A stretch of 62,881 nt of DNA, taken from Nostoc linckia z4 (lineage in GTDB: Bacteria; Cyanobacteriota; Cyanobacteriia; Cyanobacteriales; Nostocaceae). Positions within the stretch are counted from its first letter, which is position 1, and each line of letters starts with the position of its first letter. The notes beneath the pieces are model-generated. The model was given only the letters and a program-made list of their open reading frames with translations, was not told the origin of the DNA and ran no database searches. Positions 1-62,881 of this stretch are shown one piece after another. The stretch spans positions 14,453-77,333 of the forward strand of contig NZ_LAHA01000035.1 of NCBI RefSeq assembly GCF_002608075.1, in the 5' to 3' direction. The translations under genes and the position numbers were made by a program.

Positions 1-130
1 CCTCTCAATTTCTGGCGTTGCAGAATCAAAATATGAATCATGCGATCGTTTCAAGCTTGCGGATCTGACTTAATTCGCACCTTGGGCATTTTATAGCGAT
101 CGCTCTCATTCATATTTCTATTCTCAAAAC

Positions 131-703
131 ATGGTGACGTTCCTCAATGACTTAAACAATAACGTCAAAGGTTTTGACAACTCCAATGATGTCATTAATG
201 GTCAAGGCGGTAATGACACAATTGATGGTTTAAGTGGCAATGACTATCTGCGTGGTGGAGCAGGCAATGATATCCTCATCGGTGGTGCAGGCAATGATAC
301 TCTAGCTGGCGGTGCTGGTAACGATGTGCTTACGGGTGGCAATAATGCCGATTCTTTTATTTTCAACACCAATGCCACTTTCACTAACTCTGCTGTTGGT
401 ATCGACCAAATCACTGACTTCACACGTTCTCAAGGTGACAAAATAGTTTTAGATAAAACCACCTTCAGTCAAATTACCTCTGCTGCTGGAAATGGTTTTA
501 GTAATGTGGCTGATTTTGTGGTTGTCAATTCCACCCAAATTCAACAAGGCATCACCAGCGCTGCAATTGTTTATGATGCTGTCAGTGGGGGGTTATTCTA
601 CAACGAAAATGGTAGTGCCCCTGGTTTTGGCAATGGCGGTCAATTTGCAACTCTGGCTGGTCTGCCAAATCTGTCGGCATCTGATTTTGTTATCCAAGCC
701 TAA
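131..703 (+). CDS. Hemolysin-type (RTX) calcium-binding repeat protein; the N-terminus may extend upstream
   Basis: Tandem GGxGNDxL nonapeptide beta-roll repeats ([29 protein letters not shown]) read directly from the translation. Confidence 0.6.
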
Positions 704-1204
704 GACACCCAATACTCACAGCAGGGTGCAAACAGCGTTAGATCTTCATTAAGCTAAAAAACATCTAAATTGCATAATCAAAATCTAATCATCATTAGAC
801 TTCTAAGAGAAGTGGGGAAAAGGGTAAGGGGTAAAGGGGAAAGCGGCTCATAAAAACCCTTTTCCCTTTAACCGAAACGTATTGAGGGAGAGGCTGTTGG
901 CGGCAGTCTCTCCTTTCCTCTGGGAATGACGATGGTTCAAAGAATTTGTATATTTTATTTTTTTGGAACTTCCTTAATTGAAGTGAGAAACAGCAAAGTG
1001 CTGCGGGAGCAGTGTGATACTAAATCCCAGAATTGTCCCACAATTAGGTCAAACCTCTGTAGCTGCGTTGTTGCTTGATACTCGATGCAACATTCCGCAA
1101 CAAATAAACCCTAATTAAGCAACCCTTATCAATGAAAAACCCGCCCTCGAACGCGAGAAAGCGGGTTTTAAGCAGAATGGATTTGTTTTGCTTATATCAA
1201 AGAA

Positions 1205-1651
1205 TCATTCAAGACTATTTGGGAAGAAAGCAGCAGGTGAAATATGAAAAAATTTCGCTAGTTCTTCAATGTGTCTAGTTGTTAGTTTACGCTGCTTTTT
1301 CAATATGGCCGATATAATAGATTCTGTTTTGAAAATGGGTAGTAAATCTTTTTGACGTAATCCATTTTCTTCTATCAAAACCTGAAGTAAATCTATTCCA
1401 TAAATATCAGGTATAGGCTCTTGTGCTTGTTCATACTCGTAAACCAGAGTGCCTAAAATATTAAGATAATCTTTTTCATCTAATGTTAATGGGGCACTAT
1501 CTATCAAAGAATTAATAACTTCTTGAGTAGCAAATAACTCCTCCTCAGTCTTGATAGGACGAGGAGGGAATGCTTGCAACAGTTCAATGTATGTAGGGCG
1601 TTTATTTAAACCAAGGGTCATTTTTCCATTTATTTGTATCGTACTCTGCAT
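1205..1651 (-). CDS. higA: HigA-like antitoxin, HTH (XRE-family) DNA-binding protein
   Basis: 148 aa with a C-terminal HTH-like segment (TTRHIEELAKFFHISPAAFF). It overlaps the upstream toxin ORF in the toxin-first arrangement typical of higBA. Confidence 0.55.
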   Translation of the reverse strand: MQSTIQINGKMTLGLNKRPTYIELLQAFPPRPIKTEEELFATQEVINSLIDSAPLTLDEKDYLNILGTLVYEYEQAQEPIPDIYGIDLLQVLIEENGLRQKDLLPIFKTESIISAILKKQRKLTTRHIEELAKFFHISPAAFFPNSLE

Positions 1652-1904
1652 GAGTTAATACGTTGCGAATAAATACTTTTTGACTTTGATAGTCAATAAA
1701 AGTAATAAGCCGATATTTATTTCCTTGAATATTAAAAACCGTAAGTTCACCTACTGAATCGGCAGAGTTGAAAGTTTCACGAACTTCAAGTATATTTTGC
1801 CACTTGGCTGATTTTACGGCTTTGTTCCAACCACGTAAACTAGATTCAGCATCAGGATACTTTTGATAAAAAAGTTTTAATGCTGTATTGGAAATTACAT
1901 GCAT
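1602..1904 (-). CDS. higB: HigB/RelE-family type II toxin (mRNA interferase)
   Basis: 100-aa protein. It sits upstream of an HTH antitoxin gene and overlaps it by about 50 nt on the same strand. Size and context fit a HigB-like toxin. Confidence 0.55.
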   Translation of the reverse strand: MHVISNTALKLFYQKYPDAESSLRGWNKAVKSAKWQNILEVRETFNSADSVGELTVFNIQGNKYRLITFIDYQSQKVFIRNVLTHAEYDTNKWKNDPWFK

Positions 1905-2650
1905 AGTAGATGTATTTTTTCAGAATAAATTTCATGATTTGACTTCCTTTGCAGTAGTTGAAACGACTCATAATTAATTACAACTTAGCAAATTGCTAAG
2001 TGAATGTCAACAGTTTAATGATTGGCTTTCGCTTTACCCTTATACTTCAATTAAACTCGTATACATGTTTAATGAAACAGAGAGTAGCTTTAAACCTGTA
2101 TACAGGTTTCTAGACTTCATTTAAAGGATAAAGTAATTCGTAATGGTCTACGGTTTTATCGACTTCTTGACCTTAAAACCATTCAATCCAGTCCTCTATA
2201 TCATCAGTTTCTACTACTCTCATTTTTACTTCATCAAAATCCTCTATTGTATAAAAAACTTTATATTTTCGGTTTATATCTAATGTGCTATCGCTCATAC
2301 ATTTATAAAATCTAAAACTATAAACCTGTATACAAGTATTTAATTACGCTTTTCATAATTTTATTTTTATACAAAAGTCAGTAAACTACCCTGTTTTTGA
2401 AAAAAGCAGGGGAAGCAGGGGAGGCAGGGGGAGAAGAAAGAGGGGTTATAAAAACGGATTTGGTATGAGGTAAGAAAATTAAAGTAATTTTGTCTAAATA
2501 GCTAAAACCTTCACCAGACAAGGAATCTAACCAAAATGCCAGTATGAGTGCGCCCTATTGGCGCTTGGCTGTGAGTAAATTCCAAAATTGCTTGATGTCA
2601 AAGGTTTTCAAGCATTTTGATGCAACTGAACTATTCTTCACATCTCAAGG

Positions 2651-3745
2651 TTGCATATTTTGATTTCAGTTCTCCCAAGAAGTAATACAGAAGGCAGTCA
2701 AACGATTACCTCAAACCAAATCAAACATCATTCTCATCTAAATCTAAAGTATATGCCTAACCCAAATTTGACAGACATTGCAAACAATCCAATTGTATAT
2801 GCACCTACGCAGACTGAGCCAGCAAACAAATATGCAAATTACTCACAAGCGAGTTCAGCGTTTGATATTTCTGAGGTAGATAACTTTCCCTTGGACAGCG
2901 ATTACGACCTCACAACCGAGCAAATCCATAACTTTCAGCACGATGGACATTTGCTGGTGCGCGGTGTAGTTTCTCCCAAAGAAATAGCTATCTACAAACC
3001 TGCGTTAGTAGAAACAGTTGACCGCTATGACCGAGAACAGCAAGCGATGGAAAAGACTGTTAGCGGTCAAAGTCAAGGATGGCAGTTTGTTGAAAACCTT
3101 TACCAACTCGATTTAGTTGCCCAACGCTTTGTTTTAGCTCGTCGGTTTGGCAAGATTGCTGCCGATTTATTAGGAGTTGATACTGTCCGCTTATTCCGCG
3201 ACCAATCTTATTTCAAAAAACCAGGAGGCGGTAATACACCGTGGCATCAAGATGGTTACTTTATGCCCCTAGATACAACTCAAATAGTCACAATGTGGAT
3301 TGCTTTGTCGGAGGTTTCCCCAGAAATGGCACCGATGACTTTTGCTAGCGGTTCCCACAAACAGGGCTATATCGGGGCTTCAATGCCGCTGGATGAGTCA
3401 ATGGATGAGTTTGAGCAATCCATTATTAAATCGGGGTTTCAACTCAAAAATTATGGAGCAATGGCAGCCGGAGATGCAAGTTTCCATTCTGGCTGGACGC
3501 TGCACAGTTCGCGCAAAAACACAAGCGATCGCACCCGCGAAGCCTTAGTGATTGTTTTTTACGCCGATGGAGCCAGGGTAACGATGCCCCCTGTACCCGC
3601 CAATGCTCTACCGCAGGAGCAGTTTGCCGCTGTAATTCGCCAACGCAACTTATCTACCTGTTTGCCAGGATTGAAACCGGGAGACTTGGCTGAAACTTCC
3701 ATGAATCCAATCGTTTACCGAAGAACTCTGACTTCTGAATTCTGA
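2651..3745 (+). CDS. Phytanoyl-CoA dioxygenase (PhyH)-family Fe(II)/2-oxoglutarate oxygenase; the true start may be an internal Met near 2753
   Basis: PhyH-like motifs (PWHQDGYF, HSGWTLHSS). An in-frame Met (MPNPNLTD) lies downstream of the first ATG. Confidence 0.5.
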   Translation: MHILISVLPRSNTEGSQTITSNQIKHHSHLNLKYMPNPNLTDIANNPIVYAPTQTEPANKYANYSQASSAFDISEVDNFPLDSDYDLTTEQIHNFQHDGHLLVRGVVSPKEIAIYKPALVETVDRYDREQQAMEKTVSGQSQGWQFVENLYQLDLVAQRFVLARRFGKIAADLLGVDTVRLFRDQSYFKKPGGGNTPWHQDGYFMPLDTTQIVTMWIALSEVSPEMAPMTFASGSHKQGYIGASMPLDESMDEFEQSIIKSGFQLKNYGAMAAGDASFHSGWTLHSSRKNTSDRTREALVIVFYADGARVTMPPVPANALPQEQFAAVIRQRNLSTCLPGLKPGDLAETSMNPIVYRRTLTSEF

Positions 3746-3830
3746 ATTCTTCTTCATTTTCCCATCTCAAACCTAGCGAACCAGCAACCGCCGAAATTAA
3801 TCCGATCGCTTACTCATCTTTGTTTCTGTC

Positions 3831-6068
3831 ATGGTTTACCAACGCACTCATACCTGGCTCTACTCTTTAAAAGACTCTCTGCAACCCCTCAAGCCGCATC
3901 TGACCCCCCTAGTCTGCCCGCAAGCGATAGAACAACTCGACTCTGTAAGCAGTTACTTTCCAGATGCGATCGCTTCGACTTATGGCTTTGAATATCGCCT
4001 GCAACCTTCTGCTCCAGTAGTTGACTTTGCTTTTCAAATTACCGATACCGGTCGAGACATTTTAGCAGGCTTAAACCCCCATACACGTCTGTCGGAGGAT
4101 TTTAACAAACATCCCGTTTGGCAACAAATTCAGAAGTTCTCCACCGAATGGGCAGATCCTTCTTCCTTACTCCATTACTTCATTAGCGATCTTTGGTTAG
4201 AGTTTGATTTAAAGCTGGATGGCGATACTAGTAGCTCGCCAAGTTCACTTGGCGGGGTAAAGGGGAAAGGGGAAAGGGGAAAGGTTTTAAATCCCTTACC
4301 CTTTACCCCTTCCCCCAGCCCTGACCCAGCATTTTTGGGTTGCCAGACTACTAATATCCCCATACCTGGGTTATTTTTCGGAGTGACTAGCCCACCAGAT
4401 AATTCAGGAATCTCCTTCAACTACTCTTGGATTTGGGAACAAGCTATGCCTTTATTATTAGGCACGCCTTTGCCTCCCGCCTTAGAGAAAAAATTCATCG
4501 ACTGTATCAAACGGTTGCCTCCCCGAACCAGCATTTTTCAGGTTGGGCTGATGTTTTCCCGAACCGTGGAAGCAATAAGACTCTGCCTTGTCGGTTCTCC
4601 TTCGGAATTGCTGCCATACTTGAATGAAATAGGCTGGACGGGACAGCTTGCGGAGGTAGAAAAGCTCGTCAACTCCCTTTCTGGCTGCGTTGATGGCATT
4701 ATCCTCGACCTTGATATTGGCGAACAGATTTACCCGCGAATTGGCATTGAAGGAATTTTTCTCACCCGGTACCAAGCCTGCGTAAACGGACAATGGGAAT
4801 CGCTGCTAGATTATCTAACTTCCCAAGGTTTATGTGCCAAAGAAACCAAAGATGCTTTGCTCAAATACTCTGGTTATAGCTTAGTAAAGCATCTGGGCGA
4901 TCGCATTTACGTCCGGGGGTTGAACCATATCAAACTCATTTATCAATCAGGGCAACCCCTAGCAAGCAAAATTTATTTTGGTGCAATGCATCAACCCCTG
5001 AGTAAAATACCTGGGCGTTCTGCTGAGACGGTAAGTACAGAGGACGCAACCAAGCAAGAACGTGGCGACGGGGGGAGAGTTTCCCATATCGAATCAGCCG
5101 TTACTTTTTTGCTAACTGCACGGAATTCTGAGGGGTGGTGGATTGATTTTCACCTAGCGGCTGGCTTGAGCGATGAATGGGTGACTGGTTATGTAGGAAC
5201 AATGTTAGCGAATATACCCGATTCCCGCGTTTCTAAAGCTGTTTCCACAGCTTGGAATCTGCTCAATAGTCGCCGCCATCGCGTCAATGGCAAATGGGGT
5301 TACAATCGTTTGCCCCCTGGCGATGCAGATAGTACTGGTTGGGTACTCCAGCTTGCCCGCGCTATTGGTGAGAGTAATTCAGAACGGGCGCGTCAAGCGA
5401 TGCAATCCCTAGCAGATCATAAGCGGCCGGATGGAGGTATTTGCACCTATGAGAGTGAGGAATCGATTCGGGCTTTTATTCATGCTTCTCCGGAAATCGG
5501 ATTTGCGGGTTGGTGCGGTTCCCATACTTGCGTGAGTGCGGCAATAGCAGCTTTGCCGGAATACCGCTTTCAGCTTCAAGATTATTTGCGATCGACTCAG
5601 CAAAATGATGGTAGCTGGCTGGCTTACTGGTGGCAAGATCCCGAATATGTAACAGCTCTAGCGGCTGAGGCGATCGCCGCTTGTTATCCAAATTCTGATT
5701 GTATTACCAACGCCGTGGCGTGGGGAATGAACCGCCTTAGTTCTCAGGGATTTGTCGCAACTAGCGATTGCCCCTCTGGTTCGCCATTTGCCACAGCTTG
5801 GTGCTTGCGACTGCTGATACTGAGACGGCAAGATACCGCAGTACAAGCAGCGATCGCCAAGGCAACTGATTGGTTATTAGCACAGCAACAGCCCAATGGT
5901 TCTTGGATTTCGTCAGCCAGGTTGCAAGTTCCATTACCGGATGACCTAAATCCCAATAAATTTAACCAGTGGATTTACCACGGCACGATTCAAGGCAGTG
6001 TAGTTTTTGACAAGTATTGTGTCTTCACCACCGCCACCGTATTACAAGCTCTACATCGTAGTTTATAA
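3831..6068 (+). CDS. Protein whose C-terminal ~400 aa carry squalene/terpene-cyclase or prenyltransferase-type alpha/alpha-toroid repeats
   Basis: Repeated QxxxGxW-like motifs (QQNDGSWLAYWW, QQPNGSWIS, GWWIDFHLAAG). Immediately upstream of the LanM-like gene and co-oriented with it. The low-complexity Gly/Lys/Pro segment is encoded by an inserted palindromic repeat. Confidence 0.5.
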   Translation: MVYQRTHTWLYSLKDSLQPLKPHLTPLVCPQAIEQLDSVSSYFPDAIASTYGFEYRLQPSAPVVDFAFQITDTGRDILAGLNPHTRLSEDFNKHPVWQQIQKFSTEWADPSSLLHYFISDLWLEFDLKLDGDTSSSPSSLGGVKGKGERGKVLNPLPFTPSPSPDPAFLGCQTTNIPIPGLFFGVTSPPDNSGISFNYSWIWEQAMPLLLGTPLPPALEKKFIDCIKRLPPRTSIFQVGLMFSRTVEAIRLCLVGSPSELLPYLNEIGWTGQLAEVEKLVNSLSGCVDGIILDLDIGEQIYPRIGIEGIFLTRYQACVNGQWESLLDYLTSQGLCAKETKDALLKYSGYSLVKHLGDRIYVRGLNHIKLIYQSGQPLASKIYFGAMHQPLSKIPGRSAETVSTEDATKQERGDGGRVSHIESAVTFLLTARNSEGWWIDFHLAAGLSDEWVTGYVGTMLANIPDSRVSKAVSTAWNLLNSRRHRVNGKWGYNRLPPGDADSTGWVLQLARAIGESNSERARQAMQSLADHKRPDGGICTYESEESIRAFIHASPEIGFAGWCGSHTCVSAAIAALPEYRFQLQDYLRSTQQNDGSWLAYWWQDPEYVTALAAEAIAACYPNSDCITNAVAWGMNRLSSQGFVATSDCPSGSPFATAWCLRLLILRRQDTAVQAAIAKATDWLLAQQQPNGSWISSARLQVPLPDDLNPNKFNQWIYHGTIQGSVVFDKYCVFTTATVLQALHRSL
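4254..4316. repeat. Palindromic small dispersed repeat (GGGGAAAGG-type) inserted in-frame in the 3831..6068 CDS
   Basis: ggggtaaaggggaaaggggaaaggggaaagg ... cccttaccctttaccccttccccc inverted repeat. A related element occurs at about 822..882 and about 2401..2450 in intergenic DNA. Confidence 0.7.
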
Positions 6069-6079
6069 GGAAAATTAAG

Positions 6080-9000
6080 ATGAACCCAGTTATTTCTAGT
6101 ATCTCTACACAGCAGTTGCCCGCGATCGCCAACCCCGTTATTTCTACAACTCAGTTGCAAAGCATCGTTAGCCGCGCTAGCAATCTGTTTGAACGACTCG
6201 ATCGCCAGATTTTCTCACCCTCCCCCGAAACTGATGAAAAACTCTTGCAATCGCGTCTTGAGACTTGGTGTCAGACAGTAGCAAAAGGAAATTTCGAGCA
6301 TTTTCAACAATACTTGCAATGGGATGGGCTGAATTTAGAAACAGCAAAAAGCGCGATCGCACCTGTATGTTTGCGCCACGATGCTCCCCTACCCAACTGG
6401 GCAAAGACACTCTCATCTGTTCTCAATCTTGCCTTTTCTCAGGCAGCAACAAATCTTGATGCAAAGACCTCACATCGCTTTTTGATTCCCCAGTCTCCCC
6501 TTCCCTTTGAAGAGATTCTCGCTCCATTTGTTTTATTTGCTCAACAAGAACTAATTGCTAGAACTGGCGAGTCTTACCAGAGATTAACCGATGAGGTTCA
6601 TGGTGTATTTGAACGCAGTTTGCTAGGTCAGTTAATTGACATCGCCACACAACCTTTACAGATAGCTTTTACCAGTTGGCGAGTCGCTCAACAATCCTCT
6701 TTTACTCGTCTACTGACACAGACACAAGAACTGCAAAGCCGCAACCTCTATATCCGCTTTGTTCGGGAAATGTTGCAGGGCAAACTAACTTCTTTTTTTG
6801 TAGAATATGCTGCTTTAGCAAGGTTACTGGCTACGGCAACCGAACTTTGGGTAGAATCGCAGTTAGAATTTCTGCATCACTTGGACGCAGACTGGTCAGA
6901 AATTGCAGAGAAATTTAACAACGGTTTACCTCTCGGTCAGGTGACAGCGGTGCAGCCTCTCCGATCTGACCCCCATCGCGGCAGACGCTCTGTAATTACA
7001 CTGAAAATCGAGCCAAATCTGCACTTAGTATACAAACCCAAGCATTTAGGCATTGAACAGGCGTACAATCAGTTTTTGGCTTGGTTAAACGAACAGGGTT
7101 CTCCTCTGCCTCTAAAAACCTTGCAAGTAATTAACCGCGATACTCACGGCTGGGTAGAGTTTGTCACCTCCCAAGCCTGTGAAGATACAGCCCAAATAGA
7201 ACGCCATTACCAACGGGCAGGGATGTTATTATGTTTGGTTTACGTGCTAGATGCTACCGATTGTCACTACGAAAATATCATTGCCTCTGGAGAATATCCA
7301 GTTCTAATTGATACCGAAGCTGTGATGCAGCATCGACCGAAAAACGAGTCATCAGCAAACCTACAGACTGCTCAACAACTCGCATTCCATCGCGTAGATA
7401 ATTCCGTGATGCGTACTGCCTTATTACCTGTCTGGCATCCAGCAGCCAATGGTAACTCCGGCTTTGATTTCAGTGGCTTGGGCAGCCACAATCAAGAGAC
7501 TAGGCATTATAAAGGACTCCAGTGGTCTGGCGTAAATACAGACCAGATGGCTTTAAATCAAAAGCTGCTGGCGATCGATCCATTTTTAGCTCACGTGCCA
7601 ACCTTAAATGGACAACCTGCCAATTTATCAGACTGGATAGAGGCAGTGGTGGAAGGATTTGAGCAGATGTATCGCTTCCTGCAAGAGAAACAAGACGTGT
7701 TACTCTCCCCAGATAGCCCGCTGCGGACAATGGCAAAACAGCTTGTGCGCTTTGTGTTTCGCCCCACAAACACTTATTTGAGAATTTTAAGCAAGCTCCG
7801 TAGTTCAGAGTACTTGCGGGATGGAGTTGACCGCAGTATTGGACTGGAAATCCTCAAGTTAACAGCAGCAGGCGCAACTGAAAAACCAAAATTCTGGTCT
7901 CTTCTCCAGTCTGAACGCCAACAAATGGAGCAGTTGGATGTTCCTTTTTTCTCAATTTATCCTGATACAGATGTGTTGGAGTTATCCCCAGATAGTCGCG
8001 TTGAGGGATTTTTCCAAGGTTCTAGCTTTGAATTAGTACTAGAGCGCATCAACAACCTGAGCAAATCTGATTTGGCGATACAAGTTGATTTTATCCGCAG
8101 CACTCTATATTTAAGAATGGTTCCCGGTCAAGAGATAGCTGCACCGGAAAAACCTGCCAATCAAACTTCTCTAAGCGTGCAGCAATCATCTGAGGCGATG
8201 CTGGATGAGTCAGATTTGGTTGCTGAGGTCATGGCAATTGCCCGCAGATTAAAAGAGCGAGCGATTTGCGCTCCTGATGGATCTGTAACTTGGCTTGCTC
8301 CTCAGTTTATCGCTCAACAACAGCGATTCCAATTTCAACCCACAGAACTGAGCCTTTTTGATGGCAAATTAGGAATTGCATTATTTCTGGCAGCGGTAGA
8401 GCATATTAAAAAAGATGGAGAGTTTCGAGAACTGTGTTTGGGAGCGTTGCAGGAGTTTCGTCAGGCGGTAGCCAAAATTGAACAGCCAAAAGGTGAATTC
8501 TCAAACCTGAATCTTGGCTTATCAACTGGACTAGGAGGATGGATTTACAGCCTGACTAAAATCGGTCAGTTTCTCAATGACGATCGCTTGCTTGCAGATG
8601 CTCTAAATTTGGCATACTCGATAGTACCAGAGGCAATTACTAGCGATCGCAGTTTGGATATCGCCGGCGGTACAGCAGGTACGCTTTTGAGTTTATTGGC
8701 ATTGTACCAGGTTGTTCGCGACCCAATTGTGCTAGAACGTGCCTGCCTGATTGGTCGTCATTTATTAGCCGAAAGTGTAATAACTTCTAAAGGCAGAGCT
8801 TGGAAAACGCTGGATGGTCGATTGTTAACGGGCTTTTCCCACGGAGCAGGCGGAATTGCCTACGCCCTGCTGAAACTGGCACAGGTGACGAATGATGCTG
8901 AGTTTCGGGCGGCTGCCGCAGAAGCGATCGCCTACGAACAAAGTATATTTTTACCAGAGGTAGGCAACTGGCCGGATCTCAGGGACTTTTCTAAATTTCT

Positions 9001-9448
9001 CCAAGCAAGTGCCAAATCCGAATCTTCTTCACTGATGTCTAGTTGGTGTCACGGTGCAACCGGTATCGGTTTAGCCCGCCTTGGCGGACTGCCAATGTTA
9101 GAAACTGAAGCAATCGATCGGGATATCCAAGTGGCAATCAAAACTACCCAAAAGCAACTCACCCAGAAACAAGGGATAGTAAACCAACTATGCTGCGGTC
9201 AGATGGGACAGATTGAATTTCTGCTATGTGCAGCCAGCCGATTGGGAAAACCAGATTTGTTGACAAATGCCAAAATTCATGCATTACAAATTGTGCAGCA
9301 AGCAAGACACAAAGGATATTATCTCGAACCCGCCCTACACTCAAGCGTATACGTTCCTGGTTTATTCCGTGGTGAGGTTGGTATTGGTTATACTTTGCTG
9401 CGCCTAACTCATCTGGAACAACTGCCTTCAATTCTTTTATGGGAATAG
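6080..9448 (+). CDS. lanM: Class II lanthipeptide synthetase-like protein (LanM-like: N-terminal dehydratase region plus C-terminal LanC-like cyclase)
   Basis: 1122 aa. The C-terminus has LanC-type zinc-ligand motifs (GFSHGAGGIAYALL, SWCHGATGIGLARL, LCCGQMGQIEFLL). Length and a long N-terminal domain fit LanM. Confidence 0.7.
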   Translation: MNPVISSISTQQLPAIANPVISTTQLQSIVSRASNLFERLDRQIFSPSPETDEKLLQSRLETWCQTVAKGNFEHFQQYLQWDGLNLETAKSAIAPVCLRHDAPLPNWAKTLSSVLNLAFSQAATNLDAKTSHRFLIPQSPLPFEEILAPFVLFAQQELIARTGESYQRLTDEVHGVFERSLLGQLIDIATQPLQIAFTSWRVAQQSSFTRLLTQTQELQSRNLYIRFVREMLQGKLTSFFVEYAALARLLATATELWVESQLEFLHHLDADWSEIAEKFNNGLPLGQVTAVQPLRSDPHRGRRSVITLKIEPNLHLVYKPKHLGIEQAYNQFLAWLNEQGSPLPLKTLQVINRDTHGWVEFVTSQACEDTAQIERHYQRAGMLLCLVYVLDATDCHYENIIASGEYPVLIDTEAVMQHRPKNESSANLQTAQQLAFHRVDNSVMRTALLPVWHPAANGNSGFDFSGLGSHNQETRHYKGLQWSGVNTDQMALNQKLLAIDPFLAHVPTLNGQPANLSDWIEAVVEGFEQMYRFLQEKQDVLLSPDSPLRTMAKQLVRFVFRPTNTYLRILSKLRSSEYLRDGVDRSIGLEILKLTAAGATEKPKFWSLLQSERQQMEQLDVPFFSIYPDTDVLELSPDSRVEGFFQGSSFELVLERINNLSKSDLAIQVDFIRSTLYLRMVPGQEIAAPEKPANQTSLSVQQSSEAMLDESDLVAEVMAIARRLKERAICAPDGSVTWLAPQFIAQQQRFQFQPTELSLFDGKLGIALFLAAVEHIKKDGEFRELCLGALQEFRQAVAKIEQPKGEFSNLNLGLSTGLGGWIYSLTKIGQFLNDDRLLADALNLAYSIVPEAITSDRSLDIAGGTAGTLLSLLALYQVVRDPIVLERACLIGRHLLAESVITSKGRAWKTLDGRLLTGFSHGAGGIAYALLKLAQVTNDAEFRAAAAEAIAYEQSIFLPEVGNWPDLRDFSKFLQASAKSESSSLMSSWCHGATGIGLARLGGLPMLETEAIDRDIQVAIKTTQKQLTQKQGIVNQLCCGQMGQIEFLLCAASRLGKPDLLTNAKIHALQIVQQARHKGYYLEPALHSSVYVPGLFRGEVGIGYTLLRLTHLEQLPSILLWE

Positions 9449-9460
9449 CAGCTTTTGAAT

Positions 9461-9497
9461 TTACCGCGACGTGATGCGTAGAATCAAGTCGCGGTAA
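9461..9497 (+). terminator. Putative stem-loop terminator downstream of the LanM-like gene
   Basis: 10-bp inverted repeat ttaccgcgac...gtcgcggtaa followed by a T-rich stretch (gctgtttgtt). Confidence 0.35.
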
Positions 9498-9718
9498 GCT
9501 GTTTGTTATTGTCACAATTAATTTTGCAGTTGTAGTCTAACTACCAAATCCCAACTTGTATATCTATAGAATATAGTGATAGCTATTGAGCCTAACACCA
9601 ATTATCCTCTGCTTCTATCTGTAATTGAAAAGCAATGAGATGAGATTCAATTATATTTGCTACGTCAGTTTTTTTAATTTATCTAGCGATCGCACCTTTA
9701 ATATTGCAAATAGTCTGC

Positions 9719-10174
9719 TCACTCCACCAACAACCCACTCACTACCAAAACCCTCAACTCCGTCACCCGCTTAAAAGCCGCATCATTAGTCAAAAACGCC
9801 TCACAACCAGCCATTAAAGCCGCCGCCACCTGCAACGCATCGGGTAACTGAAGGTTATAACGCACCCGAATTTTCGCGGCTTCTCGCGCAATAGCAGCAT
9901 TAATTTCTACAAAAACTACTTGTTCTTGTTGCAACATATCGACAAAAGCCTGCTCTAAATCCACTAACCCCAGACGTATAGCACCCACCAAACACTCTGA
10001 TAACGTTATTCCAGATACTACTGCTGTAATGTCAGCTTCTAACCGATCAAAAATTGGATCGACTAAATCCACAAACAACGGATTCCGTTCTACAAAATAA
10101 ATTACGGGTGCTGTGTCGAGAAATAAGCGAGAAACTCCAGCTAAGGCATCACTAATCTTCATTGTTCTGTTCAC
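9719..10174 (-). CDS. vapC: PIN-domain VapC-family toxin
   Basis: 151 aa with PIN-like acidic residues in conserved positions (LFLDTAPVIYF...TNDAAF). It overlaps an upstream small antitoxin ORF by 4 nt. Confidence 0.65.
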   Translation of the reverse strand: MNRTMKISDALAGVSRLFLDTAPVIYFVERNPLFVDLVDPIFDRLEADITAVVSGITLSECLVGAIRLGLVDLEQAFVDMLQQEQVVFVEINAAIAREAAKIRVRYNLQLPDALQVAAALMAGCEAFLTNDAAFKRVTELRVLVVSGLLVE

Positions 10175-10428
10175 AACAACCGTTCTCGATGCTCATCTCC
10201 TTCCCGTCGAGTCCGCGAAACCCATTCTTGAGCATCTTCACCTAATAATGGATAGGGAGCCATACCCTTCAAATCGCTCCACTTGCGTTTTGGTTGCGCC
10301 TGAGTGATATGTTTCTTTACACGCTCCAGCAAATGCCCCATCACTGTCAATTGCTCCTCTGGAGTCAGTTGTTCAATCTCGCTTAAAACTTTTTCAAGTG
10401 ATGGACTCATCAACCTAACCCTTATCAA
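10171..10428 (-). CDS. vapB: VapB-like antitoxin (start probably at the internal Met MSPSLEK)
   Basis: Small ORF directly upstream of the PIN toxin with a 4-nt overlap. Coupled arrangement typical of vapBC. Confidence 0.45.
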   Translation of the reverse strand: MIRVRLMSPSLEKVLSEIEQLTPEEQLTVMGHLLERVKKHITQAQPKRKWSDLKGMAPYPLLGEDAQEWVSRTRREGDEHRERLL

Positions 10429-10793
10429 CAGAATTAAATTGTAGCGTCTTTACTCTTCTGCTCTGGCGTAACTTTTAGATAACGTTGCAACCTTCCCTCT
10501 TCGCTCGGATCGCTACCTATGGGGTTTTCTCAGCAAAATAGATAAAAATTTCAGTAGGTCGAAAACTTTTATTAGAGGATGTTTGAAACAGTCGAAACCA
10601 GTCAAAAATCATGCTAGTCATCCGATCGTAATACGAATCATGACAAGATAAATGAATGTCTTTGAGGTTTCAGGTAGTCTTTTATAATCCTTTATTTAGA
10701 TTAAAAACTTGGTGAATTTGACGAAATGATGGGGTTTCAGCCGATGATGTTGGAAAGAGCGATCGCTCTATTCGTTTATCCAATACTAGGTAC

Positions 10794-13700
10794 TTGAAAA
10801 TCAGATTTTACAGTAATTCAGTAATGGCTACCTACTTTGAGGGTGTGATGTCTAAAGTAAGTATGGGTGAAAACTGGTTTTTAAAGCTAGGGATGGTTGC
10901 GGTTAATGTCAGACATTTAGATTGGTTACTTACATTAGGAATGGCGATCGCATTTCACCCAAATATCGCCATTGCACAAATCACCCCAGATACAACATTA
11001 CCCAATAATAGCAATGTAAATACACTAAATAACATTACAAATATCACTGGTGGCACACAAGCAGGAACTAATCTGTTTCACAGTTTCAGCGAATTTTCTG
11101 TTCTCAAAGATACTACAGCTTACTTTAATAATCCTCCAGATATTCAAAATATTATTAGTCGAGTTACAGGTGGTTCGCAATCAAAAATAGACGGAATTTT
11201 GCGGACGAACGCTACAGCGAATTTATTTTTAATTAATCCAAACGGCATTATTTTTGGAGAAAATGCCCGCTTAGATATTGGTGGTTCATTTATTGCTAGC
11301 ACAGCAAGTAGCATCAAATTTGCTAATGGTTTTGAGTTCAGTGCTACGACTCCTGAATCTACACCTTTACTAACGATAAATACACCCATTGGCTTGCAAT
11401 ATGGAGTTAATCCAGCCACTATTGAGGTCAAAGGCGACGGTCAAGGTGTAAGGCTCACAGATGAATTGATTGATACAACAAATGCACTGCGAGTACCAGC
11501 CAATCAAACTTTAGCCTTGGTGGGTGGCGATATTTCCTTAGAGGGAGCAACGCTAAAGACAGCAGGGGGAAGAATAGAGTTAGGCAGTGTAGGGGATAAC
11601 AGTTTAGTTAGTCTCACACCGATAACTAAAGGTTTTGCCTTGAGCTACGATGGAGTGCAAAACTTTGGCAATATTCAACTATCAAAACTTTCAGCGGTAG
11701 ATGCCAGTGGCGCAGGTAGCGGTGACATCCAAATCCAGGGTCAGCGGGTTACCATAGCCGATGGTTCCCAGATAGAAGCAAGTACTCTGTTAGAAGAAAA
11801 AGGTGGGAATTTAGTAGTCAATGCTACTAATTCAGTAGAATTAATTGGTACATCTGCTGATGGTTACTTTTCCAGTGGCTTGCTTGCTTCTGCTTACTCA
11901 ACCGGGGATGCCGGAGACTTGACAATTAATACTCAAAATTTGCTTGTGCTAGATGGGGCGCAAGTAAGTACAGCCACATTTGGTACGGCTAAGGGCGCTT
12001 CTTTAACTGTCAATGCTCAAGATGTGCAACTGATTGGTACTACTGCCGATGGTCTTTTTCCCAGTGGCTTGTTTGTTTCTACTCAATCAACAGGAGATGG
12101 CGGAGACTTGACAATTAATACCCAAAATTTGCTGGCGATCGATGGGGCACAGGTAGCTGTATATACATCTGGTGCAGGTAAGGCGGGTTCTTTAACTGTC
12201 AATGCTAAAGATGTGCAAATGATTGGTACTGTCAATAGTCAGTTTCCCAGTGGCTTGTTCAATTATGCTTACTCAACCGGGGATGCCGGAGACTTGAGGA
12301 TTAATACCCAAAATTTGCTTGTGCGCGATGGAGCTAATGTTGCTACGCAGACATATAGTGCAGGTAAGACGGGTTCTATAACTGTCAATGCTGAAGATAT
12401 ACAACTAATTGGTAGGAGTCCAAATGGTGACTTTGCCAGTGACTTATCTGTTAACGCTGGTTTAGGGTCAACTGGGGATGCTGGAAATTTGACGATTAAT
12501 ACCCAACGTTTGCTCGTGCGGGATGGGGCATACGTTGATGCCAGCATATACGGTACAGGTAAGGGTGGTTCTTTAACTATCACTGCTAATGATATACAAC
12601 TGATTGGTACTTCTACTGATGGTCGCTTTAGGAGTGGCTTGTTTACTCAAGCTTATTCAGGAATAACTGGGGATGCCGGAAACTTGACAATTAATACCCA
12701 ACGTTTGCTTGTGCTAGATGGCGCACAAATAGATGCAGAGACATATGGTGCAGGTAAGGGGGGTTTTTTAACTATCACTGCTAAAGATGTACAACTGATT
12801 GGTACTTCTAGTAATGGTTACTTTCCTAGCGGCTTGTTGACTTCTACTCTCTCAACCGGAGATGCAGGAAACTTGAAAATTGATACCCAACAGTTGCTTG
12901 TGCGGGATGGGGCACTGATAAATACCAGTACATCGGGTACAGGTAAAGGAGGTTCTTTAACTGTCACTGCTAACGATGTGCAACTGATTGGTGAGTCTAT
13001 TGATGGTTATCTTAAGAGCCGTTTATTTACTACTGCTGCCGTTGGAACAACTGGCAATGCAGGAGATTTGACAATTAATACTCAATATTTGCTGGTACGG
13101 GATGGTGCATTTGTTGATGCCAGTACACAAGGTACAGGTAAAGGAGGTTCTTTAACTGTCAATGCTCAAGATGTGCAACTGATTGGTGTCTCTAGTGATG
13201 GGCGTTCTGGCAGTGGTTTGAATACATCTGCTCAGTCAGGGTCAACTGGCGATGCTGGAGACTTGACAATTAATACTCAACAGTTGCTCGTGGGCGATGG
13301 GGCACAGGTGGGTGCAACCACATCGGGCGTAGGCAAGGGAGGTTCTTTAACTGTCAATGCCAAAGATGTGCAATTGATTGGTACTACTGCTGATAGTCGC
13401 TTTCCCAGTGGCTTGTTTACTACTGCTTACACAGGAGCAACTGGGGATGCAAAATTTTTGACAATTAATACCCAACAATTGCTTGTACGTGATGGGGCAA
13501 AAATCAGCGCCGGAACACAGAGTGCAGGTAAAGGGGGTTCTTTAACTGTCAATGCTCAAGATGTGCAATTGATTGGTACGTCTGCTGATGGTAGTTCTAG
13601 TAGTGGCTTGTTTGCTTCTACTGAATCAACTGGGGATGCAGGAGATTTAAAGATTAGTAGCGATAAATTACTCGTTCAAGATGGGGCGATAATCACTGTC

Positions 13701-14528
13701 AGAAGCTCAGGTAAAGGAATTGCAGGGAATTTAAATATTGATGCTGACTTTATCCGTTTGAACAACAAGGCTTCTGTTGATGCTAATACCCAGGCTGTCA
13801 ACACTGACCCGACTCAAGAACAAGCTACTATTACTTTGCGCTCTCAAAATTTACTATTGCTTCGTAATAGTAAAATCACCACTAATGCTTCTGGAGAAAA
13901 TGTCATCGGTGGCAATATCAATATTAATACTGATTTTTTAGTTGCATCTGACAATAGTGATATCAGTGCTAATTCTGCTGACTTTCGAGGTGGTCAGGTG
14001 ATAATCAATGCCAAAGGAGTATTTGGTACTCAATTTCGTGATGCACTCACCCCAAATAGCGATATCACTGCTACAGGAGCTAATCAGCAGTTGAATGGTA
14101 CAGTGCAACTCAATACACCACAACAAGATCCCACAAATGGTTTAGAGGAATTGCCATTAGAAGTAGTGGATGCCTCACAATTAATTAACCAAAACTTCTG
14201 TGCCAAAAGAGGTAATAGTAGCTTCACCATCGTTGGACGTGGTGGTTTACCTTCTTCCCCCAACACTGTGCTTAACAATAATACAGTTTGGGAAGATTGG
14301 CGAGTCACTGCTGTGCCAACACAAGCAGCAGAGTACACCAGTAAAAGAGATATTGAGAAAACTTCAGCACTCAGTACAGAGATTGTAGAAGCTCAGGGGT
14401 GGGTTGTGAATGCTAAAGGTGAAGTGATACTGACAGCTGCTGCACCGACTCCAAGACCCCACAGCTTGAGGAATTTACTTCAAGGGGCGACAAGCGAGTT
14501 AAAGTGCTTGCTGTATAAGCAGCATTGA
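10794..14528 (+). CDS. Large exoprotein with a filamentous-hemagglutinin N-terminal (TPS) secretion domain and ~60-aa tandem repeats (TpsA-like)
   Basis: N-terminal TPS-domain signature (NLFHSFSEFSV...ANLFLINPNGIIFGENARLDIGGSFIAST). About ten repeats of GDAGDLTINTQ.LLV.DGA...GKGGSLTVNA.DVQLIGT. The start codon is uncertain; several in-frame Met/TTG candidates. Confidence 0.7.
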   Translation: MKIRFYSNSVMATYFEGVMSKVSMGENWFLKLGMVAVNVRHLDWLLTLGMAIAFHPNIAIAQITPDTTLPNNSNVNTLNNITNITGGTQAGTNLFHSFSEFSVLKDTTAYFNNPPDIQNIISRVTGGSQSKIDGILRTNATANLFLINPNGIIFGENARLDIGGSFIASTASSIKFANGFEFSATTPESTPLLTINTPIGLQYGVNPATIEVKGDGQGVRLTDELIDTTNALRVPANQTLALVGGDISLEGATLKTAGGRIELGSVGDNSLVSLTPITKGFALSYDGVQNFGNIQLSKLSAVDASGAGSGDIQIQGQRVTIADGSQIEASTLLEEKGGNLVVNATNSVELIGTSADGYFSSGLLASAYSTGDAGDLTINTQNLLVLDGAQVSTATFGTAKGASLTVNAQDVQLIGTTADGLFPSGLFVSTQSTGDGGDLTINTQNLLAIDGAQVAVYTSGAGKAGSLTVNAKDVQMIGTVNSQFPSGLFNYAYSTGDAGDLRINTQNLLVRDGANVATQTYSAGKTGSITVNAEDIQLIGRSPNGDFASDLSVNAGLGSTGDAGNLTINTQRLLVRDGAYVDASIYGTGKGGSLTITANDIQLIGTSTDGRFRSGLFTQAYSGITGDAGNLTINTQRLLVLDGAQIDAETYGAGKGGFLTITAKDVQLIGTSSNGYFPSGLLTSTLSTGDAGNLKIDTQQLLVRDGALINTSTSGTGKGGSLTVTANDVQLIGESIDGYLKSRLFTTAAVGTTGNAGDLTINTQYLLVRDGAFVDASTQGTGKGGSLTVNAQDVQLIGVSSDGRSGSGLNTSAQSGSTGDAGDLTINTQQLLVGDGAQVGATTSGVGKGGSLTVNAKDVQLIGTTADSRFPSGLFTTAYTGATGDAKFLTINTQQLLVRDGAKISAGTQSAGKGGSLTVNAQDVQLIGTSADGSSSSGLFASTESTGDAGDLKISSDKLLVQDGAIITVRSSGKGIAGNLNIDADFIRLNNKASVDANTQAVNTDPTQEQATITLRSQNLLLLRNSKITTNASGENVIGGNININTDFLVASDNSDISANSADFRGGQVIINAKGVFGTQFRDALTPNSDITATGANQQLNGTVQLNTPQQDPTNGLEELPLEVVDASQLINQNFCAKRGNSSFTIVGRGGLPSSPNTVLNNNTVWEDWRVTAVPTQAAEYTSKRDIEKTSALSTEIVEAQGWVVNAKGEVILTAAAPTPRPHSLRNLLQGATSELKCLLYKQH

Positions 14529-14593
14529 TAAGTGATATCAGGTTCGGTTAAAGACCCGTAGTTAGGACTGATATCATGTCCGCATAATTAGTT

Positions 14594-15322
14594 ATGATTC
14601 CCAGGAGCATTTTGAGAATGCAAGTTACAGTTGAACAACTCAAGCAAATACCACTGCTTTCTGGGCTGGAACTACAACAGCTTTTGGCATTACAAGCTCA
14701 TGCGATGGTGAAGCAATATTTCCCAGGAGAAATCATTTTACATGAGGGTGACCCTTTGCCTGGTCAACTTTTTGCCGTTCTAGGTGGCAGAATTGAAATC
14801 AAAAAAATAGCAGCTACGGGCAAAGAAACGATTCTGCGAACACTACCAGCCGGAGAAATATTTGCTGCAACGGCGCTGTTAGAAAATGGCTTTGCACCAG
14901 CAACGGTAGTAGCACAGCAAAACTGCAAAATTCTGATGCTGGAGCGTACTGCTTTACTAGCACTGATTCACCATACTCCAGAAGTGGCTTTGCGGATTAT
15001 TGCAGTTTTGACAGAGCGTCTCCAGCATCTACATCAAACGGTGCATGGATTAGTTTCAGAACGCGCAATTGTGCGTTTAGCGCAATACCTGAAGTTCTCA
15101 GCACTTACAGAAGGAACGGAAGTAACTGAACAGGGAGAATTGTTGCGATCGCGTTTACCATATTATCAAATTGCTCGTAGCATTGGAATTACCTATGAAG
15201 AGTGTGTAAGATTGTTCAAGCAAATCCATTCGAGCGTCCGCTATCATCGAGGCGGAAAAATTTTGGTATTAGACCGAGCGAAGTTAGATGCTCTCGCCCA
15301 AGGTGAATATACAATTATTTAA
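14594..15322 (+). CDS. Crp/Fnr-family transcriptional regulator (cNMP-binding domain plus C-terminal HTH)
   Basis: About 240 aa with a cNMP-binding fold pattern and a C-terminal HTH (YYQIARSIGITYEECVRLFKQ). Confidence 0.65.
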   Translation: MIPRSILRMQVTVEQLKQIPLLSGLELQQLLALQAHAMVKQYFPGEIILHEGDPLPGQLFAVLGGRIEIKKIAATGKETILRTLPAGEIFAATALLENGFAPATVVAQQNCKILMLERTALLALIHHTPEVALRIIAVLTERLQHLHQTVHGLVSERAIVRLAQYLKFSALTEGTEVTEQGELLRSRLPYYQIARSIGITYEECVRLFKQIHSSVRYHRGGKILVLDRAKLDALAQGEYTII

Positions 15323-15409
15323 ATAATTTTTAATTGACTATGTGTGAAAGTAATTCATACTTTCAATCAGCAACGCCTTTATTTTTCATGGTTGACTTAA
15401 TAATTTTAA

Positions 15410-16811
15410 GTTTCAATCCCTAATAGGGATTAAGAAAAATTGTAACTCTGCTTTATGTTGCCTTAACTCGCAGTAAATCAGGTTTCAATCCCTAATAGGG
15501 ATTAAGGAAAATTGTAACGCAGGCATTTATGGGGTTATCACGCCTAAATGATGTTTCAATCCCTAATAGGGATTAAGAAAAATTGTAACCTGTTGTAAAT
15601 ATTCAACGCTATTCTCCTCATAGTTTCAATCCCTAATAGGGATTAAGAAAAATTGTAACCGACTACCCTGTATCTGGAATTTTTATTGACTGGGGTTTCA
15701 ATCCCTAATAGGGATTAAGAAAAATTGTAACTCAGAAGATCCTTTACCACCGATTAATTTGAGTTGGTTTCAATCCCTAATAGGGATTAAGAAAAATTGT
15801 AACTACAACAAGTTTCTGTAAGGTGTCTTGCGTACTCTCGAAGTTTCAATCCCTAATAGGGATTAAGAAAAATTGTAACTCTAACAGTTGGTAGCACTCC
15901 ATACCATCCAGTTTCAATCCCTAATAGGGATTAAGAAAAATTGTAACCAAAGGGAAAGACGCGAGCAATCGCATGGATTCTGTTTCAATCCCTAATAGGG
16001 ATTAAGAAAAATTGTAACATTGGCGATGATTGGGAATATGCCTAGAATTCGTTTCAATCCCTAATAGGGATTAAGAAAAATTGTAACGCAAAGTCTAGCT
16101 GTTCATCTTCTGCAAAGTTTTCGTTTCAATCCCTAATAGGGATTAAGAAAAATTGTAACTTGTTAATCTAGTGGCGTCACGATACTTTTCTCTTGGTTTC
16201 AATCCCTAATAGGGATTAAGAAAAATTGTAACCCGGTCACTGCGGCACTTCCTAAAGTTGCTACACCAGTGTTTCAATCCCTAATAGGGATTAAGAAAAA
16301 TTGTAACTTAAACTACTCTGAGTGTAATAGTCAATATCTAAGTTTCAATCCCTAATAGGGATTAAGAAAAATTGTAACTCCTTGTCGGTTGCTGGGTTTT
16401 CACCTTTTCCTATGTTTCAATCCCTAATAGGGATTAAGAAAAATTGTAACTCTTAGCTGTAGACCCATGCGAGATAGATGAAGAGTTTCAATCCCTAATA
16501 GGGATTAAGAAAAATTGTAACCACCATTTAGCAGAATTTGAATCTCACGAATCACGTTTCAATCCCTAATAGGGATTAAGAAAAATTGTAACAGTTTTAT
16601 TTGGTCTTTTGATAGAGTTATGAACTCAGTTTCAATCCCTAATAGGGATTAAGAAAAATTGTAACAACTTAATTGCTTGTACTACAACTTCTTGAGGTAA
16701 CGTTTCAATCCCTAATAGGGATTAAGAAAAATTGTAACACCAGTCTGAGAAACGTAAGCTTGAGCAACTTCGATGTTTCAATCCCTAATAGGGATTAAGA
16801 AAAATTGTAAC
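15410..16811. CRISPR. CRISPR array: 20 repeats of 37 bp (GTTTCAATCCCTAATAGGGATTAAGAAAAATTGTAAC) and 19 spacers of 31-39 bp; no cas genes in the window
   Basis: Hand-counted repeats start at 15410, 15482, 15553, 15623, 15695, 15767, 15843, 15911, 15982, 16051, 16123, 16196, 16271, 16342, 16414, 16485, 16556, 16629, 16702 and 16775. Repeat 2 carries one substitution (AAGGAAAA), which suggests the low-coordinate end is distal to the leader. The reverse complement of the repeat ends in ATTGAAAC, like cyanobacterial type III / I-D repeat families, so transcription is probably on the minus strand from a leader near 16812-17040. Confidence 0.9.
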
Positions 16812-18303
16812 CGCCAAAGCCTTAGAGCTAATGTGTATTTGGTTTTCAAGGTTCAGTTGCGCGGATGGGTCAATTGTATCACTAGAAAATTTCAATTGAT
16901 TGACACTAAATCGCTGAAATGCTGTCTGGGCATGATGCGCGGGTGATTTTGATTTACTTTTGCCTGAAAGGTTTGTGCTGAGAGGAACACAGAGATTTTT
17001 GTCAAAGGTTGATTTTCTACACCTACCCATCCGCGCATTTGGATAAAAATTTTGTGGCGTTTGCTGGTCTTTTCACTTTTGACTAAGTAAGTCGGTGAAA
17101 TAAAACCAAACTATGCAAAGAAAAGTAAATAAGGCTCAAACTCTTTCTCCCCCTGCTCCCTGCTCCCTGCTCCCAGCAAGAACTGCCTTATCCCAACAAT
17201 AATTATTTACATCGGCCTACTTATAGCCGCCGATCTAACTTTACCTGAGGGTATGCAGTTACATGAAAAGCGATACAAAAGTTTGCAGCGAACAATTCAG
17301 AATATTTATTGCGATCGCCAAGTCATGTTAGATTAAATTTGATTGTTTCGTCAAAACACAAAATTCACAACAAATAACAATCAAAAAACTCCCTCATCTC
17401 CTTCATCCCTCTTATCTCTTCATCCTTGGAATGAAAAAAACGAGCTAAAAGTTAAATTTTTTGAAAAACATGTGCATCAACACACCCATTTTGACGAGGC
17501 TGTATGCCTTACCAGCTAAAAGTTAGAACCCTAATTGCATATCATTGCCAAAGTAAAAGTTAAAAAAATATGAATTGCATTTTTAGCCCAAAAAAAATGA
17601 TATGTTGGATACAGAATTGAATTTCGCACGTATCTGGAGTAGTACGACATATTCTGCTCCAGTTTTTCCCCCAAATTCCTTAGTCTTTGTTGCTTTTGAC
17701 GGGATTTGAGGAGAATTTGAGTACACATTTAAATAACTCAAACTGAGTTTCAAGTGAATTAAAATCCTTGCTGGAAGCGAGTTTTGGCTGAGTACAAAGA
17801 AATCCTGAACCCCCTTCTCTAAACACTAGAACCCCAATCCAAAAATACTAGAACCCCTACCCGAAAAAATTTTTTTTAATTCTTGTAAAGCTCAAAGAAT
17901 TAGAGTTTTTCCTATTTGAGTACAAGCTTAATAAATCCAATAAATTCTATCCTAGATAGACGCGTTCCCTGGGTCAAATACGGCTGATATAAATCTTATA
18001 TCGCCAATTACCTAACGCTCCTACACAAAAAGGCAGCGAAGAGTAAGTGGAGGGATGACATAGCACCATGCCCCAAATGAATAGAAGTCGTGGCTGCAAG
18101 CACAATTCTCCCAAGAACCGAACGTTGACACACACCAGCCCAAAATCACAGCCCAAAATCAAATATCTACCGCCTGCCCTACTTGATAACAAGTCGCCTA
18201 AACCTAAGCGTTTGCAGGCAGTGTACCAGCCACGACTTCAATTTCCGGGCATAGAGAGTAGCCACTGCATCTCCCACAGTGGCAGCCAAGTCCACCGATC
18301 CTT

Positions 18304-19749
18304 TTGCGAAATTCAATGACACCACCGTCTACACGACTCGTCACCTCCCCCGCCACGGACTCGACAACAACCCAAGCAAAATCCGGTGGTTGCGGCTGCG
18401 ATAGCAGTACCACCGTGGAAATGGACGAAAAACTCCAAGAACGCATTGCTCAACATCCCTGCTACAGCGAAGACGCCCATCACCACTACGCCCGGATGCA
18501 CGTTGCAGTTGCTCCTGCCTGTAACATTCAATGCAACTATTGTAACCGCAAATATGATTGTGCCAACGAAAGCCGTCCTGGAGTAGTTAGCGAGTTGCTG
18601 ACACCAGAAGAAGCAGCACACAAAACTCTGGTCATTGCAGGCAAGATTCCCCAAATGACAGTTTTGGGAATTGCTGGCCCTGGCGACCCACTAGCCAACC
18701 CAGAAAAGACTTTCCGCACATTTGAGTTAATTGCACAGCAAGCACCAGATATTAAACTTTGTTTATCTACTAACGGTTTAATGCTCTCGGAATACATCGA
18801 TCGCATTAAACAGTTAAATATAGATCACGTGACGATCACCATCAACATGGTAGATCCAGAAATCGGTGCTAAGATTTACCCCTGGGTTCACTACAAACGC
18901 AAACGTTACAGAGGCATCGAAGGGGCGAAACTGCTGCACGAAAAGCAGATGGAAGGATTGGAAGCCTTAAAAAAAGCTGATATCTTGTGTAAAGTCAACT
19001 CCGTAATGATTCCCGGAATTAACGACAAACACTTGATTGAAGTCAATCGCGTCATTCGTGAAAAAGGTGCATTCCTGCATAACATCATGCCCTTGATTTC
19101 TGCACCAGAACACGGCACACACTTTGGTTTAATCGGTCAACGCGGCCCCACACCCAAAGAACTTAAAGAACTCCAAGACAGCTGCTCCGGTAACATGAAA
19201 ATGATGCGTCACTGTCGCCAGTGCCGTGCCGATGCAGTGGGATTATTGGGAGAAGACCGCAGCCAGGAATTTACCAAAGATAAATTCTTGGAAATGGCCC
19301 CAGAATATAACCTAGAAATGCGCCAAGAAGTTCACGAAGGTATTGAGAAATTTAAACAAGAAATTAAAGCAGCCAAAGAAAAGGCACTAGCTGGCAAAAA
19401 AGTTGCCAACAACCCCAAAATCTTAGTTGCAGTAGCAACCAAAGGTGGCGGTTTAGTTAACCAGCACTTCGGTCACGCCAAAGAATTCCAAATTTACGAA
19501 GTAGATGGTAATGAAGTTCGCTTTATCAGTCATCGCAAAATCGATCAATATTGCCAAGGTGGATACGGCGAAGAAGCTTCCTTTGAGCATATTATGAAAG
19601 CGATCGCAGATTGCAAAGCAGTTTTAGTTTCCAAAATTGGTAACTGCCCCAAAGAAAAATTGCAAGAAGCTGGTATACAGACTGTTGAAGCTTACGACGT
19701 AATTGAGAAGGTTGCTTTAGAGTTTTACGAACAATGGAGTAAGGAATAG
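18304..19749 (+). CDS. nifB: Nitrogenase FeMo-cofactor biosynthesis radical-SAM protein NifB (with a C-terminal NifX-like domain)
   Basis: CxxxCxxC radical-SAM motif ([17 protein letters not shown]). Length 481 aa. First gene of the conserved nifB-fdxN-nifS-nifU order. Confidence 0.9.
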
Positions 19750-19810
19750 GGCATGGCGCATGGGTCATGGGGCATAGGGAGATGAGGAAGATGACGGAGT
19801 GTGGAGAGAA

Positions 19811-19850
19811 TAACTCCTAACTCCTAACTCCTAACTCTTAACTCTTAACT
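19811..19850. repeat. STRR-type heptamer tandem repeat (TAACTCC/TAACTCT)n in the nifB-fdxN spacer
   Basis: taactcctaactcctaactcttaactcttaactc read directly. It is flanked by palindromic gggcat / atgccc heptamer arrays that form a long hairpin. Confidence 0.8.
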
Positions 19851-19963
19851 CAGCACTCACCATCCCCAATGCCCAATGCCCACTTGCCCTGAGCGAAGCC
19901 GTTCGCGTAGCGTCTCGCAGAGAAGGGATGCCCAATGCCCCATCTTCAAAAAGGAGAATAATC

Positions 19964-20317
19964 ATGGCTTACAAAATCACTAGCCAATGTATTTCCTGTG
20001 ATTTGTGTCTATCTGTATGTCCTACCGGTGCAATCAAAATAGTTGATGGCGATCGCTGGATAGATCCCGAACTTTGCACCAACTGTGTTGGTAGCATTCA
20101 TACAGTGCCTCAGTGTAAAGCTGGTTGTCCCACCTGCGACGGTTGCGTGAAACAGCCTGCTGATTATTGGGAAGGCTGGTTTGCCAATTACAATCGCGTC
20201 CTTGCAAAATTAACTAATAAAGAAGATTACTGGGAACGTTGGTTTAAGTGCTATTCTCAGAAGTACTCTGAACAATTACAAAAACGTCAACCCCGCACAA
20301 TGGGAGTAGAAGCCTAA
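19964..20317 (+). CDS. fdxN: 2[4Fe-4S] ferredoxin FdxN; contiguous, not interrupted
   Basis: Two Cys clusters (CISCDLCLSVCP, CTNCVG...CKAGCPTCDGC). Strong RBS (aaggaga) before the ATG at 19964. The track ORF at 19928 is an in-frame upstream extension. Confidence 0.85.
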   Translation: MAYKITSQCISCDLCLSVCPTGAIKIVDGDRWIDPELCTNCVGSIHTVPQCKAGCPTCDGCVKQPADYWEGWFANYNRVLAKLTNKEDYWERWFKCYSQKYSEQLQKRQPRTMGVEA

Positions 20318-20486
20318 TAAGATAATTCGTAATTCGTAATGCAAAATTCAACTCAAAAATTACGAATTGTTGAAGCTTAAAAGTTAAAGGGTAACGGGTA
20401 TCAGGTTAGAGAATCAAAAGATTGGTAATTATCCCTCATTCCCTATTCCCCACATTGGTAATTATTCTGATATCAAATTACAAACA

Positions 20487-21695
20487 ATGGAAAAGAACTG
20501 CATCTATCTCGATAATAATGCTACTACCAAGGTAGATCCGCAAGTTGTAGAGGCAATGCTGCCTTACCTGACGGACTTTTACGGCAATCCCTCTAGTATG
20601 CATACTTTTGGCGGACAACTTGCCAAAGGCGTGAAAACAGCCAGAGAACAATTAGCAGCCTTATTGGGAGCCGATGAGTCAGAGATTGTCTACACCAGTT
20701 GCGGAACTGAGGGAGATAACGCCGCCATTCGCGCTGCATTGTTAGCGCAACCAGAAAAGCGACACATCATCACCACCCAAGTAGAACATCCAGCAGTACT
20801 GAATGTCTGCAAACAATTAGAAACCCAAGGTTACAACGTTACCTACCTTTCGGTGAACAATCGAGGGCAGTTGGATCTCAATGAACTAGAAGCTTCCTTG
20901 ACTGGTAACACGGCGTTGGTAACAATTATGTACGCCAACAACGAAACCGGTACGGTTTTCCCCATTGAGCAGATTGGGTTACGAGTAAAAGAGCATGGCG
21001 CTCTCTTCCACGTTGATGCGGTGCAAGCAGTGGGTAAAATTCCCATGAATATGAAGAATAGCACCGTAGATATGTTAACTCTGTCCGGTCACAAGCTACA
21101 CGCACCCAAAGGAATTGGTGCTTTGTATGTGCGACGCGGTGTGAGATTCCGTCCTTTGCTGCTTGGCGGACACCAAGAACGCGGACGCAGGGCGGGAACA
21201 GAGAATGTTCCGGGAATTATTGGCTTGGGTAAAGCTGCGGAACTAGAACTGTTACACTTGGAAGAAGCAACAAAAAGAGAAAGAAGGCTGCGCGATCGCC
21301 TAGAACAAACTTTACTCGCCACCATTCCCGATTGTGTAGTTAATGGTGACCCTACGCAGAGATTACCCAACACCACCAATATCGGCTTCAAGTACATTGA
21401 AGGTGAAGCAATTCTACTGTTATTGAACAAATTCGGTATCTGTGCCTCATCTGGTTCTGCCTGTACCTCTGGTTCGCTCGAACCTTCCCACGTCCTCCGG
21501 GCAATGGGCTTACCCTACACCACCTTGCATGGTTCCATCCGCTTCAGCCTTTCTCGCTACACCACAGAAGCTGAAATCGATAAAGTTATCGAAGTCATGC
21601 CCGGTATTGTAGAACGTCTACGCGCCCTCTCACCCTTCAAAAACGACGACGCAGGTTGGCTGCAAGGACAAGAACAAGCACTAGCGCACCGTTAG
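20487..21695 (+). CDS. nifS: Cysteine desulfurase NifS
   Basis: Class V aminotransferase / cysteine desulfurase pattern (SGHKLHAPKGIGALYV with the PLP-lysine; active-site SSGSACTSG). Position in the nif operon. Confidence 0.9.
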   Translation: MEKNCIYLDNNATTKVDPQVVEAMLPYLTDFYGNPSSMHTFGGQLAKGVKTAREQLAALLGADESEIVYTSCGTEGDNAAIRAALLAQPEKRHIITTQVEHPAVLNVCKQLETQGYNVTYLSVNNRGQLDLNELEASLTGNTALVTIMYANNETGTVFPIEQIGLRVKEHGALFHVDAVQAVGKIPMNMKNSTVDMLTLSGHKLHAPKGIGALYVRRGVRFRPLLLGGHQERGRRAGTENVPGIIGLGKAAELELLHLEEATKRERRLRDRLEQTLLATIPDCVVNGDPTQRLPNTTNIGFKYIEGEAILLLLNKFGICASSGSACTSGSLEPSHVLRAMGLPYTTLHGSIRFSLSRYTTEAEIDKVIEVMPGIVERLRALSPFKNDDAGWLQGQEQALAHR

Positions 21696-21861
21696 GGACT
21701 GGGAAGATGGGGAGATAGGGAGATGGGGAGATGAATTAATAACCAATGCCCCATACCCAATGACGGCAGTTGCTCCACTTGGGGAGACCCCAAGACCGCA
21801 CTGCCTCCCCCATACCAAATCCCTCAATCTAAAATCCAAAATCTAAAATCTAAAATTCACC

Positions 21862-22761
21862 ATGTGGGACTACACAGATAAAGTATTAGAACTGTTTTAC
21901 AATCCCCAAAACCAGGGAGAAATCGAACAAGTCAGCGAACCTGGTGTTAAGGTTGCAACGGGGGAAGTTGGTAGCATTGCTTGTGGTGATGCTCTGAGAT
22001 TGCACCTCAAGGTTGAAGTAGAATCTGATAAGATTCTGGATGCGCGCTTTCAAACCTTTGGCTGCACAAGTGCCATCGCTTCTTCTAGCGCATTAACCGA
22101 AATGGTTAAAGGTTTGACTTTAGATGAAGCTTTGAAAGTGTCCAATAAAGACATTGCAGATTACTTGGGTGGTTTACCAGAAGCTAAAATGCACTGCTCT
22201 GTCATGGGACAAGAAGCTTTAGAAGCGGCAATTTATAATTATCGTGGCATTCCTTTAGATAGCCACGATGACGATGATGAAGGCGCATTAGTTTGTAGCT
22301 GTTTTGGTATTAGCGAATCTAAGATTCGTCGCGTGATTTTAGAAAATAATCTCACTGATGCCGAACAAGTAACAAATTATGTAAAAGCTGGTGGCGGATG
22401 CGGTTCCTGTCTGGCGAATATTGATGATATTATTAAATCAGTAAGACAAGAAGCAACCGCACCGGATCTCAACAATTACGGCGTAAAAGTTGCCACAGAA
22501 ATTGTTACTTCTAAGGAGCGATCGCTAACCAACGTTCAAAAAATCGCCCTCATTCAAAAAGTTCTCGACGAAGAAGTTAGACCCGTTTTAATTGCAGACG
22601 GAGGAGATGTAGAACTGTATGATGTAGAAGGCGATCGCGTGAAAGTAATTTTACAAGGTGCTTGTGGTTCTTGCTCCAGTAGCACAGCAACCTTGAAAAT
22701 TGCGATCGAAGCCAGATTACAAGATCGTGTCAGCAAAAACCTTGTAGTTGAAGCAGTTTAA
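21862..22761 (+). CDS. nifU: Fe-S cluster scaffold NifU
   Basis: N-terminal IscU-like domain with Cys ligands, central CxxC...CxxC ferredoxin-like region, C-terminal Nfu domain with CGSC. Confidence 0.9.
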   Translation: MWDYTDKVLELFYNPQNQGEIEQVSEPGVKVATGEVGSIACGDALRLHLKVEVESDKILDARFQTFGCTSAIASSSALTEMVKGLTLDEALKVSNKDIADYLGGLPEAKMHCSVMGQEALEAAIYNYRGIPLDSHDDDDEGALVCSCFGISESKIRRVILENNLTDAEQVTNYVKAGGGCGSCLANIDDIIKSVRQEATAPDLNNYGVKVATEIVTSKERSLTNVQKIALIQKVLDEEVRPVLIADGGDVELYDVEGDRVKVILQGACGSCSSSTATLKIAIEARLQDRVSKNLVVEAV

Positions 22762-22769
22762 AAATTCCT

Positions 22770-22789
22770 GTAGAGTTTACGTACTCTAC
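22770..22789 (+). terminator. Stem-loop downstream of nifU
   Basis: Inverted repeat gtagagt-ttacgt-actctac just after the nifU stop. Confidence 0.3.
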
Positions 22790-23042
22790 AAATACGCCCG
22801 AATAAGCATCAGCTAACAACAAAAAGTAGGATTGGACTTGAATAATTGTCTCCACTCAATGTTTTATACCAATTCGTCAACAGAAAGTTCCAGATTGAAA
22901 TCAGCAAATCTAAATCAAATCTTACTTTCTTCATTACGAATTACGAATTGGTATCAGTCCTACTAACAACAGCATATAGGCGAAAATAGTCAAGCGCCTA
23001 ATTGCAAATTCCGTCATTCAACTCGCTTCAAAGGAGACAAAC

Positions 23043-23399
23043 ATGAGTACATTGTACGAAAAAATTGGCGGAAAACCTACTATTGAGAAAGTAGTAGATG
23101 AGCTTCACAAACGCATTCTTGCAGATAACAGCCTCAAGGGTTTTTTCGCTAACACAGACATGGTAAAGCAACGTAATCATCAGATTACTTTCTTTTCTCA
23201 AATATTTGAAGGGCCAAAGGAATACGGCGGCCGTGCGATGGACAAAACCCACACAGGTATGGCACTACAACAGTCACACTTCGATGCGATCGTCAAACAC
23301 CTGAGTGAATCAATGGCTGTAGCTGGAGTATCCGCAGATGATACAAAAGCTGCACTAGATAAAGTCTCGAACTTGAAACCCGCTATTTTGAACAAATAA
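23043..23399 (+). CDS. glbN: Group I truncated hemoglobin (cyanoglobin)
   Basis: 118 aa starting MSTLYEKIGG with a 2-on-2 hemoglobin pattern. It lies between nifU and nifH, as reported for Nostoc commune glbN. Confidence 0.8.
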   Translation: MSTLYEKIGGKPTIEKVVDELHKRILADNSLKGFFANTDMVKQRNHQITFFSQIFEGPKEYGGRAMDKTHTGMALQQSHFDAIVKHLSESMAVAGVSADDTKAALDKVSNLKPAILNK

Positions 23400-23744
23400 T
23401 CGGACTTAAACATCAATTGTTGACGAATATTTAGGTCAATTCCTACTAAGTTTTGGAAGCTGAGACACATGACGACGTATTTGTAAATTGCGTAATCTCT
23501 TAGTCATTAGTCAAATGACTAATGACTAGGACAAAAGACAAATTACCAATAATTATTTAAGCTTACAAGCGTCCGCATTTTTCAGTGGAATTAATCCAAA
23601 ATCCAAAATCTAAAATTGCCTGTCCAAAAGAAAACAAATTTAACGAGGAAGTATATGCAGTTACTTATTTATGTTTTTACTGTGGAGCGATCGCCACCGG
23701 CGATGTTCTACAAACCCTCACAGCCATAGCTCCGACAGGCGTGA

Positions 23745-24692
<948 letters not shown>

Positions 24693-24774
24693 ACTCTGAT
24701 GTAGGAAAAGGGAAAGGAAACAATTGCATAATTTACCTTTTACCTTGTTTCTACCGATTACCTGTATCCCCCAA

Positions 24775-24816
24775 GGGGACTGCAAGTCCCCAACCCCACA
24801 GGGGACGAAGTTCCCC
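24775..24816 (+). promoter_or_regulatory. Two stem-loops in the nifH-nifD intergenic region (ggggactgcaagtcccc; ggggacgaagttcccc)
   Basis: Inverted repeats read directly from the sequence. Intergenic nifH-nifD stem-loops are known in Anabaena, where they are implicated in transcript processing and stability. Confidence 0.4.
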
Positions 24817-24853
24817 TTCCTATCCCCGTTCCTTAGGAGCTAGAGAGGCAAAA

Positions 24854-26216
24854 ATGACTCCTCCAGAAAATCAAAACATCATCGAAGAAAGAAAAGAACT
24901 AATTAAGGAAGTACTAAGCGCTTATCCCGAAAAAGCAGCTAAAAAACGGGAAAAGCACCTAAACGTATACGAAGAAGGTAAGAGCGATTGCGGCGTTAAA
25001 TCTAACATCAAATCTCTTCCTGGTGTAATGACCGCTCGTGGTTGTGCTTACGCCGGTTCAAAAGGTGTGGTTTGGGGCCCTATTAAGGACATGATCCACA
25101 TCAGCCACGGGCCTGTAGGTTGCGGTTACTGGTCTTGGTCTGGTCGTCGTAACTACTACATTGGTACTACAGGTGTAGACACCTTTGGTACCATGCACTT
25201 CACCTCTGACTTCCAAGAACGGGATATCGTTTTCGGTGGTGACAAAAAACTCACCAAACTCATCCAAGAATTGGAAGTTCTTTTCCCTCTCAACCGTGGT
25301 GTTTCCATTCAATCTGAATGTCCCATCGGTCTAATCGGGGATGACATCGAAGCAGTAGCTCGGAACACATCCAAAGAAATTGGCAAGCCAGTTGTTCCCG
25401 TTCGTTGCGAAGGTTTCCGCGGTGTTTCTCAGTCCTTGGGTCACCACATCGCTAACGACATGGTGCGTGACTGGGTGTTCACCAGAGCCGACAAAGAGAA
25501 AAAAGAAGGCAAATTACAATTCGAGTCTACTCCTTACGACGTAGCAATCATCGGTGACTACAACATCGGTGGTGATGCTTGGGCTAGCCGGATTCTGTTA
25601 GAAGAACTGGGCTTGCGCGTAGTTGCTCAGTGGTCTGGTGATGGTACAATCAACGAAATGTTGATGACACCGAACGTGAAGATGAACTTGATTCACTGCT
25701 ACCGTTCGATGAACTACATCAGCCGTCACATGGAAGAAGCTTATGGTATACCCTGGTTGGAGTACAATTTCTTCGGCCCCACCAAGATTGCTGAATCCTT
25801 ACGGGAAATCGCTTCTAAATTTGACTCCAAGATCCAAGAAAACGCTGAGAAGATCATCGCTAAGTATCAGCCCACAATGGATGCGATCGTTAACAAGTAT
25901 CGCCCCCGTTTGGAAGGTAAGACCGTTGCGATGATGGTTGGTGGTTTGCGTCCTCGCCACGTTGTACCCGCTTTCCAAGATTTGGGTATGAAGATGGTCG
26001 GTACAGGTTATGAGTTCGCTCACAACGACGACTACAAACGTACCACCCACTACATCGAAAACGGCACCATCGTTTACGATGACGTAACTGCTTATGAATT
26101 CGAGGAATTTGTAAAAGCACTCAAGCCAGACTTAATTGCTTCTGGTGTGAAAGAGAAGTACGTCTTCCAAAAGATGGGTCTACCCTTCCGTCAAATGCAC
26201 TCCTGGGATTACTCCG
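24854..26216 (+). CDS. nifD: Nitrogenase MoFe protein alpha subunit NifD, 5' segment (interrupted by the nifD element at the GGATTACTCCG repeat)
   Basis: NifD N-terminal sequence ([21 protein letters not shown]...). After ...SWDYS the reading frame runs into element sequence and ends in an aberrant tail ([30 protein letters not shown]). The true C-terminus is encoded at 58716..58855. Confidence 0.9.
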
Positions 26217-26591
26217 AACCTAGCGATGCCTTCTCTTTCAGAGACGCTACCGCGAACGGCGGGCTTCGCCAACGCACTTACAAGTCAATTAAATCAATAT
26301 TTTTTTAGCTATCGGAGAAAAAAGAGCCTATTTCTAGCCTAAATCCAAATTACAAGCTTATTCATTAACAATCTGTTTTAATACTTCAGACAGTATAACT
26401 CTTATGTAATCTGGTTTTTAGATTTGAAAAGCATTTTGCTCCAAGAAAAACTGTTAAATAAAAGACTATTTTAGATGACGATTTTTTAGATTAAATGGCT
26501 AAATTTTTTTGTGTAGCACAAAGACGCAAATAAGAATGCAAAAATTCTGAATTTTTCTAAAGTGTAAGGTAATACTATATGCTGGTCTAAC

Positions 26592-26924
26592 TTAAACTCG
26601 CAATGCATCACGCATAAAAATCACTAATTTTGGAAGTGCCTGAAAAAATTCCTTTTCGTTATTGAATTGGTGAGTTTCAAGAAAGACATTGTTACTTGTA
26701 GATATTTCAATAATTTCCATTACACAAGCTCCTGACTCCCAAACTGTTACTCTACCAAGATGTAATAAACTCTCAAAATCAAGACACATAGCTGAATTAT
26801 CACTAGGTTGACAGTAGGTCAGCGTGTATTTCAGCTGATAAGCAGCAAAACGTGACTTTAATCCTGATTGAAATCTGTCAAAACCTCGTTCTGAGATTAG
26901 TTTTGTTAGTGGATTGATACTCAT
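26592..26924 (-). CDS. Hypothetical protein
   Basis: ORF only; no recognisable motifs. First gene inside the element's left border. Confidence 0.3.
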   Translation of the reverse strand: MSINPLTKLISERGFDRFQSGLKSRFAAYQLKYTLTYCQPSDNSAMCLDFESLLHLGRVTVWESGACVMEIIEISTSNNVFLETHQFNNEKEFFQALPKLVIFMRDALRV

Positions 26925-27014
26925 TTATGATTATAGAAGTTTTCATTTGCTGTGACTATACATTAGTAGCTTCAAGTTAGAATATGATACTTTACACCAA
27001 TTTTTACTTTATCC

Positions 27015-27677
27015 ATGACAATTTTGATCGTAGAAACTCTATGCTCCGAAGCTGCTATATTTTCAGCAACCGAGTCTTTACATCCAGAACCTTTGCTATA
27101 TGGTGTGACTGATGGTAAGGCTGTCGGGACATACTTGGAACAAAAATTTAGACTTTATCTCAAACAGCGATATGAATTTGTAGAGGGTAATTCTGCAAGC
27201 AGTATTGACTTTCCAGGGTTACTTGTAGATGTGAAGGTAACAAGCATTCGACAACCACAATCATCATGTCCTTTCAAATCTGCACGTCAAAAGATATTTG
27301 GGCTTGGGTATTCGCTGCTGATTTTCGTCTACGATAAAACAGACAATAGTACGAACCGCACAGCAACCCTAAATATTTTGCATACTATTTATGTAAGCGC
27401 CGAAAGAACCGCAGATTTTCAGATGACTCGTGCAATTCGCAATATCATAGCAAACGAAGGTAATAAAGATGATTTAATTGCCTTCATGCTCGATCGCAAT
27501 TTACCCGTTGATGAAATTGAGGCAAGCAACATTGCCGATGAAATTATGAGCAATCCACCGGTACAGGGTTTTCTGACTATTTCCAACGCTTTGCAATGGC
27601 GACTCCAGTATGGAAGAGTAATAGAACGTGCTGGTCAAGAAGATGGTATAATTCCTGTTTACAAAATTAATCAATGA
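27015..27677 (+). CDS. Putative PD-(D/E)xK restriction endonuclease
   Basis: IDFPGLLVDVKV fits a D...(D/E)xK nuclease core. Its stop overlaps the start of the downstream methyltransferase-like gene (ATGA), which indicates translational coupling. Confidence 0.4.
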   Translation: MTILIVETLCSEAAIFSATESLHPEPLLYGVTDGKAVGTYLEQKFRLYLKQRYEFVEGNSASSIDFPGLLVDVKVTSIRQPQSSCPFKSARQKIFGLGYSLLIFVYDKTDNSTNRTATLNILHTIYVSAERTADFQMTRAIRNIIANEGNKDDLIAFMLDRNLPVDEIEASNIADEIMSNPPVQGFLTISNALQWRLQYGRVIERAGQEDGIIPVYKINQ

Positions 27678-29116
27678 CTCATACTGCACATAAAACAAAG
27701 ATAGAGTACGGAGATTTCCAGACACCATTAGAATTAGCTAATAAAGTATGTAAAAAGCTAGTTGCACTCGGCATAACACCAGATATTATAGTTGAGCCAA
27801 CGTGTGGAGTTGGTAATTTTATTGAAGCAGCTTTAGATTCATTTCAATCAGTAAATAAAATTTTTGGAGTTGAAATCAATCCCGATTATTTAAATCAAGC
27901 TCAAACAAAAGCTAAATTTGTTAATCATAAAAGAATTGAAATTATATATGGAAATTTTTTTAAATTTGATTGGTCATCAATTATAGAAAAATCAAATCAT
28001 CAAATATTAGTAATTGGTAATTTACCTTGGGTAACAAACTCGCAGCAAGGTAGCATTGATGGAAAGAATTTACCAAATAAGAGTAATTTCCAAAACTATT
28101 CTGGTTTAGATGCAATTACAGGTAAGAGTAATTTTGATATATCTGAATGGATGTTAATTCAAGTTGTGCAATGGCTACAAAAGCGTGAAGGTTATCTAGC
28201 GATTTTATGTAAGAGTTCTGTTGCTAGGAAAATATTAACGTATATTAGTTCTCAAAAATTACATCTTGCTTACTGTGCAACTTACAAAATAGATACAAAA
28301 AAATATTTTGATGCTACTGTTGACGCGTGTTTACTGTTATGTAGATTTGAGTCAAATTCCAAAAATTATTTCTGTGATGTATTCAGTAGCCTTGAAACTT
28401 CTAATTATTATCGAATAGGTTATTGGAATAATGTACTTGTCAGAGATATTATTACATTTGAAAAACTACAAAATCTATACGATAAAAAATCAAAAATAAA
28501 ATGGCGCTCTGGTATTAAGCATGATTGCGCCAGTGTGATGGAGTTTCGCAAAATTAACAACACTCTGATTAATGGATTGGGAGAAGCTGTTGGTATTGAA
28601 GAAACATATCTGTTTCCTTTGCTTAAAGGTTCCTATGTTGCTCAAAATAAAACAAAGGTTACTGATAGATATGTTTTAGTAACTCAAAGATTTGTGGGTG
28701 AATCTATCGAACATATTAAAAATTACGCTCCTAAAACTTGGAACTATCTAGAAGCATATTCACAATACCTCGACAAAAGAAAAAGTAAGATTTATCAAAA
28801 TAACCCTCGATTTTCTATTTTTGGTGTAGGTTCGTATACTTTTGCACCTTGGAAAATTGCAATTTGTGGACTTTACAAAAAATTGGACTTTAGATTGATA
28901 GGTAAGATAGAAGAAAAACCTACTGTTTTTGATGATACAGTTTACTTTATTAGCTTTGATGATGAGAAAATTGCATATAAAACTTTTGAACTTTTGACTT
29001 CTTCAATAGCAAAAGAATTTTATTCGTCTCTAATTTTTTGGGATGAAAAGCGCCCAATCAAGTCTAGTATTTTAAATAAATTAAACTTGGCAGCTTTGGC
29101 AGAAGTATTAATTTGA
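27674..29116 (+). CDS. Putative DNA methyltransferase (gamma-class N6-adenine-like)
   Basis: Motif I-like EPTCGVGNFIEAA near the N-terminus, followed by a motif IV-like GNLPW where NPPY/NPPW is expected. The C-terminal half could be a target-recognition domain. Confidence 0.45.
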   Translation: MTHTAHKTKIEYGDFQTPLELANKVCKKLVALGITPDIIVEPTCGVGNFIEAALDSFQSVNKIFGVEINPDYLNQAQTKAKFVNHKRIEIIYGNFFKFDWSSIIEKSNHQILVIGNLPWVTNSQQGSIDGKNLPNKSNFQNYSGLDAITGKSNFDISEWMLIQVVQWLQKREGYLAILCKSSVARKILTYISSQKLHLAYCATYKIDTKKYFDATVDACLLLCRFESNSKNYFCDVFSSLETSNYYRIGYWNNVLVRDIITFEKLQNLYDKKSKIKWRSGIKHDCASVMEFRKINNTLINGLGEAVGIEETYLFPLLKGSYVAQNKTKVTDRYVLVTQRFVGESIEHIKNYAPKTWNYLEAYSQYLDKRKSKIYQNNPRFSIFGVGSYTFAPWKIAICGLYKKLDFRLIGKIEEKPTVFDDTVYFISFDDEKIAYKTFELLTSSIAKEFYSSLIFWDEKRPIKSSILNKLNLAALAEVLI

Positions 29117-29240
29117 TTATCTAACAAAATTAGATGAAATCATCGGGTAAGAAAGGGTGGCTTCGAGAACATAGATAAAGGCGATCGCAACTGAGAAATT
29201 GCTGCATTCTCACGGTGTACGATCGCCATCAATCGCTAAA

Positions 29241-30779
29241 TCACTGCCCGTTAATCCGAATCAAGTCTGTCAAAATATTATCCAAACTGCCGTTAACTTG
29301 AATGCGATCGATTTTCTCTGCAATGCGTTCTAAAACTTCGAGTTCCTTGAGACGCAAAGCTACAGGGTTATCTTCCATCACTTTGGCAGTGTTTAACATA
29401 CTGCGGGTGGCGGCGGTTTCTTCTCTGCGTCTGACTACGTTTGCTTGAGCAGCTTTTTCGGCTTCGACTACTTTGCTCAAGATTGTCTTAATCTCGCCGG
29501 GTAAGATAATATCTTTGACGCCTACAGAATCTACTTCGATTCCATAGTCGGCGGTTTTTTGGCGGATATATTCAGATATGCTTGTGTCAATTGCACCTTT
29601 ATCTTCTAATAAGGCATCTAAGTTGCGTTCGCCGATCGCACCACGCAATGCAAATTGTAATTCTTTGTATAAGAAGCCGGCAATATCTGACAAGCCGCTT
29701 TTTGCTCTCAAGGGATCGAGGATGCGGAAGCCAGCTGTCAAATTTAACCGCAGAGGTACTTTATCCTTAGAAAGGATATCTTGACCTGATACTTCCATGT
29801 TTTGCAGTCTCAAGTCGATGGTTTCGGTTTGAAAGGAGCGTCCAAATAACCACCAAGCGTGTATACCTGGCGATCGCTGTCCTTGAAACTCTTGATTAAT
29901 ATACAGTAGTCCGGTGTGCTGTGCGGGTACTTGGCATGTATGCAAACAGTTGCGACTGAGCAATTTCACTTCTGCCGAACCTTCAACCAACTCAGCAACT
30001 AAGCGAGGCTCTAACTGAGCATCAGTGCTGATGTCGATAATTTCCACCTCAACACCTTGCCAAAACAGCTTGCGACTTGTGGGTGGTAAAATAGAAATCG
30101 CTTTACCTCGATACCGCACAATTGCAACTTGCCAATTCAGTAATTGTACTGTTTGGCAGTAAGCAGCAATAAAATCTGGATGTTTTTCAATTAGAACATC
30201 TTCTAGAGGAAAGTCTGGGTTAGGAACAATTCGGCTAAGAGTCCGTACTGTAACATCCCGATCCACTGACCAAAAAGCATATTCTCCAGGTTCTAGAGGT
30301 CGCACAAAATCATTTTGTACATACAGTAAACCAATCTCATACTCCGAAATTTGGAACTTTTTCACTCCATTCAAGCTGATTTTACGTAGTTGCTGCACAA
30401 AAGAACTAGGCAATTCTAAACTTTCTTCTAAGTTGAAGACATAAGATTCTACCTCAATAAAACCACGCCAAAAAGCTACCAATTGATTTGGTGCAACGCT
30501 TACCCAATTCTGGCCGTAGCGTACTAAAGCGGCTTGGTTGTATGCGGTTCTGATAATCAGTAAATGTTGTTGCAGTTCAGTCTGATGATTTCGCAACAAC
30601 AGCTCCAGGTTTTCAATTTGAGCTTGTGGCTGGTTGAGGTCATAAGTTTTTACTTGCCAATGACGACCAAAATAAGTATGTGTACCAGGCTGTAAAATTT
30701 TCTGGAAGTCGCTGCGGTGATATAAAATACCGATTTCGTTAGGTTTTATATAAAATGTTTTCCACATAGTAATTTGCAT
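29241..30779 (-). CDS. SPFH/band-7 (stomatin/prohibitin-like) domain protein with three degenerate N-terminal partial repeats
   Basis: C-terminal 170 aa have the SPFH pattern followed by a coiled coil. The N-terminus has three about 110-aa repeats of IG(I/L)LY...DF...L.PG.H.(F/W). Confidence 0.55.
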   Translation of the reverse strand: MQITMWKTFYIKPNEIGILYHRSDFQKILQPGTHTYFGRHWQVKTYDLNQPQAQIENLELLLRNHQTELQQHLLIIRTAYNQAALVRYGQNWVSVAPNQLVAFWRGFIEVESYVFNLEESLELPSSFVQQLRKISLNGVKKFQISEYEIGLLYVQNDFVRPLEPGEYAFWSVDRDVTVRTLSRIVPNPDFPLEDVLIEKHPDFIAAYCQTVQLLNWQVAIVRYRGKAISILPPTSRKLFWQGVEVEIIDISTDAQLEPRLVAELVEGSAEVKLLSRNCLHTCQVPAQHTGLLYINQEFQGQRSPGIHAWWLFGRSFQTETIDLRLQNMEVSGQDILSKDKVPLRLNLTAGFRILDPLRAKSGLSDIAGFLYKELQFALRGAIGERNLDALLEDKGAIDTSISEYIRQKTADYGIEVDSVGVKDIILPGEIKTILSKVVEAEKAAQANVVRRREETAATRSMLNTAKVMEDNPVALRLKELEVLERIAEKIDRIQVNGSLDNILTDLIRINGQ

Positions 30780-31287
30780 AGATAATTTGACCAGATTTAA
30801 TCAAAACATTTATAACCTCGCTGGAAACTAAATACCACCTATAATTCTGGAGTTGACAAACCTATAAATAAAGGTTGAAGGATTTGTTTGAGGTTTTGTA
30901 GTATTATATTACATTTTACTCTGCCGGCGCAGGTGTTTATAGTTTGGGATGCGGGCAAAAGCTTCTCCAGAACTGGATTAAGATTGCTGTTAGTTTTAAT
31001 AGACGGCTCAAAGGCAATCTAGAAAAACAGAACCGCGCTCAAATATGCCGATCGCTTTGCCAATCTAGAATTTCCGAAGTCAAAGCAGATATAGGAAAAC
31101 GAAGGTACATACTCAAGTTGGGGAGAGATTACAGTTGCGCTGGCTCCTTTACTGTTACGAACACCTGCATGACAGAGTACAAAAAACAAAAAGTTTTTTC
31201 ACTGGGTTTTTTTGAATCGCCCAATACATCTAGCTGTGACACTGCCTTGTCCCTAACAAGGTGCCCGTACCCAGGGCAGGGGTTTTT

Positions 31288-31363
31288 TGGCTGAAAGTAT
31301 AGGAATCGAACCTATAATGAATCGGCGATACACCGATCGCTCTACCAAATGAGCTAACTTTCA
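31288..31363 (-). tRNA. tRNA-like element (76 nt, encoded CCA) with a non-canonical anticodon loop (UGUAUCG); probably a pseudo-tRNA
   Basis: Folds by eye into a cloverleaf: acceptor TGAAAGT/ACTTTCA, D arm GCTC-ATTTGGTA-GAGC, T arm ATAGG-TTCGATT-CCTAT. It lacks U33 and a purine at position 37. Confidence 0.35.
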
Positions 31364-31533
31364 TGGTGAAATAGTTGGAAGCATTAAGCGGTATACGCTA
31401 TTACCAGAGGTTGGCGCACCAGTCGGGTATACAGAACCCAAACTATAGCTTTGTGGCTTTGTCGCTATCTCGCTTCAAATTTAGCACAGGAAAAAAATAT
31501 TACAAGGGAACGGGGAAATCGAGGAATTATCGG

Positions 31534-32586
31534 CTATTCTTGCGATTCATATTTTTCTTTGATGCGTTCCACACGCGATCGCAGTTCTGCACCTTTGTTG
31601 GGGTTAATCATTGCTACATAATTTGCAAACCCAGTAATTGCAGCAATTATATTAGGTGAATTGCCCCAATGTTTGCCTGACAAGCCTTCTTGTTCGATTT
31701 GATATAAAGTTGCACGAAAAGCTTTTAATGTCTTTTTAGATATATTTAATTGTGTATTTACAACAACACCTGTTACTTGTTGTTGCACAGATTTACCTAA
31801 AATATTGGTTTTATGAGAATTAACAGTAAAACCTTCACTATTAATAATTAATTTCGCATTTTTAATTAACTTATATCTTCTCTCCGATGCCTGTCCAGAA
31901 GCAGAAAATGTTAAATCATCAGCATAGCGTGTATAGGAAAATTCCAGATTTTCAGCCATTTTTACCATCCGCCGATCGAGATGATAGCAAATTAAATTTG
32001 AAATAACAGGACTGGTAGGCGAACCTTGAGGTAAGTGACGATTTTCTATACTAATATTGTGAGCTTGTTCATGTATTTCTATTTCCGAAGTAGTACAGAT
32101 CAGTGCAAAAATATTCGCTGCAATTCCTGAATAACCACACCCAGAAAATAATTCTTTGACACGTTTGTAGGTAATTGATTGAAAAAAGTTTTGTAAATCA
32201 ATGTGAACTATGACATCAGCACCAACATGAGGTTGAGCGTTGGTGACTATGGAACGATTTTTACAAAAACCATGTGCTGCATGATGAACTTCTAATTTTT
32301 CTAAAATATTTTCTAAAATCCACCTTTGAGCAGCCTTAAGATGGGGTTTGGGTGCAGAAATTAGTCTTTCTCCACCAGTCTTTTTTGAAATTTTGAAATG
32401 GACGTAATGTTTAACTTCAGAACCAGGAAAACTAGATGTCAAAAAACGCAGTTGTCCTGGGTTTATCCCCATTGCACAGGCTATTTCTGCGGCAGAATGA
32501 TATTCAGCTAAACCATGCGATCGCAATACTGCTGAATTACCCTCAATTGCTAGCGGGGTGGTGGTTAAATTTGTGGCGTACATCAT
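31534..32586 (-). CDS. Retron-type reverse transcriptase
   Basis: RT motifs hIDLqnFFqSI, LPQGSPTSP and YADDLTF. The retron-characteristic NAxxH (TNAQPHV) and VTG (QQQVTGVVV) motifs are present. 350 aa with no maturase or endonuclease domain. Confidence 0.65.
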   Translation of the reverse strand: MMYATNLTTTPLAIEGNSAVLRSHGLAEYHSAAEIACAMGINPGQLRFLTSSFPGSEVKHYVHFKISKKTGGERLISAPKPHLKAAQRWILENILEKLEVHHAAHGFCKNRSIVTNAQPHVGADVIVHIDLQNFFQSITYKRVKELFSGCGYSGIAANIFALICTTSEIEIHEQAHNISIENRHLPQGSPTSPVISNLICYHLDRRMVKMAENLEFSYTRYADDLTFSASGQASERRYKLIKNAKLIINSEGFTVNSHKTNILGKSVQQQVTGVVVNTQLNISKKTLKAFRATLYQIEQEGLSGKHWGNSPNIIAAITGFANYVAMINPNKGAELRSRVERIKEKYESQE

Positions 32587-32968
32587 AGCAAAAGATTTTT
32601 GGACTCTGCTAATGCAAGTGTTTACAGTTGAGGTGCGGGCAAAAGTTTCTCCAGAACTGGATTAAGATTGCTGTCACTTTCCCCTGGTGGAAAAAGATAA
32701 CTGCGCTCAAATACACCGTTCTATTTGCCAATTCAAAATCTCCTTAGAGAAATCGATTGTGGAAAACGAAGGGACATACTCAAGTTAAGGAGAAATACAA
32801 TTGCGCTGGCTCCTTGACTGTAGCCATCAAACATCACCTTGGGAGTGATGAGCGACAGCAAAACACTTGCACCGCAGAGTTGAGAAAATGAGAGTCTCGA
32901 ATCTTTTGGGATTCGTACCATATTGGCTACCTTAAAAGGGTAGTGTCTTTTAACCCGGACAGGGTTTT

Positions 32969-33044
32969 TGGCAGAAAGTGTAAGAATCGAACCTACAACA
33001 AATCGATTATGAGTCGATCGCTCTTCCAATTGAGCTAACTTCCT
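32969..33044 (-). tRNA. tRNA(CAU)-like gene (76 nt, encoded CCA); second copy in tandem with the canonical tRNA-Met
   Basis: Cloverleaf by eye: acceptor AGGAAGT/ACTTTCT (one G-U pair); anticodon arm ATCGA-CUCAUAA-TCGAT, identical to the neighbouring tRNA; T arm GTAGG-TTCGATT-CTTAC. Confidence 0.5.
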
Positions 33045-33045
33045 T

Positions 33046-33121
33046 TGGTGTTTGATACAGGACTCGAACCTGCGACACATCGATTATGAGTCGATCGCTC
33101 TGCCAACTGAGCTAATCAAAC
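33046..33121 (-). tRNA. tRNA-Met (anticodon CAU; elongator-type, or tRNA-Ile2 if modified to lysidine), encoded CCA
   Basis: GTTTGAT-TA-GCTC-AGTTGGCA-GAGC-G-ATCGA-CTCATAA-TCGAT-GTGTC-GCAGG-TTCGAGT-CCTGT-ATCAAAC-A-CCA. G1-C72 pair, so not an initiator tRNA. Confidence 0.75.
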
Positions 33122-33540
33122 GATGGTATAGTTTCAAGTACTCGGCGACATACGCCCATACCATAGGTAGGCGCACCAGTCAGGCACACAGAACCCGAAC
33201 CATAGCTTTGTAACTTTCTTACTATTCCGCTTCAAATTTAGCACAATCAGATTGGGGTATGGAGATTAAGTACCAGTCACAGGACTTATATCATTTTGTA
33301 GTGAGTACTTAAGTCCTCAGAGACCATTTATAAAGTAAATCTTAAGTAGTAGCATGGCAAGCCCTAAATATTGCAATAGATTTTATTGTGGGATGGGTGT
33401 CCTCACCCGTCCGGGCGGGCAGGATGCCCACCCCACAAGAGTTTACTAATGCTCGATTTTAGTCTTGTCACGGCACTACATTAATTTTATTTTCGCTTTA
33501 TGAATAACCTCTCAGTCAATTACGAATTACTTTAAAAACT

Positions 33541-34233
33541 TCAGTCCGGAAAAGCTAAACCAGTCATAGGGTCGCGAATATACAACCCTAGTGTGAGACT
33601 ACGGATTGCTTCATCCCAAACGGGTATTAATTGTTCTGCTTGATCTGCCCAAAAATCGAATGTAATCAAGCACTGAACATTTGACCCCAAACCAATGCAA
33701 ATCCGCGAAAAAGCTTCCCGTGGTTCTTCTTGTGTGTCAATAAACTTAATTTCTGTCCAAACAATTTTAGCGGTTTGGCGCTTAACGGTGATAATTTCTC
33801 CCTTTTCAATGGGATTGCGACTGTCGTCTTCTACAATTTTCCTCAAGGTAGATTTAAGTGGAAACTGACTCCAATCGTGGGGAGGTAATTGATTAAAAGA
33901 TACTTCTAGACAGCAATCATCGTTGGGTGGTTTTTTATCGACGAATTTGAAAGATTTTTCTTGTGGCTCAAAAACCCAATCTTGAGGGACATTGAAGCGA
34001 ACAGCCCCACGATTAGCAACAAATATTTTGTAGCCCGATGGAGATTCCCAGCGATGATCGGGTTTTAATTCAAGCGTTTCTTTAATCCACTGGAGATTGC
34101 TTTTTTTACGCTTTGCCATAAATAGTGTTTTTGGGATCTTTGGTGAAGAGGGCATCACCGAACAGTCTGTCACAGGGAAAAGTTGTTTTAGTAACAGCTT
34201 ACGCCGCAGATGCTTTGGGTTTACCGCAGGCAT
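33541..34233 (-). CDS. Hypothetical protein (start probably at the internal MAKRKKSNLQWIK)
   Basis: ORF only. Flanked on both sides by copies of a small GC-rich repeat (33390..33440 and 34437..34480). Confidence 0.35.
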   Translation of the reverse strand: MPAVNPKHLRRKLLLKQLFPVTDCSVMPSSPKIPKTLFMAKRKKSNLQWIKETLELKPDHRWESPSGYKIFVANRGAVRFNVPQDWVFEPQEKSFKFVDKKPPNDDCCLEVSFNQLPPHDWSQFPLKSTLRKIVEDDSRNPIEKGEIITVKRQTAKIVWTEIKFIDTQEEPREAFSRICIGLGSNVQCLITFDFWADQAEQLIPVWDEAIRSLTLGLYIRDPMTGLAFPD

Positions 34234-34875
34234 CTAAACTCTTAAAGACAGACATCGCCCTTTTTGTTAATGTTATCAAATTGCTACGGAAATCTGGTTT
34301 TATTTAAAAAATTTATTTGCCTGCTGTCCTTGGCGCAGCACAAGCATTATAGGGGTTTCTCAAACCCTCAAATTCCTACACAGCCGTAACACACTCTACT
34401 GGCGTGGCAAGGCTAAAGTTATGCATTAGCTTGATTCTTGTGGGATGGGCGTCTCGCCCGTCCGGGGCGGGTTAAAGAATTTATCCATAAGAAATTTTAT
34501 CAAACAGAATTCAGGAGTCAGTCGTCAGAATTCAGTTAGGTATTCTGTATGACTGGCGTCTGAATAATCGGGTTTAAGACCCCCACCAAATTTTCAATTT
34601 GGTGGTCTTTAATCAGTCGCAAGTCTGAATCCCCGACTGATTTATTCTGACTCCTGAATTCTGACTCCTGAATTCTGACTTCTGAATTCTTCTTCAATAC
34701 AATATTTAAGGCTTGCTACGCCACTACACATACTTAGATTTTTTCATCAATCAAATCGAATTCCTATATAAATAGTTTTCCCAAAAGAAATTTCCGAGGA
34801 ATTGGAATAACTATTATATTAAAGAAAGAATCTTTGAGAGATTTGATATTCCCAAATTAAGGAAATCTCAGTGTT

Positions 34876-35526
34876 GTGATTAAATTTTCAGCTTTCAGGA
34901 TTAAAATTTTAGCAGCAGTATTCATGGTTATGGATCATGTGTGTTATTTGCTAATACCACAGTTGATAATTTTGCATTTAATTGGGCGATTGAGTTTTCC
35001 TCTTTTTGCATGGTTGTTGGCTGAAGGCGAAAAACACACCCAAAATATCTACCGCTATGGAAGTAGACTATTAATCACAGCAATTATATCTCAACCAATC
35101 TACACTTTTGTTTTTCGGAGCTTCTCACTTAATATTCTTTTTACGCTTCTGCTTGGGCTGGGGATGTTGCGTTTAGTCAATCGTTGTTCTCAATTATGGC
35201 AGAAATTAATAATTATTGGATTGTGTGCAGTGGTGAGTGAAATCTGGGATTTTGAGTATGGAGCCTATGGAATTGGGGTAATTTTATTAATGTCTTTAAC
35301 AGACAAACTAAAGCCGAAAGTATGGTTGCTTTACTGGTGTATATTTAACTTCATTTTAGTAGTGATATCTAGAGGATATTTATATCAAAGTTTTGCAGTT
35401 TTTTCAGGATTGATTGTGTTTCAATTCAATGGTAAACAAGGTTCGCGAGCTAGATGGTTTTATTTATTTTACCCGGCTCATTTAATAATTTTAGGTATAA
35501 TTTATTATTTAATACAATCCAGGTAG
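34876..35526 (+). CDS. Polytopic membrane protein, possibly TraX-family
   Basis: Multiple hydrophobic helices. The N-terminal KILAAVFMVMDHVCYLL resembles the TraX-family signature (IDHIG). Weak. Confidence 0.4.
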   Translation: MIKFSAFRIKILAAVFMVMDHVCYLLIPQLIILHLIGRLSFPLFAWLLAEGEKHTQNIYRYGSRLLITAIISQPIYTFVFRSFSLNILFTLLLGLGMLRLVNRCSQLWQKLIIIGLCAVVSEIWDFEYGAYGIGVILLMSLTDKLKPKVWLLYWCIFNFILVVISRGYLYQSFAVFSGLIVFQFNGKQGSRARWFYLFYPAHLIILGIIYYLIQSR

Positions 35527-35713
35527 ATTGAGGATTTGATTGGTGCGATCGCCTAAATTAAATCATGTCCTTTGAAATACTTATCATTTAGGGTGACGCG
35601 GGGATACGGAGACAAGGAGACGCCAAGAGATTTTAATCATTCTCAAATTTGTAATATTATTAACCTGCGTTGCACCCTTTTGAGAACCTCATACACTTAT
35701 TTTTGATGCCACA

Positions 35714-36223
35714 TCAATAAAGCCAGCTTTGATATTCTTGATTTACATCTTTCATATCGTTGTAAAGCCAGACCATGCGATCGATGAACCAAAGTTTACC
35801 GAGTGTAACTAAAGTATAACCCAATAGAGTAATCCAGCTGTTGAGTTCGATTAAGCCCCAAATGACTAAAATTCCACCAAAAGCAGAGATACCATTGAGA
35901 ATATTAGGCACGTGATGGTGGTGGTGGGGAACAGGAATTCGATCGCGATTTAACCAAACTCGTTCGCCAAGAACACCTCTAGAAATCCAATGGTCGGTTG
36001 ATTGTGGCTTAGGAAAGATGCGCGGGTTCAACCATATCCAAACAATGGCGATGGTAACAGGAATGAGTGACCACCAACCGAACCAAACACGGCTCCATGC
36101 TGCAAAAATTAGCAGTGGTAAGACAGTAATAAAACGCGTCCATCCACTCCAAGGGTTAGCATGACGTAACCAAGCATCATCGCTCATGCTAAAGGCTGCT
36201 GCTATCTTTTTTTCAAGAGTCAT
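35714..36223 (-). CDS. Hypothetical membrane protein with a His-rich motif (VPHHHHHVP)
   Basis: Three predicted TM helices and a conserved-looking W-rich segment. No assignable family. Confidence 0.4.
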   Translation of the reverse strand: MTLEKKIAAAFSMSDDAWLRHANPWSGWTRFITVLPLLIFAAWSRVWFGWWSLIPVTIAIVWIWLNPRIFPKPQSTDHWISRGVLGERVWLNRDRIPVPHHHHHVPNILNGISAFGGILVIWGLIELNSWITLLGYTLVTLGKLWFIDRMVWLYNDMKDVNQEYQSWLY

Positions 36224-36333
36224 AGAATTAATCTTAATTTGAATTCAAAGCTTACGATCGCCTACCTCACGACTATCGTAACTGGTCATTACATTGCAAG
36301 AATATAGATAAACCTAAATTTAGTTAGCAAAAG

Positions 36334-36556
36334 CAGCTTTGACTTTCTCAAACCCCAGTTTACTTTCTCATTTTGGTGTTTTCCGCAAGCAAAATCAGCT
36401 TTGACTTTCTCAAACCCCAGTTTACTTTCTCATTTTGGTGTTTTCCGCAAGTAAAATCAGCTTTGACTTTCTCAAACCCCAGTTTGCTTTCTCATTTTGG
36501 TGTTTTCCGCAAGTAAAATCAACTTTGACTTTCTCAAACCCCAGTTTGCTTTCTTT
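36334..36556. repeat. Tandem direct repeat, 62-bp unit, about 3.6 copies, immediately upstream of the 36699 gene
   Basis: Unit cagctttgactttctcaaaccccagtttactttctcattttggtgttttccgcaag[ct]aaaat starts at 36334, 36396, 36458 and 36520. Each unit contains a TTGACT -35-like hexamer. Confidence 0.85.
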
Positions 36557-36698
36557 TTTCAGTAGTTCGCGCATTCATGACAAATATCGCCCTTGTAGCA
36601 AAAGTTATTGCAGATTTGCCGGAATTCTCTCAAGCCGATCTATACGGAATTTTTTAAGGTAAAGAATATTAACCGTACTTAATTACAAGGTGTAGATT

Positions 36699-37124
36699 AT
36701 GGCTCGTAGAAAAAGAACTTCCGTAGTCTTAGAAAAAGCAGTGCGTCGTGCAGCTGGTATAAACTCAATTGCTTCAAATTTAGATTTAGGCAATGGACTC
36801 ACCTTACCTGCTTTCTCAAGCCTGATTGAAAAGATGCGGACTAGAGAAAATGCCTATAACAGTGCGCTTTCTAGCTTGGATAAATTGTACCGTGAAATGC
36901 TGGAAACAGAAAACGAGTTGGGAGATATGACAGAACACATGCTGATGGCAGTTGGGACTCGATATGGCAAAAGCAGTGTAGAGTACGGGATGGCGGGAGG
37001 AGTTCCTAAAAACCAGCGTCGTAAGGGACTCCGAGGCGAGTCGCCAACTTTCAAGGCTGATGAATCGTCATTTGTTGCTAGCGTACAGAGCAAGAATGGA
37101 AAAGAAACAGCAACAACAAGTTAG
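36699..37124 (+). CDS. Hypothetical protein; paralog of the 51556..51924 gene
   Basis: Shares about 40% identity with the 51556 product by eye (R.R.SV.L.KA.RR...I...LD.GNGL...EHML..V..RYGK.S.EYGMAGG). Confidence 0.5.
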   Translation: MARRKRTSVVLEKAVRRAAGINSIASNLDLGNGLTLPAFSSLIEKMRTRENAYNSALSSLDKLYREMLETENELGDMTEHMLMAVGTRYGKSSVEYGMAGGVPKNQRRKGLRGESPTFKADESSFVASVQSKNGKETATTS

Positions 37125-37197
37125 GATGTGGGCTATTAGCTGTATGAATCTAGATGTAGAGAGGTTGCAATGCAACGTCTCTACAAGGATTTTGATA

Positions 37198-38385
37198 TTA
37201 CACCAAATCCACTGAACCTGTGTATCCTTTGAGAATTCCCAAAGAAGCACCACATGAATTAATTAGTGTGTCATTGCCGATGTGGGTGAAGCTGGCGTTT
37301 AAGCCACTGACATTTAAGCGATCGCTGCAAGTAAAATTATAGATAATAGCAAAACCACTGCTTCCCAAAATTACTGTATCTGTTCCTTCACCCAAATAAA
37401 CGTTATCATTCCCCCCGCCTTTTACCTCTACAGATGAATCAAACAGCTTTGTATCTTGACTTAAAGGTTGCGGTAAACAAACCGTTCCGCCTTTGAGATT
37501 GATGACATTATTACCACTTCCCACTCGGATAGTATCATCACCGGAACCGGCAAAAATTAAATTATCACCAGAACCAGATTGAATCATGCTATTAGTATCA
37601 TTGGTAATAATTGTATCGTTGCCATCACCTGCATAAATTTTGGTAGAACTTAAGCCGGGAATACCAACAGCAACAATAAAATCTTGACCATCGCCTGTTC
37701 TAATTGTAGTTTCACCATAGGGAACAACAGCAATTTGATTGTCACCATCTCCAGCGATAATGCTTTGATCGTAAGATGGCGAACCGCTATCAAATATATA
37801 AGTCAATATTGAAACTTCACTGGTGATTACGTCATTTCCTGAGCCTGTTCTAATTCTGGCATCTCCGGCTCCTAAAAAAATTAAGTTGTTGCCTTTTCCA
37901 GCATCAATTGTTCGGTTGGCAAATCCACTTAAAGAAAAAACATCGTCTCCCGCTCCTGCCGAGGCAACTAATTTAGGAATTGCTGCTAAGCCAATGATAT
38001 GATTATCAGCATCGAGCAGATAATTTCCACCATAATCATCTAAAAAGTTGTTTCCACTGCCTAAACGAATTCTGTGATTACCTGCTCCTAAACTGACGTA
38101 ATCATCTCCTGCGCCAGTATAAACAATTGCCTCAAAATCATTGGTTTGGCAAGGTAAGGAGCTAGTTTGTAAAATCTCACCACTAAAAATGCTACTTTCA
38201 AAATTCAATGTTAAGTCTACTTTTCTGCTTAATAAAATAACATCATTGCCATCTCGCGTACTCAGGATATTATTGTTACCTTCAACAACAAACCAGTCTG
38301 AATTGTTAGTGCCGTTAATTCTTTGATTAGTATCTTGAATCAATTGTTGAGCATAGGTAATACCGCGAAAAATTTGGTTTGTCAT
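37198..38385 (-). CDS. RTX/hemolysin-type calcium-binding beta-roll repeat protein
   Basis: Many GxGxDxI/L nonapeptide repeats (GSGNDVITS, GAGDDVFSL, GDGNDTIIT, GSGDDTIRVGSGNNVI). Confidence 0.6.
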   Translation of the reverse strand: MTNQIFRGITYAQQLIQDTNQRINGTNNSDWFVVEGNNNILSTRDGNDVILLSRKVDLTLNFESSIFSGEILQTSSLPCQTNDFEAIVYTGAGDDYVSLGAGNHRIRLGSGNNFLDDYGGNYLLDADNHIIGLAAIPKLVASAGAGDDVFSLSGFANRTIDAGKGNNLIFLGAGDARIRTGSGNDVITSEVSILTYIFDSGSPSYDQSIIAGDGDNQIAVVPYGETTIRTGDGQDFIVAVGIPGLSSTKIYAGDGNDTIITNDTNSMIQSGSGDNLIFAGSGDDTIRVGSGNNVINLKGGTVCLPQPLSQDTKLFDSSVEVKGGGNDNVYLGEGTDTVILGSSGFAIIYNFTCSDRLNVSGLNASFTHIGNDTLINSCGASLGILKGYTGSVDLV

Positions 38386-38695
38386 ACAAAATACAGATTA
38401 ATGAAGCGCAAATTTATGTAGATGAGCCATTATTCTCAATAATTAGATAAAATCCGGTAAATTTACCAGAATTTTTCTGATACCGTTTGTTGATCGGGCT
38501 GCGCTAAATATCAGATTTTTCAGGAAATTTCCCTATTCCCTGTTCACTTTTAATCTTTTATAACCCTATTGCCTCTTGCCTGCCTATACAGATCGGTTCA
38601 TTAATCAAATCGGACTGCTATGGAACCAAAATTTTAACTCAAGGTGACTATCTAGACATTTTGGGAACTATATAAAAGTAAATCTGATTAGCAAC

Positions 38696-40909
38696 TTGCA
38701 ATTCCCACCAATGAAGACTCGCTACTTTAGCAAAAACAAGGCGCTACCATTACAAATTTTTCTTGTTGTTCCCTTCGCAATCCAAATTTTTGCCGCAGTG
38801 AGTTTAGTGGGTTATTTGTCCTTTAAAAATGGACAAAGGGCTGTTAATGATTTAGCAGAACAGTTGATAGATCGTACTAGTGGCGTAGTGGATGAACACC
38901 TCAAGTCTTATCTTGCCATTCCCCAAACCCTGAATCAGATTAATGCAGATGTTATTCGCAGAGGAATATTAGATGTGCGCGATCGCCAAACTGTTGGTAA
39001 GTATTTCTGGGATCAAATCCAAGCCTATGACCTGACTTATATTGGTATTGGATTAACAACGGGTGAAGGAGTAGGTGCTGCTCGTTATGATGGCAAAACC
39101 ATTACCATTGATGATTGGACAGCTAAGCCTCCTAACAATGTTTACACTTATGCTACTGACAATCAAGGCAATCGAACTCAAGTAAATGCCCGTTGGAATT
39201 GGAAAAATTCCCAGCAATCTTGGTACACTCAACCAATAGCCGCCGGTAAACCCATTTGGACAAAGATTTTAGTTGAAAACTTTCCCACAGGCCCCTACAT
39301 CGTCACCTCTGCAAGTCGTCCAATTTATGATTCGCAAAATCGCTTGCTAGGGATGATTGGCTGCGATATTCATCTGCTGAAACTCAGCGATTTTTTACGT
39401 AGTTTGGATATTAGTCAATCTGGACGGGTGTTCCTTTTGGAACGAGATGGTAGATTAATCGCCACTTCTGGCACAGAAAAGCCTTTTACTTTGATTAATC
39501 AAAAGGCTGAGAGATTGCGGGCCGTGGACAGCACTGACCCAATAATACAGACTGTTGCTAAACACTTACAAACTTCTAATGGGTTTCAGTCCATTACCAA
39601 AGACACAGATTATAGGCTGGAGTTACAAGGAAAAAATTATTTTGTAGATATTACACCTTGGCGTGACGAGTATGGTTTAGATTGGCTATTGGTGGTGAGT
39701 GTGCCAGAAAACGCATTTATGGCGCAAATTAACGCCAACACCCAAACCGCCATCACCCTTTGTTTTGCTGCATTAATCGTTGCTTCAATTATCGGTATCT
39801 TTACCTCCCATTGGATTGTACGCCCGATTCTACGTCTAAATCGGGCAAGTAAGGCAATGGCTTCTGGTAATTTAGCTCAAACAGTAGAAACTAGCCCCAT
39901 TCATGAACTCAATACCCTGTCTAACTCATTTAATTACATGGCAGGGCAATTGCATGAATCGTTTACAGCTTTAGAAAAAACCAAAGACGAACTAGAAGAC
40001 AGGGTACAAGAACGTACTACTGAACTCAAAAATACATTACAGGAATTACAGCGCACTCAATCTCAAATAATTCAAACTGAAAAAATGTCCAGTCTGGGAC
40101 AACTAGTTGCTGGAGTCGCACACGAAATCAATAATCCAGTGAATTTTATTCATGGCAACCTCATCCATGTGGAACAATATACCCAGGATTTATTAGCAAT
40201 TTTGCAATTGTATCAGCAGCACAATTCTAATGCTGCTCCAGAAATTCAAATTGCTGCCGAAGAAATGGATTTGGAGTTTTTGCTACAAGACTTACCCAAA
40301 GTCTTATCTTCCATGAAAGTAGGCACAGATCGCATTCGCCAAATTGTACTTTCTCTGCGAAACTTTTCCCGCATGGACGAAGCGGAATTTAAACGCGTCG
40401 ATATTCATGAAGGTATTGACAGTACTTTGATGATTCTGCAACATCGCCTCAAAGGTAAACCACAACAACCTGAAATTGAAGTCATCAAAGACTACGGCAA
40501 TTTACCTTTAGTAGAATGCTATGCCGGACAACTAAATCAGGTGTTTATGAATATTTTAGTGAATGCCATTGATGCCTTAGAAGAAAATCATTTTCAAAGG
40601 AATCATCAGCAAAGCCAGGATAATTCTCATCAAATTATCATTCGTACATCAGTGATGAATTCAACGTGGATAAAAATAGCGATCGCTGATAACGGAGTTG
40701 GTATTTCTCAAGAATTGCAGCAACGAATATTCGATCCCTTTTTCACTACTAAACCCATTGGCAAAGGAACCGGAATGGGTATGTCTATTAGCTACCAAAT
40801 TATTACAGAACAACATGGCGGCAAACTAGAGTGTTGCTCAACTTTAGGAAAAGGAACTGAGTTTATCATTCAAATCCCTGTACGCAGAAAACCTCAAACA
40901 GCAAGTTGA
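38696..40909 (+). CDS. Sensor histidine kinase with periplasmic Cache/CHASE-like, HAMP, HisKA and HATPase_c domains
   Basis: Two TM segments flank an about 300-aa extracytoplasmic domain. H-box AGVAHEINNPVNFIHGNL. N, G1 and G2 boxes (NAIDAL, DNGVGI, GKGTGMGMS). Confidence 0.8.
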   Translation: MQFPPMKTRYFSKNKALPLQIFLVVPFAIQIFAAVSLVGYLSFKNGQRAVNDLAEQLIDRTSGVVDEHLKSYLAIPQTLNQINADVIRRGILDVRDRQTVGKYFWDQIQAYDLTYIGIGLTTGEGVGAARYDGKTITIDDWTAKPPNNVYTYATDNQGNRTQVNARWNWKNSQQSWYTQPIAAGKPIWTKILVENFPTGPYIVTSASRPIYDSQNRLLGMIGCDIHLLKLSDFLRSLDISQSGRVFLLERDGRLIATSGTEKPFTLINQKAERLRAVDSTDPIIQTVAKHLQTSNGFQSITKDTDYRLELQGKNYFVDITPWRDEYGLDWLLVVSVPENAFMAQINANTQTAITLCFAALIVASIIGIFTSHWIVRPILRLNRASKAMASGNLAQTVETSPIHELNTLSNSFNYMAGQLHESFTALEKTKDELEDRVQERTTELKNTLQELQRTQSQIIQTEKMSSLGQLVAGVAHEINNPVNFIHGNLIHVEQYTQDLLAILQLYQQHNSNAAPEIQIAAEEMDLEFLLQDLPKVLSSMKVGTDRIRQIVLSLRNFSRMDEAEFKRVDIHEGIDSTLMILQHRLKGKPQQPEIEVIKDYGNLPLVECYAGQLNQVFMNILVNAIDALEENHFQRNHQQSQDNSHQIIIRTSVMNSTWIKIAIADNGVGISQELQQRIFDPFFTTKPIGKGTGMGMSISYQIITEQHGGKLECCSTLGKGTEFIIQIPVRRKPQTAS

Positions 40910-41519
40910 ATTGGTAATTCATATTCGTAAAAGCTACTTAAAATTTTCTTTTGTCATCAGCAATATCTCCTTCAAAAGGTTGAACCCCGCTAGCTGGATA
41001 ATCATCATCCTTGGGTGCAAAAATTCTGCTAACAGCAGTTAATATGTAGTTGATGATTTTTCCGAAAAATTCTTGAATTGAGTTGATAAATTGCCGTATT
41101 TTTGTAGAAATTTTCATAAAATAATTCCTTGCTCAGACGTTTTCCATTTAACTTTCCCGTCAACAGTCAACAATCAACACTCAACAACCACCACAATTGA
41201 TTATGCTTTTTTAGCGTCCATTATTTTATACTTGCAAGCATCATATAGTAATCCGATTTGATTCCTGAAATTATCTGCGTAGGTAGGGAACAGGGAATAG
41301 GGAACAGGGAACAGAAAAGAAGGGTATAGATGTGTAATGAATCTTGTTCAAAAATCAAATAGGAGTCCTATACTTTATATACAATCAAAATAAATTATCT
41401 CTACTCCAAGAGTGAGTTTTGTGAGTAATTTAGTCAAAAGTATTAGTAATAATTTCCCTCCAAAGAAAGAATAAACTACCAAGGATGATAGCCAGAATTA
41501 GGTAGTTTAATCTAATGAT

Positions 41520-43979
41520 TTGACAATAGTCAGTACTCTATCTGCCTCCGTTTGTGATGTGCGGGGGTCTTTTGCTATGAACAAGCAGGCTGCGAAAATT
41601 TTTTATCACCATAAATCACAGGCATCAGTAGCAAGTTTTTTTACTTTTACTGCCGTGTCTGCTCCCTTGGCAATCTCTTTGATTGCTAATCCAGTGTTGG
41701 CTCAATCATCGAATGCTAATGTTAATACTTCTTTTCCGGTTCCGCAATCCATTCCTAGTGGAACACAAGTGCGGATTAATGGTACAACCAGCATGGAAAA
41801 GATTAATCAAGCATTAGCGCAGGAGTTTCAAAGCAAGTATCCTAATACAAATGTCACCACTGGATATGATGGAACAGATGCGTCTTTGAAAGCATTGCCA
41901 AATGGACAGATTGATTTAGCGGCCATTGGTCGTTCGTTAACTGACTCGGAGAAAGCCCAAGGGCTTGCAAGTATTCCCATTACTCGGAATAAAATTGCGG
42001 TAATTGTCGGCAAGGATAATCCATATATCAACAATCTGACTTCTGAACAATTTGCTCAAATCTTTCGGGGTGATGTTAATGACTGGTCACAAGTAGGGGG
42101 TTCTGCCCACAGAATTCGCTTGATCGATCGCCCAGAAAATAGCGACTTGCGGCAAGCATTCCAGAATTATCCTGTTTTTCAAAAAGCTCCTTTTAAAACA
42201 GGTAAAAATGCGATTCAAGTTTCCGCAGACAGTACAGAAGCGGTAGTCAAAGAATTAGGGACAGATGGTATTGGATATGCGATCGCCGACGGGGTAATCA
42301 ATAACCCCAATGTAAAAATTGTGGCACTACATAATGTTCTGCCCACCGATACCCGTTATCCCTTTTCTCAACCTTTGGCTTATGCCTACGATAAATTTAA
42401 TCCAAGTCCTGCTGCCACGGCATTTTTAGGCTTTGCTACTGCACCGGCTAATGGGGGAATCATTGAACAAGCCAGGGTGAACAATGCCAACCAAACAGCA
42501 TCCACGCCTACAGGAGCAATTCCTCCCACCACTCGGACTGTAACACAACCCCAACGTGAATCTTCATGGTGGTGGTTATTGCTGATTCCTTTACTAGGTG
42601 GATTATTATGGTGGTTAAGTCGGCGCAACGCAACTTTAACCCCCACTGGAGTTGCTACACCTGTTTTAGGGAGCGGCCAAACCTCAGAGAATCGTATCGT
42701 CCTCACACCTCGAAGTTGCAGAGATGCCTATGTTTACTGGGAAGTTTCCAATCAAGTAAAAGAAGATTTGCAACGGCAAGGTGGACGTGGTTTGAAGTTG
42801 CGTCTTTATGATGTCACTGATATTGACGACATAGACCGGCAAACACCACATAGCATGAAGGAATTTGATGTAGATGGACAAGCGCGAGATATTCACCTGC
42901 CCATCGAGCTAGATAACCGGGATTATGTTGTTGAGCTTGGTTGTTTGAGCAACAATAATCGCTGGTTAAACATCGCTCGTTCGGCGAAAGTGCGAGTTCC
43001 TGCTTGCCAACCGGTTGGCGTTATCCCTACAGTGGCAAGTGGTGTTGCGGCTGCTTCTTTAGGGGACAATAACTCCATAACTACAAAAGATGAAGGTCGT
43101 GTAATTTTAGTACCTCGTAACTCCCAAGATGTCTATGCTTATTGGGAAATTCCCGAAGCACGCAAGGCAGAACTGCAACGCCAGGGGGGAAGACAGTTGG
43201 CGCTTCGTCTTTATGACAGTACAGGCATGGATTTGGAACGGCGGAGTGCCCAAAGTTTTCGGCAGTTTGAGTGTGACGAATCAACACAAGATTTACACAT
43301 TCCCATTGCCCAAAGCGATCGCGACTATGTGGCAGAATTAGGATACATTACTGCCAATGGGCATTGGCTAAAAGTGGCTGAGTCAGCACCGATAAAAGTT
43401 TCATCCACTGTTAAAGAAGGTAGTGCCGTCACATCCTCTGATGGGGCAACTAACTTGCCACAGTTGCAACGGAGCGATCGCACATCTAACCCAATTGTTG
43501 ATGTCAGAAATAGAGTTAACGAAACCATTGCAGAAACTACACCTATGGTAGGAGGCTTGGGAGCCACTGCTCACTCACTTTTAGGCAGAAAACAAGGTGA
43601 TGGCTTACAAACACCTTTAAGCGATCGCTCGACCATCAAAAGAGATTGCCGGATTATCCTAGTACCTCGCAACACGAAGGATGCTTATGCCTACTGGGAA
43701 ATTGCAGATGAGTACAAAGCAGCTGCCCGCATACAAGGCGGACGCAGATTTATCCTGCGAATTCACGATGTCACAAATTTAGACATTGAACATCAGTCGC
43801 CCCATAGTACTCAAGAATATCCATGCAATGAACGCGAACAAGACAAACACGTGGCCATTCCAGCAAGCGATCGCGATTATCTTGCAGAAATAGGTTATTA
43901 CACAGATGATGGCCGCTGGCTGAGTATTATTCGCTCCTTTGACGTTCACATACCATCCAATAAGCTGTTGAGCATTTAA
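41520..43979 (+). CDS. Membrane-anchored protein: PstS-like periplasmic phosphate-binding domain plus three about 150-aa DUF4912-like repeats
   Basis: N-terminal PBP type-2 pattern (GTTSMEKINQ...IDLAAIGRSLTDSEK). W-rich TM segment (WWWLLLIPLLGGLLWWL). Three repeats of ILVPRN..DAYAYWEI...QGGR.L.LR.YDVT...DYVAELGY...W. Confidence 0.55.
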   Translation: MTIVSTLSASVCDVRGSFAMNKQAAKIFYHHKSQASVASFFTFTAVSAPLAISLIANPVLAQSSNANVNTSFPVPQSIPSGTQVRINGTTSMEKINQALAQEFQSKYPNTNVTTGYDGTDASLKALPNGQIDLAAIGRSLTDSEKAQGLASIPITRNKIAVIVGKDNPYINNLTSEQFAQIFRGDVNDWSQVGGSAHRIRLIDRPENSDLRQAFQNYPVFQKAPFKTGKNAIQVSADSTEAVVKELGTDGIGYAIADGVINNPNVKIVALHNVLPTDTRYPFSQPLAYAYDKFNPSPAATAFLGFATAPANGGIIEQARVNNANQTASTPTGAIPPTTRTVTQPQRESSWWWLLLIPLLGGLLWWLSRRNATLTPTGVATPVLGSGQTSENRIVLTPRSCRDAYVYWEVSNQVKEDLQRQGGRGLKLRLYDVTDIDDIDRQTPHSMKEFDVDGQARDIHLPIELDNRDYVVELGCLSNNNRWLNIARSAKVRVPACQPVGVIPTVASGVAAASLGDNNSITTKDEGRVILVPRNSQDVYAYWEIPEARKAELQRQGGRQLALRLYDSTGMDLERRSAQSFRQFECDESTQDLHIPIAQSDRDYVAELGYITANGHWLKVAESAPIKVSSTVKEGSAVTSSDGATNLPQLQRSDRTSNPIVDVRNRVNETIAETTPMVGGLGATAHSLLGRKQGDGLQTPLSDRSTIKRDCRIILVPRNTKDAYAYWEIADEYKAAARIQGGRRFILRIHDVTNLDIEHQSPHSTQEYPCNEREQDKHVAIPASDRDYLAEIGYYTDDGRWLSIIRSFDVHIPSNKLLSI

Positions 43980-44020
43980 TCAGCAGTCATCCGCCGATTA
44001 TATCAAGTCATGAATTTTAA

Positions 44021-44560
44021 ATGAGAGAGGAATTAATCATGGGACTTTTTTTTGAGGTTCTCAGTGCCATTAATAATCCCAATCAACGCGGAAATGTTAC
44101 TCAGTTAGAGTCAATTATCAACTCAATTCAACAAGTGGCAACTAGTCGAGGCATTCAACCATCTCAAATGCAAAATATTATGTCAGTTGTGGGTAATATG
44201 CTTCGTCCAGTACTTAGGCAGCAGCAGTCATTACCGGATGGAAATCAGTTACAAAATCTGATTAGTCAAGCTGGTAGTACTAGCACCAGTGGAGTGGGAA
44301 TGCAATCTTTACTCTCACCTCAGTTGCAGCAGCAAATTGTTCAAACAGTTTCCCAAACAACAAGAATCAGCCCGAATGTAATTGACGCTATTTTGCCCAC
44401 AATCATTTCAGCCGTACAAAGTATGCTCAGTATGGGTTCTACCAGTGGTGGATCTGTAAATTCAAATTCTATTTTGCATACTTTTTTAGATAGCGATCGC
44501 GATGGCGACACCGACTTAAGTGACGTTCTGAGATTTGGCGATCGTTTTCTTCATCCATAA
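44021..44560 (+). CDS. Hypothetical Gln-rich protein with a C-terminal Asp-rich (DSDRDGDTDLSD) motif
   Basis: ORF only. An EF-hand-like acidic loop is possible. Confidence 0.3.
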   Translation: MREELIMGLFFEVLSAINNPNQRGNVTQLESIINSIQQVATSRGIQPSQMQNIMSVVGNMLRPVLRQQQSLPDGNQLQNLISQAGSTSTSGVGMQSLLSPQLQQQIVQTVSQTTRISPNVIDAILPTIISAVQSMLSMGSTSGGSVNSNSILHTFLDSDRDGDTDLSDVLRFGDRFLHP

Positions 44561-44840
44561 TATACATACTGGGTTGCGATAGCGATGATTCCCACAGCCA
44601 TTGCACCCCACCCCTTGACAAGATGCAGCTGGTGAATAGAGGATGAGACCCCTCGTCGAGCCACAAATTGGTTTGTAGAGACGTAGCATTGCTACGTCTC
44701 TACATAGGGTGGAATGACTTCTGCAAGAAGTCAATTGTGAAGTTATTTTGCTGGTAATATAATATACGAAGTTTAATCCTTAACAGGTTATACAGTTGAA
44801 CAGATAGTTACAACTAATAATCTTATTTGTTAATAAACTT

Positions 44841-45488
44841 ATGCAGATAAATCAAGTCATTGAAACCTACGATCGCGGTGCGGTGGATTATGACGCAATC
44901 ATGAAGCGTTACTGGCACATTGAACGCGAACCGCTAATTGCTTCCTTACAGCTTCAGCCAGGACAAACCGTACTCGATGCTGCGGTGGGAACTGGTCTTA
45001 ATCTTAGTGCTTATCCCCAAGGAGTACATGTTGTCGGTGTCGATCTTTCTCATAAGATGATCGATGAAGCACGTGAAAAAACTGTATCCGCAGACATCAC
45101 CTTCAAGGTGTCGGATATCTGCAATTTAGATTTTCCTGATAATAACTTTGATGCAGCAGCATCGGGATTTACCCTGTGTGTTGTTGACGATCCCGTTCGT
45201 GCTTTGGAAGAAATTTTAAGAGTTACCAAACCTGGTGCTTTAATTGCCATTCTTGATTATTGCAAATCACGAGATCCAGAGATTGCAAAATGGCAAGAAT
45301 TAATATCTGATGCAGCCTCACAACTAGGTTTTCCCACTGACAAAATCAAGTGGAATGCATTGATGGATTATGACGAATTAATTTACAACAGTAAGCTGAA
45401 CATTGAAGTGCTGGTAGATAATCGCATAGAAAGTGCCAACCCATTTTCATGTGGTTGTCAATTACTATTGAAAAATTCCAAAGTTTAG
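44841..45488 (+). CDS. Class I SAM-dependent methyltransferase
   Basis: Motif I VLDAAVGTGLNL, post-I acidic residue and motif II-like DAAASGFTL. Confidence 0.6.
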   Translation: MQINQVIETYDRGAVDYDAIMKRYWHIEREPLIASLQLQPGQTVLDAAVGTGLNLSAYPQGVHVVGVDLSHKMIDEAREKTVSADITFKVSDICNLDFPDNNFDAAASGFTLCVVDDPVRALEEILRVTKPGALIAILDYCKSRDPEIAKWQELISDAASQLGFPTDKIKWNALMDYDELIYNSKLNIEVLVDNRIESANPFSCGCQLLLKNSKV

Positions 45489-45674
45489 AAACTATTTATA
45501 ACGTAAATCTTAACTAGATGCGTTACGGCTGAACGCCTGACACACCGCCATACAAGATGGTGTGTTAGGCGCTTAGTTCATATTTTTCTTAACGGGGAAC
45601 AGGGAACTCTTAACAGACTTTGCTGTTGCCTGTTGCCCGTTCCCTGTTCCCTCTCCCGAAGGGAGTTGACAATT

Positions 45675-46061
45675 CTATACCTGTAAAAGAATTCGTGCTG
45701 CAATACCAGTCACATGATGAAGTGCATCTAGAAGTCTAGTTTCGTTTTCAGGTTTTTCTAATTCTTTATTCAAGGAATTAATACTTGCTTTTAAATCTGA
45801 TTGAAGCCTTTCAATTTGACCAGCAATTTTTTCCAAGATAGCATTCTCTATCTTAGCTATAGCGACAATTAAATCTCCTCTAGCTTGCACAAAAGATTTT
45901 GCTAAACACAAATTGGTTTCTGATGTGCAAATTAATATAACTTCTTCAAGAGAACCAAGCTTGAATTCAACATCTCTGAGTTCTTCAAGTAGTTCTTCTC
46001 TAAGAATATCAATTGGGTTTAGGCGTTCCGGAATAAAAGTAGACATTTTTTCGATCCTCAA
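45675..46061 (-). CDS. Small coiled-coil protein; paralog of the 46214..46597 product
   Basis: Heptad-rich. C-terminal ...GIAARILLQV parallels ...GIVSRIVLLAR in its neighbour. Confidence 0.4.
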   Translation of the reverse strand: MRIEKMSTFIPERLNPIDILREELLEELRDVEFKLGSLEEVILICTSETNLCLAKSFVQARGDLIVAIAKIENAILEKIAGQIERLQSDLKASINSLNKELEKPENETRLLDALHHVTGIAARILLQV

Positions 46062-46213
46062 AAATTACAATTATTAATGCTTAAAGGTAAGTTGATAGTA
46101 CTTACGCATTGACCGAAAATTCCAAATGTGAATGAGTTTAAAAACCATATCTTTCGTATGGGTTTAGCATTGCTAAACCCAAACTAATTAGCTGATATAT
46201 ACCTTGAATATTC

Positions 46214-46597
46214 TTATCTAGCTAAAAGAACGATTCTTGAAACAATACCGATTACCCGCTCTATAGTTTGCAAAACTGTGATGGTATTTTCTAATTTTGC
46301 TAGCTCTTTTTTTAAGTTAGCAATGCCTGATTCTAAGTCTCCATTAAGTTTTTCAAGTCGTTCTGCAATACTGCCTATTGATGCATCTTGTAGCTTTCGT
46401 TTGCAAAGTATATAATCTTTTCTGGCTTCAAGATATCTTTTCCATTTAACTTCATCTTTATCATTTTCAAATTCTTTTTTAAATTTTAAGAATGTTCTAA
46501 CAGAATCTAAATCTACTTGTGTTTCTTCTAATTCTCTAAGCCGATTGTTTCTGATGTTATCTACATTAGTTAGACGACTAATAATTAGACTTGTCAT
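46214..46597 (-). CDS. Small coiled-coil protein (paralog of 45675..46061)
   Basis: See the paralog. The start abuts the stop of the upstream lipoprotein gene. Confidence 0.4.
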   Translation of the reverse strand: MTSLIISRLTNVDNIRNNRLRELEETQVDLDSVRTFLKFKKEFENDKDEVKWKRYLEARKDYILCKRKLQDASIGSIAERLEKLNGDLESGIANLKKELAKLENTITVLQTIERVIGIVSRIVLLAR

Positions 46598-46599
46598 AT

Positions 46600-47475
46600 T
46601 TACTCCTTGGTTTTTAATGTTTCAATTACAGATAAAAGATCTTCAATGTCTGTTAGTAATGCGTTAATCCGTCCACTACTAGACCGACCCTCTACAAAAT
46701 CTTGAAATATGTTTTGAAAATCTCCCAGTGCTTGACTTGCATTTTCAAGTTCTGCGGCAGTGAGTTCTTGAGTTAATAGTTCTCTGCGAGTAGCTATCCA
46801 TGTATCTTCATCAGCGATGGGTGTGGGTTGGAGCAATGGGTTAATGACAAGTCTTAGTTCTTGTCTATCTTGAATTCCCTTTAAATCACCTTTAATTTGA
46901 GTACTCAGAACATTGAGTAACTCTTGCTGTGTCTTTAATTCAAGCATAATAGTCTGATTGCGTTTTTGCAGTTCTTCTTTAAGAGCGCCCCGAATCTTAG
47001 AACTGACGATTAGTTTTCCTATACCTTGAAAAACCTCTTTATTTTCTATTAAGTTGCTTTCTCGTAAGGTCTGACCTATTGTATTTAAATTATCTACTAC
47101 CCCTCCAATAGCAGTTTGTGTTCGCTCAGGAGCATCAGACCCAGCTAAGTCCTGTAGTAATTTAAAATACTTACTCAGCAAGCTGTTGTGTTTTTTGAGC
47201 CGATTAATTAAGTCAATTCTATTACTATCTGAATCTGAAAATTCATTGTAATCATCAGATGTTTGATTATTTTCTCTGTCTTGTAATAAAAGTTCTTCAG
47301 AGCTTTCGTCAATTCGAGTTACAACAGCTAGATCTAATAGTTGGTTGAGAGCTTTGGAATAATTAGTTCCTGCCTGTGCTAGTTTTTTATATTCGTCAGT
47401 GGAACGACAAGCACTCAAACAAGTTGTGGCTATTGCTACAGCAATTATTATTGGAAAGTGAATTTTATTTTTCAT
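46600..47475 (-). CDS. Putative lipoprotein with coiled-coil regions
   Basis: Signal peptide followed by a lipobox-like LSAC. Helical, heptad-rich remainder. Confidence 0.45.
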   Translation of the reverse strand: MKNKIHFPIIIAVAIATTCLSACRSTDEYKKLAQAGTNYSKALNQLLDLAVVTRIDESSEELLLQDRENNQTSDDYNEFSDSDSNRIDLINRLKKHNSLLSKYFKLLQDLAGSDAPERTQTAIGGVVDNLNTIGQTLRESNLIENKEVFQGIGKLIVSSKIRGALKEELQKRNQTIMLELKTQQELLNVLSTQIKGDLKGIQDRQELRLVINPLLQPTPIADEDTWIATRRELLTQELTAAELENASQALGDFQNIFQDFVEGRSSSGRINALLTDIEDLLSVIETLKTKE

Positions 47476-47551
47476 CTATTGTTTTCAAAGTTGCCCAAAA
47501 ATTATCGCATCAAATGTAGTTTTTGATTGAAAAATAGTAAAATAGATTAAA

Positions 47552-49222
47552 TTATCCATTTTTTAAATTCAGAAAATTTTGTCGAATCCACAATCTAAAT
47601 ATGCGTTTTAAAAGCCACTTTGTTAAGGGTTTTCCAATAAATATCCGGACATTCAGCTTAATAAAACTCCATAACTTAGATAAACGAGAACCATTATTTT
47701 TCATATCAAGCGGTTCTAGCCTGTCATTGATTAGATCCACCAAAGATTCTAAACGGAAGCTTAACTGATTTACAATTTCTTGACGTGTTTCTATGTCAAC
47801 CTCTGCCATTAACCTTCGTAATTCTGCAAGTTGATCTCGTTTGATGGCGTCATTATCTTGTAGTTGTTCTCCTTCTGGTGAACGAGGTTTTGCTAATTGA
47901 CTTAACTCTTTTTTTGCTTCATCCCAAGTATTTAAATTTTTATCGTTAACCTTACAATTAACTATCCACTCAAGAGGTGGCATTTTATTAAGTTCAAGGT
48001 TGAGTAAATCTTGGAGTTGACTCTTTGCTTGAAGATTGGACAGTTCAAATTGAGTGCGTTCCCGACCAATGTTGTAATCATAAGCCCGGAATTTCTTTTC
48101 AAGAAATCCAGCAAAGGCTGAGAAGACATCGCCAATTAACTCAAAGTCATTAGCTGTAATGGAAAATACTGGAGCATCCATTTCTTCCATAATCCAATCT
48201 TGGAAGCGAGACTGGTGAAAAATTGAACTCAGCAATGCAATTCCTGTTACCAAGAGATCGTTATCTTTTTTGATAAAAGGATTTTCGGGTAATTGGCGTT
48301 GACCTGGTGCAATATAAAGGTAATATCTTTTATCAGATAAATCTTGATTTTGATCGATGCGATCCACGAGGAGTTTAGCCATACCAATAGGCTCATTTTC
48401 AAAAACTCCACCATCTGTGTACAGATACTCCTCATTACGATCGCGACGCTTACCAAATCCACCAAAACGTCGAATTTTCCGAAGTTTAAAAGCGAAGGGA
48501 AATGCACCAGATGATAGACCGGCTTCGCGTAACTCACTCCAGTTAGTATCTCTAAGTTTTTTCCATTCTATTGACTCGCGTCCTGTTCTTGGATCTCTTA
48601 TTGTCTCTCGATCTATTTCATCAAGCGTCACATTCCCAAATCCATCGCGACGAGCTAGACACACAAATTGATCCTTATAACGGGTATATGCAAACTTTAG
48701 TGTTCCTTCTTTTCGGCCTTCACGAGCGTAATCAGTTGTAAGAGGGAAAGTATAGCCAGACAAGTTGGACATAGCTATACCAACATAAATCTCAGACGCA
48801 GCAGCCGGATGCTTTTGGTTGATTTGAACACGATCTTGCAGATATTTATTCCCAATTTTTTCAACAACTGCTGTTTGTAAAAGTGAGTATTTTTGATCTT
48901 CTTTTTCAACTTTAATTAATTCCCGAATATCAACTTCATCAACCCATGCATTGTAGAGTGGATTATTATATGGTTTGCGTAAAGACTGGTCTGGACGAAA
49001 GGGTGCAGGCTGATCGCCACAAAGAAGATGTTGGACTAAAATACAAGCCGTCATCCCACCCGCCGAAGCACCTGTAATTACATCAATTTCAATGGGTTCT
49101 TCATGATTTTTTATATCTTCGTTATGTCTGGCGATCGCTTCCAAAATTTCATACATAACGCCAGCTTCATAACTGCCAAGTGATACTGCTCCACTGATAA
49201 CAACGGCAAGCTTTTTGGGCAT
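47552..49222 (-). CDS. Patatin-like phospholipase with a C-terminal about 200-aa extension
   Basis: Gly-rich oxyanion loop (VVISGAVSLGSYEAG), GxSxG nucleophile (ITGASAGGM) and a downstream catalytic DGG (YLYTDGGVFENEP). Confidence 0.7.
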   Translation of the reverse strand: MPKKLAVVISGAVSLGSYEAGVMYEILEAIARHNEDIKNHEEPIEIDVITGASAGGMTACILVQHLLCGDQPAPFRPDQSLRKPYNNPLYNAWVDEVDIRELIKVEKEDQKYSLLQTAVVEKIGNKYLQDRVQINQKHPAAASEIYVGIAMSNLSGYTFPLTTDYAREGRKEGTLKFAYTRYKDQFVCLARRDGFGNVTLDEIDRETIRDPRTGRESIEWKKLRDTNWSELREAGLSSGAFPFAFKLRKIRRFGGFGKRRDRNEEYLYTDGGVFENEPIGMAKLLVDRIDQNQDLSDKRYYLYIAPGQRQLPENPFIKKDNDLLVTGIALLSSIFHQSRFQDWIMEEMDAPVFSITANDFELIGDVFSAFAGFLEKKFRAYDYNIGRERTQFELSNLQAKSQLQDLLNLELNKMPPLEWIVNCKVNDKNLNTWDEAKKELSQLAKPRSPEGEQLQDNDAIKRDQLAELRRLMAEVDIETRQEIVNQLSFRLESLVDLINDRLEPLDMKNNGSRLSKLWSFIKLNVRIFIGKPLTKWLLKRIFRLWIRQNFLNLKNG

Positions 49223-49751
49223 TAATTTCCCTCACTTCATGTCTAAAAATTTAGAATAAACGGAATTTTTTTGTATAAATGCTTTTTTTGGGCAGTTTTT
49301 TAACACTTTTCCGTAGATTTCCTGATTGTATCAGCAATTATTTTTTTTAAAACTACAGATGTATTAAAAAATATTACACAGATGGTAATTGAATTTTAGA
49401 ATTTTTTTATATCTCTGGACATAGAAAAATAAGATGCCGCTCTGGAACTTATTTGCCAACAAGCATAGATAAATCAGGTTTAAAATATTCTCTAATGAAA
49501 TAAATAAAAAGAGTCTTGGGTTACTACATCCAAAAAAGCTGCTTTAGTAGATGTAAAATATAGCTAGAGGTAATTTAATAAAGTTAAAATAAATAAAGTT
49601 TTCTTTACACATGAATGCTTTTCAGACTAAAGCCAGTATTATTCTTAATAAAAAACAAAAAATATACATCAAAGTCATCAAAATTTTTAATTTATGAAAT
49701 TGTGGTGCGTTGCATTTGAGAACAAGACACCACAATCTACATCATTTAGTT

Positions 49752-50549
49752 TTACAAATGATTTTTAAACAATTCTAAAACATGTTGCCAAGCATCAGGA
49801 GCAGCTTCAGGATTGTAACTTGGATGTTGTTCCATAAATGGGTACTTATCTTTGAAAAATCCGGCGAAAAATCCGTGCCCGGCATCGTATCTAAATACAC
49901 GATGATTGATTTGATGTTTTTTTAATTCTGCTTCAATTTGTTCAGTTTCCTCCTGAGAAATAAATGTATCTCTTGTACCGAAAAAGGCATAAATAGTACC
50001 TTGAATTTGTGAAGTGCGATTAATAGTTGGAGTTTCTTCACCATAACTAGAAGTGGTAATTCCAGCACCGTAAAACGAAGCTGTAGCTTTGATATCCGGG
50101 AAAGTTGCAGCGATGTAAGCAACATGACCGCCAAAACAAAAACCAACGACACCAATGGCATCATGTTTAACATTGGGTAAAGTTTTTAAGTAGGCGATCG
50201 CCGCTTGAATATCACTTAAGATATCTTGATACTTTACTTGTTGATAGTATTCCAATCCCAGCCGATAGGCTTCTGGACTAAATCCAACATCTTCAGCACT
50301 AAGATCCGCTGCAAAACCAGGAGCAATCCGTTGATACATCGCGGGAGCTATTACTACATAACCTTGTTTAGCAATTAATTCAGTGATGTCTCGAATGTTA
50401 TTATTGATGCCAAAAATTTCTGGAAAAACGATAACGGCGGCAAAGGTTCCTTCATGTGCTGGTTGAGCTAAGTAAGCATCAATTTCTAAGTTATTGTTAG
50501 GTATTTTGACTTTTGCGGTGTTAATTTCGATGTTTGTGATTTCTACCAT
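49752..50549 (-). CDS. Dienelactone hydrolase-family alpha/beta hydrolase
   Basis: GFCFGG nucleophile-elbow region, plus conserved His and Asp positions (YDAGHGF). Confidence 0.65.
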   Translation of the reverse strand: MVEITNIEINTAKVKIPNNNLEIDAYLAQPAHEGTFAAVIVFPEIFGINNNIRDITELIAKQGYVVIAPAMYQRIAPGFAADLSAEDVGFSPEAYRLGLEYYQQVKYQDILSDIQAAIAYLKTLPNVKHDAIGVVGFCFGGHVAYIAATFPDIKATASFYGAGITTSSYGEETPTINRTSQIQGTIYAFFGTRDTFISQEETEQIEAELKKHQINHRVFRYDAGHGFFAGFFKDKYPFMEQHPSYNPEAAPDAWQHVLELFKNHL

Positions 50550-50948
50550 CTTTTTTCAGGTTATTTGATACCAACTTTTCTATTTTGGCTGTTTTTTGAC
50601 ACGGATGATAAACTGGCATTGCATTTAAGTCAGAAATGTTTTGGTGTTGATTGTTGACTGATGACGGTTGACTGTTGACAGTATGAGTGAGTGTATAATT
50701 TAAAAGTTTAATAATCTGCAACAAGCTAATTTTTTCCGTTTACACAGCAACCACAAGCTAGACGGTCGTATGATAAATCACACAACCAAGGCATGAAAAT
50801 ATTTATTTCTCAGTCAACAGTCAACATTGAATTTATAACTTTTGAATAGACAACATCTCGAACTTCTGGATGATACTAAGGGTTTTTGATTTGTGCGACC
50901 TTACAAAGGTAAGCATAAAGACTCAATATTAAGAAGCACAAAAAAACT

Positions 50949-51488
50949 ATGCCAGATCAAACATTTAGAGCAAACATACCAGAAGTTGACCCAACGGAGA
51001 TTGAAGATACTCGAACTGCCATCGCTGACGAACATCGTTCATTTTTAGAAAAAGTCATGGTGAAAGGTGGGTTTGCAGACATCTATGACGCCAGAGACTT
51101 TACCGAAGTTGTGTTTCGCGTCATGCGTGATTTGATGACAACAGAAGCAAGCGATCGCGTCGAGGGAGAACTGCATAAAGAAGCCGTATCTACCGATGAA
51201 AAAGCACTCCAGTTTGATATTGCCGATCTTTGGAAAGATACCAATCCAATTGTGGGATTTTTAAGCCGAGTTCGTCCACCCTGGCAAGGCCCTGGAATTT
51301 TCAAAATCGATTCCGATCGCTTTTTGTTCCGAGTTGCTAATGAAGGGGGCAAACCAGAAACAGTTGACCGAGAACAGGCAGTAAAAGCCGTATTTTCTGC
51401 CACCAAAGACGAACTTTCCCAAGAAAGAATTGAAGAAATTGCTAGTTGGCTACCTGACTATGTACGTCAGCTTTGGCAACAAGCTTAA
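50949..51488 (+). CDS. Hypothetical protein (possibly DUF2267-like)
   Basis: Weak resemblance only. Confidence 0.3.
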   Translation: MPDQTFRANIPEVDPTEIEDTRTAIADEHRSFLEKVMVKGGFADIYDARDFTEVVFRVMRDLMTTEASDRVEGELHKEAVSTDEKALQFDIADLWKDTNPIVGFLSRVRPPWQGPGIFKIDSDRFLFRVANEGGKPETVDREQAVKAVFSATKDELSQERIEEIASWLPDYVRQLWQQA

Positions 51489-51555
51489 TTACAAGTGTGA
51501 AAAAGTCAAGCCTGTTTGCAGTTGACGATAATTGCAAGCAGACTTTTTATATAAA

Positions 51556-51924
51556 TCACTCCGCAGACTTCACCGTTTGATTTGCCACCAAGCGTGGTTT
51601 CTTTCGTTCTGACTTACGCGTTCCACCAGCCATACCATATTCATCACTATTTTTGCCATAGCGAGACGCAACACTCAGCAGCATGTGTTCAGAATAATCA
51701 TTCAACACACGTTCAGCTTCTTCTAATGCATTCTGCGTTTTATCTATCATCGTTCGTGCTTGATTATGGGCGGCTAGCTTTTCTCGCAAATCCTGAATCA
51801 TAGTATTGTAACTAGTTATTGATAACCCATTACCAAAATCTAAGTCAGGCTTAATCGCCTGCATTCCTTCAACCCGTCGTTCAGCTTTCGTCAGTGCAAC
51901 TGAGTTTCGTCTGCGTTGCGGCAT
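51556..51924 (-). CDS. Hypothetical protein; paralog of the 36699..37124 gene
   Basis: See the paralog alignment. Preceded on its strand by the 20-bp tandem repeat array at 52121..52298. Confidence 0.5.
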   Translation of the reverse strand: MPQRRRNSVALTKAERRVEGMQAIKPDLDFGNGLSITSYNTMIQDLREKLAAHNQARTMIDKTQNALEEAERVLNDYSEHMLLSVASRYGKNSDEYGMAGGTRKSERKKPRLVANQTVKSAE

Positions 51925-52120
51925 AAAGTTTTCCTTTTTGGATTAATTTATAAAGAACGCTAATGTTCCTTGACACTGAGTTCTTTATATACCACTAAAT
52001 TACGCAATTAGCAGATGCACCAGCCTGAGTAAAGCTACATAATTTATAGAACATTCACAATACAGCATAAATACGGTTATATTTGCTGAAATTTTTGAAT
52101 ATTAAGGGATTTACGACTTG

Positions 52121-52298
52121 AAAACTTGATTTAGAAGTCCAAAACTTGATTTAGAAGTTCAAAACTTGATTTAGAAGTCCAAAACTTGATTTAGAAGTTC
52201 AAAACTTGATTTACAAGTCCAAAACTTGATTTACAAGTCCAAAACTTGATTTACAAGTCCAAAACTTGATTTACAAGTCCAAAACTTGATTTACCAGC
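52121..52298. repeat. Tandem direct repeat, 20-bp unit (aaaacttgattta[gc]aagt[ct]c), about 9 copies
   Basis: Units start every 20 bp from 52121 to 52281. The first four have tagaag, the next four tacaag, and the last is degenerate. Confidence 0.9.
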
Positions 52299-52349
52299 AA
52301 GCTGTTGCACAGCACAGCCTAAATTAGGGATGCGATCGCGCTTATTTTC

Positions 52350-52685
52350 TCAGGCTACGCCATATTGCGTATATTGGCGCAAGTGTGATGGCTGTAGTCC
52401 TAAAACAATATCCTCTCTGGGTACTCCCATTTCAGTCAACTCTTGGGCAATTTGGATATCAGTCATATTACGCTGAATCCATATTTTTTCATCTTTAATA
52501 TCGAGATGTATCACACAATTATAAATGCGATCGTATCCATACCAGCCAATCTCTAAAATCTGGTAATGGTCTCGCGCTGTATCGAATATCAGTTGAATTT
52601 CAACATCTTCCTCTGAAGGTTGGTAACTGCTATATTTAGTTAATAACTTTTGAATATATTCACGATATTGGTCTAGCTTTGCCAT
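52350..52685 (-). CDS. xisI: XisI (accessory factor of fdxN-element excision)
   Basis: 111 aa. The N-terminus MAKLDQYREYIQKLLTKY and the size match XisI. Overlaps xisH by 13 nt, as in Anabaena. Confidence 0.75.
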   Translation of the reverse strand: MAKLDQYREYIQKLLTKYSSYQPSEEDVEIQLIFDTARDHYQILEIGWYGYDRIYNCVIHLDIKDEKIWIQRNMTDIQIAQELTEMGVPREDIVLGLQPSHLRQYTQYGVA

Positions 52686-53089
52686 TGCACAATCACCTCA
52701 TCATTTGGATCGTAAACTATTAATTTAACTTGATATTCTTGTACTGAACTTTGGGCAAAGTCCCGGCTAAATAGCGATCTATACGTTGACAGTGGAACTG
52801 CTAGGAACAAAACTCTCTCAGGTTCTCTGAGTCGCAAAGCTAATCGATAATTGAGAAACTGCCCCAAAGCCGCATGGTAGTCAAAAAGTTCTGAATCCCC
52901 TAAAAAACTTTTGATTTCAACAGCAATTTTCTCTGTTCCTCGCTCAGCTGCTAAGATTTGTTCCGCACCTAAATCGATTGACATTTTATCTTTGCCAAAC
53001 TTAACCACTAGCGGATCGTGCGTAATAATCCACCCTTCTTTTTCTAGTCCCCGTTTAACGGCTTCATGAAAAATGTCTTTTGCAGACAC
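52673..53089 (-). CDS. xisH: XisH (accessory factor of fdxN-element excision; endonuclease-like fold)
   Basis: 138 aa. MSAKDIFHEAVKRGLEKEGWIITHDPL matches the XisH N-terminus. Paired with xisI. Confidence 0.75.
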   Translation of the reverse strand: MSAKDIFHEAVKRGLEKEGWIITHDPLVVKFGKDKMSIDLGAEQILAAERGTEKIAVEIKSFLGDSELFDYHAALGQFLNYRLALRLREPERVLFLAVPLSTYRSLFSRDFAQSSVQEYQVKLIVYDPNDEVIVQWQS

Positions 53090-53309
53090 GGACAGAACCA
53101 GAACCCAATAACCTTATGATACCGAACTATGATTATGCTGCATTGCACTTTGCGATAAATATAGGAGGAATGCGATCGCCTGCTGATACAATGAAGGTGC
53201 GTTGCCCTTTGCGACAACGCACCCTACATTAGAGATGCGATATTATAATTTGATTTCCTGTCTTATTAGAATTACCTCAAGATTCAGGATTGCTATATCG
53301 TTTACATTA

Positions 53310-54332
53310 TCATTCCAAAACTGTAGATGATGAGGATTTAGATACTTGAGTCATTTGATACTCGATCTGCGTAATTGCAGACATTATACTGTATTCATGC
53401 CCTTCTAATAGAGCATTTTTAATCTCTCTAACTTGCTCTAGGAGAGCTTTTCTAAGATATGGCTTTTGTTTAGATACGTAAGAATGATGACTCCAAATAT
53501 CAGAACCAATGATAAGAAATCCTGCTATCCAACCAGCAGCACACTTCGCTGCAAATGATGTTATTGCCTTGCCTAATCCTGCTTTAAGAGCAGTTTTACA
53601 GCCTAACTTCGCTAAAATTTTAGTGGCTTGTTTGCCGACATAAGCAATAAATTCTGTAGAAGATAATGTCATTTTCATGCCATATACTGCGCCTGTTATT
53701 GCCATGTCCTTTCCCCCCTTTTCAATCCAATATGCGATGTTACTAAACTGATAAATAATTCCCCCTTTTTCATAAGTTATCTTGCTGAGTTCCATGCTTA
53801 ATTCCTGAAACTCAACATTAGAAAGTTCATACTTGCATTGAATTTCCATAAAACCTTTTGCTAGTTCTACTGCATAAACATCAACCGTCTGTGTGAGTAT
53901 ATTCTGCATTTTTCTTTCCATCTGAGTAGGTGATAAAATATATACTTCAATCTTTTGTGCAACTTCTGTCTGTAGTGACTCTTTAGAAATAAGAGACATT
54001 AGACCTATTTTCTTTTGATAAAAATAATCAAAATATTCTTCCATGAAAACTTCTATATTTGGTTGCAGAGATTGAATCCACTCTTCTAAATGCTTATCTG
54101 CAAAGTCCTTGGCTTTAATTTTTGATTTCTCAAAAACAGCTAAAATTTCTTCAAGGAATTTCTCGCGGCTAAAATGTCTGTTAACTCTGTGCTTTTTATT
54201 TGAACCGCCAGGATTGTCTGACAAACTATATCGAGCAGTAAACAAGTAGATAAAGCACCAAAATATCAATAACATGGCTGTACCATAGCCTAGTACACTG
54301 CCGAAGGAATCAAGAAAATGGGAAAGCATCAC
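53310..54332 (-). CDS. Hypothetical membrane-associated protein
   Basis: N-terminal TM helix and a C-terminal hydrophobic region. AT-rich codon usage. Co-oriented directly downstream of the P-loop NTPase gene. Confidence 0.35.
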   Translation of the reverse strand: MMLSHFLDSFGSVLGYGTAMLLIFWCFIYLFTARYSLSDNPGGSNKKHRVNRHFSREKFLEEILAVFEKSKIKAKDFADKHLEEWIQSLQPNIEVFMEEYFDYFYQKKIGLMSLISKESLQTEVAQKIEVYILSPTQMERKMQNILTQTVDVYAVELAKGFMEIQCKYELSNVEFQELSMELSKITYEKGGIIYQFSNIAYWIEKGGKDMAITGAVYGMKMTLSSTEFIAYVGKQATKILAKLGCKTALKAGLGKAITSFAAKCAAGWIAGFLIIGSDIWSHHSYVSKQKPYLRKALLEQVREIKNALLEGHEYSIMSAITQIEYQMTQVSKSSSSTVLE

Positions 54333-54527
54333 TTACTCGTAATGAATTACGCAGATAGCTTACCAAAACACTGATTTCGGAAGTTTCGGGAGAAAGGTAG
54401 TCCGCACTCAACTACTCCTACAAGGATTTCCAGACCTCAAGAACAAAAAATCCTTAGGTTCTCATGAGGTTTTTTCGTAAATTTTTTGTAAATTTTTTAT
54501 AAATTTTTATTAAAAATGGGGGCTAGG

Positions 54528-56225
54528 TTAATCTTGAAGGAAACGTAACAAGTCTGAATTTTGTAAAAAGTAACTAAAACTAGGATGATATAACCTATAG
54601 TGCAACTTTCCGTCCACTTCTTGTTTATATAGAAACTGTTTCCACTCCTCTAGTATTAACTGAAGTTCATATTGAGATTCAAATAAAGAAACCATATCAG
54701 TGAAAGATATTAGGCTAACATGACCTGAACTAGCATTAGCTAACTTACGAAGAAGCCGCTTGTGTCTGATATCACTTTTGTGATTAATATTCATACGGCG
54801 TAAATGACTCTCGTAATACCCTCTCAAACCTTCTGGAAGATTATCAAGACTATCCAAGTTTTTATAAACGCCTCGCTCAATATCTACTAATACATTTTTT
54901 AAATACCTAAAGTTTCTTTGACTTTTAAGTGTAAGAGTTTCAATAAGTTTTTCTTCACTTTCAAAAAGTCTTTCTTCACTACATGTTTTATCATCTTGTG
55001 AAGTGCGAAGCTTTTCTCTTCTGTCTAAATACTTTTTGATATATGTTCTACAATCTTCCTTCCATGTGTCACCAATAAGGCAGCTAATATCTTCTATCAT
55101 TAAAGGCACTTCAATTTCTAAGAAAATATTTTTTGGACGCTGAGACATAAAGAAAAAAATACCTTCTGGAAGATATTCCGGCAATTTTAGTATATTTTCT
55201 GACTCGTTGCTTAAATATACTTCGTCCAAAGCATCTATGACAATAACTAACTGTGACTTGTGCTTATGTAAAACTTTTTTACTTATCTCCTCAAGTAAAC
55301 TATTAAGTAGCGAAATATCAACATTTTCTAACTTTTCTTTAAAATGTCTTAGTTGATCATAATATTTATGATATAATTGGTTACAAATACTTTCTAGAAA
55401 ATCATAAATCTGGTTAAGTCCTTGGGGTTGCTGTACAAAAAAACAGGGACATTTATTTTCTAATACATACTTAGCTAGTATTGCTGTTTTTCCAACTCCA
55501 GGATCGCCCTGCAATATAAAATATCCTTGTGAATGATCTTTTTGAAATTTTTTAAATCTCTCAATAATATCTTTTCTTTCAATAAAATCTTCTGGATCTG
55601 TATGGTACTTAATTAAAGTCTGAAATTCTAAAGGAGGTTCAAATATATTGCTATTAATAAAGGAATTTGAATTGCCAAAAAATTCATTTTCATAACGTTC
55701 TTTTAGGGATTTAATAGTTTCATCGTTACTTTCGCTGATAACAATATTGTTGACAGTAAATCTCCAATCTTTAGACCCCTGCCTTGTAGATTTATGGCGA
55801 TCATCTTTTAGAAGTTTGTGTTCATCTGCATCCTTTATTACGTCTCCAAGTGATTTAATTACAGTTTCCTTTTGAAAATCGTTGGATATATCAGGATAAT
55901 TTTTACAAAAATCCTGTGATTCTTGTGAGCATATTGAATTTTTTACATACGAATTAACTAGATTTTCTAAATTTTTTAGAGTGCAACAAACTTCAATAGT
56001 TTTATTCCTTATATCATCACTAATGTTTCCCTTGAAATCCGGATATGGTTTATTTTCATCCTCACCTTGATTGCGAATGTAGTCTTTTAATGCCATAATA
56101 AGTAAAATAGCCCGTTGCATTTTTTTGTTACTAATTTTTCTGTCTTCTTTCGATGCGTTCATATTTGATAATATATATAAATAAGAGTTTGCACATTTTT
56201 TAGGTAAGTATATATAAATATACAT
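54528..56225 (-). CDS. P-loop NTPase of the NACHT/STAND-like class with a unique about 230-aa N-terminal domain (start probably at an internal Met)
   Basis: Walker A GDPGVGKTAILAKY, Walker B LVIVIDALDEV, a helical C-terminal region. Strongly AT-rich. Confidence 0.55.
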   Translation of the reverse strand: MYIYIYLPKKCANSYLYILSNMNASKEDRKISNKKMQRAILLIMALKDYIRNQGEDENKPYPDFKGNISDDIRNKTIEVCCTLKNLENLVNSYVKNSICSQESQDFCKNYPDISNDFQKETVIKSLGDVIKDADEHKLLKDDRHKSTRQGSKDWRFTVNNIVISESNDETIKSLKERYENEFFGNSNSFINSNIFEPPLEFQTLIKYHTDPEDFIERKDIIERFKKFQKDHSQGYFILQGDPGVGKTAILAKYVLENKCPCFFVQQPQGLNQIYDFLESICNQLYHKYYDQLRHFKEKLENVDISLLNSLLEEISKKVLHKHKSQLVIVIDALDEVYLSNESENILKLPEYLPEGIFFFMSQRPKNIFLEIEVPLMIEDISCLIGDTWKEDCRTYIKKYLDRREKLRTSQDDKTCSEERLFESEEKLIETLTLKSQRNFRYLKNVLVDIERGVYKNLDSLDNLPEGLRGYYESHLRRMNINHKSDIRHKRLLRKLANASSGHVSLISFTDMVSLFESQYELQLILEEWKQFLYKQEVDGKLHYRLYHPSFSYFLQNSDLLRFLQD

Positions 56226-56381
56226 AAAAAATTATTATACATTTAGTCTTTGAATAAACTCTTTGCTTTATATTTACTTTACAAATAAAATTCAACAGGT
56301 TTATCAATGATTATTTTAGAACGAGTTTTTTACCTGACGGGGCAATAAGCACCTCAGAATCCTTATCATGTATAAATTTAA

Positions 56382-56600
56382 CTATATGAACTGATTGCGT
56401 GTTATTGTCGCATCTGTGATGCTAATACTTCCACTGCGCGATCGCCTCGTAATTGCTGCTATAATTTCCACACCAGTTATTGCAGCAATAAATACCTCAT
56501 TGTTGAGAGTTGGATCGAATAAGCCTAACACCCAAGCAGATCCAGTTTCACTTATATAACGCTTAACTAATGCGCTACTATCTATGAAGTATCTTGCCAT
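56382..56600 (-). pseudogene. vapC: Truncated PIN-domain (VapC-like) toxin gene
   Basis: PIN N-terminal signature MARYFIDSSALVKRY, but only 72 aa before a stop. Only about 150 bp remain before the start of the neighbouring AT-rich NTPase gene. Confidence 0.4.
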
Positions 56601-56873
56601 TTAACGGCGTTCCTCAATGATAGTTTCAGAGACAGGCTTTCCCTCGACCTGAATTAGTCTTCGTTCAGCTATTGGTTCGTAAGCAAAATGCTTAATTTGC
56701 TTTACTAAGCCAGAATCGATTAAAGCTTGGTGAAATGCTGTTTGCTTAAGATTTTCCTCTTTAACAGCAAGATACTTTTGAATTGTTTGGCTAAGTTGTT
56801 GAAGCTCTGTTGTTTCCAGTGTCTCAAGTTGCTTAAGTATTTGGTTTAAGGTTTCTAGTGCCATACCTTTCAA
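56601..56873 (-). CDS. Putative antitoxin partner of the truncated vapC
   Basis: 90-aa ORF. Its stop directly abuts the PIN ORF start. Confidence 0.35.
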   Translation of the reverse strand: MKGMALETLNQILKQLETLETTELQQLSQTIQKYLAVKEENLKQTAFHQALIDSGLVKQIKHFAYEPIAERRLIQVEGKPVSETIIEERR

Positions 56874-57049
56874 ATAATTATTGCTTTTATAGAGTTTTTT
56901 GCTTAACAGTTGAATTTAATAAATCTAAAATTTAGATACACTTAGCTCGAATATCTAACAAAGTGGAAACCTATACAGATGAGTTACTATAAGCTTATAT
57001 TAGTAGTAAATTTGACAATTGAACACACTACACAAAATTTTTTAACAAT

Positions 57050-58351
57050 TCAACTTCGCTTATAAACGATTTCCATTTTCAACTTCTCAACCTCTAATCT
57101 CAACTTTTCATTTTCCATTCTCAATTTAGCATTTTCTTCCCTAATTAACTCAACTTCATTCCTCTTACTCAACGCCTGATTCATTGCTAACTTTCGCATA
57201 TCTAGCGAAAACCATCGCTGATAAGTTTGCGTGTGAACTTGGACGCTATGACCTAGATTATCTGCTGCTGCTTTAATTGGAATTCCTAAAATATGCGCTC
57301 GAATTGCCCAAGCGTGGCGTAAATCATAAGGCTTAAAATCTAAGCCGATTTTACGAAACCACCAACTGACTCGTTGTGTTAATGCCGTGATTTCTGCATA
57401 ATTAGTATTATCTTTTTTACTAATTGCCGTTGCCAGCATTTCTAAATATTTGGGATTCCTTAAATCAAATTCCTCAATCCATTGTTTATATAAAGGTAAA
57501 GCTTCTCTCTCGCCAGTCTTACAATCTTTATGAACCTTCCAGGTTAAATCCAAATTTTCTTGACTTAACCACCAATCGATGTCAGGATTAATAAAAAGCT
57601 CGCGCGGTCGTAAACCGAAAACTGCTAACATTCCATAAGTCCAGCGCCAAAGCTGCCAGCTATCTTGGACATTTTGGTTAACTTGATTGCCTCTGGTATT
57701 TAAGTATTGTTCAAACTTGCCAATCCCCTCAGCTATTTCTGCATCAGTCGGTATATTGCGGGAATTATTCTCTGGCATTTTGGAGTATTTTGATAAATCG
57801 ATTTCGATTTTGAACGTCTGACAAAATACAGCGATCGCTCTTGCTGCATTATACTTAGACCATTCCTTATCGATTCTTTCAATCGCATTTATCAAATTCT
57901 CAGAAGTCGCCAAATCAGCAGGATTAGTAAATCGCTTAGTTCGGGAAATATAATAAAAAAAAGTATGTTCGCTTTTAGTCGTCCGTTTGTGAGTTTTAAA
58001 ATATTCATCTTCAAATTTTTCCAGCAATTCGCCAATTGTTTTACAATCTTTTTTAATTGCCTCATTGCCTAAATATTTTTCATTCCATGCAAAAGTTTTA
58101 CGAGCAATTAACTTTCCTAACTCATAAGCTTCTTCCTCAGCCGTTTTTAACCCATCCAAATTAGCAGGAATATTCAAGCTGAGATTGTATTGCTTTCTAC
58201 CAGTGCCATTTTTATCCTTGTCCCCAGGTTTAATCGGTAACGTAGCGCGTAATTGCAGACTTCCATTAGATTCTCGAATTGTTACCTTAGTCTTTGCAGA
58301 CTTCAAACGCAGATTTACCGTCTCTAATTCCAGTAATACTTTTGATTTCAT
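57050..58351 (-). CDS. xisA: Site-specific tyrosine recombinase XisA (nifD-element excisase)
   Basis: C-terminal catalytic region with R...HxxR...Y motifs (DLRHAWAIRAHILG; QTYQRWF). Located at the nifK-proximal end of the element. Confidence 0.85.
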   Translation of the reverse strand: MKSKVLLELETVNLRLKSAKTKVTIRESNGSLQLRATLPIKPGDKDKNGTGRKQYNLSLNIPANLDGLKTAEEEAYELGKLIARKTFAWNEKYLGNEAIKKDCKTIGELLEKFEDEYFKTHKRTTKSEHTFFYYISRTKRFTNPADLATSENLINAIERIDKEWSKYNAARAIAVFCQTFKIEIDLSKYSKMPENNSRNIPTDAEIAEGIGKFEQYLNTRGNQVNQNVQDSWQLWRWTYGMLAVFGLRPRELFINPDIDWWLSQENLDLTWKVHKDCKTGEREALPLYKQWIEEFDLRNPKYLEMLATAISKKDNTNYAEITALTQRVSWWFRKIGLDFKPYDLRHAWAIRAHILGIPIKAAADNLGHSVQVHTQTYQRWFSLDMRKLAMNQALSKRNEVELIREENAKLRMENEKLRLEVEKLKMEIVYKRS

Positions 58352-58715
58352 GTGTTCTGTTTACAGCTTTGCAGACTTGAAGCGAAATAATTCGTAATTT
58401 AAGACTCTTGATTGCGGGCATTGCTGAATTCTTACTCTCTGCGACTCTCTCTTGAAAAGTTCAGATGCCTGCGGCAAGCCCCTTCGGGTCTACGCCGGAA
58501 GCCGGCGCTCCGACTTTTCGCTGCGTCTGTGCGTGAGTAAACTCATATTTTAAATCAGCAACACATAATTACAAATTACGAACTACGAATTCTCCTTTAG
58601 CCTATATTTAGTCTAAAAATAAATGCGTTCTCAACGAACAATGTTTAATTCTGACATTGCTCATTGCAAACATTAACCCCTCTAAAAAAATAAAAGCATT
58701 AAAAGGATTACTCCG

Positions 58716-58855
58716 GCCCTTATCACGGTTATGATGGCTTTGCTATCTTCGCTCGCGATATGGATTTGGCACTCAACAGCCCAACCTGGGGATTAATTGG
58801 CGCTCCCTGGAGCAAAAAAGCTGAAGCTAAAACCAAAGCTAAAGCAACCGCCTAA
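58716..58855 (+). CDS. nifD: NifD 3' segment (C-terminal 46 codons), in frame after the right-hand GGATTACTCCG repeat
   Basis: Translation from the repeat gives [49 protein letters not shown]-stop, the conserved NifD C-terminus. Confidence 0.9.
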
Positions 58856-59137
58856 AAAAACGAGAGAGACATAAGTATCTGGGGTTAATACCCCAGGAGG
58901 GAGTCGGGAATTCAAAATTCAAAATTAAAAATTCAAAATGATGTGTTTTGCTTTTTGCATTTTGAGTTTTGAGTTACATTTCCACTCCCTACGAAGAAGT
59001 AAAAAGTAAAAAGGCAAAAGGCAAAAGAGGTTCGATTAAGTTTTTCTTCTCTTTTTACTTTTTACTTTTACCTTTTAACTTACTAGTTCTGCCGATTCCT
59101 CCATTAGTAATTAACTCAGCAAGCTTGGAGATCAGAA

Positions 59138-60673
59138 ATGCCTCAGAATCCAGATAAAATTCAAGACCACGTAGAGCTGTTTCACCAGCCGGAATACCAA
59201 CAATTATTCCAAAACAAAAAAGAATTTGAAAACGGTCACGACCCCGAAGAAGTAAAGCGGGTTGCAGAATGGACTAAGAGTTGGGATTATCGCGAAAAGA
59301 ATTTCGCTCGTGAAGCTCTAACCGTCAACCCTGCTAAAGGTTGCCAACCTCTAGGAGCAATCTTCGCTGCTGTTGGATTTGAAGGCACTCTGCCCTTTGT
59401 TCAAGGTTCCCAAGGTTGCGTTGCGTACTTCCGCACCCACTTAACCCGTCACTACAAAGAACCATTCTCTGGTGTATCTTCTTCCATGACAGAAGATGCA
59501 GCGGTGTTCGGTGGTCTGCAAAACATGATTGATGGCTTGGCGAACTCTTACCAACTTTACAAGCCCAAGATGATTGCTGTCTGCACCACCTGTATGGCAG
59601 AAGTAATTGGTGATGACTTACAAGCTTTCATCAACAACGCTAAGAAAGCTGGTTCAGTTCCTCAAGACTTCCCAGTTCCTTACGCTCACACCCCCAGCTT
59701 TGTTGGTTCCCACATCACTGGTTACGACAACATGATGAAGGGTATTCTTTCTAACTTGACCGCAGGTCAAAAGAAAGAAACCAGCAATGGCAAAATCAAC
59801 TTCGTTCCAGGTTTTGACACCTACGTTGGCAACAACCGCGAAATCAAACGCATTGCTTCTCTGTTTGGCTTTGACTACACAATTCTAGCTGACAACAGCG
59901 ACTACTTGGATTCACCCAACACTGGTGAGTTCGATATGTATCCAGGTGGTACAAAGCTGGAAGATGCAGCAGATTCAATTAATGGTAAAGCTACAGTATT
60001 CCTGCAATCACACTCCACAGTCAAGACCCGCGAGTACATCGAAAAAGAATGGAAGCAACCAACCGTTGTTTCCCGTCCTTGGGGTATTAAAGCTACTGAT
60101 GAGTTCTTGATGAAACTCAGCGAACTATCTGGTAAGCCCATTCCTGAAGAATTGGAAATCGAACGCGGTCGTGCAGTTGACGCAATGACTGACTCCCACG
60201 CATGGGTTCATGGCAAGCGCTTCGCTATCTACGGCGAACCCGATTTAGTGTACAGCGTTGTGGGCTTTATGCTGGAAATGGGTGCTGAACCAGTTCATAT
60301 TTTGGTTCACAACAGCAACGAAGAATTTGAAAAAGAAATCAAAGAATTGCTTGCTTCTAGCCCCTTCGGTCAAAATGCAAAAGTTTGGCCTGGTAAAGAC
60401 CTGTGGCACATGCGTTCTCTGTTGTTCACCGAACCCGTAGACTTGTTGATTGGTAACACCTACGGTAAGTACCTGTGGCGCGATACCAAGATTCCCTTAG
60501 TAAGAATTGGCTATCCTATTATGGATCGTCACCACTTGCACCGCTACAGCACCATCGGTTACCAAGGTGTAATCAACTTGCTCAACTGGATTGTAAATAC
60601 AATCTTCGAGGAAATCGATCGCAACACCAACATTCCTTCCAAGACCGATATTTCCTACGACTTGATTCGTTAG
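59138..60673 (+). CDS. nifK: Nitrogenase MoFe protein beta subunit NifK
   Basis: 511 aa. The NifK N-terminal extension and conserved Cys for the P-cluster. Confidence 0.95.
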
Positions 60674-60821
60674 AAATTACACGGTTACGCAAGTTATTAG
60701 GAACTAGCGGGTAGGGACTGGGGATTAAAAATTGGGGACTGGGAACTTAATTATTCCCAATCCCCAATGCCCAATGCCCCATACCCTATACCCACTCGCA
60801 AATTTAGCATTTACCTGAGGC

Positions 60822-61178
60822 ATGAAATCAATGGAAACTATTAATCACACTCACACCCATACTCATACTCATCCCCATCCTAATTACCATCCACCTAATT
60901 ATCAAAAACGTGGAATATTAAACAATATTCTTAATCCTTTACGTAATGTTGTGGATGGAATTCAGGTTAAAAATAATCGTCTTGCTCATTTAATTTGCCA
61001 AACAATTCCTTGCTGTTGTCCCTTTGAACGCCGAATAAGATTATTTGGGCGGGTTTTTGATATTCCGGCATTGTGTAAACTCAATCCTTTATATGATGAA
61101 TTTGTAGGATTGCGTTTTCGTGCTTTATCTTATCTCGCCGATGTGTGTGGGGAAGATGTCACGAAATATATTTGTTAG
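60822..61178 (+). CDS. Mo-dependent nitrogenase C-terminal domain protein with an N-terminal His-Thr repeat
   Basis: CCCPFERRIRLFGR...KLNPLYDE signature. N-terminal HTHTHTHTHPHP is encoded by a CA/CT-rich microsatellite. Located between nifK and nifE. Confidence 0.6.
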   Translation: MKSMETINHTHTHTHTHPHPNYHPPNYQKRGILNNILNPLRNVVDGIQVKNNRLAHLICQTIPCCCPFERRIRLFGRVFDIPALCKLNPLYDEFVGLRFRALSYLADVCGEDVTKYIC

Positions 61179-61462
61179 TCAATGGATTTTGGATTTTAAA
61201 TTTTGGATTGAAAGAATTCAGAATTCAGAATTCAGAATTCAGGAGTCATAATTCAGAATTCAGAATGGGCTATGCCCTGCTGCGCTAACAGGAGTCAGGA
61301 GTTAGGAGAATATTTAATGAATAAAGATATTAATCATACTAGACTCATTACAAATTCTCATTTCTGATTCCTCGCTGTTGAATTTTTGCTAAAAATCTAA
61401 AATCCAAAATCTAAAATCCAAAATTGTCTGTCGAAAAACTGCCATCCACCAAGAGAAGAGAG

Positions 61463-62881
61463 ATGAAAAGCACCCAAGGCAAAATTAACGAGCTGCTCAG
61501 TGAGTCAGGATGCGAGCATAATCAGCATAAACAATCAGAAAAGAAAAACAAGTCTTGCACCCAACAAGCACAACCTGGCGCTGCTCAAGGGGGCTGTGCT
61601 TTTGATGGGGCGATGATTGCCTTAGTACCCATTGCCGATGCGGCTCATTTAGTCCACGGGCCGATCGCTTGTGCTGGTAATTCCTGGGGCAGTCGTGGTA
61701 GTCTCTCTTCTGGGCCCCAACTCTACAAGATGGGCTTTACAACTGACTTGAGTGAAAATGATGTCATTTTTGGTGGCGAGAAAAAGCTCTACAAAGCAAT
61801 TCTAGAACTCAAGGAACGCTACCAACCAGCAGCAATTTTTGTTTACGCTACTTGCGTGACTGCTTTGATTGGCGATGATATGGATGCAGTTTGCAAAGCC
61901 GCAGCTGAAAAACTTGGCACTCCAGTTATCCCGGTGATTGCTCCGGGATTTATTGGCAGTAAAAATCTGGGCAACCGTTTTGGCGGTGAAGCTTTATTAG
62001 ATTATGTTGTCGGGACAGCAGAACCGGAATACACAACGCCTTATGATATTAACTTAATAGGCGAGTACAACATCGCCGGGGAAATGTGGGGAGTCACGCC
62101 ACTGTTAGAAAAATTAGGCATCCGCATTTTGTCGAAAATTACCGGCGACGCTCGGTACAATGAAATTCGCTATGCCCATCGCGCCAAGCTGAATGTAATG
62201 ATCTGTTCGCGGGCGCTGCTGAACATGGCGAGAAAGATGGAGGAGCGTTACGGCATTCCTTATATTGAAGAATCTTTCTACGGCATCGATGACATGAATC
62301 GCTGTCTGCGAAATATTGCTGCTAAATTAGGCGACCCGGATTTGCAAGCACGCACAGAAAAACTAATTGCTGAAGAAACTGCGGCTTTAGATTTGGCACT
62401 GGCTCCTTATCGCGCTCGACTCAAAGGTAAGCGTGTCGTATTGTATACTGGCGGTGTCAAGAGTTGGTCGATTATTTCCGCTGCAAAAGACTTGGGTATT
62501 GAAGTTGTTGCTACCAGTACTCGCAAAAGTACTGAGGAAGATAAAGCCAAAATCAAGAAGTTGCTGGGTAACGATGGCATCATGCTAGAAAAAGGCAACG
62601 CCAAGGAATTGTTACAGCTGGTGAGAGATACTCAAGCAGATATGTTGATTGCCGGAGGTCGTAACCAATACACCGCCCTAAAAGCTCGGATTCCTTTCTT
62701 GGATATCAACCAAGAACGCCACCATCCTTATGCAGGTTATGTAGGAATGATTGAGATGGCGCGGGAATTGTACGAAGCCCTTTATAGCCCGATTTGGGAG
62801 CAAGTACGCAAACCGGCTCCGTGGGAAGAGGGTGAGTTGCATTCAAATCTAGTCACTGAGGAGTGGAGGGGATGAGGGGAT
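61463..62881 (+). CDS. nifE: Nitrogenase cofactor scaffold NifE; 3' end runs off the window
   Basis: NifD/K-like fold with conserved Cys (GCAFDGA...[10 protein letters not shown]). No stop before the window end. Start assigned to the second in-frame Met; the track ORF's first Met at 61424 overlaps a conserved upstream motif. Confidence 0.85.

Follow-up and report, generated by a model that had tools for sequence, protein, structure and literature searches.

Does a retron-type reverse transcriptase (RT) of Nostoc linckia z4 act together with the SPFH-domain protein encoded next to it? The initial annotation of the locus proposed a two-gene retron-like system of this kind, with co-oriented genes. 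Both ORFs were indeed found on the minus strand of the 62.9-kb stretch of DNA analysed here (the window), separated by a noncoding gap of 754 nt. The features of the locus are as follows:

29241..30779, minus strand: SPFH gene (ORF; 512 aa)
30897..30913, minus strand: TrcR-type operator (exact-box match, predicted)
30917..31489, minus strand: RNA module, SPFH-proximal copy (conserved across genera, covariation)
31534..32586, minus strand: RT gene (ORF; 350 aa)
32602..33246, minus strand: RNA module, RT-upstream copy (78% identity to the other copy; tRNA calls)

The gap had been read as a mere separator made of a repeat and a pseudo-tRNA; it carries a conserved structured RNA instead. The repeat is real: it belongs to a direct repeat of ~600 nt (30917-31489 and 32602-33246), one copy on either side of the RT gene. 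The pseudo-tRNA corresponds to a tRNA-like element at 31288-31363 on the minus strand (ARAGORN Ile-TAT; Rfam tRNA, 51.9 bits).

The window's cassette sits within a mobile-like nifD element; a TriTu immunity gene and the genes of a type II restriction-modification pair lie nearby.

A short reverse transcriptase of retron type XIII

The RT matched the Pfam model RVT_1 (1.7e-23) and the PADLOC model RT_XIII (9.6e-150; runner-up model, 1e-91), with positions 99-430 of the 469 positions of the latter profile covered. A search of PDB sequences identified the retron Ec86 RT as the nearest solved relative (1.2e-39). Motifs NAQPH, VTG and YADD are present in the translation, the catalytic motifs being intact, and there is no integrase or endonuclease domain. 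The protein is a short (350 aa) retron-type RT of clade 10 / type XIII; the RTs of loci L081 and L085 matched RT_XIII equally well (E ~1e-150).

The ~135-aa N-terminal extension of canonical type XIII members is missing, and the N-terminus of the window RT is homologous to long-form RTs starting at 'VYLGDRVSAGL'. We considered that the start of the gene, which overlaps the box region of relatives, might be mis-annotated. This was rejected, and the annotated start was retained with some uncertainty, because protein homology with the long forms reaches ~residue 2-13. Purifying selection is indicated by dN/dS values of 0.18-0.32 against relatives; for the closest Nostoc relative dS is about the same in the RT and SPFH genes, and the two diverge roughly in step. 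In a rough neighbor-joining tree, a crude one, the short SPFH-linked RTs form a single clade. L028 and L030, which group with them in the tree, differ in architecture: both are fusions of TPR and RT and lack SPFH.

Type XIII retrons correspond to RT clade 10, with Mx162, Mx65, Sa163 and Ne144 as members, and their partners are WH-SWIM (cluster 114) and WGR/HEAT-ARM (cluster 216) proteins (Mestre et al. 2020, PMC7736814). The window RT shares with them a clear clade membership and the NAXXH, VTG and YADD motifs, and the short-RT clade, like type XIII, looks more vertically inherited than most retrons. In contrast to them, it lacks the first ~100 profile positions, and its surroundings differ: in canonical type XIII loci the RT is preceded by an msr-msd of ~250 nt located directly behind the SWIM gene, whereas the window's RT is followed by an RNA of ~570 nt that carries tRNA-like units, and this in turn by the SPFH gene. 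An nhmmer profile of the type XIII msr-msd, built from 13 canonical loci, matched ~60 canonical loci across phyla and had no match at any SPFH-linked locus, including the window. The module as a diverged type XIII msr-msd was rejected, neither RNA's profile finding the other; in the module, neither a branching G nor an msd-type hairpin was assignable. Among the neighbours, SWIM_XIII (cluster c1, 1.3e-239) occurred in 58 of 80 loci and WGR_XIII (cluster c2, E = 0) in 50 of 80; SWIM_XIII and WGR/HEAT-ARM_XIII are both missing from the window and from every short-RT locus.

The spacer encodes a structured RNA module

The RT-SPFH spacer is a conserved, covarying structured RNA module of ~570 nt. 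It opens with a promoter-like box and a 5' junction domain, continues with one to three tRNA-like units and ends in a 3' domain of ~340 nt. The SPFH-proximal copy has an extended -10-like box TGCTAAATT, a 5' junction domain (31366-31480), the single tRNA-like unit described above and a rod-like 3' domain (30917-31282), whose long terminal closing helix spans ~20 bp or more. In the RT-upstream copy, the 5' domain (33123-33237) is followed by a pair of tRNA-like units whose loops read CAU (33046-33121 and 32969-33044), and the 3' domain (32602-32965) contains an additional hairpin; Oscillatoria PCC 7112 and relatives within Nostoc share this arrangement.

Pairing of the 5' domain was preserved in 95.4% of cells vs 24-44% in slid controls, with compensatory pairs at 12 of 30; for the 3' domain the values were 94.6% vs 36-43%, with 28 of 73 compensatory pairs, a number reached by 0 of 500 shuffles. 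A generic scan for sigma-70 promoters and terminators did not exceed the number of sites found in shuffled sequence and was discarded.

The tRNA-like units mostly have an encoded CCA end, and their anticodon loops are highly variable or non-canonical across loci. The SPFH-proximal unit has a non-canonical loop UGUAUCG (G33, C37) that is conserved across genera; both RT-upstream units have the canonical loop CUCAUAA. Units with canonical CAU, GAU or GUU loops could simply be extra tRNAs.

GOLLD and ROOL are large ornate bacterial RNAs found beside tRNAs, and YrlA is a tRNA-like Y RNA of the rsr-rtcB operon. The module resembles them as a structured noncoding RNA joined to tRNA-like units in a context of RNA repair or translational stress. 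It differs in lacking a fitting Rfam model and in its absence from the IMG/VR viral contigs scanned. For this region and for related loci, Rfam returned tRNA only, plus one sub-threshold YrlA match over tandem tRNA-like units (28 bits; gathering score, 69). A scan of the IMG/VR viral contigs with the module motif gave 17 chance matches, with module, RT or SPFH in none. The module is a previously undescribed structured RNA, the most constant element of the cassette and, on our reading, its hub.

An anchor-free SPFH protein

In the SPFH protein, two beta-rich repeats of ~135 aa precede a stomatin-like SPFH domain, and a long helix forms the C-terminus; the Band 7 (SPFH) domain and the coiled-coil helix behind it are those of the stomatin-prohibitin family. 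The Band_7 domain was located at aa 283-454 (Pfam, 5e-29), and stomatin was the top PDB sequence match (aa 302-489). The N-terminal repeats (aa 7-125 and aa 140-260) are 29% identical to each other (3e-13), and both also align with the opening ~55 residues of the SPFH domain proper (1e-6 to 2e-7); two repeats plus this likeness bear out the triplicated N-terminal module of the initial annotation. A variant of 670 aa at locus L229 has three degenerate repeats ahead of the domain. The N-terminal region is beta-rich repeats in the predicted structure as well; a prediction for the repeats alone was poor (pLDDT 61) and was left out of the fold search.

Unlike the membrane SPFH proteins (stomatin, HflK/C, prohibitin and QmcA), the protein has no transmembrane or hairpin anchor (no hydrophobic segment was found; maximal Kyte-Doolittle 19-mer mean, 1.2), has two extra degenerate beta-rich N-terminal repeats and has no NfeD partner among its called neighbours. 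Its likeness to the major vault protein (MVP) and the vault ribonucleoprotein is a resemblance only: Pfam detects no Vault repeat in the sequence, the TM-score is low, at 0.3, and the repeats are ~135 aa long vs ~55 aa in MVP. Genuine bacterial MVP homologs are other proteins (bioRxiv 10.1101/872010).

The protein is the ortholog of Anabaena PCC 7120 alr0740 (81% identity). It is ~80% identical between cyanobacterial genera and under very strong purifying selection (dN/dS 0.06-0.09), neither feature being usual for defence effectors.

A predicted TrcR operator upstream of the SPFH gene

In Anabaena, alr0739-alr0740 are repressed by TrcR and induced by chloramphenicol; in a trcR deletion mutant alr0740 rises 42-fold and alr0739 72-fold, and their promoter is positive in EMSA (PMC10272220). 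The TrcR box has the consensus TGTAGTAT and lies close to the promoter's -10 box or overlaps it (PMC10272220), and tandem repeat operators have been described (PMC8421152). The window contains a TrcR-type operator, TGTAATAT-A-ATACTACA, at 30897-30913 on the minus strand, right after the closing helix of the module and ~118 nt upstream of the SPFH start. Exact TGTAGTAT/ATACTACA boxes occur only twice in the 62.9-kb window, one of them inside this operator, and an exact box takes the same position at 10 of 10 other module-to-SPFH (or YdeI-SPFH) junctions checked. The SPFH gene thus carries its own conserved promoter with a predicted TrcR operator. The TGTAGTAT box was also found upstream of the RT gene in L001, L002 and L081, which suggests co-regulation of RT and SPFH; the box upstream of the window's RT is degenerate.

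The operator is placed as in the Anabaena regulon, but the Anabaena PCC 7120 locus has no RT and, unlike the window, has the YdeI/OmdA gene alr0739 between the RNA and the SPFH gene. This gene was absent from the window and from the RT-SPFH loci and was seen only at L088 and L109. The TrcR regulon also includes a cryptic tRNA array and the RNA ligase RtcB, induced upon translation inhibition (PMC10272220), both of which fit the tRNA-like units of the module. A structured RNA upstream of alr0739-alr0740 is not described in PMC10272220 or PMC8421152; the transcriptome analysis in the former explicitly excluded long non-coding RNAs. The SPFH gene probably belongs to a known translation-stress regulon, as shown for the Anabaena ortholog, and its product does not resemble a classical retron defence effector.

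Conservation of the cassette and its parts

A survey of neighbours of the RT clade, as the initial annotation had suggested, showed a short RT followed by the same spacer module and the same SPFH gene in 14 of the 15 resolvable short-RT loci, among the matches listed. The hosts are Nostoc, Oscillatoria nigro-viridis PCC 7112, Cyanosarcina, Scytonema millei and Chamaesiphon, besides metagenome contigs. The distance from the RT stop to the module start was 26-56 nt (five loci measured). Genes flanking the cassette are unrelated between genera; outside the window's Nostoc clade they are housekeeping genes, not defence islands. With this many loci, in several genera and with unrelated flanks, the adjacency is not due to chance. 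The single exception, L228, has neither module nor SPFH.

Among module and SPFH loci collected irrespective of RT, about half of those among the matches listed lack the RT; they include Anabaena PCC 7120, Gloeothece PCC 7424 and several metagenome loci, and L088, L089, L097 and L198 have the same composition. Since module and SPFH persist in such loci, the SPFH protein does not need the RT, and the RT is an optional add-on to a module-SPFH cassette. Locus L109 has a long-form, canonical-type XIII RT with a module at the same spacing and no SPFH gene; the RT's direct partner may therefore be the RNA only. Module copies lie on both sides of the RT in Nostoc, Oscillatoria and L022.

The pairing is not in existing catalogues: a PADLOC search of the SPFH protein gave zero matches, and a search of the literature (full text) for retron with SPFH, and for retron with tRNA-like elements and cyanobacteria, returned nothing relevant. 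Adjacency and novelty of the proposed two-gene system thus stood; the SPFH protein in the role of retron effector was not supported as proposed, given the RNA and SPFH gene without RT, the dN/dS of 0.06-0.09, the predicted TrcR promoter and the missing canonical ncRNA and partners. The initial annotation had named two kinds of finding as arguments against its proposal. A lack of conserved adjacency, the first, is contradicted by the survey; an independent SPFH promoter together with conserved SPFH neighbourhoods elsewhere, the second, was found in part.

Interpretation of the locus

We consider the RT-RNA-SPFH locus to be a real, uncatalogued cyanobacterial cassette in which RT and SPFH would be the protein arms and the RNA the hub, and we assign a probability of about 0.5 to this reading, whose mechanism we infer. 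The SPFH protein would be a soluble, oligomeric stomatin- or vault-like scaffold, produced under translational stress and acting jointly with the module or its processed pieces. The RT may derive from Mx162-type (type XIII) RTs that lost the N-terminal extension, the msr-msd RNA and the SWIM/ARM partners, and may have been recruited to the module RNA in a subset of lineages. There it would bind this RNA, probably copy part of it into cDNA and add an RT-dependent layer to how the cell responds when tRNA is damaged or translation is blocked, possibly also under phage attack.

RT and SPFH may alternatively be neighbours that do not cooperate. On this view a selfish or domesticated element, made up of the RT with or without the RNA, would settle by the module, for example via recombination between module copies, and SPFH would be just the module's usual downstream gene. 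We regard this as doubtful, while giving it real weight: the module is the common denominator of loci with RT and no SPFH (L109, whose canonical-type long RT is at the same junction) and of loci without RT (L088, L089, L097 and L198), and module copies flanking the RT are expected from insertion or duplication by homologous recombination. However, the RT has no integrase or endonuclease domain, its clade is intact (dN/dS about 0.2-0.3), its divergence roughly tracks that of SPFH with similar dS in the closest Nostoc relative, exact TrcR boxes precede it in three loci, and just one of the 15 resolvable short RTs, among the matches listed, is found elsewhere. A bona fide retron anti-phage system, in which RT-msDNA made from the adjacent RNA restrains SPFH until phage frees it to arrest or kill the cell, appears unlikely. 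The RT is clearly of the retron clade, RT, ncRNA and a third gene hold a constant order and orientation, retrons are tripartite and modular (PMC7736814), and in the window restriction-modification and TriTu genes lie near the cassette in the mobile-like nifD element. Yet SPFH and RNA are conserved in loci without RT, SPFH keeps ~80% identity across genera under strong constraint, housekeeping genes flank the cassette outside the window's Nostoc clade, SPFH would be driven by a stress-regulated promoter of its own (predicted here, reported for Anabaena in PMC10272220), the canonical msr-msd RNA is missing and the module was not found in IMG/VR viral contigs. Chance adjacency, or an RT that is a decaying pseudogene, is highly improbable: apart from the exception L228 nothing speaks for it, whereas the arrangement recurs in 14 loci of several genera with differing flanks and the RT has intact catalytic motifs under purifying selection. 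For practical purposes the neighbourhood survey refutes it.

A bolder version of the cassette reading, to which we give a rather low probability, is a new kind of ribonucleoprotein in bacteria. Here SPFH would form a soluble, vault-like cage associated with a large RNA that carries tRNA-like units; the particle would be made on damage to translation or tRNA, and in some lineages the retron-derived RT would copy the RNA.

The locus also advises caution, as an RT beside gene X does not amount to retron defence until gene X and the spacer have been checked for independent occurrence. Mx162 was the first retron discovered, and here a clade of retron-type RTs akin to it has swapped its RNA and protein partners. 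The cassette offers a tractable handle on the roles of vertically inherited type XIII-like RTs, and an anchor-free SPFH protein is tied to RNA biology. Because the RNA of ~570 nt lies directly upstream of a translation-inhibitor-responsive gene pair in the model strain Anabaena PCC 7120, experiments are straightforward. If the ribonucleoprotein reading is true, the module would represent a novel class of large structured RNAs, and a housekeeping stress pathway would have domesticated type XIII-like RTs.

RT and SPFH proteins

The reverse transcriptase (RT) and SPFH open reading frames named in the initial annotation are both present as described. They lie together with two copies of a structured RNA module:

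29241-30779 (-), SPFH (stomatin-like/Band_7) protein gene
30917-31489 (-), SPFH-proximal module
31534-32586 (-), retron-type RT gene
32602-33246 (-), RT-upstream module

The RT has NAQPH, VTG and YADD motifs; among PADLOC models it matched RT_XIII at 9.6e-150 (next model, 1e-91), and comparison with solved retron RTs gave a match to Ec86 at 1.2e-39. The SPFH protein had no match in PADLOC; its Band_7 domain occupies amino acids 283-454, and no hydrophobic segment was found. The N-terminal triplication proposed for it was borne out: it carries two ~135-aa units with 29% mutual identity (E 3e-13), each of them similar to the beginning of the SPFH domain proper. Its AlphaFold model (pLDDT 80.5) consists of two beta-rich repeats, an SPFH core and a long helix. 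The RT had a dN/dS of 0.18-0.32, SPFH one of 0.06-0.09.

A 670-aa SPFH variant with a third N-terminal repeat (related locus L229, 6637-8649) is still located downstream of a short RT and module; sizes of database homologs (~380, 510 and 650-675 aa) suggest that repeat number varies. Downstream of the RT and module of a Chamaesiphon MAG (L017, 13171-19557) the SPFH gene is in three separate pieces with ORFs between them, which could be insertions or duplicated fragments.

Conservation of the RT-SPFH order

The RT alignment was scanned against one genome per species; 80 loci were kept and their neighbours were clustered. In canonical type XIII loci the order is WGR/HEAT-ARM_XIII, SWIM_XIII and an RT of ~470-510 aa (PADLOC confirmed the identity of both partners; 50 of the 80 loci have the WGR/HEAT-ARM cluster and 58 the SWIM cluster), whereas in five loci an RT of ~350-400 aa lacks both partners and is followed by an SPFH gene. 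Additional short RTs that we looked up, in Oscillatoria nigro-viridis PCC 7112, Cyanosarcina radialis, Scytonema millei and three metagenome contigs, again had the order RT, gap, Band_7, with different flanks in each. The neighbour survey called for by the initial annotation found this order in 14 of the 15 resolvable short-RT loci listed, metagenome loci included; the sole exception is L228.

The SPFH-linked RTs form one clade in a rough, simple NJ tree, next to the canonical type XIII group of cyanobacteria and acidobacteria. Their N-terminus can be aligned with the long forms from ‘VYLGDRVSAGL’ on, so a charged ~135-aa extension has been lost. Two RTs fused to N-terminal TPR repeats (L028, 9497-11377; L030, 798-2915) group with this clade and have no SPFH neighbour. 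A Spirulina genome (L020, 222-3837) has a type XIII-like RT with neither SWIM nor ARM partner; the gene that follows on the same strand is class II aminoacyl-tRNA synthetase-like and includes a KTSC domain.

Canonical type XIII loci have in common a ~250-nt RNA directly after the SWIM gene, with inverted repeats at its ends and a long hairpin. The profile of this RNA matched ~60 loci across phyla and had no match in any SPFH-linked locus or in L109 (described below); the SPFH-linked cassette was on this ground ruled out as a canonical type XIII retron. In loci L005-L032 the RNA lies ~30-280 nt past the SWIM_XIII stop codon, with inverted repeats AATCACGCGC / GCGCGTGAT, a T-run after them and the hairpin in the centre; presumably it is the canonical type XIII msr-msd. 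Between its position and the RT, L005, L008 and L109 have an ORF of 302 aa that matched no family.

RNA module in the spacer

The gap between RT and SPFH (670-880 nt) is strongly conserved across genera, and this spacer is the key element of the cassette.

Parts of the module, in order
Part 1: extended -10-like box TGCTAAATT
Part 2: 5′ domain, ~115 nt
Part 3: one to three tRNA-like units
Part 4: 3′ domain, ~340 nt, with a long closing helix, then an A-run

In the 5′ domain 95.4% of cells were paired (slid controls, 24-44%) and 12 of 30 pairs had compensatory change; in the 3′ domain the values were 94.6% (36-43%) and 28 of 73. For either domain 0 of 500 shuffles reached the observed value. Covariation supports the prediction that both domains are structured. 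The tRNA-like units belong to two paralogous slots, whose acceptor stems (GUUUGAU and GAAAGU) are conserved; the CCA end is encoded in most units. Their anticodon loops are widely variable or non-canonical, and the SPFH-proximal unit has a conserved UGUAUCG loop. A search of the module against Rfam produced no family apart from tRNA. The two copies in the window, one upstream of the RT and the other between RT and SPFH, are 78% identical; two copies are likewise present in Nostoc relatives, Oscillatoria and locus L022.

The module profile located the module immediately upstream of SPFH in Gloeothece PCC 7424 and upstream of the alr0739-alr0740 pair (YdeI and the SPFH ortholog) in Anabaena PCC 7120, with no RT at either locus. 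A metagenome scan by module motif, with the RT ignored, yielded at least 15 module loci; among the matches listed ~6 have an RT and ~5 clearly do not. In locus L109 a long RT of canonical type precedes the module, which is at its usual spacing and is followed by a YdeI gene; SPFH is absent. Since the module occurs without the RT and, in L109, without SPFH, it is the constant element; RT, YdeI and SPFH are its partners of unequal constancy.

Link to the TrcR regulon

The SPFH protein of the window is 81% identical to alr0740 (slipin). In an Anabaena trcR deletion mutant alr0740 was up 42-fold and alr0739 up 72-fold, and TrcR bound the alr0739-alr0740 promoter in EMSA (PMC10272220); chloramphenicol induces the pair, as it does rtcB, rsgA and the 26-gene trn tRNA array (PMC10272220; also PMC9938897). 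The TrcR box, TGTAGTAT, is near or overlaps the -10 box (PMC10272220); an earlier paper had already described such tandem repeats (PMC8421152).

In 10 of 10 related loci an exact box is situated immediately past the closing helix of the module, ahead of SPFH or YdeI-SPFH. At the same place the window has TGTAATAT-A-ATACTACA, by sequence and orthology a putative TrcR operator; it includes an exact box, of which the whole 62.9 kb has just one other. The second box (~11110-11117, within a long ORF at 10794-14528) is probably a chance match. Exact boxes are located upstream of the RT too in L001, L002 and L081.

The nifD element carrying the cassette

The window belongs to a cyanobacterium that forms heterocysts. 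Its nifD gene (24854-26308) is broken at position 26206, at the classic 11-bp site GGATTACTCCG. The second copy of this direct repeat is at 58705; the NifD C-terminus continues in frame from 58706 and is followed by nifK (59138-60673). The RT-SPFH cassette therefore lies within a ~32.5-kb nifD excision element (26206-58715) bounded by the 11-bp repeats. Nostoc relatives L002 and L196 have the same cassette a few kb from the homolog of the nifD junction; in other genera it is flanked by unrelated housekeeping genes.

Left-edge genes of the nifD element (26592-29116), with E-values
26592-26924, TriTu immunity-protein gene, -
27015-27677, REase_II of a type II restriction-modification pair, 1.2e-132
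27674-29116, MTase_II of the same pair, 1.2e-238

The expected place of xisA is occupied by an ORF (57050-58351, -) with no Pfam match at 1e-5. Genes for a patatin-like phospholipase (47552-49222) and an NPHP3_N/AAA_16 (STAND-like) ATPase (54528-56225) could be conflict-system genes. The element also has two tandem repeat arrays, ~10 x 20-nt units (GATTTAGAAGTYCAAAACTT) at 52068-52333 and 4 x 62-nt units at 36264-36573. Upstream of the RT-upstream module there is a 230-aa ORF (33541-34233) with no family match, syntenic in Nostoc relatives L001, L002 and L144 and not in other genera.

Interpretation

The initial annotation left the RT-SPFH pairing as either new or coincidental. Given its conservation in short-RT loci, the pairing is real, and adjacency by chance is excluded for practical purposes; the pairing is also uncatalogued. 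A rival reading takes the cassette as a genuine anti-phage retron whose effector is SPFH; the conserved order agrees with it, but SPFH is not a typical retron effector. According to another rival, the RT is linked only to the RNA, or has settled beside it, with no functional coupling to SPFH. The initial annotation would have counted an independent SPFH promoter and conserved SPFH neighbourhoods elsewhere against the pairing; this holds in part, with a TrcR-type box ahead of SPFH and with module and SPFH occurring without the RT. RT-SPFH adjacency is nonetheless conserved.

The best-supported reading is a translational-stress cassette. The structured RNA with tRNA-like units would be its core and SPFH its soluble oligomeric protein; we infer only that the RT may synthesize cDNA from the module RNA and that SPFH may bind the RT or the RNA. 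In a subset of lineages, the type XIII-derived RT would have been recruited to the module RNA.

Follow-up and report, generated by a model that had tools for sequence, protein, structure and literature searches.

A type XIII-clade reverse transcriptase of Nostoc linckia lies between two copies of a conserved structured RNA unit with tRNA-shaped modules, upstream of an SPFH gene

Why does a retron-type reverse transcriptase (RT) lie between two copies of a repeat that carry tRNA-like cloverleaves, and do these repeats supply its RNA? The question arises from a locus of Nostoc linckia z4 (contig NZ_LAHA01000035.1, positions 14,453-77,333; assembly GCF_002608075.1), which we analyzed in a window, that is, the whole stretch of DNA under study, of 62,881 nt (~62.9 kb). 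The original prediction read the arrangement as a duplicated retron non-coding RNA (msr/msd) fused to tRNA-derived structures, next to a genuine tRNA-Met. The positions it gave for the tRNA shapes, the RT and the repeats were all reproduced using ARAGORN, Rfam and translation of the open reading frames. The resulting map of the locus is given in Table 1.

Table 1. Features of the locus in window coordinates, ordered by position
Feature	Position	Strand	Description
SPFH/slipin protein	29241-30779	-	Soluble, 512 aa, N-terminal beta-repeat domains; Pfam Band_7 5e-29
Palindromic TrcR-box-like motif over -10 box	30897-30913		TGTAATATAATACTACA; ~120 nt before SPFH start codon
Core rod-like RNA, downstream unit	30918-31178	-	Same consensus structure as upstream core
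Linker with hairpins, downstream-type	31179-31287	-	GCCCTGGGTACGGGC; CCTTGTTAGGGACAAGG; TGGG..CCCA (alignment A3)
tRNA-shaped module 2, downstream unit	31288-31363	-	Loop UGUAUCG (G33, C37); ARAGORN "tRNA-Ile tat"; Rfam 51.9 bits, loop unaligned
Leader RNA, downstream unit	31367-31477	-	D2 repeat, unit alignment, consensus fold
Putative extended -10-like promoter, downstream unit	31478-31488	-	TGTGCTAAATT; 50 nt past RT stop codon
Retron-clade RT	31534-32586	-	350 aa; PADLOC RT_XIII, Pfam RVT_1, NCBIfam retron models
Core rod-like RNA, upstream unit	32603-32880	-	15-bp helix joins ends (ACTCTGCGGTGCAAGTG ... CACTTGCATTAGCAGAGT)
Linker with small hairpins, upstream-type	32881-32968	-	Between module 2 and core; alignment A3 columns ~372-570
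tRNA-shaped module 2, upstream unit	32969-33044	-	Canonical CUCAUAA loop; ARAGORN (CAT); Rfam tRNA 63.2 bits
tRNA-shaped module 1, upstream unit	33046-33121	-	CAU anticodon, A73, encoded CCA; ARAGORN (CAT); Rfam tRNA 68.2 bits
Leader RNA, upstream unit	33124-33230	-	~105 nt; D2 79% identical to downstream copy
Putative extended -10-like promoter, upstream unit	33235-33245	-	TGTGCTAAATT; hexamer TAAATT at 33240-33235
Repeat family D2 (upstream of tRNA shapes)	33245-33128 and 31488-31371	-	~118 nt, 79% identical

The RT gene is bracketed by two related units on the minus strand, one of 643 nt (upstream) and one of 571 nt (downstream). Their pairwise alignment gives a mean identity of 77%, and a comparison of copy against copy gives nhmmer E values of 1e-46 to 1e-47. 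The duplication described earlier is therefore real, but its extent was underestimated: instead of a repeat of ~340 bp, the true units also include the D2 segment of ~118 nt and span ~33245-32603 and ~31488-30918. Each unit comprises, in order, an extended -10-like promoter, a structured leader of ~100 nt, one or two tRNA-shaped modules, small hairpins, and a rod-like RNA of 260-280 nt. The 62.9-kb window contains exactly two occurrences of the conserved unit cores (0 expected) and ~70 other RT loci contain none, which argues against the common dispersed element that had been named as an alternative. A dispersed repeat was ruled out as well by the wider matches, as all 40 of the 40 true metagenome matches lie in the same kind of neighborhood; 18 metagenome and 4 viral pattern matches to the unit were due to chance and are not counted among these 40. 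Protein-coding repeats were rejected on the grounds that the frames differ between the copies, that the indels are not multiples of three, and that covariation favors an RNA.

Given that tRNA genes are classic integration sites and that direct repeats flank the RT, the duplication could also be the footprint of an RT-carrying mobile element that integrated at a tRNA gene, with the repeats as att-like target duplications. We consider this extremely unlikely. The repeats are 570-640 nt long, only 77% identical, and contain a promoter and a whole RNA; several Nostoc species and Oscillatoria have kept the two copies; and an integrase or transposase is absent. Retron RTs are not known to be self-mobile.

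Each unit appears to be transcribed from an extended -10 promoter of its own, an assignment made at the level of the consensus. In a 20-unit alignment, only T.TG.TA...T (the TGnTAnnnT pattern) is invariant in this region, and the inner bases differ between genera. A generic sigma-70 promoter scan, which returned 5 sites against 7.4 expected, missed both of these putative promoters. The leader that follows adopts a consensus fold of 19 pairs across 33 leaders. Its central hairpin covaries, with one pair present as CG in 13, UA in 11 and UG in 9 sequences, and the next as GC in 19 and AU in 12.

ARAGORN finds all three tRNA shapes on the minus strand, and each of them has canonical D and T loops and an acceptor stem (ARAGORN, Rfam). 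A seven-nt anticodon loop with U33, a purine at position 37 and a fixed anticodon identity is not maintained across orthologs, although both modules of the upstream unit do have canonical CAU loops. The cloverleaf of the module 2 family is 99.1% paired over 35 distinct sequences, and both its anticodon stem and its T stem show compensatory changes. The body of this module is invariant, while its anticodon triplet varies freely, with CAU, GUU, GAU, UAU, AUU, UCU, AAU, UUU and CUU among the orthologs. Such a combination of an invariant body with a changing anticodon (at least nine triplets) or a non-canonical loop (UGUAUCG, or loops of 3-5 nt) cannot be reconciled with a fixed decoding identity. 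The third tRNA-like element had been described as having a non-canonical anticodon loop, and its UGUAUCG sequence bears this out. Every downstream copy has exactly this loop, as does Chroococcidiopsis PCC 7203, and in Gloeothece PCC 7424 the stem has changed in a compensatory way. The loop is confined to units that directly follow an RT of the main short clade or an RT remnant.

Module 1 had been taken for a genuine tRNA-Met and an independent neighbor of the repeat; it is instead a component of the upstream unit. We compared its positional equivalents in PCC 7203, PCC 7424, Oscillatoria PCC 7112, Anabaena PCC 7120 and Chamaesiphon, where the acceptor stem GTTTGAT/ATCAAAC is kept and the anticodon arms are degenerate and non-decoding or truncated, or the T arm is absent. 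Judged by its sequence, module 1 looks usable as a tRNA-Met, yet it belongs to the unit.

The modules might nonetheless be genuine tRNAs kept in reserve, comparable to the cryptic tRNA array that TrcR controls in Anabaena; what remains of the unit would then be the trailer of their precursor or a 5' UTR belonging to the gene that follows. The perfect CAU loops and encoded CCA of the upstream unit's modules 1 and 2 agree with this possibility, as does the presence of a cryptic tRNA operon in the same regulon (PMC10272220; PMC8421152). It is, however, very unlikely in view of the nine or more triplets and the non-canonical loops on an invariant body, of the conservation and covariation of the leader and the 270-nt core themselves, and of the separate promoter-like/operator motif located between the unit and the SPFH gene. 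We instead hypothesize that the tRNA-shaped modules, which keep all tertiary and processing features of a tRNA without a fixed anticodon, most likely serve as RNase P and tRNA 3'-processing signals or as protein handles, by which the flanking RNAs would be released or marked. A retrovirus-like primer-binding site for a tRNA-like 3' end, as in a tRNA-primer model, was ruled out, since no complementarity of at least 10 nt to the tRNA-like 3' ends was found within ~4 kb.

The linkers between module 2 and the core differ between the two units. The other Nostoc upstream copies have the same upstream-type linker, as does the one unit of PCC 7120. The first hairpin of the downstream-type linker covaries across genera, with GCCC/GGGC, GTCC/GGAC and GCTC/GAGC as its paired strands. 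The core itself folds strongly as a single sequence, with -103.7 kcal/mol (z = -6.5) for the upstream copy; the downstream copy reaches -76.5 kcal/mol (z = -3.4). The consensus fold of the core contains 72 pairs and is 94.9% paired, compared with ~40% in slid controls, and double-sided changes occur in 28 pairs against 11.4 in shuffles, a value reached by 0 of 500 shuffles. The 15-bp terminal helix also differs compensatorily between the two copies (TGCAAGTG/CACTTGCA versus TGCAGGTG/CACCTGCG), and the 7-bp gcaagtg/cacttgc pair noted previously is a real part of it. The unit is thus a structured RNA with covariation rather than a repeat devoid of conserved structure. Within the units, only the tRNA model of Rfam 15 matches, with no other family at or above its gathering score. 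The families tmRNA, 6S, RNase P, HEARO, GOLLD, ROOL, Cyano-1/2 and YrlA were ruled out, with no match beyond tRNA at E values up to 1. None of the papers searched describes the unit.

Judged by sequence, the RT is of the retron type and closest to type XIII. Its translation contains the NAQPH, VTG and YADD motifs, in agreement with the original prediction of a retron-type enzyme, and its best matches are retron models: PADLOC RT_XIII (9.6e-150, covering profile positions 99-430 of 469) and the NCBIfam retron models (~1e-68). The corresponding values are far weaker for group II (9e-21) and Drt2 (5e-13). In a neighbor-joining tree, the unit-linked RTs fall beside or within the cyanobacterial type XIII RTs, and the RT here shares up to 61% identity with canonical cyanobacterial members of this type. 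It is a short form, without the N-terminal extension of ~100-130 aa of canonical type XIII RTs, and most other unit-linked RTs also lack this extension. Three RT lineages adjoin the unit, one of which is a full-length 484-aa RT_XIII without the canonical ncRNA gap. The SWIM_XIII and ARM models have no match in the flanking genes or in the methyltransferase gene beyond SPFH, and the genes called within ~5 kb of the RT belong to other families, with no SWIM/ARM partner among them. For comparison, the canonical type XIII locus L017 matches SWIM_XIII at 2.8e-249.

The RT-unit linkage is found in Nostoc, Oscillatoria PCC 7112, Chroococcidiopsis PCC 7203, Chamaesiphon and metagenomic loci. At every RT-bearing unit locus, the RT is followed directly by a unit on its own strand, and from Chamaesiphon to Nostoc its stop codon is separated from the unit promoter by ~45-60 nt. 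The motifs of the unit-linked RTs are intact across 53-98% identity. Their order of divergence matches that of the SPFH proteins, with Nostoc closest, followed by PCC 7112 and PCC 7203, and then by Chamaesiphon.

Across cyanobacterial orders, the same unit is present at the syntenic position, in most cases ahead of the SPFH gene; at a few loci, it is followed by an OmdA or VIT-vWA gene in place of SPFH. The bracketed arrangement occurs only in Nostoc and Oscillatoria, and the order elsewhere is RT-unit-SPFH or unit-SPFH. Among the relatives of PCC 7112 and of Nostoc, those without the RT have an upstream-type unit, and two unit trees conflict on a single, ancient duplication. In Anabaena PCC 7120, the unit lies upstream of SPFH with no RT at the locus, and the unit and SPFH locus of Gloeothece PCC 7424 keeps only a 20-codon RT remnant; the RT is also decayed or interrupted at two other loci, L120 and L137. 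At least 12 further metagenomic or genomic loci, each with at least 2 kb of upstream sequence, contain the unit without an RT. The fold of these RT-less units is kept by compensatory changes (double changes in 38 of 80 pairs), and no core RNA columns specific to RT-linked as opposed to RT-less units were found. A structured RNA always adjoins a unit-linked RT, and the same RNA is equally conserved at the RT-less loci.

These observations divide the proposal of a duplicated retron msr/msd into two parts. A retron-type RT and a structured, covarying RNA that is not dispersed are indeed present, but the unit is not a private msr/msd of this RT, since it occurs with a maintained fold in PCC 7120, PCC 7424 and the 12 or more loci without one. 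A canonical three-part retron, with the core RNA as duplicated msr/msd, SPFH as effector and msDNA made from one or both copies, is in our view rather unlikely. The retron-clade RT with all its motifs would suit such a system, as would the long a1/a2-like terminal helix with its covarying internal hairpin arms, the RT-RNA-SPFH order kept across orders, and the three RT lineages that adjoin the unit, including a full-length RT_XIII without its usual ncRNA. Set against this are the loci that keep the RNA and SPFH without an RT, PCC 7120 among them, and the lack of any similarity between the unit and the conserved RNA region that separates the SWIM gene from the RT at canonical type XIII loci (profile nhmmer --max). 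Neither the unit nor the tRNA-like modules are present at ~70 canonical type XIII loci, which also upholds the earlier remark that tRNA linkage is unusual for retrons. Furthermore, no invariant unpaired G is present at the inner end of this helix, the expected branch point of a retron (four sequences have A in the candidate column 23), and the ancestral order puts the RNA downstream rather than upstream of the RT. The SPFH protein, which is at least 80% identical across cyanobacterial orders, appears housekeeping-like; it has no match among the PADLOC defence models and was on this basis ruled out as a known defence effector.

Alternatively, the RT could be a functionally unrelated passenger at an ncRNA-SPFH stress module, persisting at a strongly regulated or recombination-prone site. 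Its repeated loss without visible change in the RNA or SPFH, and its decay or interruption in PCC 7424, L120 and L137, point in this direction, whereas the constant position, strand and spacing, the intact motifs, the divergence ranking parallel to that of SPFH, and the correlation of the adjacent tRNA-like loop with RT presence point away from it. We regard a passenger RT as unlikely, while giving it some weight.

The downstream unit is followed by the SPFH gene, an ortholog of alr0740 of PCC 7120. The AF2 model of the protein has a pLDDT of 81.8, and a search of its N-terminal repeats with the Pfam Vault and MVP models gave no match, only weak Band_7. The palindromic TrcR-box-like motif ahead of this gene contains TGTAGTAT on the plus strand (30897-30904) and TGTAATAT on the minus strand (30906-30913). 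Most units, in other genera too, have kept a motif of this kind at their 3' end. The 8-mer alone is not enriched in the window, and the support comes from its conserved position rather than from counts. The site reported for TrcR is TGTAGTAT, which overlaps a -10 box of sequence TAGTAT, and ATACTACA occurs within the operator of trcR (PMC10272220). The genes directly downstream of the PCC 7120 unit are alr0739 (YdeI/OmdA) and alr0740 (slipin), which are up 72-fold and 42-fold, respectively, in a trcR deletion mutant of that strain, and the alr0739 promoter is bound by TrcR (PMC10272220). Chloramphenicol induces both genes together with rtcB and the cryptic tRNA operon (PMC10272220; PMC9938897). 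The TrcR-type operator motifs in its promoter suggest that SPFH is probably switched on by translational stress. By analogy with PCC 7120, TrcR may control both SPFH and the RT in this Nostoc strain.

We therefore favor, with slightly better than even confidence, an explanation in which the locus represents an ancient ncRNA and SPFH stress module, with the type XIII-clade RT as an ancestral, dispensable partner that probably acts on this RNA. Each unit would be a gene for a composite non-coding RNA, consisting of the leader, one or two tRNA shapes, and a rod of ~270 nt whose ends are locked by the 15-bp helix. This RNA gene would be ancient in cyanobacteria and normally situated just ahead of a soluble SPFH gene, with the RT as an ancestral third member that can be dispensed with. 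We further hypothesize that the RT most likely binds the RNA of the adjoining unit and reverse-transcribes part of it in the fashion of a retron, a step that would be a stress- or phage-triggered add-on. Duplication of the RNA gene in Nostoc and Oscillatoria would account for the bracketing of the RT, and recombination between the unit copies could provide a simple route to its repeated loss, in line with the upstream-type unit of the RT-less relatives. A more far-reaching version, which we hold to be improbable, is a vault-like ribonucleoprotein in which an MVP-like soluble SPFH assembles with, or is controlled by, the tRNA-tagged RNA and the RT acts on that RNA. Such a particle would be triggered by damage to the translation apparatus through antibiotics, anticodon nucleases or phage, and the variable anticodon loops could act as decoys or sensors for tRNA-targeting attack.

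The unit adds a new cyanobacterial RNA gene of ~600 nt (leader, tRNA mimics and rod-like RNA) that is strongly conserved across orders. The locus is also a natural case of a retron-clade RT tied to an RNA with a life of its own, and it is thereby relevant to the ways in which retrons gain or swap their RNAs and to the role of "domesticated" type XIII RTs of vertical descent.

Among known RNAs, YrlA (RF02553), encoded in rsr-yrlA-rtcBA operons, combines a tRNA-mimicking module with a helix of distant ends and is tied to an RNA-damage and translation-stress response that includes RtcB. The unit likewise joins tRNA-mimicking shapes to a helix of distant ends, with an apparent tie to a stress response with RtcB. 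In contrast to YrlA, no Ro60/Rsr gene was seen here, and the unit measures ~600 nt rather than ~110 nt. The YrlA model gives a weak Rfam match to the unit (28 bits, E = 0.004; gathering score 69 bits), which we attribute to the two tandem tRNA shapes. Large non-coding RNAs punctuated by or adjacent to tRNAs are also known, as in mascRNA-type processing and in GOLLD and ROOL, which lie next to tRNAs. As in these cases, the tRNA shapes immediately 5' of a large RNA could set its ends through RNase P and 3' processing; the unit matches neither GOLLD nor ROOL, nor any other Rfam 15 family.

Type XIII retrons correspond to RT clade 10 of Mestre et al. 2020 (PMC7736814). The RT here is closest to this clade, is adjoined by a structured RNA with a terminal helix, and seems to be vertically inherited, as is the published clade (PMC7736814). 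In contrast to type XIII retrons, most of the RTs described here have no N-terminal extension, the SWIM/ARM partner is absent, and the neighbor is SPFH. The unit RNA is unrelated in sequence to that of type XIII, is ancestrally located downstream of the RT, includes a leader as well as tRNA-shaped modules, and persists at loci that lack the RT.

The comparison with the TrcR regulon of PCC 7120 is complementary. The genes downstream of the unit are TrcR targets, and the TGTAGTAT / -10 motif ends most units, whereas the TrcR regulon work describes neither the RNA unit nor an RT, its transcriptome analysis having left out long ncRNAs (PMC10272220). An RT and tRNA mimics now adjoin this published translational-stress regulon, with its TrcR, RtcB and cryptic tRNA array. 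This link makes the function of the unit testable in genetically tractable strains, for which Anabaena PCC 7120 offers a natural RT-minus comparator to the RT-bearing Nostoc and Chroococcidiopsis strains.

The 350-aa reverse transcriptase (RT) of the window lies between two copies of a structured repeat unit and is followed by the gene of a 512-aa slipin-type SPFH protein. The original prediction interpreted the repeats as a duplicated retron msr/msd. The RT is indeed of retron type and both repeats encode genuine structured RNAs, but these are not an msr/msd private to this RT. The repeats represent an ancient, previously undescribed RNA gene of cyanobacteria that is linked to an SPFH gene under stress control. 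The best reading of the RT is as a partner of the unit RNA that is ancestral but can be dispensed with. The literature that we searched contained no account of the unit RNA or of an association between RT, tRNA-like modules and SPFH.

Features of the locus and its surroundings in the window
Feature	Coordinates	Strand	Remarks
Repeat unit 1	about 33245-32603	minus	upstream copy
350-aa ORF (RT)	32586-31534	minus	
Repeat unit 2	about 31488-30918	minus	downstream copy
512-aa ORF (SPFH)	30779-29241	minus	
230-aa ORF	33541-34233	minus	upstream of unit; 192-aa product by gene callers, Pfam family Alr1449 (PF27270)
Type II restriction-modification pair	27015-29116	plus	adjoins SPFH gene
Methyltransferase	27674-29116	plus	PADLOC MTase_II, 1e-238
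NspV-family endonuclease ORF	27015-27677	plus	
CRISPR array, 20 repeats of 37 nt	15410-16811	minus	Rfam CRISPR-DR5 match
TrcR-box-like palindrome TGTAATATAATACTACA	30913-30897		
Junction GAGCGATCG in tRNA-shaped modules	32990-33100, 31310-31345	minus	

ARAGORN and Rfam located three tRNA-shaped genes exactly where they had been predicted. The two units are 77% identical in a pairwise alignment, and their cores occur twice in the window versus an expectation of zero. The two-copy repeat flanking the RT is thus real, but its reported length was too short, as about 118 nt 5' of the tRNAs also belong to it. The 7-bp gcaagtg/cacttgc pair is likewise genuine and forms part of the 15-bp terminal helix of the core. 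The 230-aa ORF, for which PADLOC and Pfam scans gave no match, also precedes the unit in other Nostoc loci, and the restriction-modification pair occurs in a subset of Nostoc loci.

An alignment of 20 units from 12 genomes reveals six consecutive parts. The unit begins with a T-rich tract and a promoter-like box, T.TG.TA...T, an extended -10 pattern (TGnTAnnnT) in which these positions alone are invariant and the inner bases differ. The leader, of about 105 nt, forms three hairpins, the central one covarying (one pair CG 13, UA 11 and UG 9 times; the next GC 19 and AU 12 times). The tRNA-shaped module 1, found in upstream copies and single-unit genomes, retains the acceptor stem GTTTGAT/ATCAAAC, with a degenerate anticodon or T arm in PCC 7112, PCC 7120, PCC 7203, PCC 7424 and Chamaesiphon. 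Module 2 is present in all units, and its cloverleaf is 99.1% paired across 35 distinct sequences, the anticodon and T stems showing compensatory changes. Its anticodon is CAU, GUU, GAU, UAU, AUU, UCU, AAU, UUU or CUU, or else the loop is the non-canonical UGUAUCG. Two to three small hairpins follow, the first of which covaries, and the last of the six parts is a core RNA of 260-300 nt. This core folds into a rod, in which the 15-bp helix joining both ends is continued by nested helices and two distal hairpin arms. Its 72 consensus pairs are 94.9% paired, compared with about 40% in slid controls, and 28 pairs show double-sided changes versus 11.4 in shuffles (0 of 500 as high). An Rfam 15 scan of the units matched no family except tRNA. 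In the upstream unit, modules 1 and 2 share an identical 22-nt stretch spanning the anticodon arm, an indication of gene conversion between the two modules. All three tRNA-shaped modules carry GAGCGATCG at the junction of D and anticodon stems, including the cyanobacterial HIP1-like GCGATCG.

We surveyed 80 loci of RT relatives, one genome per species, and found tRNA-like modules and SPFH confined to the short RT group. Neither feature occurred in about 70 canonical type XIII loci from many phyla; the two stray tRNA calls in this set are unrelated. SPFH itself is a core cyanobacterial protein, with at least 80% identity across orders. The order unit-RT-unit-SPFH is common to all close relatives of the RT, namely those of Nostoc species and Oscillatoria PCC 7112. 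Direct inspection of SPFH loci gave three arrangements, in Chroococcidiopsis PCC 7203 (RT-unit-SPFH, a single unit), Gloeothece PCC 7424 (unit-SPFH) and Anabaena PCC 7120 (unit-OmdA-SPFH, no RT at the locus). Chamaesiphon has RT-IS-unit-SPFH. Upstream of the intact Gloeothece unit, only the last ~20 RT codons persist (NPGKGAEFLASVERIKHKYEP and stop; about 4000-4070 of locus L091), a footprint of RT loss. The Chamaesiphon insertion between RT and unit (L024, about 5100-6300) has inverted repeats GGTAATCTCACATCTTGCACCAG / CTGGTGCAAGATGTGAGTAAT and is probably an IS element.

Scanning metagenome contigs by pattern gave 58 stretches, 40 of them true units; the other 18, and all 4 viral matches, were rejected as chance, having no profile match. 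The true units occur in the orders RT-unit-SPFH, unit-RT-unit-SPFH and unit-unit-SPFH, and, in 12 loci whose upstream sequence extends for 2 kb or more, as unit-SPFH without RT. One arrangement places a full-length 484-aa RT_XIII before a unit and OmdA. At L126 (6560-8842, minus) and L136, a 760-aa VIT + vWA protein replaces SPFH after the unit (Pfam VIT 9e-37); this domain pair also occurs in vault PARP4. The RTs of two dual-unit loci seem frameshifted or truncated, L120 giving two overlapping tblastn pieces and L137 residues 1-123 only; this is further evidence of RT decay. On a Cyanosarcina-like contig (L139), an orphan unit-type promoter, TTTTTCCATGCTAAATTTGAA, lies ~150 nt upstream of the RT with no further unit parts. 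Across these genomes and metagenomes, the constant element is the unit; SPFH is its usual downstream neighbour, and the RT, where found, is always immediately upstream.

No core columns separate RT-linked from RT-less units, and the fold is recovered from the 12 RT-less cores alone, in which 38 of 80 pairs show double-sided changes; the unit RNA therefore has an RT-independent function. Other observations speak against a chance association of RT and unit. The placement and strand of the RT are constant: in the window, about 50 nt separate its stop codon from the unit promoter, and the spacing elsewhere is comparable. Three RT lineages occupy this site: the main short clade, the L142 RT, and the full-length L097 RT, which has no canonical ncRNA gap. 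Deep branches of the tree of units include loci with an RT, in keeping with an association that is ancestral and an RT that was lost repeatedly. The UGUAUCG loop of module 2 is found solely in units directly downstream of a main-clade RT or its remnant, a correlation that is suggestive rather than statistical and may reflect a single origin.

In the whole-unit tree, Nostoc upstream copies cluster with the one unit of PCC 7120 (bootstrap 88) and downstream copies cluster across genera; in the core-only tree, both paralogs cluster within each genus. Either an old duplication was followed by partial homogenisation of the cores by gene conversion, or more than one duplication occurred. The units of RT-less relatives of PCC 7112 and Nostoc are of the upstream type, the outcome to be expected if the two direct repeats recombined and the RT was thereby deleted.

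In PCC 7120, the unit is followed by alr0739 (YdeI/OmdA) and alr0740 (a slipin, 81% identical to the window SPFH). Deletion of trcR, encoding the regulator of a translational-stress regulon, raises these 72-fold and 42-fold, respectively; TrcR binds the alr0739 promoter, the published TrcR site is TGTAGTAT, overlapping a -10 box, and both genes are chloramphenicol-induced along with rtcB, rsgA, an HNH gene and a cryptic 26-tRNA operon (PMC10272220; also PMC9938897). That transcriptome analysis left out long ncRNAs (PMC10272220). A TrcR-type motif closes most units: the PCC 7120 unit ends in GTGTAGTATGTGTAGTATAAAC, the window has the palindrome TGTAATATAATACTACA, and in most upstream copies from Nostoc TTGTATTA forms the end, right before the RT start codon. 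The TrcR 8-mer by itself is not enriched in the window; support for the putative box comes from its conserved position. At its N terminus, the SPFH protein carries tandem beta-repeat domains, which match Band_7 only weakly, and among solved structures its full-length structural alignment is to the major vault protein only.

The window RT matches PADLOC RT_XIII at 9.6e-150, covering only positions 99-430 of the 469-position profile, and its remaining strong matches are all retron RTs. NCBIfam retron models score ~1e-68, against 9e-21 for group II and 5e-13 for Drt2, and the translation contains NAQPH, VTG and YADD. The predicted retron assignment thus withstood a test, set in advance, against group II, DGR or Abi placement. 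Canonical cyanobacterial type XIII RTs are ~470 aa long, including a 130-aa N-terminal extension, and a canonical locus (L017) comprises a SWIM_XIII gene, a ~560-nt gap with a conserved RNA-like region, and the RT. SWIM and ARM models matched neither RT-flanking gene in the window nor the methyltransferase gene beyond SPFH. The invariant G expected of canonical retrons at the inner end of the closing helix is absent from the unit alignment, and the unit does not resemble the canonical type XIII ncRNA in sequence.

Follow-up and report, generated by a model that had tools for sequence, protein, structure and literature searches.

The Bell/BASS proteins, 120-140 aa in length, carry a helical bundle of about 100 aa with a hydrophobic N-terminal helix that has an acidic residue at position 2-3, and their hallmark is a C-terminal motif that is repeated on the N-terminus of an adjacent NLR (Dyrka et al. 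2020, bioRxiv 10.1101/2020.01.06.895854). In the EACC1 system, a small membrane-associated constant component, a single-TM alpha+beta domain, is encoded 5' of a gene for a caspase with a variable C-terminal effector; it occurs mainly in actinobacteria, in multicellular bacteria, and is STAND-linked (Kaur et al. 2020). The EADs of STAND and vWA-MoxR conflict systems form homotypic pairs, in which core component and effector each carry a copy of the same domain (Kaur et al. 2020). Here we compare these systems with a locus from Nostoc linckia z4 that includes a lipoprotein and a small helical protein. This lipoprotein-small protein pair is previously undescribed and is not assignable to any described system, as an earlier sequence-only reading had held for the operon as a whole. 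Neither protein belongs to a Pfam, NCBIfam, PADLOC or PHROG family, neither has a solved relative, and no description of either was found in the literature searched.

The locus consists of four genes on the minus strand of the window, by which we mean the whole stretch of 62,881 nucleotides that was analyzed. These encode a patatin-like phospholipase (47552..49222, 556 aa, Pfam PF01734), a predicted lipoprotein (46600..47475, 291 aa), and two small paralogous proteins, smA (46214..46597, 127 aa) and smB (45675..46046, 123 aa). All four open reading frames are present where the sequence-only reading had placed them, and purifying selection acts on each, with dN/dS values against orthologues of 0.15-0.20 for the lipoprotein, 0.16-0.22 for smB, 0.35-0.42 for smA and 0.49 for the patatin (the last against locus L001). 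The four are therefore real genes, and, with 482 representative clusters in the small family, the alternative that the small reading frames are poorly conserved or non-coding clearly fails. Orthologues of smB are present in loci L001, L094 and L106; its most likely start is the ATG at 46046 rather than the TTG at 46061, which would give 128 aa, because GAGGA lies about 10 nt upstream of the former and the L094 orthologue starts at the same residue. The locus gave no PADLOC match. The operon had been called tightly packed, a description that holds only in part: smA starts 2 nt past the lipoprotein stop, and there are gaps of 76 nt between patatin and lipoprotein and of 167 nt between smA and smB. 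The latter gap contains a hairpin on the minus strand (inverted repeat I9, 46153..46187, 17-nt arms and a 1-nt loop) that may act as an attenuator or processing site partly uncoupling smB. A further minus-strand inverted repeat (I2, 45595..45651, 22-nt arms and a 13-nt spacer), 24 nt past the smB stop, is likely to mark the end of the transcription unit. A methyltransferase gene, convergent with the operon, ends at 45488.

The operon is carried by an XisA-type nifD excision element of about 32.5 kb (26206..58715), which bears out the earlier suggestion that it lies inside such an element. The element is bounded by 11-bp direct repeats, GGATTACTCCG, at 26206-26216 and 58705-58715. On one side, nifH is followed by a nifD that matches its model only to position 440 of 466 and then by the first repeat; on the other, the second copy lies just past a gene for an XisA-type recombinase within the element (57050-58351, minus strand), ahead of nifK. 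The same layout, with an XisAC_N/XisAC_2nd recombinase and nifK, is found in the elements of Nostoc NIES-25 and GT001.

The patatin matches its Pfam model over residues 7-282 (E=7.6e-14, 52.8 bits against a cut-off of 27.7 bits). All 19 homologues compared retain the catalytic motifs GxSxG (G51-A-S53-A-G55) and D270-G271-G272, and the Ser-Asp dyad is intact. The oxyanion loop is a variant, S-G11-A-V-S-L-G16, which is nearly invariant in the clade and lacks the basic residue of GGxR/K. The sequence opens directly with the catalytic fold, with no signal peptide; the catalytic domain spans roughly residues 1-390 and is followed by a cyanobacteria-specific C-terminal extension of about 165 aa that ends in a basic amphipathic segment. 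Full-length homologues were found across cyanobacteria, and those from outside the phylum align to residues 1 to about 400 only. The nearest NCBIfam model, TIGR03607, scores far under its cut-off. The protein resembles CapV of CBASS and other patatin defence effectors in its fold, its Ser-Asp dyad and, plausibly, its capacity to degrade membranes, but it belongs to a different clade with the SGAVSLG oxyanion loop. The NCBIfam model CBASS_lipase (NF041079) gave only E=0.08 and 12.2 bits where its cut-off is 200 bits, the PADLOC model for phospholipase effectors covers just 57 residues, and among the operon neighbours there is no CD-NTase cyclase, nucleotidyltransferase or other signalling gene; the analogy with CBASS drawn in the sequence-only reading thus fails.

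The 291-aa protein is a predicted bacterial lipoprotein. Its N-terminus has a signal-like segment with a basic n-region, a hydrophobic h-region and a lipobox, ending in LSAC (MKNKIHFPIIIAVAIATTCLSAC|RS), and the lipobox cysteine, C23, is invariant in 14 aligned family members and present in 17 of the 17 others inspected. This part of the earlier description as a coiled-coil lipoprotein stands, but the AF2 model (pLDDT 71) contains helices only, arranged as an all-alpha bundle. A family search returned 46 clusters, every one of them nameless and without a Pfam domain. A phage spanin or lysis cassette was considered and rejected: among 2.9 million viral contigs no relative of the lipoprotein was found, and there was no meaningful PHROG match; at 290 aa the protein is also unlike a small o-spanin, and the small protein lacks the N-terminal TM segment of an i-spanin.

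The small proteins share 39% identity over 72 aa (pairwise E=1e-14) and a C-terminal G-I-x-x-R-I-x-L motif, in agreement with their earlier designation as paralogs; this motif is the hallmark of the whole small family, which comprises 482 representative clusters (50% identity) in cyanobacteria and soil bacteria, mostly of 109-127 aa. The duplication into smA and smB was observed only in the Nostoc nifD-element clade. Both had been described as coiled coils, whereas AF2 predicts compact five-helix bundles (for smA, pLDDT 92.7 and pTM 0.84). In smA, the protein terminates in a hydrophobic helix that carries the G-I-x-x-R-I motif and that the model packs into the bundle; across the family, these tails, examined as candidate tail anchors, have a median 19-aa hydropathy of 1.58 and contain 2-3 charges. 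A structural search, which had been suggested earlier, was run by Foldseek with the small-protein model and gave nothing significant (best E=0.28; Rx-CC E=1.6), so that any likeness is at the level of a generic helical bundle.

The small proteins resemble Bell in being helical bundles of about 100-140 aa (five helices in our model), in their enrichment in Nostocaceae and other multicellular lineages, and in having NLR-like neighbours, but their genes pair with a lipoprotein gene rather than with an NLR. Membership of Bell/BASS was rejected: the first 20 aa have a mean hydropathy of -0.39, so that the N-terminal helix is not hydrophobic, and in L081, L083 and the window the start of the neighbouring NLR carries no copy of the C-terminal motif, local alignments scoring 21-23 where shuffled sequences average 21-22. 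An acidic D or E at positions 2-4 is found in only half of the family members.

Examination of the genomic context of related loci revealed that the invariant unit is the lipoprotein plus one small-family protein, hereafter the pair, rather than all four genes. At 28 of 28 loci the lipoprotein gene is immediately followed, on the same strand and after 2-30 nt, by a small-family gene, and the lipoprotein is the constant component of this conserved pair. The patatin clade lies upstream of the pair in the window and in L001 and downstream of it in L006. In Pseudanabaena (L021), the order is patatin, a lipoprotein-like gene and a small-family member, and in Calothrix a decayed lipoprotein pseudogene lies upstream of the patatin. 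Other lipolytic genes also adjoin the pair, including a truncated classical patatin with GGGxRG and GTSTG motifs in L104 and a Lipase_3 with an intact GHSLGG motif in L083. The earlier proposal of an effector-regulator module is supported in part: the accessory genes recur near lipolytic and proteolytic effectors and STAND or TIR genes, but the four genes do not form an obligate unit with the patatin at its head. The pair has a STAND or TIR gene next to it in L081, L083, L085, L086, L096 and L100; because STAND genes are abundant in Nostocales genomes, some of this adjacency is expected by chance. The STAND proteins of L083 and L107 share 72% identity from end to end, and the secreted proteins encoded beside them are homologous, yet the slot downstream holds the pair with Lipase_3 in one and a patatin orthologue alone in the other. 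The effector slot is thus swapped at orthologous STAND loci.

Even when closely related nifD elements of Nostoc are compared, the patatin and the trio of lipoprotein, smA and smB are present or absent independently of each other. In Nostoc NIES-25 and L094 the trio is retained (intact in NIES-25) and still under purifying selection, whereas the patatin has been deleted, leaving a remnant; in Nostoc GT001 the patatin is present without the trio. Patatin homologues without the pair were found at more than 60 other loci and in Cylindrospermum, and most homologues from picocyanobacteria, Chlorobi, Verrucomicrobia and Acidobacteria lack the partners. Clustering of the patatin with partnerless homologues, which had been named as evidence against a module, holds for the wider family but not within the Nostocales. 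The patatin is one replaceable partner of the pair. Conversely, the pair occurs with no recognisable effector nearby in L087, L095, L098 and L105; together with the retention of the trio after patatin loss, this implies that the pair must have a role that does not require an effector alongside it.

Four contigs encode, directly after the lipoprotein gene, a caspase plus lipase-like protein to whose N-terminus the small domain is fused. In the full-length fusions (L085 and L100; those in L102 and L099 are truncated), the domain occupies residues ~10-112 of proteins of 1267-1273 aa with Peptidase_C14 and DUF7379/PGAP1/LCAT-like regions. A caspase-DUF7379 protein of Cylindrospermum, 46% identical to the fusion, has neither the small domain nor a lipoprotein neighbour. 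The order of lipoprotein followed by small domain, caspase and hydrolase in L085 and L100 mirrors the EACC1 layout, but the constant part here consists of two proteins, a lipobox lipoprotein and a putative five-helix adaptor, and the effectors are mostly free-standing lipases rather than caspase fusions. The 5' gene does not fit EACC1 itself, as it encodes a lipobox lipoprotein without a significant Pfam match (assuming that the Pfam set contains the EACC1 model). A 3' gene for a caspase with a variable effector is found in L085, L100 and L102; the window has a separate, upstream patatin. Kaur et al. 2020 make no mention of a lipoprotein partner. Like the EADs, the small domain is a non-enzymatic all-alpha domain that is either free-standing or at an effector N-terminus, is enriched in Nostocales and lies near STAND NTPases; its obligate partner, however, is the lipoprotein. 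No second copy of the domain was found on adjacent STAND proteins, as homotypic pairing would entail, and the Pfam EAD models match neither smA nor smB.

The locus is composed of two separable modules, the pair and the patatin. As the best explanation, which we put forward tentatively and whose mechanism is conjectural, the small protein would be the adaptor that links a membrane-associated constant pair to exchangeable degradative effectors within cell-suicide or conflict islands. An exported lipoprotein of ~290 aa would be made with a translationally coupled cytoplasmic five-helix protein of ~110-127 aa, and the latter would couple the effector to a membrane site marked by the lipoprotein. 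The effector would be the patatin here and, elsewhere, Lipase_3, a classical patatin, or the adaptor-fused caspase plus lipase-like giant; once triggered, it would degrade the membrane of its own cell. Such cassettes would be cargo of the NLR-like (STAND/TIR) conflict or programmed-cell-death islands of multicellular cyanobacteria. The scheme draws on the strict pairing, the fusion, the lipolytic and STAND/TIR neighbours, the exchange between the L083 and L107 loci, the peptidoglycan-hydrolase neighbours of patatin orthologues, and the contrast between effectors devoid of signal peptides and a lipoprotein with an invariant lipobox. Contact of the small protein with the lipoprotein or the effectors, its membrane topology, the trigger of the system and its outcome, be it defence or cell death, are all presumed in this scheme. 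The adaptor reading is weakened by the lack of an obvious contact route between a lipid-anchored periplasmic protein and a cytoplasmic one, and also by the mostly pairless patatin clade, the lone pairs and the patatin-less trios. That the pair constitutes a new, widespread two-component module, an envelope lipoprotein with a cytoplasmic adaptor or executioner that arms interchangeable lipases and caspases in cell death, is a more speculative and rather unlikely extension; if true, the pair would be to prokaryotes what executioner modules of the CC, HeLo and MLKL types are to NLR immunity in eukaryotes.

Independent assortment, selection on the trio without a patatin, the lone pairs and the many pairless patatins would also be explained if the juxtaposition were fortuitous, the pair having a function of its own unrelated to lipases, such as envelope maintenance or stress, and merely sharing variable islands, for instance nifD-element cargo, with patatins, lipases and STAND genes. 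We regard this as doubtful, though a real contender, since the small domain is joined to an effector only where a lipoprotein gene lies alongside, four unrelated lipolytic families flank the pair in six or more different arrangements, and orthologous STAND loci exchange the pair and Lipase_3 for a patatin. It is unlikely that the pair is itself the membrane-active effector, with the small bundle opening, oligomerising and permeabilising membranes in the manner of CC, HeLo, MLKL-4HB or Bell, the lipoprotein serving as partner or receptor, and the neighbouring lipases and caspases acting as parallel effectors of the same islands. The insignificant Foldseek scores, the lack of a sequence link to executioner families and the missing Bell/BASS features, the hydrophobic helix being C-terminal and not N-terminal, all argue against such a role.

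Immunity proteins against phospholipase toxins, as in the Tle/Tli pairs of T6SS, are typically periplasmic lipoproteins, and here too a lipase gene adjoins the gene for a periplasmic lipoprotein. The lipoprotein and its partner might accordingly shield the producer's membranes from the phospholipase, and the patatin-less trios would then resemble orphan immunity genes. This is nevertheless very unlikely: the patatin, Lipase_3 and caspase giant have no signal peptides, in contrast to the lipobox lipoprotein, and no VgrG, Hcp, PAAR or other secretion-system genes were found in the window or related loci. Moreover, the same lipoprotein family is found beside several hydrolase folds that are unrelated, so that a single immunity family would have to neutralise four of them; GT001, Cylindrospermum and the >60 other loci have a patatin but no pair; and the partner domain is fused to the effector, implausible for an immunity domain and its own toxin. 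Most improbable of all is ordinary lipid housekeeping, in which the patatin would remodel membrane lipids beside unrelated structural proteins, although full-length homologues are widespread in cyanobacteria and the picocyanobacterial ones lie among metabolic genes without partners. In Nostocales the patatin is dispensable (deleted in NIES-25 and L094), changes position and is under relatively relaxed selection (the dN/dS of 0.49). Its orthologues there occupy variable islands, including nifD elements, which supports the view that the patatin of heterocystous cyanobacteria is not a plain housekeeping enzyme. In four heterocystous strains they come immediately after genes for peptidoglycan hydrolases, as would suit an enzyme that degrades the envelope, and another is flanked by an NLR-like STAND NTPase gene on one side and caspase/PAF-AH genes on the other.

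Around the operon in the window are genes for a dienelactone hydrolase, a DUF2267 protein, the methyltransferase and a PBP-DUF4912 protein. Further along the element, on the minus strand, are a gene for a STAND NTPase with an N-terminal EAD4 (54528-56225; Pfam EAD4 E=1.5e-5, with NPHP3_N, NACHT and nSTAND3) and, after it, one for a 340-aa putative membrane protein (53310-54332), whose TM-like segments were read by eye. Lying about 5 kb from the patatin, these two genes (53310..56225) are treated as neighbours rather than as members of the locus.

Comparison with orthologous loci indicated that all four minus-strand open reading frames are genuine genes: the lipoprotein and smB have dN/dS ratios of 0.15-0.22 and smA one of 0.35-0.42, and the patatin, at 0.49, is under the weakest constraint of the four. 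The patatin-like phospholipase (556 aa; 47552-49222, minus strand) matches Pfam Patatin above threshold over residues 7-282 (E=7.6e-14) and retains the catalytic serine (G-A-S53-A-G) and aspartate (D270-G-G), neither of which varies among 19 aligned homologues. The next gene (46600-47475, minus strand) encodes a 291-aa product with a basic and hydrophobic N-terminus up to LSAC; because the cysteine of this motif is invariant family-wide in the alignment, the product is a predicted lipoprotein. The first small gene, smA (46214-46597, minus strand), starts 2 nt past the lipoprotein stop codon. The second, smB, lies 167 nt beyond smA on the same strand; its most likely start codon is the ATG at 46046, to judge from an upstream GAGGA and an orthologue that begins at the same residue. 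The sequence-only reading had identified these four frames, and its further claims that the small proteins are paralogs (39% identity over 72 aa, E=1e-14) and share a C-terminal motif (the terminal G-I-x-x-R-I-x-L) were likewise confirmed. A strong hairpin occupies the gap between smA and smB, and an inverted repeat is located 3' of smB; a promoter and terminator consensus scan performed no better than on shuffled sequence, and Rfam identified no RNA element near the operon.

The novelty of this locus is the pair formed by the lipoprotein and a small protein, not the patatin. An exhaustive profile search collected 482 representative clusters of the small family, 137 of them at E<=1e-10, most members being free-standing proteins of ~109 aa in which the profile match extends to the C-terminus. 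This breadth and the dN/dS ratios argue against the concern that the small reading frames might be poorly conserved or non-coding. The lipoprotein family comprises 46 clusters by word-indexed search, none of them named, and a small-family gene is found immediately after the lipoprotein gene in 28 of 28 available loci, soil-metagenome contigs included; the smA/smB duplication is confined to the Nostoc nifD-element clade. The proteins of the trio (the lipoprotein, smA and smB) gave only sub-threshold coiled-coil noise against PADLOC, NCBIfam, Pfam and PHROG, and family profiles of the pair retrieved only designed or coiled-coil chains from the PDB, with no solved structure matched. A contig scan found no lipoprotein relatives in viral contigs, and neither literature searches nor the papers of Kaur et al. 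(2020, 2021), Dyrka et al. (2020) and Doré et al. (2024), among them work on the conflict systems of multicellular bacteria, yielded a description of the pair. Profile-profile comparison found no small-protein-like domain within the lipoprotein or within the C-terminal extension of the patatin (probability <1% in each case). AF2 modeled smA with high confidence as a compact five-helix bundle that includes a hydrophobic C-terminal helix (pLDDT 92.7, pTM 0.84) and the lipoprotein as an all-alpha bundle (pLDDT 71) with no informative match. The tail of the small family, considered as a putative tail anchor, is borderline for a membrane span (median hydropathy 1.58, 2-3 charges and a conserved arginine), and AF2 packs the C-terminal helix into the bundle.

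We fetched 80 genomic loci around homologues of the patatin (comparison loci carry L numbers) and examined them by BLAST and HMM. These initial searches placed partner genes at only 2 of the 80 loci, to which broader HMMs added a decayed lipoprotein pseudogene from Calothrix and, from Pseudanabaena, a divergent small protein. Patatin homologues are full-length across cyanobacteria, including the ~165-aa C-terminal extension, and those of Chlorobi, Verrucomicrobia and Acidobacteria cover the first ~390-400 residues only; a PDB search with the patatin-clade profile found no solved relative at E<=1e-3. Picocyanobacterial copies sit amid ordinary genes. Those of heterocystous cyanobacteria resemble island cargo in their placement. 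The Cylindrospermum copy lies between a gene for a HTH_VMAP-M9/NB-ARC/WD40 STAND protein and genes for a caspase-DUF7379 protein and PAF-AH, and that of Nostoc GT001 adjoins xisA. In Calothrix, Scytonema and Brasilonema (L002-L005; for example L003:4658-8695 and L004:4168-8731), an orthologue with 61-65% identity to that of the window is located directly 3' of peptidoglycan hydrolase genes on the same strand (PG_binding_1 with CHAP; glucosaminidase with amidase_2; peptidase M15_3), with a gene for a conserved ~175-aa protein also directly upstream, an arrangement that looks like an envelope-degrading gene cluster.

The patatin and the trio also separate from one another. The nifD element of Nostoc linckia NIES-25 has the same synteny and an intact trio, yet all that is left of its patatin is codons 1-15 fused to codons ~509-548, and locus L094 carries a similar remnant. 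Conversely, Nostoc GT001 has the patatin but lacks the trio, and lone pairs occur at four loci (L087, L095, L098 and L105). The four-gene operon is therefore one configuration of two modules and not an indivisible system. The sequence-only reading had raised the possibility of an effector-regulator operon headed by the patatin and unassignable to any described system; its unassignability and the conservation of the partners stand, but the notion of a single unit headed by the patatin does not.

What accompanies the pair varies. A patatin of the window clade lies upstream of it in the window and in L001 and downstream in L006, and lipoprotein-gene remnants are found upstream of the patatin in Calothrix. 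The order in Pseudanabaena is patatin, lipoprotein-like gene, small-family member, although homology of this 385-aa lipoprotein-like protein to the lipoprotein family was not demonstrable (hhalign probability 2%). The neighbour of the pair is a Lipase_3 protein with an intact GHSLGG motif in L083 and a truncated classical patatin in L104. The most telling observation is a fusion: L085 and L100 have no free small protein, and there the small domain makes up residues ~10-112 of a 1267-1273-aa protein that combines a caspase with a DUF7379/PGAP1/LCAT-like part and is encoded directly after the lipoprotein gene. Truncated small-domain/caspase fusions are present in L102 and L099, whereas the caspase-DUF7379 protein of Cylindrospermum, 46% identical, has neither the small domain nor a lipoprotein neighbour. 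Genes for STAND NTPases or a TIR protein border the pair at six loci (L081, L083, L085, L086, L096 and L100). L083 and L107 encode STAND proteins with 72% identity across their entire length, next to secreted proteins that are homologous between the two loci, and the slot after this region holds the pair with Lipase_3 in one genome and, in the other, only a patatin. The membrane proteins encoded 5' of the pair in L105 and L091 have no detectable relationship to each other.

The interval from the STAND gene to the effector slot repeatedly encodes secreted cysteine-containing proteins (L083:5020-5706; L107:4488-5060 and 5416-5766; L003:3572-3910). A C-terminal C..CH.GG..NRNPN motif is common to those of 228 aa in L083 and 116 aa in L107, and the former is also homologous to the 190-aa protein of L107 (34% identity, E=1e-10) and the 112-aa protein of L003 (52% over 50 aa). 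In Nostoc minutum (L081:7351-9186), three unannotated genes without Pfam matches (174, 271 and 134 aa) come after the pair; as they occupy the position of the lipase at other loci, their products are possible novel effectors.

Strict pairing, a fusion whose occurrence follows that of the lipoprotein gene, and the variety of lipolytic and proteolytic neighbours are together best fitted by a constant component, the pair, which we infer to be membrane-associated. The small protein would couple interchangeable degradative effectors to it, the patatin would be one such effector, and the whole arrangement would lie within conflict or cell-death islands linked to STAND genes. The main rivals are that independent modules lie together by chance, that the pair is itself a membrane-active effector, that it has an immunity function, and plain housekeeping. 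Of these, immunity is disfavoured, because the effectors lack export signals, the patatin mostly occurs without the pair and the small domain is fused to an effector.

Multicellular cyanobacteria have many NLR-like sensors, caspases and lipases, which are presumed to drive altruistic cell death or antiviral immunity. The pair at this locus is compact, conserved and wholly unannotated; it accompanies such effectors and in some cases is physically joined to one of them. Should its small protein act as an adaptor or a membrane executioner, this would be simple to test with one lipase and two or three small genes, and bacterial conflict systems would gain a new class of component. The view of the operon is also corrected: the patatin is a replaceable passenger, and the pair is thus the proper centre of experiments.

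Proteins of the window are 99-100% identical to their counterparts in Nostoc sp. 2RC. The 11-mer GGATTACTCCG occurs at 26206, after nifH and an interrupted nifD whose match to the model ends at position 440 of 466, and again at 58705, past a gene for a XisA-type recombinase and before nifK and nifE. The operon, located between these copies, thus belongs to the cargo of a nifD excision element of ~32.5 kb (26206-58715), as had been proposed. Because the element is excised during development, the genetic linkage of the operon to the chromosome differs between vegetative cells and heterocysts. Related cargo is present in the same element of NIES-25 and Nostoc GT001. The window element is far larger than the classic one of Anabaena PCC 7120 (~11 kb).

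Other cargo includes a methyltransferase-like gene, a histidine kinase, a Band 7 protein, TraX, an RTX protein, a PBP-DUF4912 protein and XisH/XisI-like genes (52350-53089). A 350-aa reverse transcriptase (31534-32586, minus strand; RVT_1 E=1.7e-23) is flanked by three tRNA genes (31288-33121, minus strand), one for a tRNA-Ile whose anticodon, TAT, is unusual and two side by side for tRNA-Met(CAT); Rfam reported neither a group II intron nor a retron RNA at gathering threshold. About 5 kb from the patatin, a STAND NTPase that carries EAD4 at its N-terminus (Pfam E=1.5e-5) together with NACHT/NPHP3_N is followed by a 340-aa membrane protein with TM-like segments (53310-56225, minus strand). These look like a separate two-gene conflict system, and we found nothing connecting them to the operon. 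The NIES-25 element encodes a free-standing 166-aa HTH_VMAP-M9 protein (L106:4626-5126, minus strand), 32-42% identical to the first ~60-96 residues of the L081, L083 and L107 STAND proteins; elsewhere this domain forms the N-terminus of STAND NTPases beside the pair. A 122-aa protein of unassigned function (51556-51924, minus strand), ~2.3 kb from the patatin, shares 44% identity (E=5e-30) with a 120-aa protein of Nostoc DSM 114167 (L087:4667-5029) encoded ~1 kb upstream of a lone pair, and may be another recurrent neighbour. Outside the element lies a CRISPR array of 20 repeats (15410-16811, minus strand; Rfam CRISPR-DR5), and the large open reading frames upstream of it (2651-15322) are probably cas genes.

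Follow-up and report, generated by a model that had tools for sequence, protein, structure and literature searches.

The DNA next to xisA in the nifD excision element of Nostoc linckia z4 carries a 3,145-bp, AT-rich block of two genes that stands in place of the last 83 codons of a vapC gene, and the larger of its two products is predicted to be a compact NACHT-clade STAND NTPase with an N-terminal EAD4-like adaptor domain. The reading that we favor, with moderate confidence, is that a foreign-looking segment replaced part of vapC and was acquired by a route other than transposition, bringing with it an EAD4-NACHT switch and an independent membrane-protein passenger.

The nifD element and its xisA-proximal cargo block

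The window (the whole 62.9-kb stretch of DNA analyzed) contains copies of the direct repeat GGATTACTCCG at 26206 and 58705, and when nifD is rejoined across these repeats it forms a 500-amino-acid (aa) open reading frame with the canonical NifD C terminus. The XisA protein encoded at one end is 86 to 95% identical to XisA of 80 Nostocales loci, which we used as the comparison set. The block and the vapBC genes that it adjoins lie within this element, 0.7 kb from xisA. The original prediction had made no mention of the nifD element around the block. The features of this region are as follows.

26206..58715, no strand: nifD excision element, 32.5 kb (32,499 bp), bounded by the 11-bp direct repeats GGATTACTCCG
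52350..52685, minus strand: xisI, conserved flank (PF08869, E=4e-45)
52673..53089, minus strand: xisH, conserved flank (PF08814, E=1e-55)
53131..53241, no strand: small dispersed hairpin repeat at the xisH-side border of the block, with matches in many loci
53242..56386, minus strand: lineage-specific AT-rich cargo block of two genes (3,145 bp), delimited by homology breakpoints
56382..56600, minus strand: vapC' remnant with 71 conserved PIN codons, one foreign codon and a stop, defined by orthologue comparison
56601..56873, minus strand: intact vapB-like antitoxin gene, which the public annotation starts at the ATG at 56864 (87 aa)
57050..58351, minus strand: xisA, recombinase of the nifD element (XisAC_N and XisAC_2nd domains)

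The block has a GC content of 0.316 (31.6%), compared to a mean of 0.403 (40.3%) for the window, in which it is the lowest, and 0 of 1,069 non-overlapping stretches of the same size were as low in GC. Its GC content is 0.305 in the NTPase gene and 0.352 in the membrane-protein gene, with GC3 values of 0.23 and 0.29, respectively. Thus, the AT-rich, co-oriented two-gene block that had been described from inspection of the sequence is borne out, with a foreign-looking composition that is not uniform with its surroundings. Equally AT-rich cargo is also found elsewhere in the same nifD element, for example at 27674..29116 (30.1% GC).

When synteny around xisA was compared, the block was missing from all 80 related loci, even those nearest in XisA (95% identity), and neither of its genes was matched there at the DNA or protein level. 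Carriers of the block amounted to 13 assemblies, all of them near-identical N. linckia isolates, so agreement among them is uninformative about selection. We also found that the same slot in three other elements (L005, L014, and L018) holds a different STAND protein of 1,215 aa, with NB-ARC and TPR regions; no remnants of the L005 NB-ARC gene were detected in the window, and no other NACHT genes of the family described below were found in the 80 xisA loci. The genes carried by nifD elements are known to vary widely as a result of insertions and deletions (Hilton et al. 2016, PMC4874684). The element in the window resembles those described in having xisA at one end, 11-bp direct repeats and variable cargo, and differs in that a NACHT-EAD4 protein with a membrane protein is cargo in 0 of 80 other elements. 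The arrival of the block resembles the usual exchange of cargo in an element already known to vary rather than the appearance of a new type of system.

Truncation of vapC and the mode of arrival

A vapB gene paired with a PIN-domain gene is conserved beside xisA in 12 to 13 related nifD elements, and the vapB of the window is 68 to 94% identical to the xisA-adjacent gene of 12 related loci. Its TAA stop codon is followed directly by the ATG of vapC, and the reading frame of the latter ends after 72 aa, as had been predicted. In five related nifD elements vapC is full length (154 aa); the one tested (L005:11752-12216) matched the PIN profile PF01850 at 25.6 bits (cutoff, 23.6), and the vapC' fragment on its own gave no Pfam match. 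The likeness to VapBC systems lies in a small upstream gene that abuts a PIN gene and in an orthologous toxin that is PIN positive; unlike in those systems, the toxin here is cut and the antitoxin has no DNA-binding domain recognizable in a Pfam-type domain scan. The first 71 aa of vapC' are 90 to 96% identical to the 154-aa orthologues, and junction alignment placed the breakpoint after codon 71, at window positions 56387/56386, within two codons of the end of the PIN reading frame. Codons 72 to 154 are replaced by the block, while vapB is retained. A frameshifted vapC was rejected because the PIN sequence is not taken up again past codon 72 in any of the three frames of the minus strand. Of the four conserved acidic residues of a PIN domain, the stump still has the first and second; the third and fourth (GYDAIQ and SADN motifs) lie, judging from the orthologue, in the lost part. 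On this basis, the stump is predicted to be a catalytically dead PIN that leaves vapB orphaned.

A comparison with the block-free locus L012 defines the site at base level. Window positions 56941..56387 correspond to L012 11343..11896 on the vapC side and positions 53241..50828 to L012 12095..14508 on the other flank, so at L012 coordinates the block stands in place of approximately 198 bp. The xisH-side border is the dispersed repeat, whose hairpin core spans 53196..53224. It often occurs as two copies per locus, and most of its matches begin exactly at window position 53241; the same end adjoins the truncated vapC in L012. The repeat is missing upstream of xisH in L017, L024, L050, and L079.

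Neither target-site duplications or flanking direct repeats nor credible terminal inverted repeats were found at the ends of the block, and no transposase, integrase, or recombinase is encoded within it. The sole inverted pair near the ends (19 nt, 79% complementarity) is one of 50 similar pairs at chance level. A transposon, insertion sequence, or integron cassette was rejected as the vehicle, since the duplications, terminal repeats, and recombinase are all lacking. A phage origin was also rejected, since no relatives of the NTPase were found in IMG/VR. The block had been proposed to be inserted into vapBC; its end does lie inside vapC, but the loss of the 3' 83 codons, together with the lack of a target-site duplication, inverted repeats, and transposase, does not support a clean insertion, and the event was instead a replacement that lacks the marks of a transposon. 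The segment of 3,145 bp, foreign in composition, took the place of the end of vapC and of the DNA from there to the dispersed repeat that lies upstream of xisH, in the part of the 32.5-kb element next to xisA where cargo varies. We propose that it was acquired by illegitimate or repeat-associated recombination.

Whether the block itself truncated vapC, as was also proposed, is a separate matter. The breakpoint inside the PIN frame and the 71-codon stump agree with this proposal, but vapC is truncated independently, at different codons, in five sister elements that lack the block (L050, L054, L008, L019, and L012). The toxin may thus have been decaying before the block arrived, and its truncation may have come first or been simultaneous with the acquisition.

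A NACHT-clade NTPase with an EAD4-like N terminus

The first gene of the block encodes the predicted NTPase, with the following features.

54528..56162, minus strand: NACHT-clade STAND NTPase, 544 aa, with an NPHP3_N match and an annotated, homology-supported start
55221..55250, minus strand: Walker B and NACHT signature LVIVIDALDE (aa 305 to 314), of the form D[GAS]hDE, intact
55485..55508, minus strand: Walker A motif GDPGVGKT (aa 219 to 226), intact
55692..56126, minus strand: putative divergent EAD4 domain (effector-associated domain 4) at the N terminus, aa 13 to 157, PF19959

An open reading frame of the 565 aa originally assigned to this protein does exist, reaching position 56225, but the annotated and homology-supported start at 56162 gives 544 aa, which is most likely its length. 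The protein is 100% identical to VF14_14260 of N. linckia z18, annotated as 544 aa, and its nearest homologue outside N. linckia is 39% identical. It matched PF24883 (NPHP3_N) at 49.7 bits (cutoff, 24.8), with further matches to AAA_22 and AAA_16, and scored 22.5 bits against PF05729 (NACHT), under the cutoff of 26.7. The D[GAS]hDE signature, defined as in Kibby et al. (bioRxiv 10.1101/2022.07.19.500537), is present in 86 of 86 homologues. With the Walker A motif, the DALDE signature, and an above-cutoff NPHP3_N match, the prediction of a NACHT-like P-loop NTPase holds, and the protein is, as judged from these signatures, a compact NACHT-clade STAND protein.

Its N-terminal domain, which had been called novel, matched PF19959 (EAD4) in the HMM search with an E value of 1.5e-5 and 25.9 bits, slightly under the cutoff of 27, over profile positions 3 to 121 of 123. 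An hhalign comparison with the strong EAD4 domains of proteins P0026 and P0037 gave a probability of 82% and an E value of 1e-5 over 52 columns. By these profile comparisons the domain is probably a divergent EAD4 adaptor rather than a novel one. Homologues have HEPN_Swt1, TIR, caspase, trypsin, kinase, NNH5, EAD10, or EAD4 in this place, which corresponds to the slot described for effectors and adaptors in bacterial NACHT proteins (Kibby et al.). C-terminal to the core, where a winged-helix extension is expected in the NACHT clade, AAA_lid_TANC1 is matched in homologues, and no such match is found in the window protein, whose C-terminal region is short and free of repeats.

Bacterial NLR-related NACHT (bNACHT) proteins consist of an N-terminal effector or adaptor, a NACHT module, and a C-terminal region, include EADs among their N-terminal modules, and are encoded by 58% of cyanobacteria (Kibby et al., bioRxiv 10.1101/2022.07.19.500537). 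The NTPase resembles them in this three-part layout and in its Walker B signature, and its short C terminus recalls the bNACHT01-like type; it differs in that it matches no PADLOC model of the tested bNACHT systems. EADs are homotypic coupling adaptors, with EAD4 among those that recruit effectors (Kaur et al. 2020, PMC7159879). Like EAD-coupled conflict systems (PMC7159879, PMC8195603), the NTPase, a STAND protein, has a putative EAD4-like domain at its N terminus, and its paralogues hold HEPN, TIR, caspase, or trypsin domains in the EAD position, which is the described swapping pattern. The arrangement that defines those systems, in which the EAD recurs on an adjacent effector gene, is lacking here: no further copy is present in the neighbor or anywhere across the 62.9-kb window, and no vWA-MoxR or GTPase core components lie near the NTPase gene. 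Apart from the NTPase itself, no EAD4 below an E value of 0.03 was found in the window's open reading frames of ≥50 aa.

The resemblance to Avs (AVAST) proteins that had also been suggested goes no further than a STAND ATPase with a P-loop whose N terminus offers a slot for an effector or adaptor. Avs proteins are typically longer than 1,000 aa. In contrast, the window protein lacks a TPR-like sensor arm or repeats and has only 544 aa. Against Avs1b and STAND_TPR models it gives weak matches limited to the P-loop region (aa 207 to 361 for PADLOC Avs1b), and its score against the NCBIfam Avs1b model was 13.7 bits compared to a cutoff of 1,500. As assignments for the NTPase, the PADLOC, NCBIfam, and PHROG models were rejected, all matches being sub-threshold and limited to the P-loop, and no model supports an Avs-like protein.

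By analogy with characterized STAND and NACHT proteins, the NTPase would act as a nucleotide-dependent switch that oligomerizes in response to a trigger sensed by its short C-terminal region. It could then recruit an effector carrying a matching EAD4 by homotypic contacts, in line with the EAD principle (Kaur et al. 2020); such an effector would be encoded outside the window.

The membrane protein, rival readings and significance

The second gene, separated from the first by 195 bp, has the following features.

53310..54332, minus strand: membrane-anchored, all-helical protein of 339/340 aa (annotated start, 54329) from an unannotated family
54471..54514, no strand: four 11-bp A/T-tract tandem repeats in the 195-bp intergenic gap (repeat family D1)

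A scan for promoters and terminators gave the same counts as shuffled sequence, and Rfam detected no RNA families in the block. The claim of a 340-aa membrane protein agrees with a strong predicted transmembrane helix at aa 10 to 33, and a weaker hydrophobic segment is seen at aa 256 to 279. No match was found in Pfam, NCBIfam, PADLOC, or PHROG, and profiles of the family match nothing in PDB. A profile search gave 129 family representatives at 50% clustering, with conserved motifs in their alignment, and an additional protein search with the family profile gave four proteins. The AlphaFold model (pLDDT, 75.6) had no significant Foldseek match (best E=0.07). Its resemblance to the dynamin-superfamily stalk or paddle (MxB, BDLP, Drp1, SynDLP, and IniA) is generic, since designed helical bundles rank equally high, and this assignment was rejected because there is no GTPase domain.

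The two genes had been read as an ATPase plus membrane-effector module, that is, a two-gene abortive-infection system in which the NACHT protein senses and the membrane protein damages the membrane. They do have the expected look of an operon, being the only genes of one lineage-specific segment, co-oriented and adjacent. In addition, two tandem paralogues of the 340-aa family lie inside a type III CRISPR-Cas locus (L091), so a role as defense effectors is possible for some family members, and the gene next to the closest NTPase homologues (L003 and L004) encodes a membrane-associated GTPase with a hydrophobic C terminus. There may thus be a looser theme of a NACHT protein with a membrane partner. 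The 340-aa family has no homology to this GTPase. Against a module, the family has no EAD4 (hhalign probability, 0.2%; HMM E=9) and has a STAND neighbor in 0 of 6 other genomic contexts, several of which are housekeeping neighborhoods. Its closest homologue, 62% identical end to end, lies in a chromosomal context without an NTPase, and the 340-aa partner was beside none of the 86 NTPase homologues inspected. With the generic fold match and the lack of a PADLOC match also counting against it, we consider such a module unlikely. The 340-aa gene, whose GC content also differs from that of the NTPase gene, most likely came along as an independent passenger and does not encode the cognate effector.

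Both genes could instead be inert hitchhiking DNA, recent and nonfunctional or decaying passengers with no role in the host. nifD elements, whose cargo turns over, are dispensable (Hilton 2016, PMC4874684), the adjoining vapC has become a pseudogene both here and in several of the sister elements, and the near-identical carriers say nothing of selection. However, both reading frames are full length, the NTPase retains its Walker A motif and NACHT signature, and the 340-aa protein retains the nearly invariant residues of its family along its full length, which makes inert DNA quite improbable. That the block is ancestral to these elements and was lost elsewhere, with vapC cut by an unrelated deletion, gains something from the truncated vapC genes of block-free loci but is close to refuted by the absence of the block from all 80 loci, its low GC, the breakpoint at the end of the PIN frame, and the 154-aa vapC of five lineages, which marks intact vapC as the ancestral state.

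Our preferred reading, a replacement that brought an EAD4-NACHT switch and a passenger, leaves current views unchanged, since the abundance of EAD-NACHT proteins in cyanobacteria and the fluidity of nifD-element cargo have already been described. It adds one more protein of probable EAD4-NACHT type to the list of cyanobacterial NLR-related proteins and flags an unannotated membrane family of 129 clusters at 50% identity with no Pfam, PDB, or PHROG relative. Two broader readings can be considered. The xisA-proximal slot may serve repeatedly as a landing site for NLR-like genes of cell death or immunity; if so, excision in heterocysts would uncouple the chromosome of a terminally differentiated cell from these suicide or immune switches and tie a programmed DNA rearrangement to immunity control. 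Alternatively, the 340-aa family may be a new class of defense effector common to STAND and type III CRISPR systems. Even taken together, we give these two readings only a very slim chance. The slot contents that suggest a landing site are the NACHT-EAD4 gene here and the NB-ARC-TPR gene in three other Nostoc elements. By a rough estimate, two independent STAND acquisitions among 81 elements are within chance, given the density of STAND genes in Nostoc. The same slot of different nifD elements nevertheless holds two unrelated STAND genes, and the empty-site comparison and base-level breakpoints make this a cleanly mapped cargo replacement in a developmentally excised element.

Replacement of the 3′ half of vapC

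The data support well the conclusion that, in the variable cargo region of a nifD excision element, the 3′ half of vapC was lost to a lineage-specific, compositionally foreign segment that now stands in its place (the block; window 53242..56386, minus strand, 3,145 bp). The whole locus under study lies in the interior of this element. The 11-bp repeat GGATTACTCCG occurs in exactly two copies, at 26206 and 58705, and joining nifD across them yields a 500-aa open reading frame (ORF) with the canonical NifD C terminus. The element measures 32,499 bp, and the block lies 0.7 kb from xisA. The features of this end of the element, for which the ORF layout originally predicted matches the computed ORFs, are as follows.

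53131..53241: small dispersed hairpin repeat, with its core at 53196..53224 (GC-rich hairpin GGGTGCGTTG…CAACGCACC)
53310..54332, minus strand: 340-aa membrane protein gene
54528..56162, minus strand: NTPase gene
56382..56600, minus strand: vapC′, the PIN stump
56601..56873, minus strand: vapB (annotated start, 56864)
57050..58351, minus strand: xisA, at the right end of the nifD element
from 59138: nifK, beyond the xisA end of the nifD element

The vapBC pair with a prematurely ending PIN ORF was confirmed: a 72-codon ORF starts with an ATG immediately after the TAA of vapB. Intact PIN orthologues have 154 aa (related xisA loci L005, L031, L023, L015, and L020), and that of L005, the only one tested, scores above the Pfam PIN threshold. 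An XisA scan of 185,579 species-level genomes returned 80 such loci (XisA 86 to 95% identical), with vapB beside xisA in 12 of them and a PIN gene in 13. None of the 80 has the NTPase gene or that of the 340-aa protein. The genomic context seen in the window is common to 13 assemblies. VF14_14260 of N. linckia z18 matches the NTPase at 100% identity, and the closest homologue from any other species is 39% identical.

The junctions were mapped against the locus of Nostoc sp. P12642 (L012), in which 11343..11896 corresponds to window 56941..56387 and homology picks up again at 12095..14508 (window 53241..50828), so that 3,145 bp of the window occupy the place of 198 bp of vapC. In a five-way alignment the left junction falls after vapC codon 71 (…RNQF|I*), and the right junction is the defined end of the hairpin repeat. 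We found no target duplication, convincing terminal inverted repeat, or recombinase at the block ends or in its interior, and no continuation of the PIN sequence in any frame downstream of the stump. Because of these observations, the event is a replacement (acquisition plus deletion); the predicted insertion into vapC was right in that the block ends inside this gene and wrong in its being a clean insertion. A frameshifted but intact vapC was ruled out, since no frame carries on the PIN sequence.

Five related loci have vapC independently truncated or altered at other, differing codons (L050, L054, L008, L019, and L012 [11683-12201]), and all keep vapB and lack the block. This indicates that the toxin gene decays repeatedly, with retention of the antitoxin, across at least five sister elements. 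Here, the truncation of vapC may have preceded, or been simultaneous with, acquisition of the block.

The block is AT-rich, as first noted by eye, with a GC content of 31.6% versus 40.3% for the window, a value as low as which was seen in 0 of 1,069 non-overlapping windows of the same size; the GC3 of the NTPase gene is 0.23. AT-richness is not unique to the block within the nifD element, as a methyltransferase-like gene and a small ORF at 46214..46597 are equally AT-rich. The hairpin repeat at the block border occurs once in the window. Many of the 80 loci carry it, frequently in two to four copies and with an identical defined end throughout, and the majority of matches begin at exactly window 53241. 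It borders three differing cargo arrangements (those of the window, L012, and L005) and is therefore a candidate miniature mobile element or recombination hotspot.

The NTPase and its membrane protein neighbor

The original prediction of a 565-aa Walker A/B NTPase was correct as to the motifs (Walker A, GDPGVGKT; Walker B, LVIVIDALDE) and too generous in length: homologues align from the annotated start at 56162, which supports 544 aa, and the extra 21 codons are low-complexity AT-rich sequence. Pfam analysis matched NPHP3_N at 49.7 bits (cut-off, 24.8), along with AAA_22, AAA_16, and, below its threshold, NACHT. The Walker B region has the D[GAS]hDE signature that sets NACHT apart from other STAND clades (Kibby et al., bioRxiv 10.1101/2022.07.19.500537). 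The ~150 to 200 residues C-terminal to the core contain no repeats. No solved structure is close in sequence. Avs and PADLOC models had no match outside the P-loop, so by these models the likeness to Avs did not hold. Neither did the proposed novelty of the N-terminal domain, which scores 25.9 bits against EAD4 (cut-off, 27) over nearly the whole profile and aligns to the strong EAD4 domains of two homologues, P0026 and P0037 (hhalign 82%, E = 1e-5). In the 86 homologues, this N-terminal position is occupied by HEPN_Swt1, TIR, caspase, trypsin, protein kinase, NNH5, EAD10, or EAD4, the same modular pattern as published for bacterial NACHT proteins (Kibby et al., bioRxiv 10.1101/2022.07.19.500537) and EAD-coupled conflict systems (Kaur et al., PMC7159879, PMC8195603).

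Judged from its sequence, the NTPase appears to have all the features that an active NACHT switch bearing an N-terminal adaptor should show. Its most likely mechanism would be to oligomerize on a trigger and then to recruit an EAD4-tagged effector encoded elsewhere. Alternatively, the effector would be the 340-aa membrane protein, as in the ATPase-plus-membrane-protein module originally predicted, a proposal supported only by the adjacency of the two genes; against it, EAD4 was not found in the 340-aa protein, the two proteins have no EAD in common, and the 340-aa family does not show conserved co-occurrence with a STAND gene, which was a neighbor in none of six other contexts examined. In one of these (L002) the family member adjoins an RHH/PIN pair, and in four (L086, L088, L089, and L092) members are isolated or in housekeeping neighborhoods. 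The sixth (L091:3836-4885 and 5001-6038) is a type III CRISPR-Cas locus, in which two tandem paralogues lie with cas1 on one side and cas6/cas10/csm2 on the other; this hints that some members are CRISPR-associated accessory proteins.

The 340-aa protein has no match in Pfam, NCBIfam, PADLOC, or PHROG. A word-indexed search found a single homologue (62% identical), and 129 cluster representatives came from an exhaustive profile search. Features visible in their alignment are a transmembrane helix at the N terminus, a helical domain bearing a FLDWYFxYWNQQ-like motif, a stretch rich in lysine and alanine, a short hydrophobic segment with WDxWDH at its end, and a conserved helix at the C terminus. 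The gap between the two genes contains four head-to-tail 11-bp A/T-tract units (54471..54514; TTTTT[CT]GTAAA-like); such helical-repeat spacing is characteristic of the bent DNA that precedes promoters.

The closest NTPase homologues (L003:771-5437 and L004:1066-4177; 35 to 37% identity), which share its N-terminal domain, are each followed by a gene for a 428- to 436-aa GTPase (MMR_HSR1/Dynamin_N; mutually 77% identical) that is membrane associated, with a hydrophobic C-terminal region, and shows no relationship to the 340-aa family. The pairing of NACHT and GTPase genes may be conserved.

Cargo of the nifD element

In three other nifD elements (L005:12979-16626, L018:11962-15675, and L014:11953-15669), a different STAND gene fills this position immediately downstream of xisA; in L005 it is flanked by xisH and by an intact vapBC pair. 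Its 1,215-aa product combines NB-ARC, an APAF1 winged-helix/helical domain (APAF1-WHD), and TPR repeats, and the window contains no remnants of the gene. Two independent STAND acquisitions among 81 nifD elements are suggestive, though by rough estimate the number is not beyond expectation from the high STAND gene density in Nostoc genomes. The block replacement fits the published view of nifD elements as dynamic (Hilton et al. 2016, PMC4874684).

Cargo listed for the non-block remainder of the nifD element (window 26217..52349)
27674..29116: methyltransferase-like gene, AT-rich (30% GC)
29241..30779: SPFH/Band-7 protein gene
31288..31363, 32969..33044, and 33046..33121, minus strand: tRNA-Ile gene (anticodon TAT, which is unusual) and a pair of adjacent tRNA genes (anticodon CAT)
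37198..38385: RTX-repeat protein gene
38696..40909: Cache/HAMP histidine kinase gene
41520..43979: PBP-like/DUF4912 protein gene
47552..49222: patatin-like phospholipase gene

At 32.5 kb, the element is large for a nifD element, and its three tRNA genes would leave the chromosome upon excision in heterocysts. Upstream of the nif genes, we also observed a CRISPR array of ~20 repeats of 37 nt (Rfam CRISPR-DR5; window 15410..16811), which adjoins large ORFs at 3831..14528.
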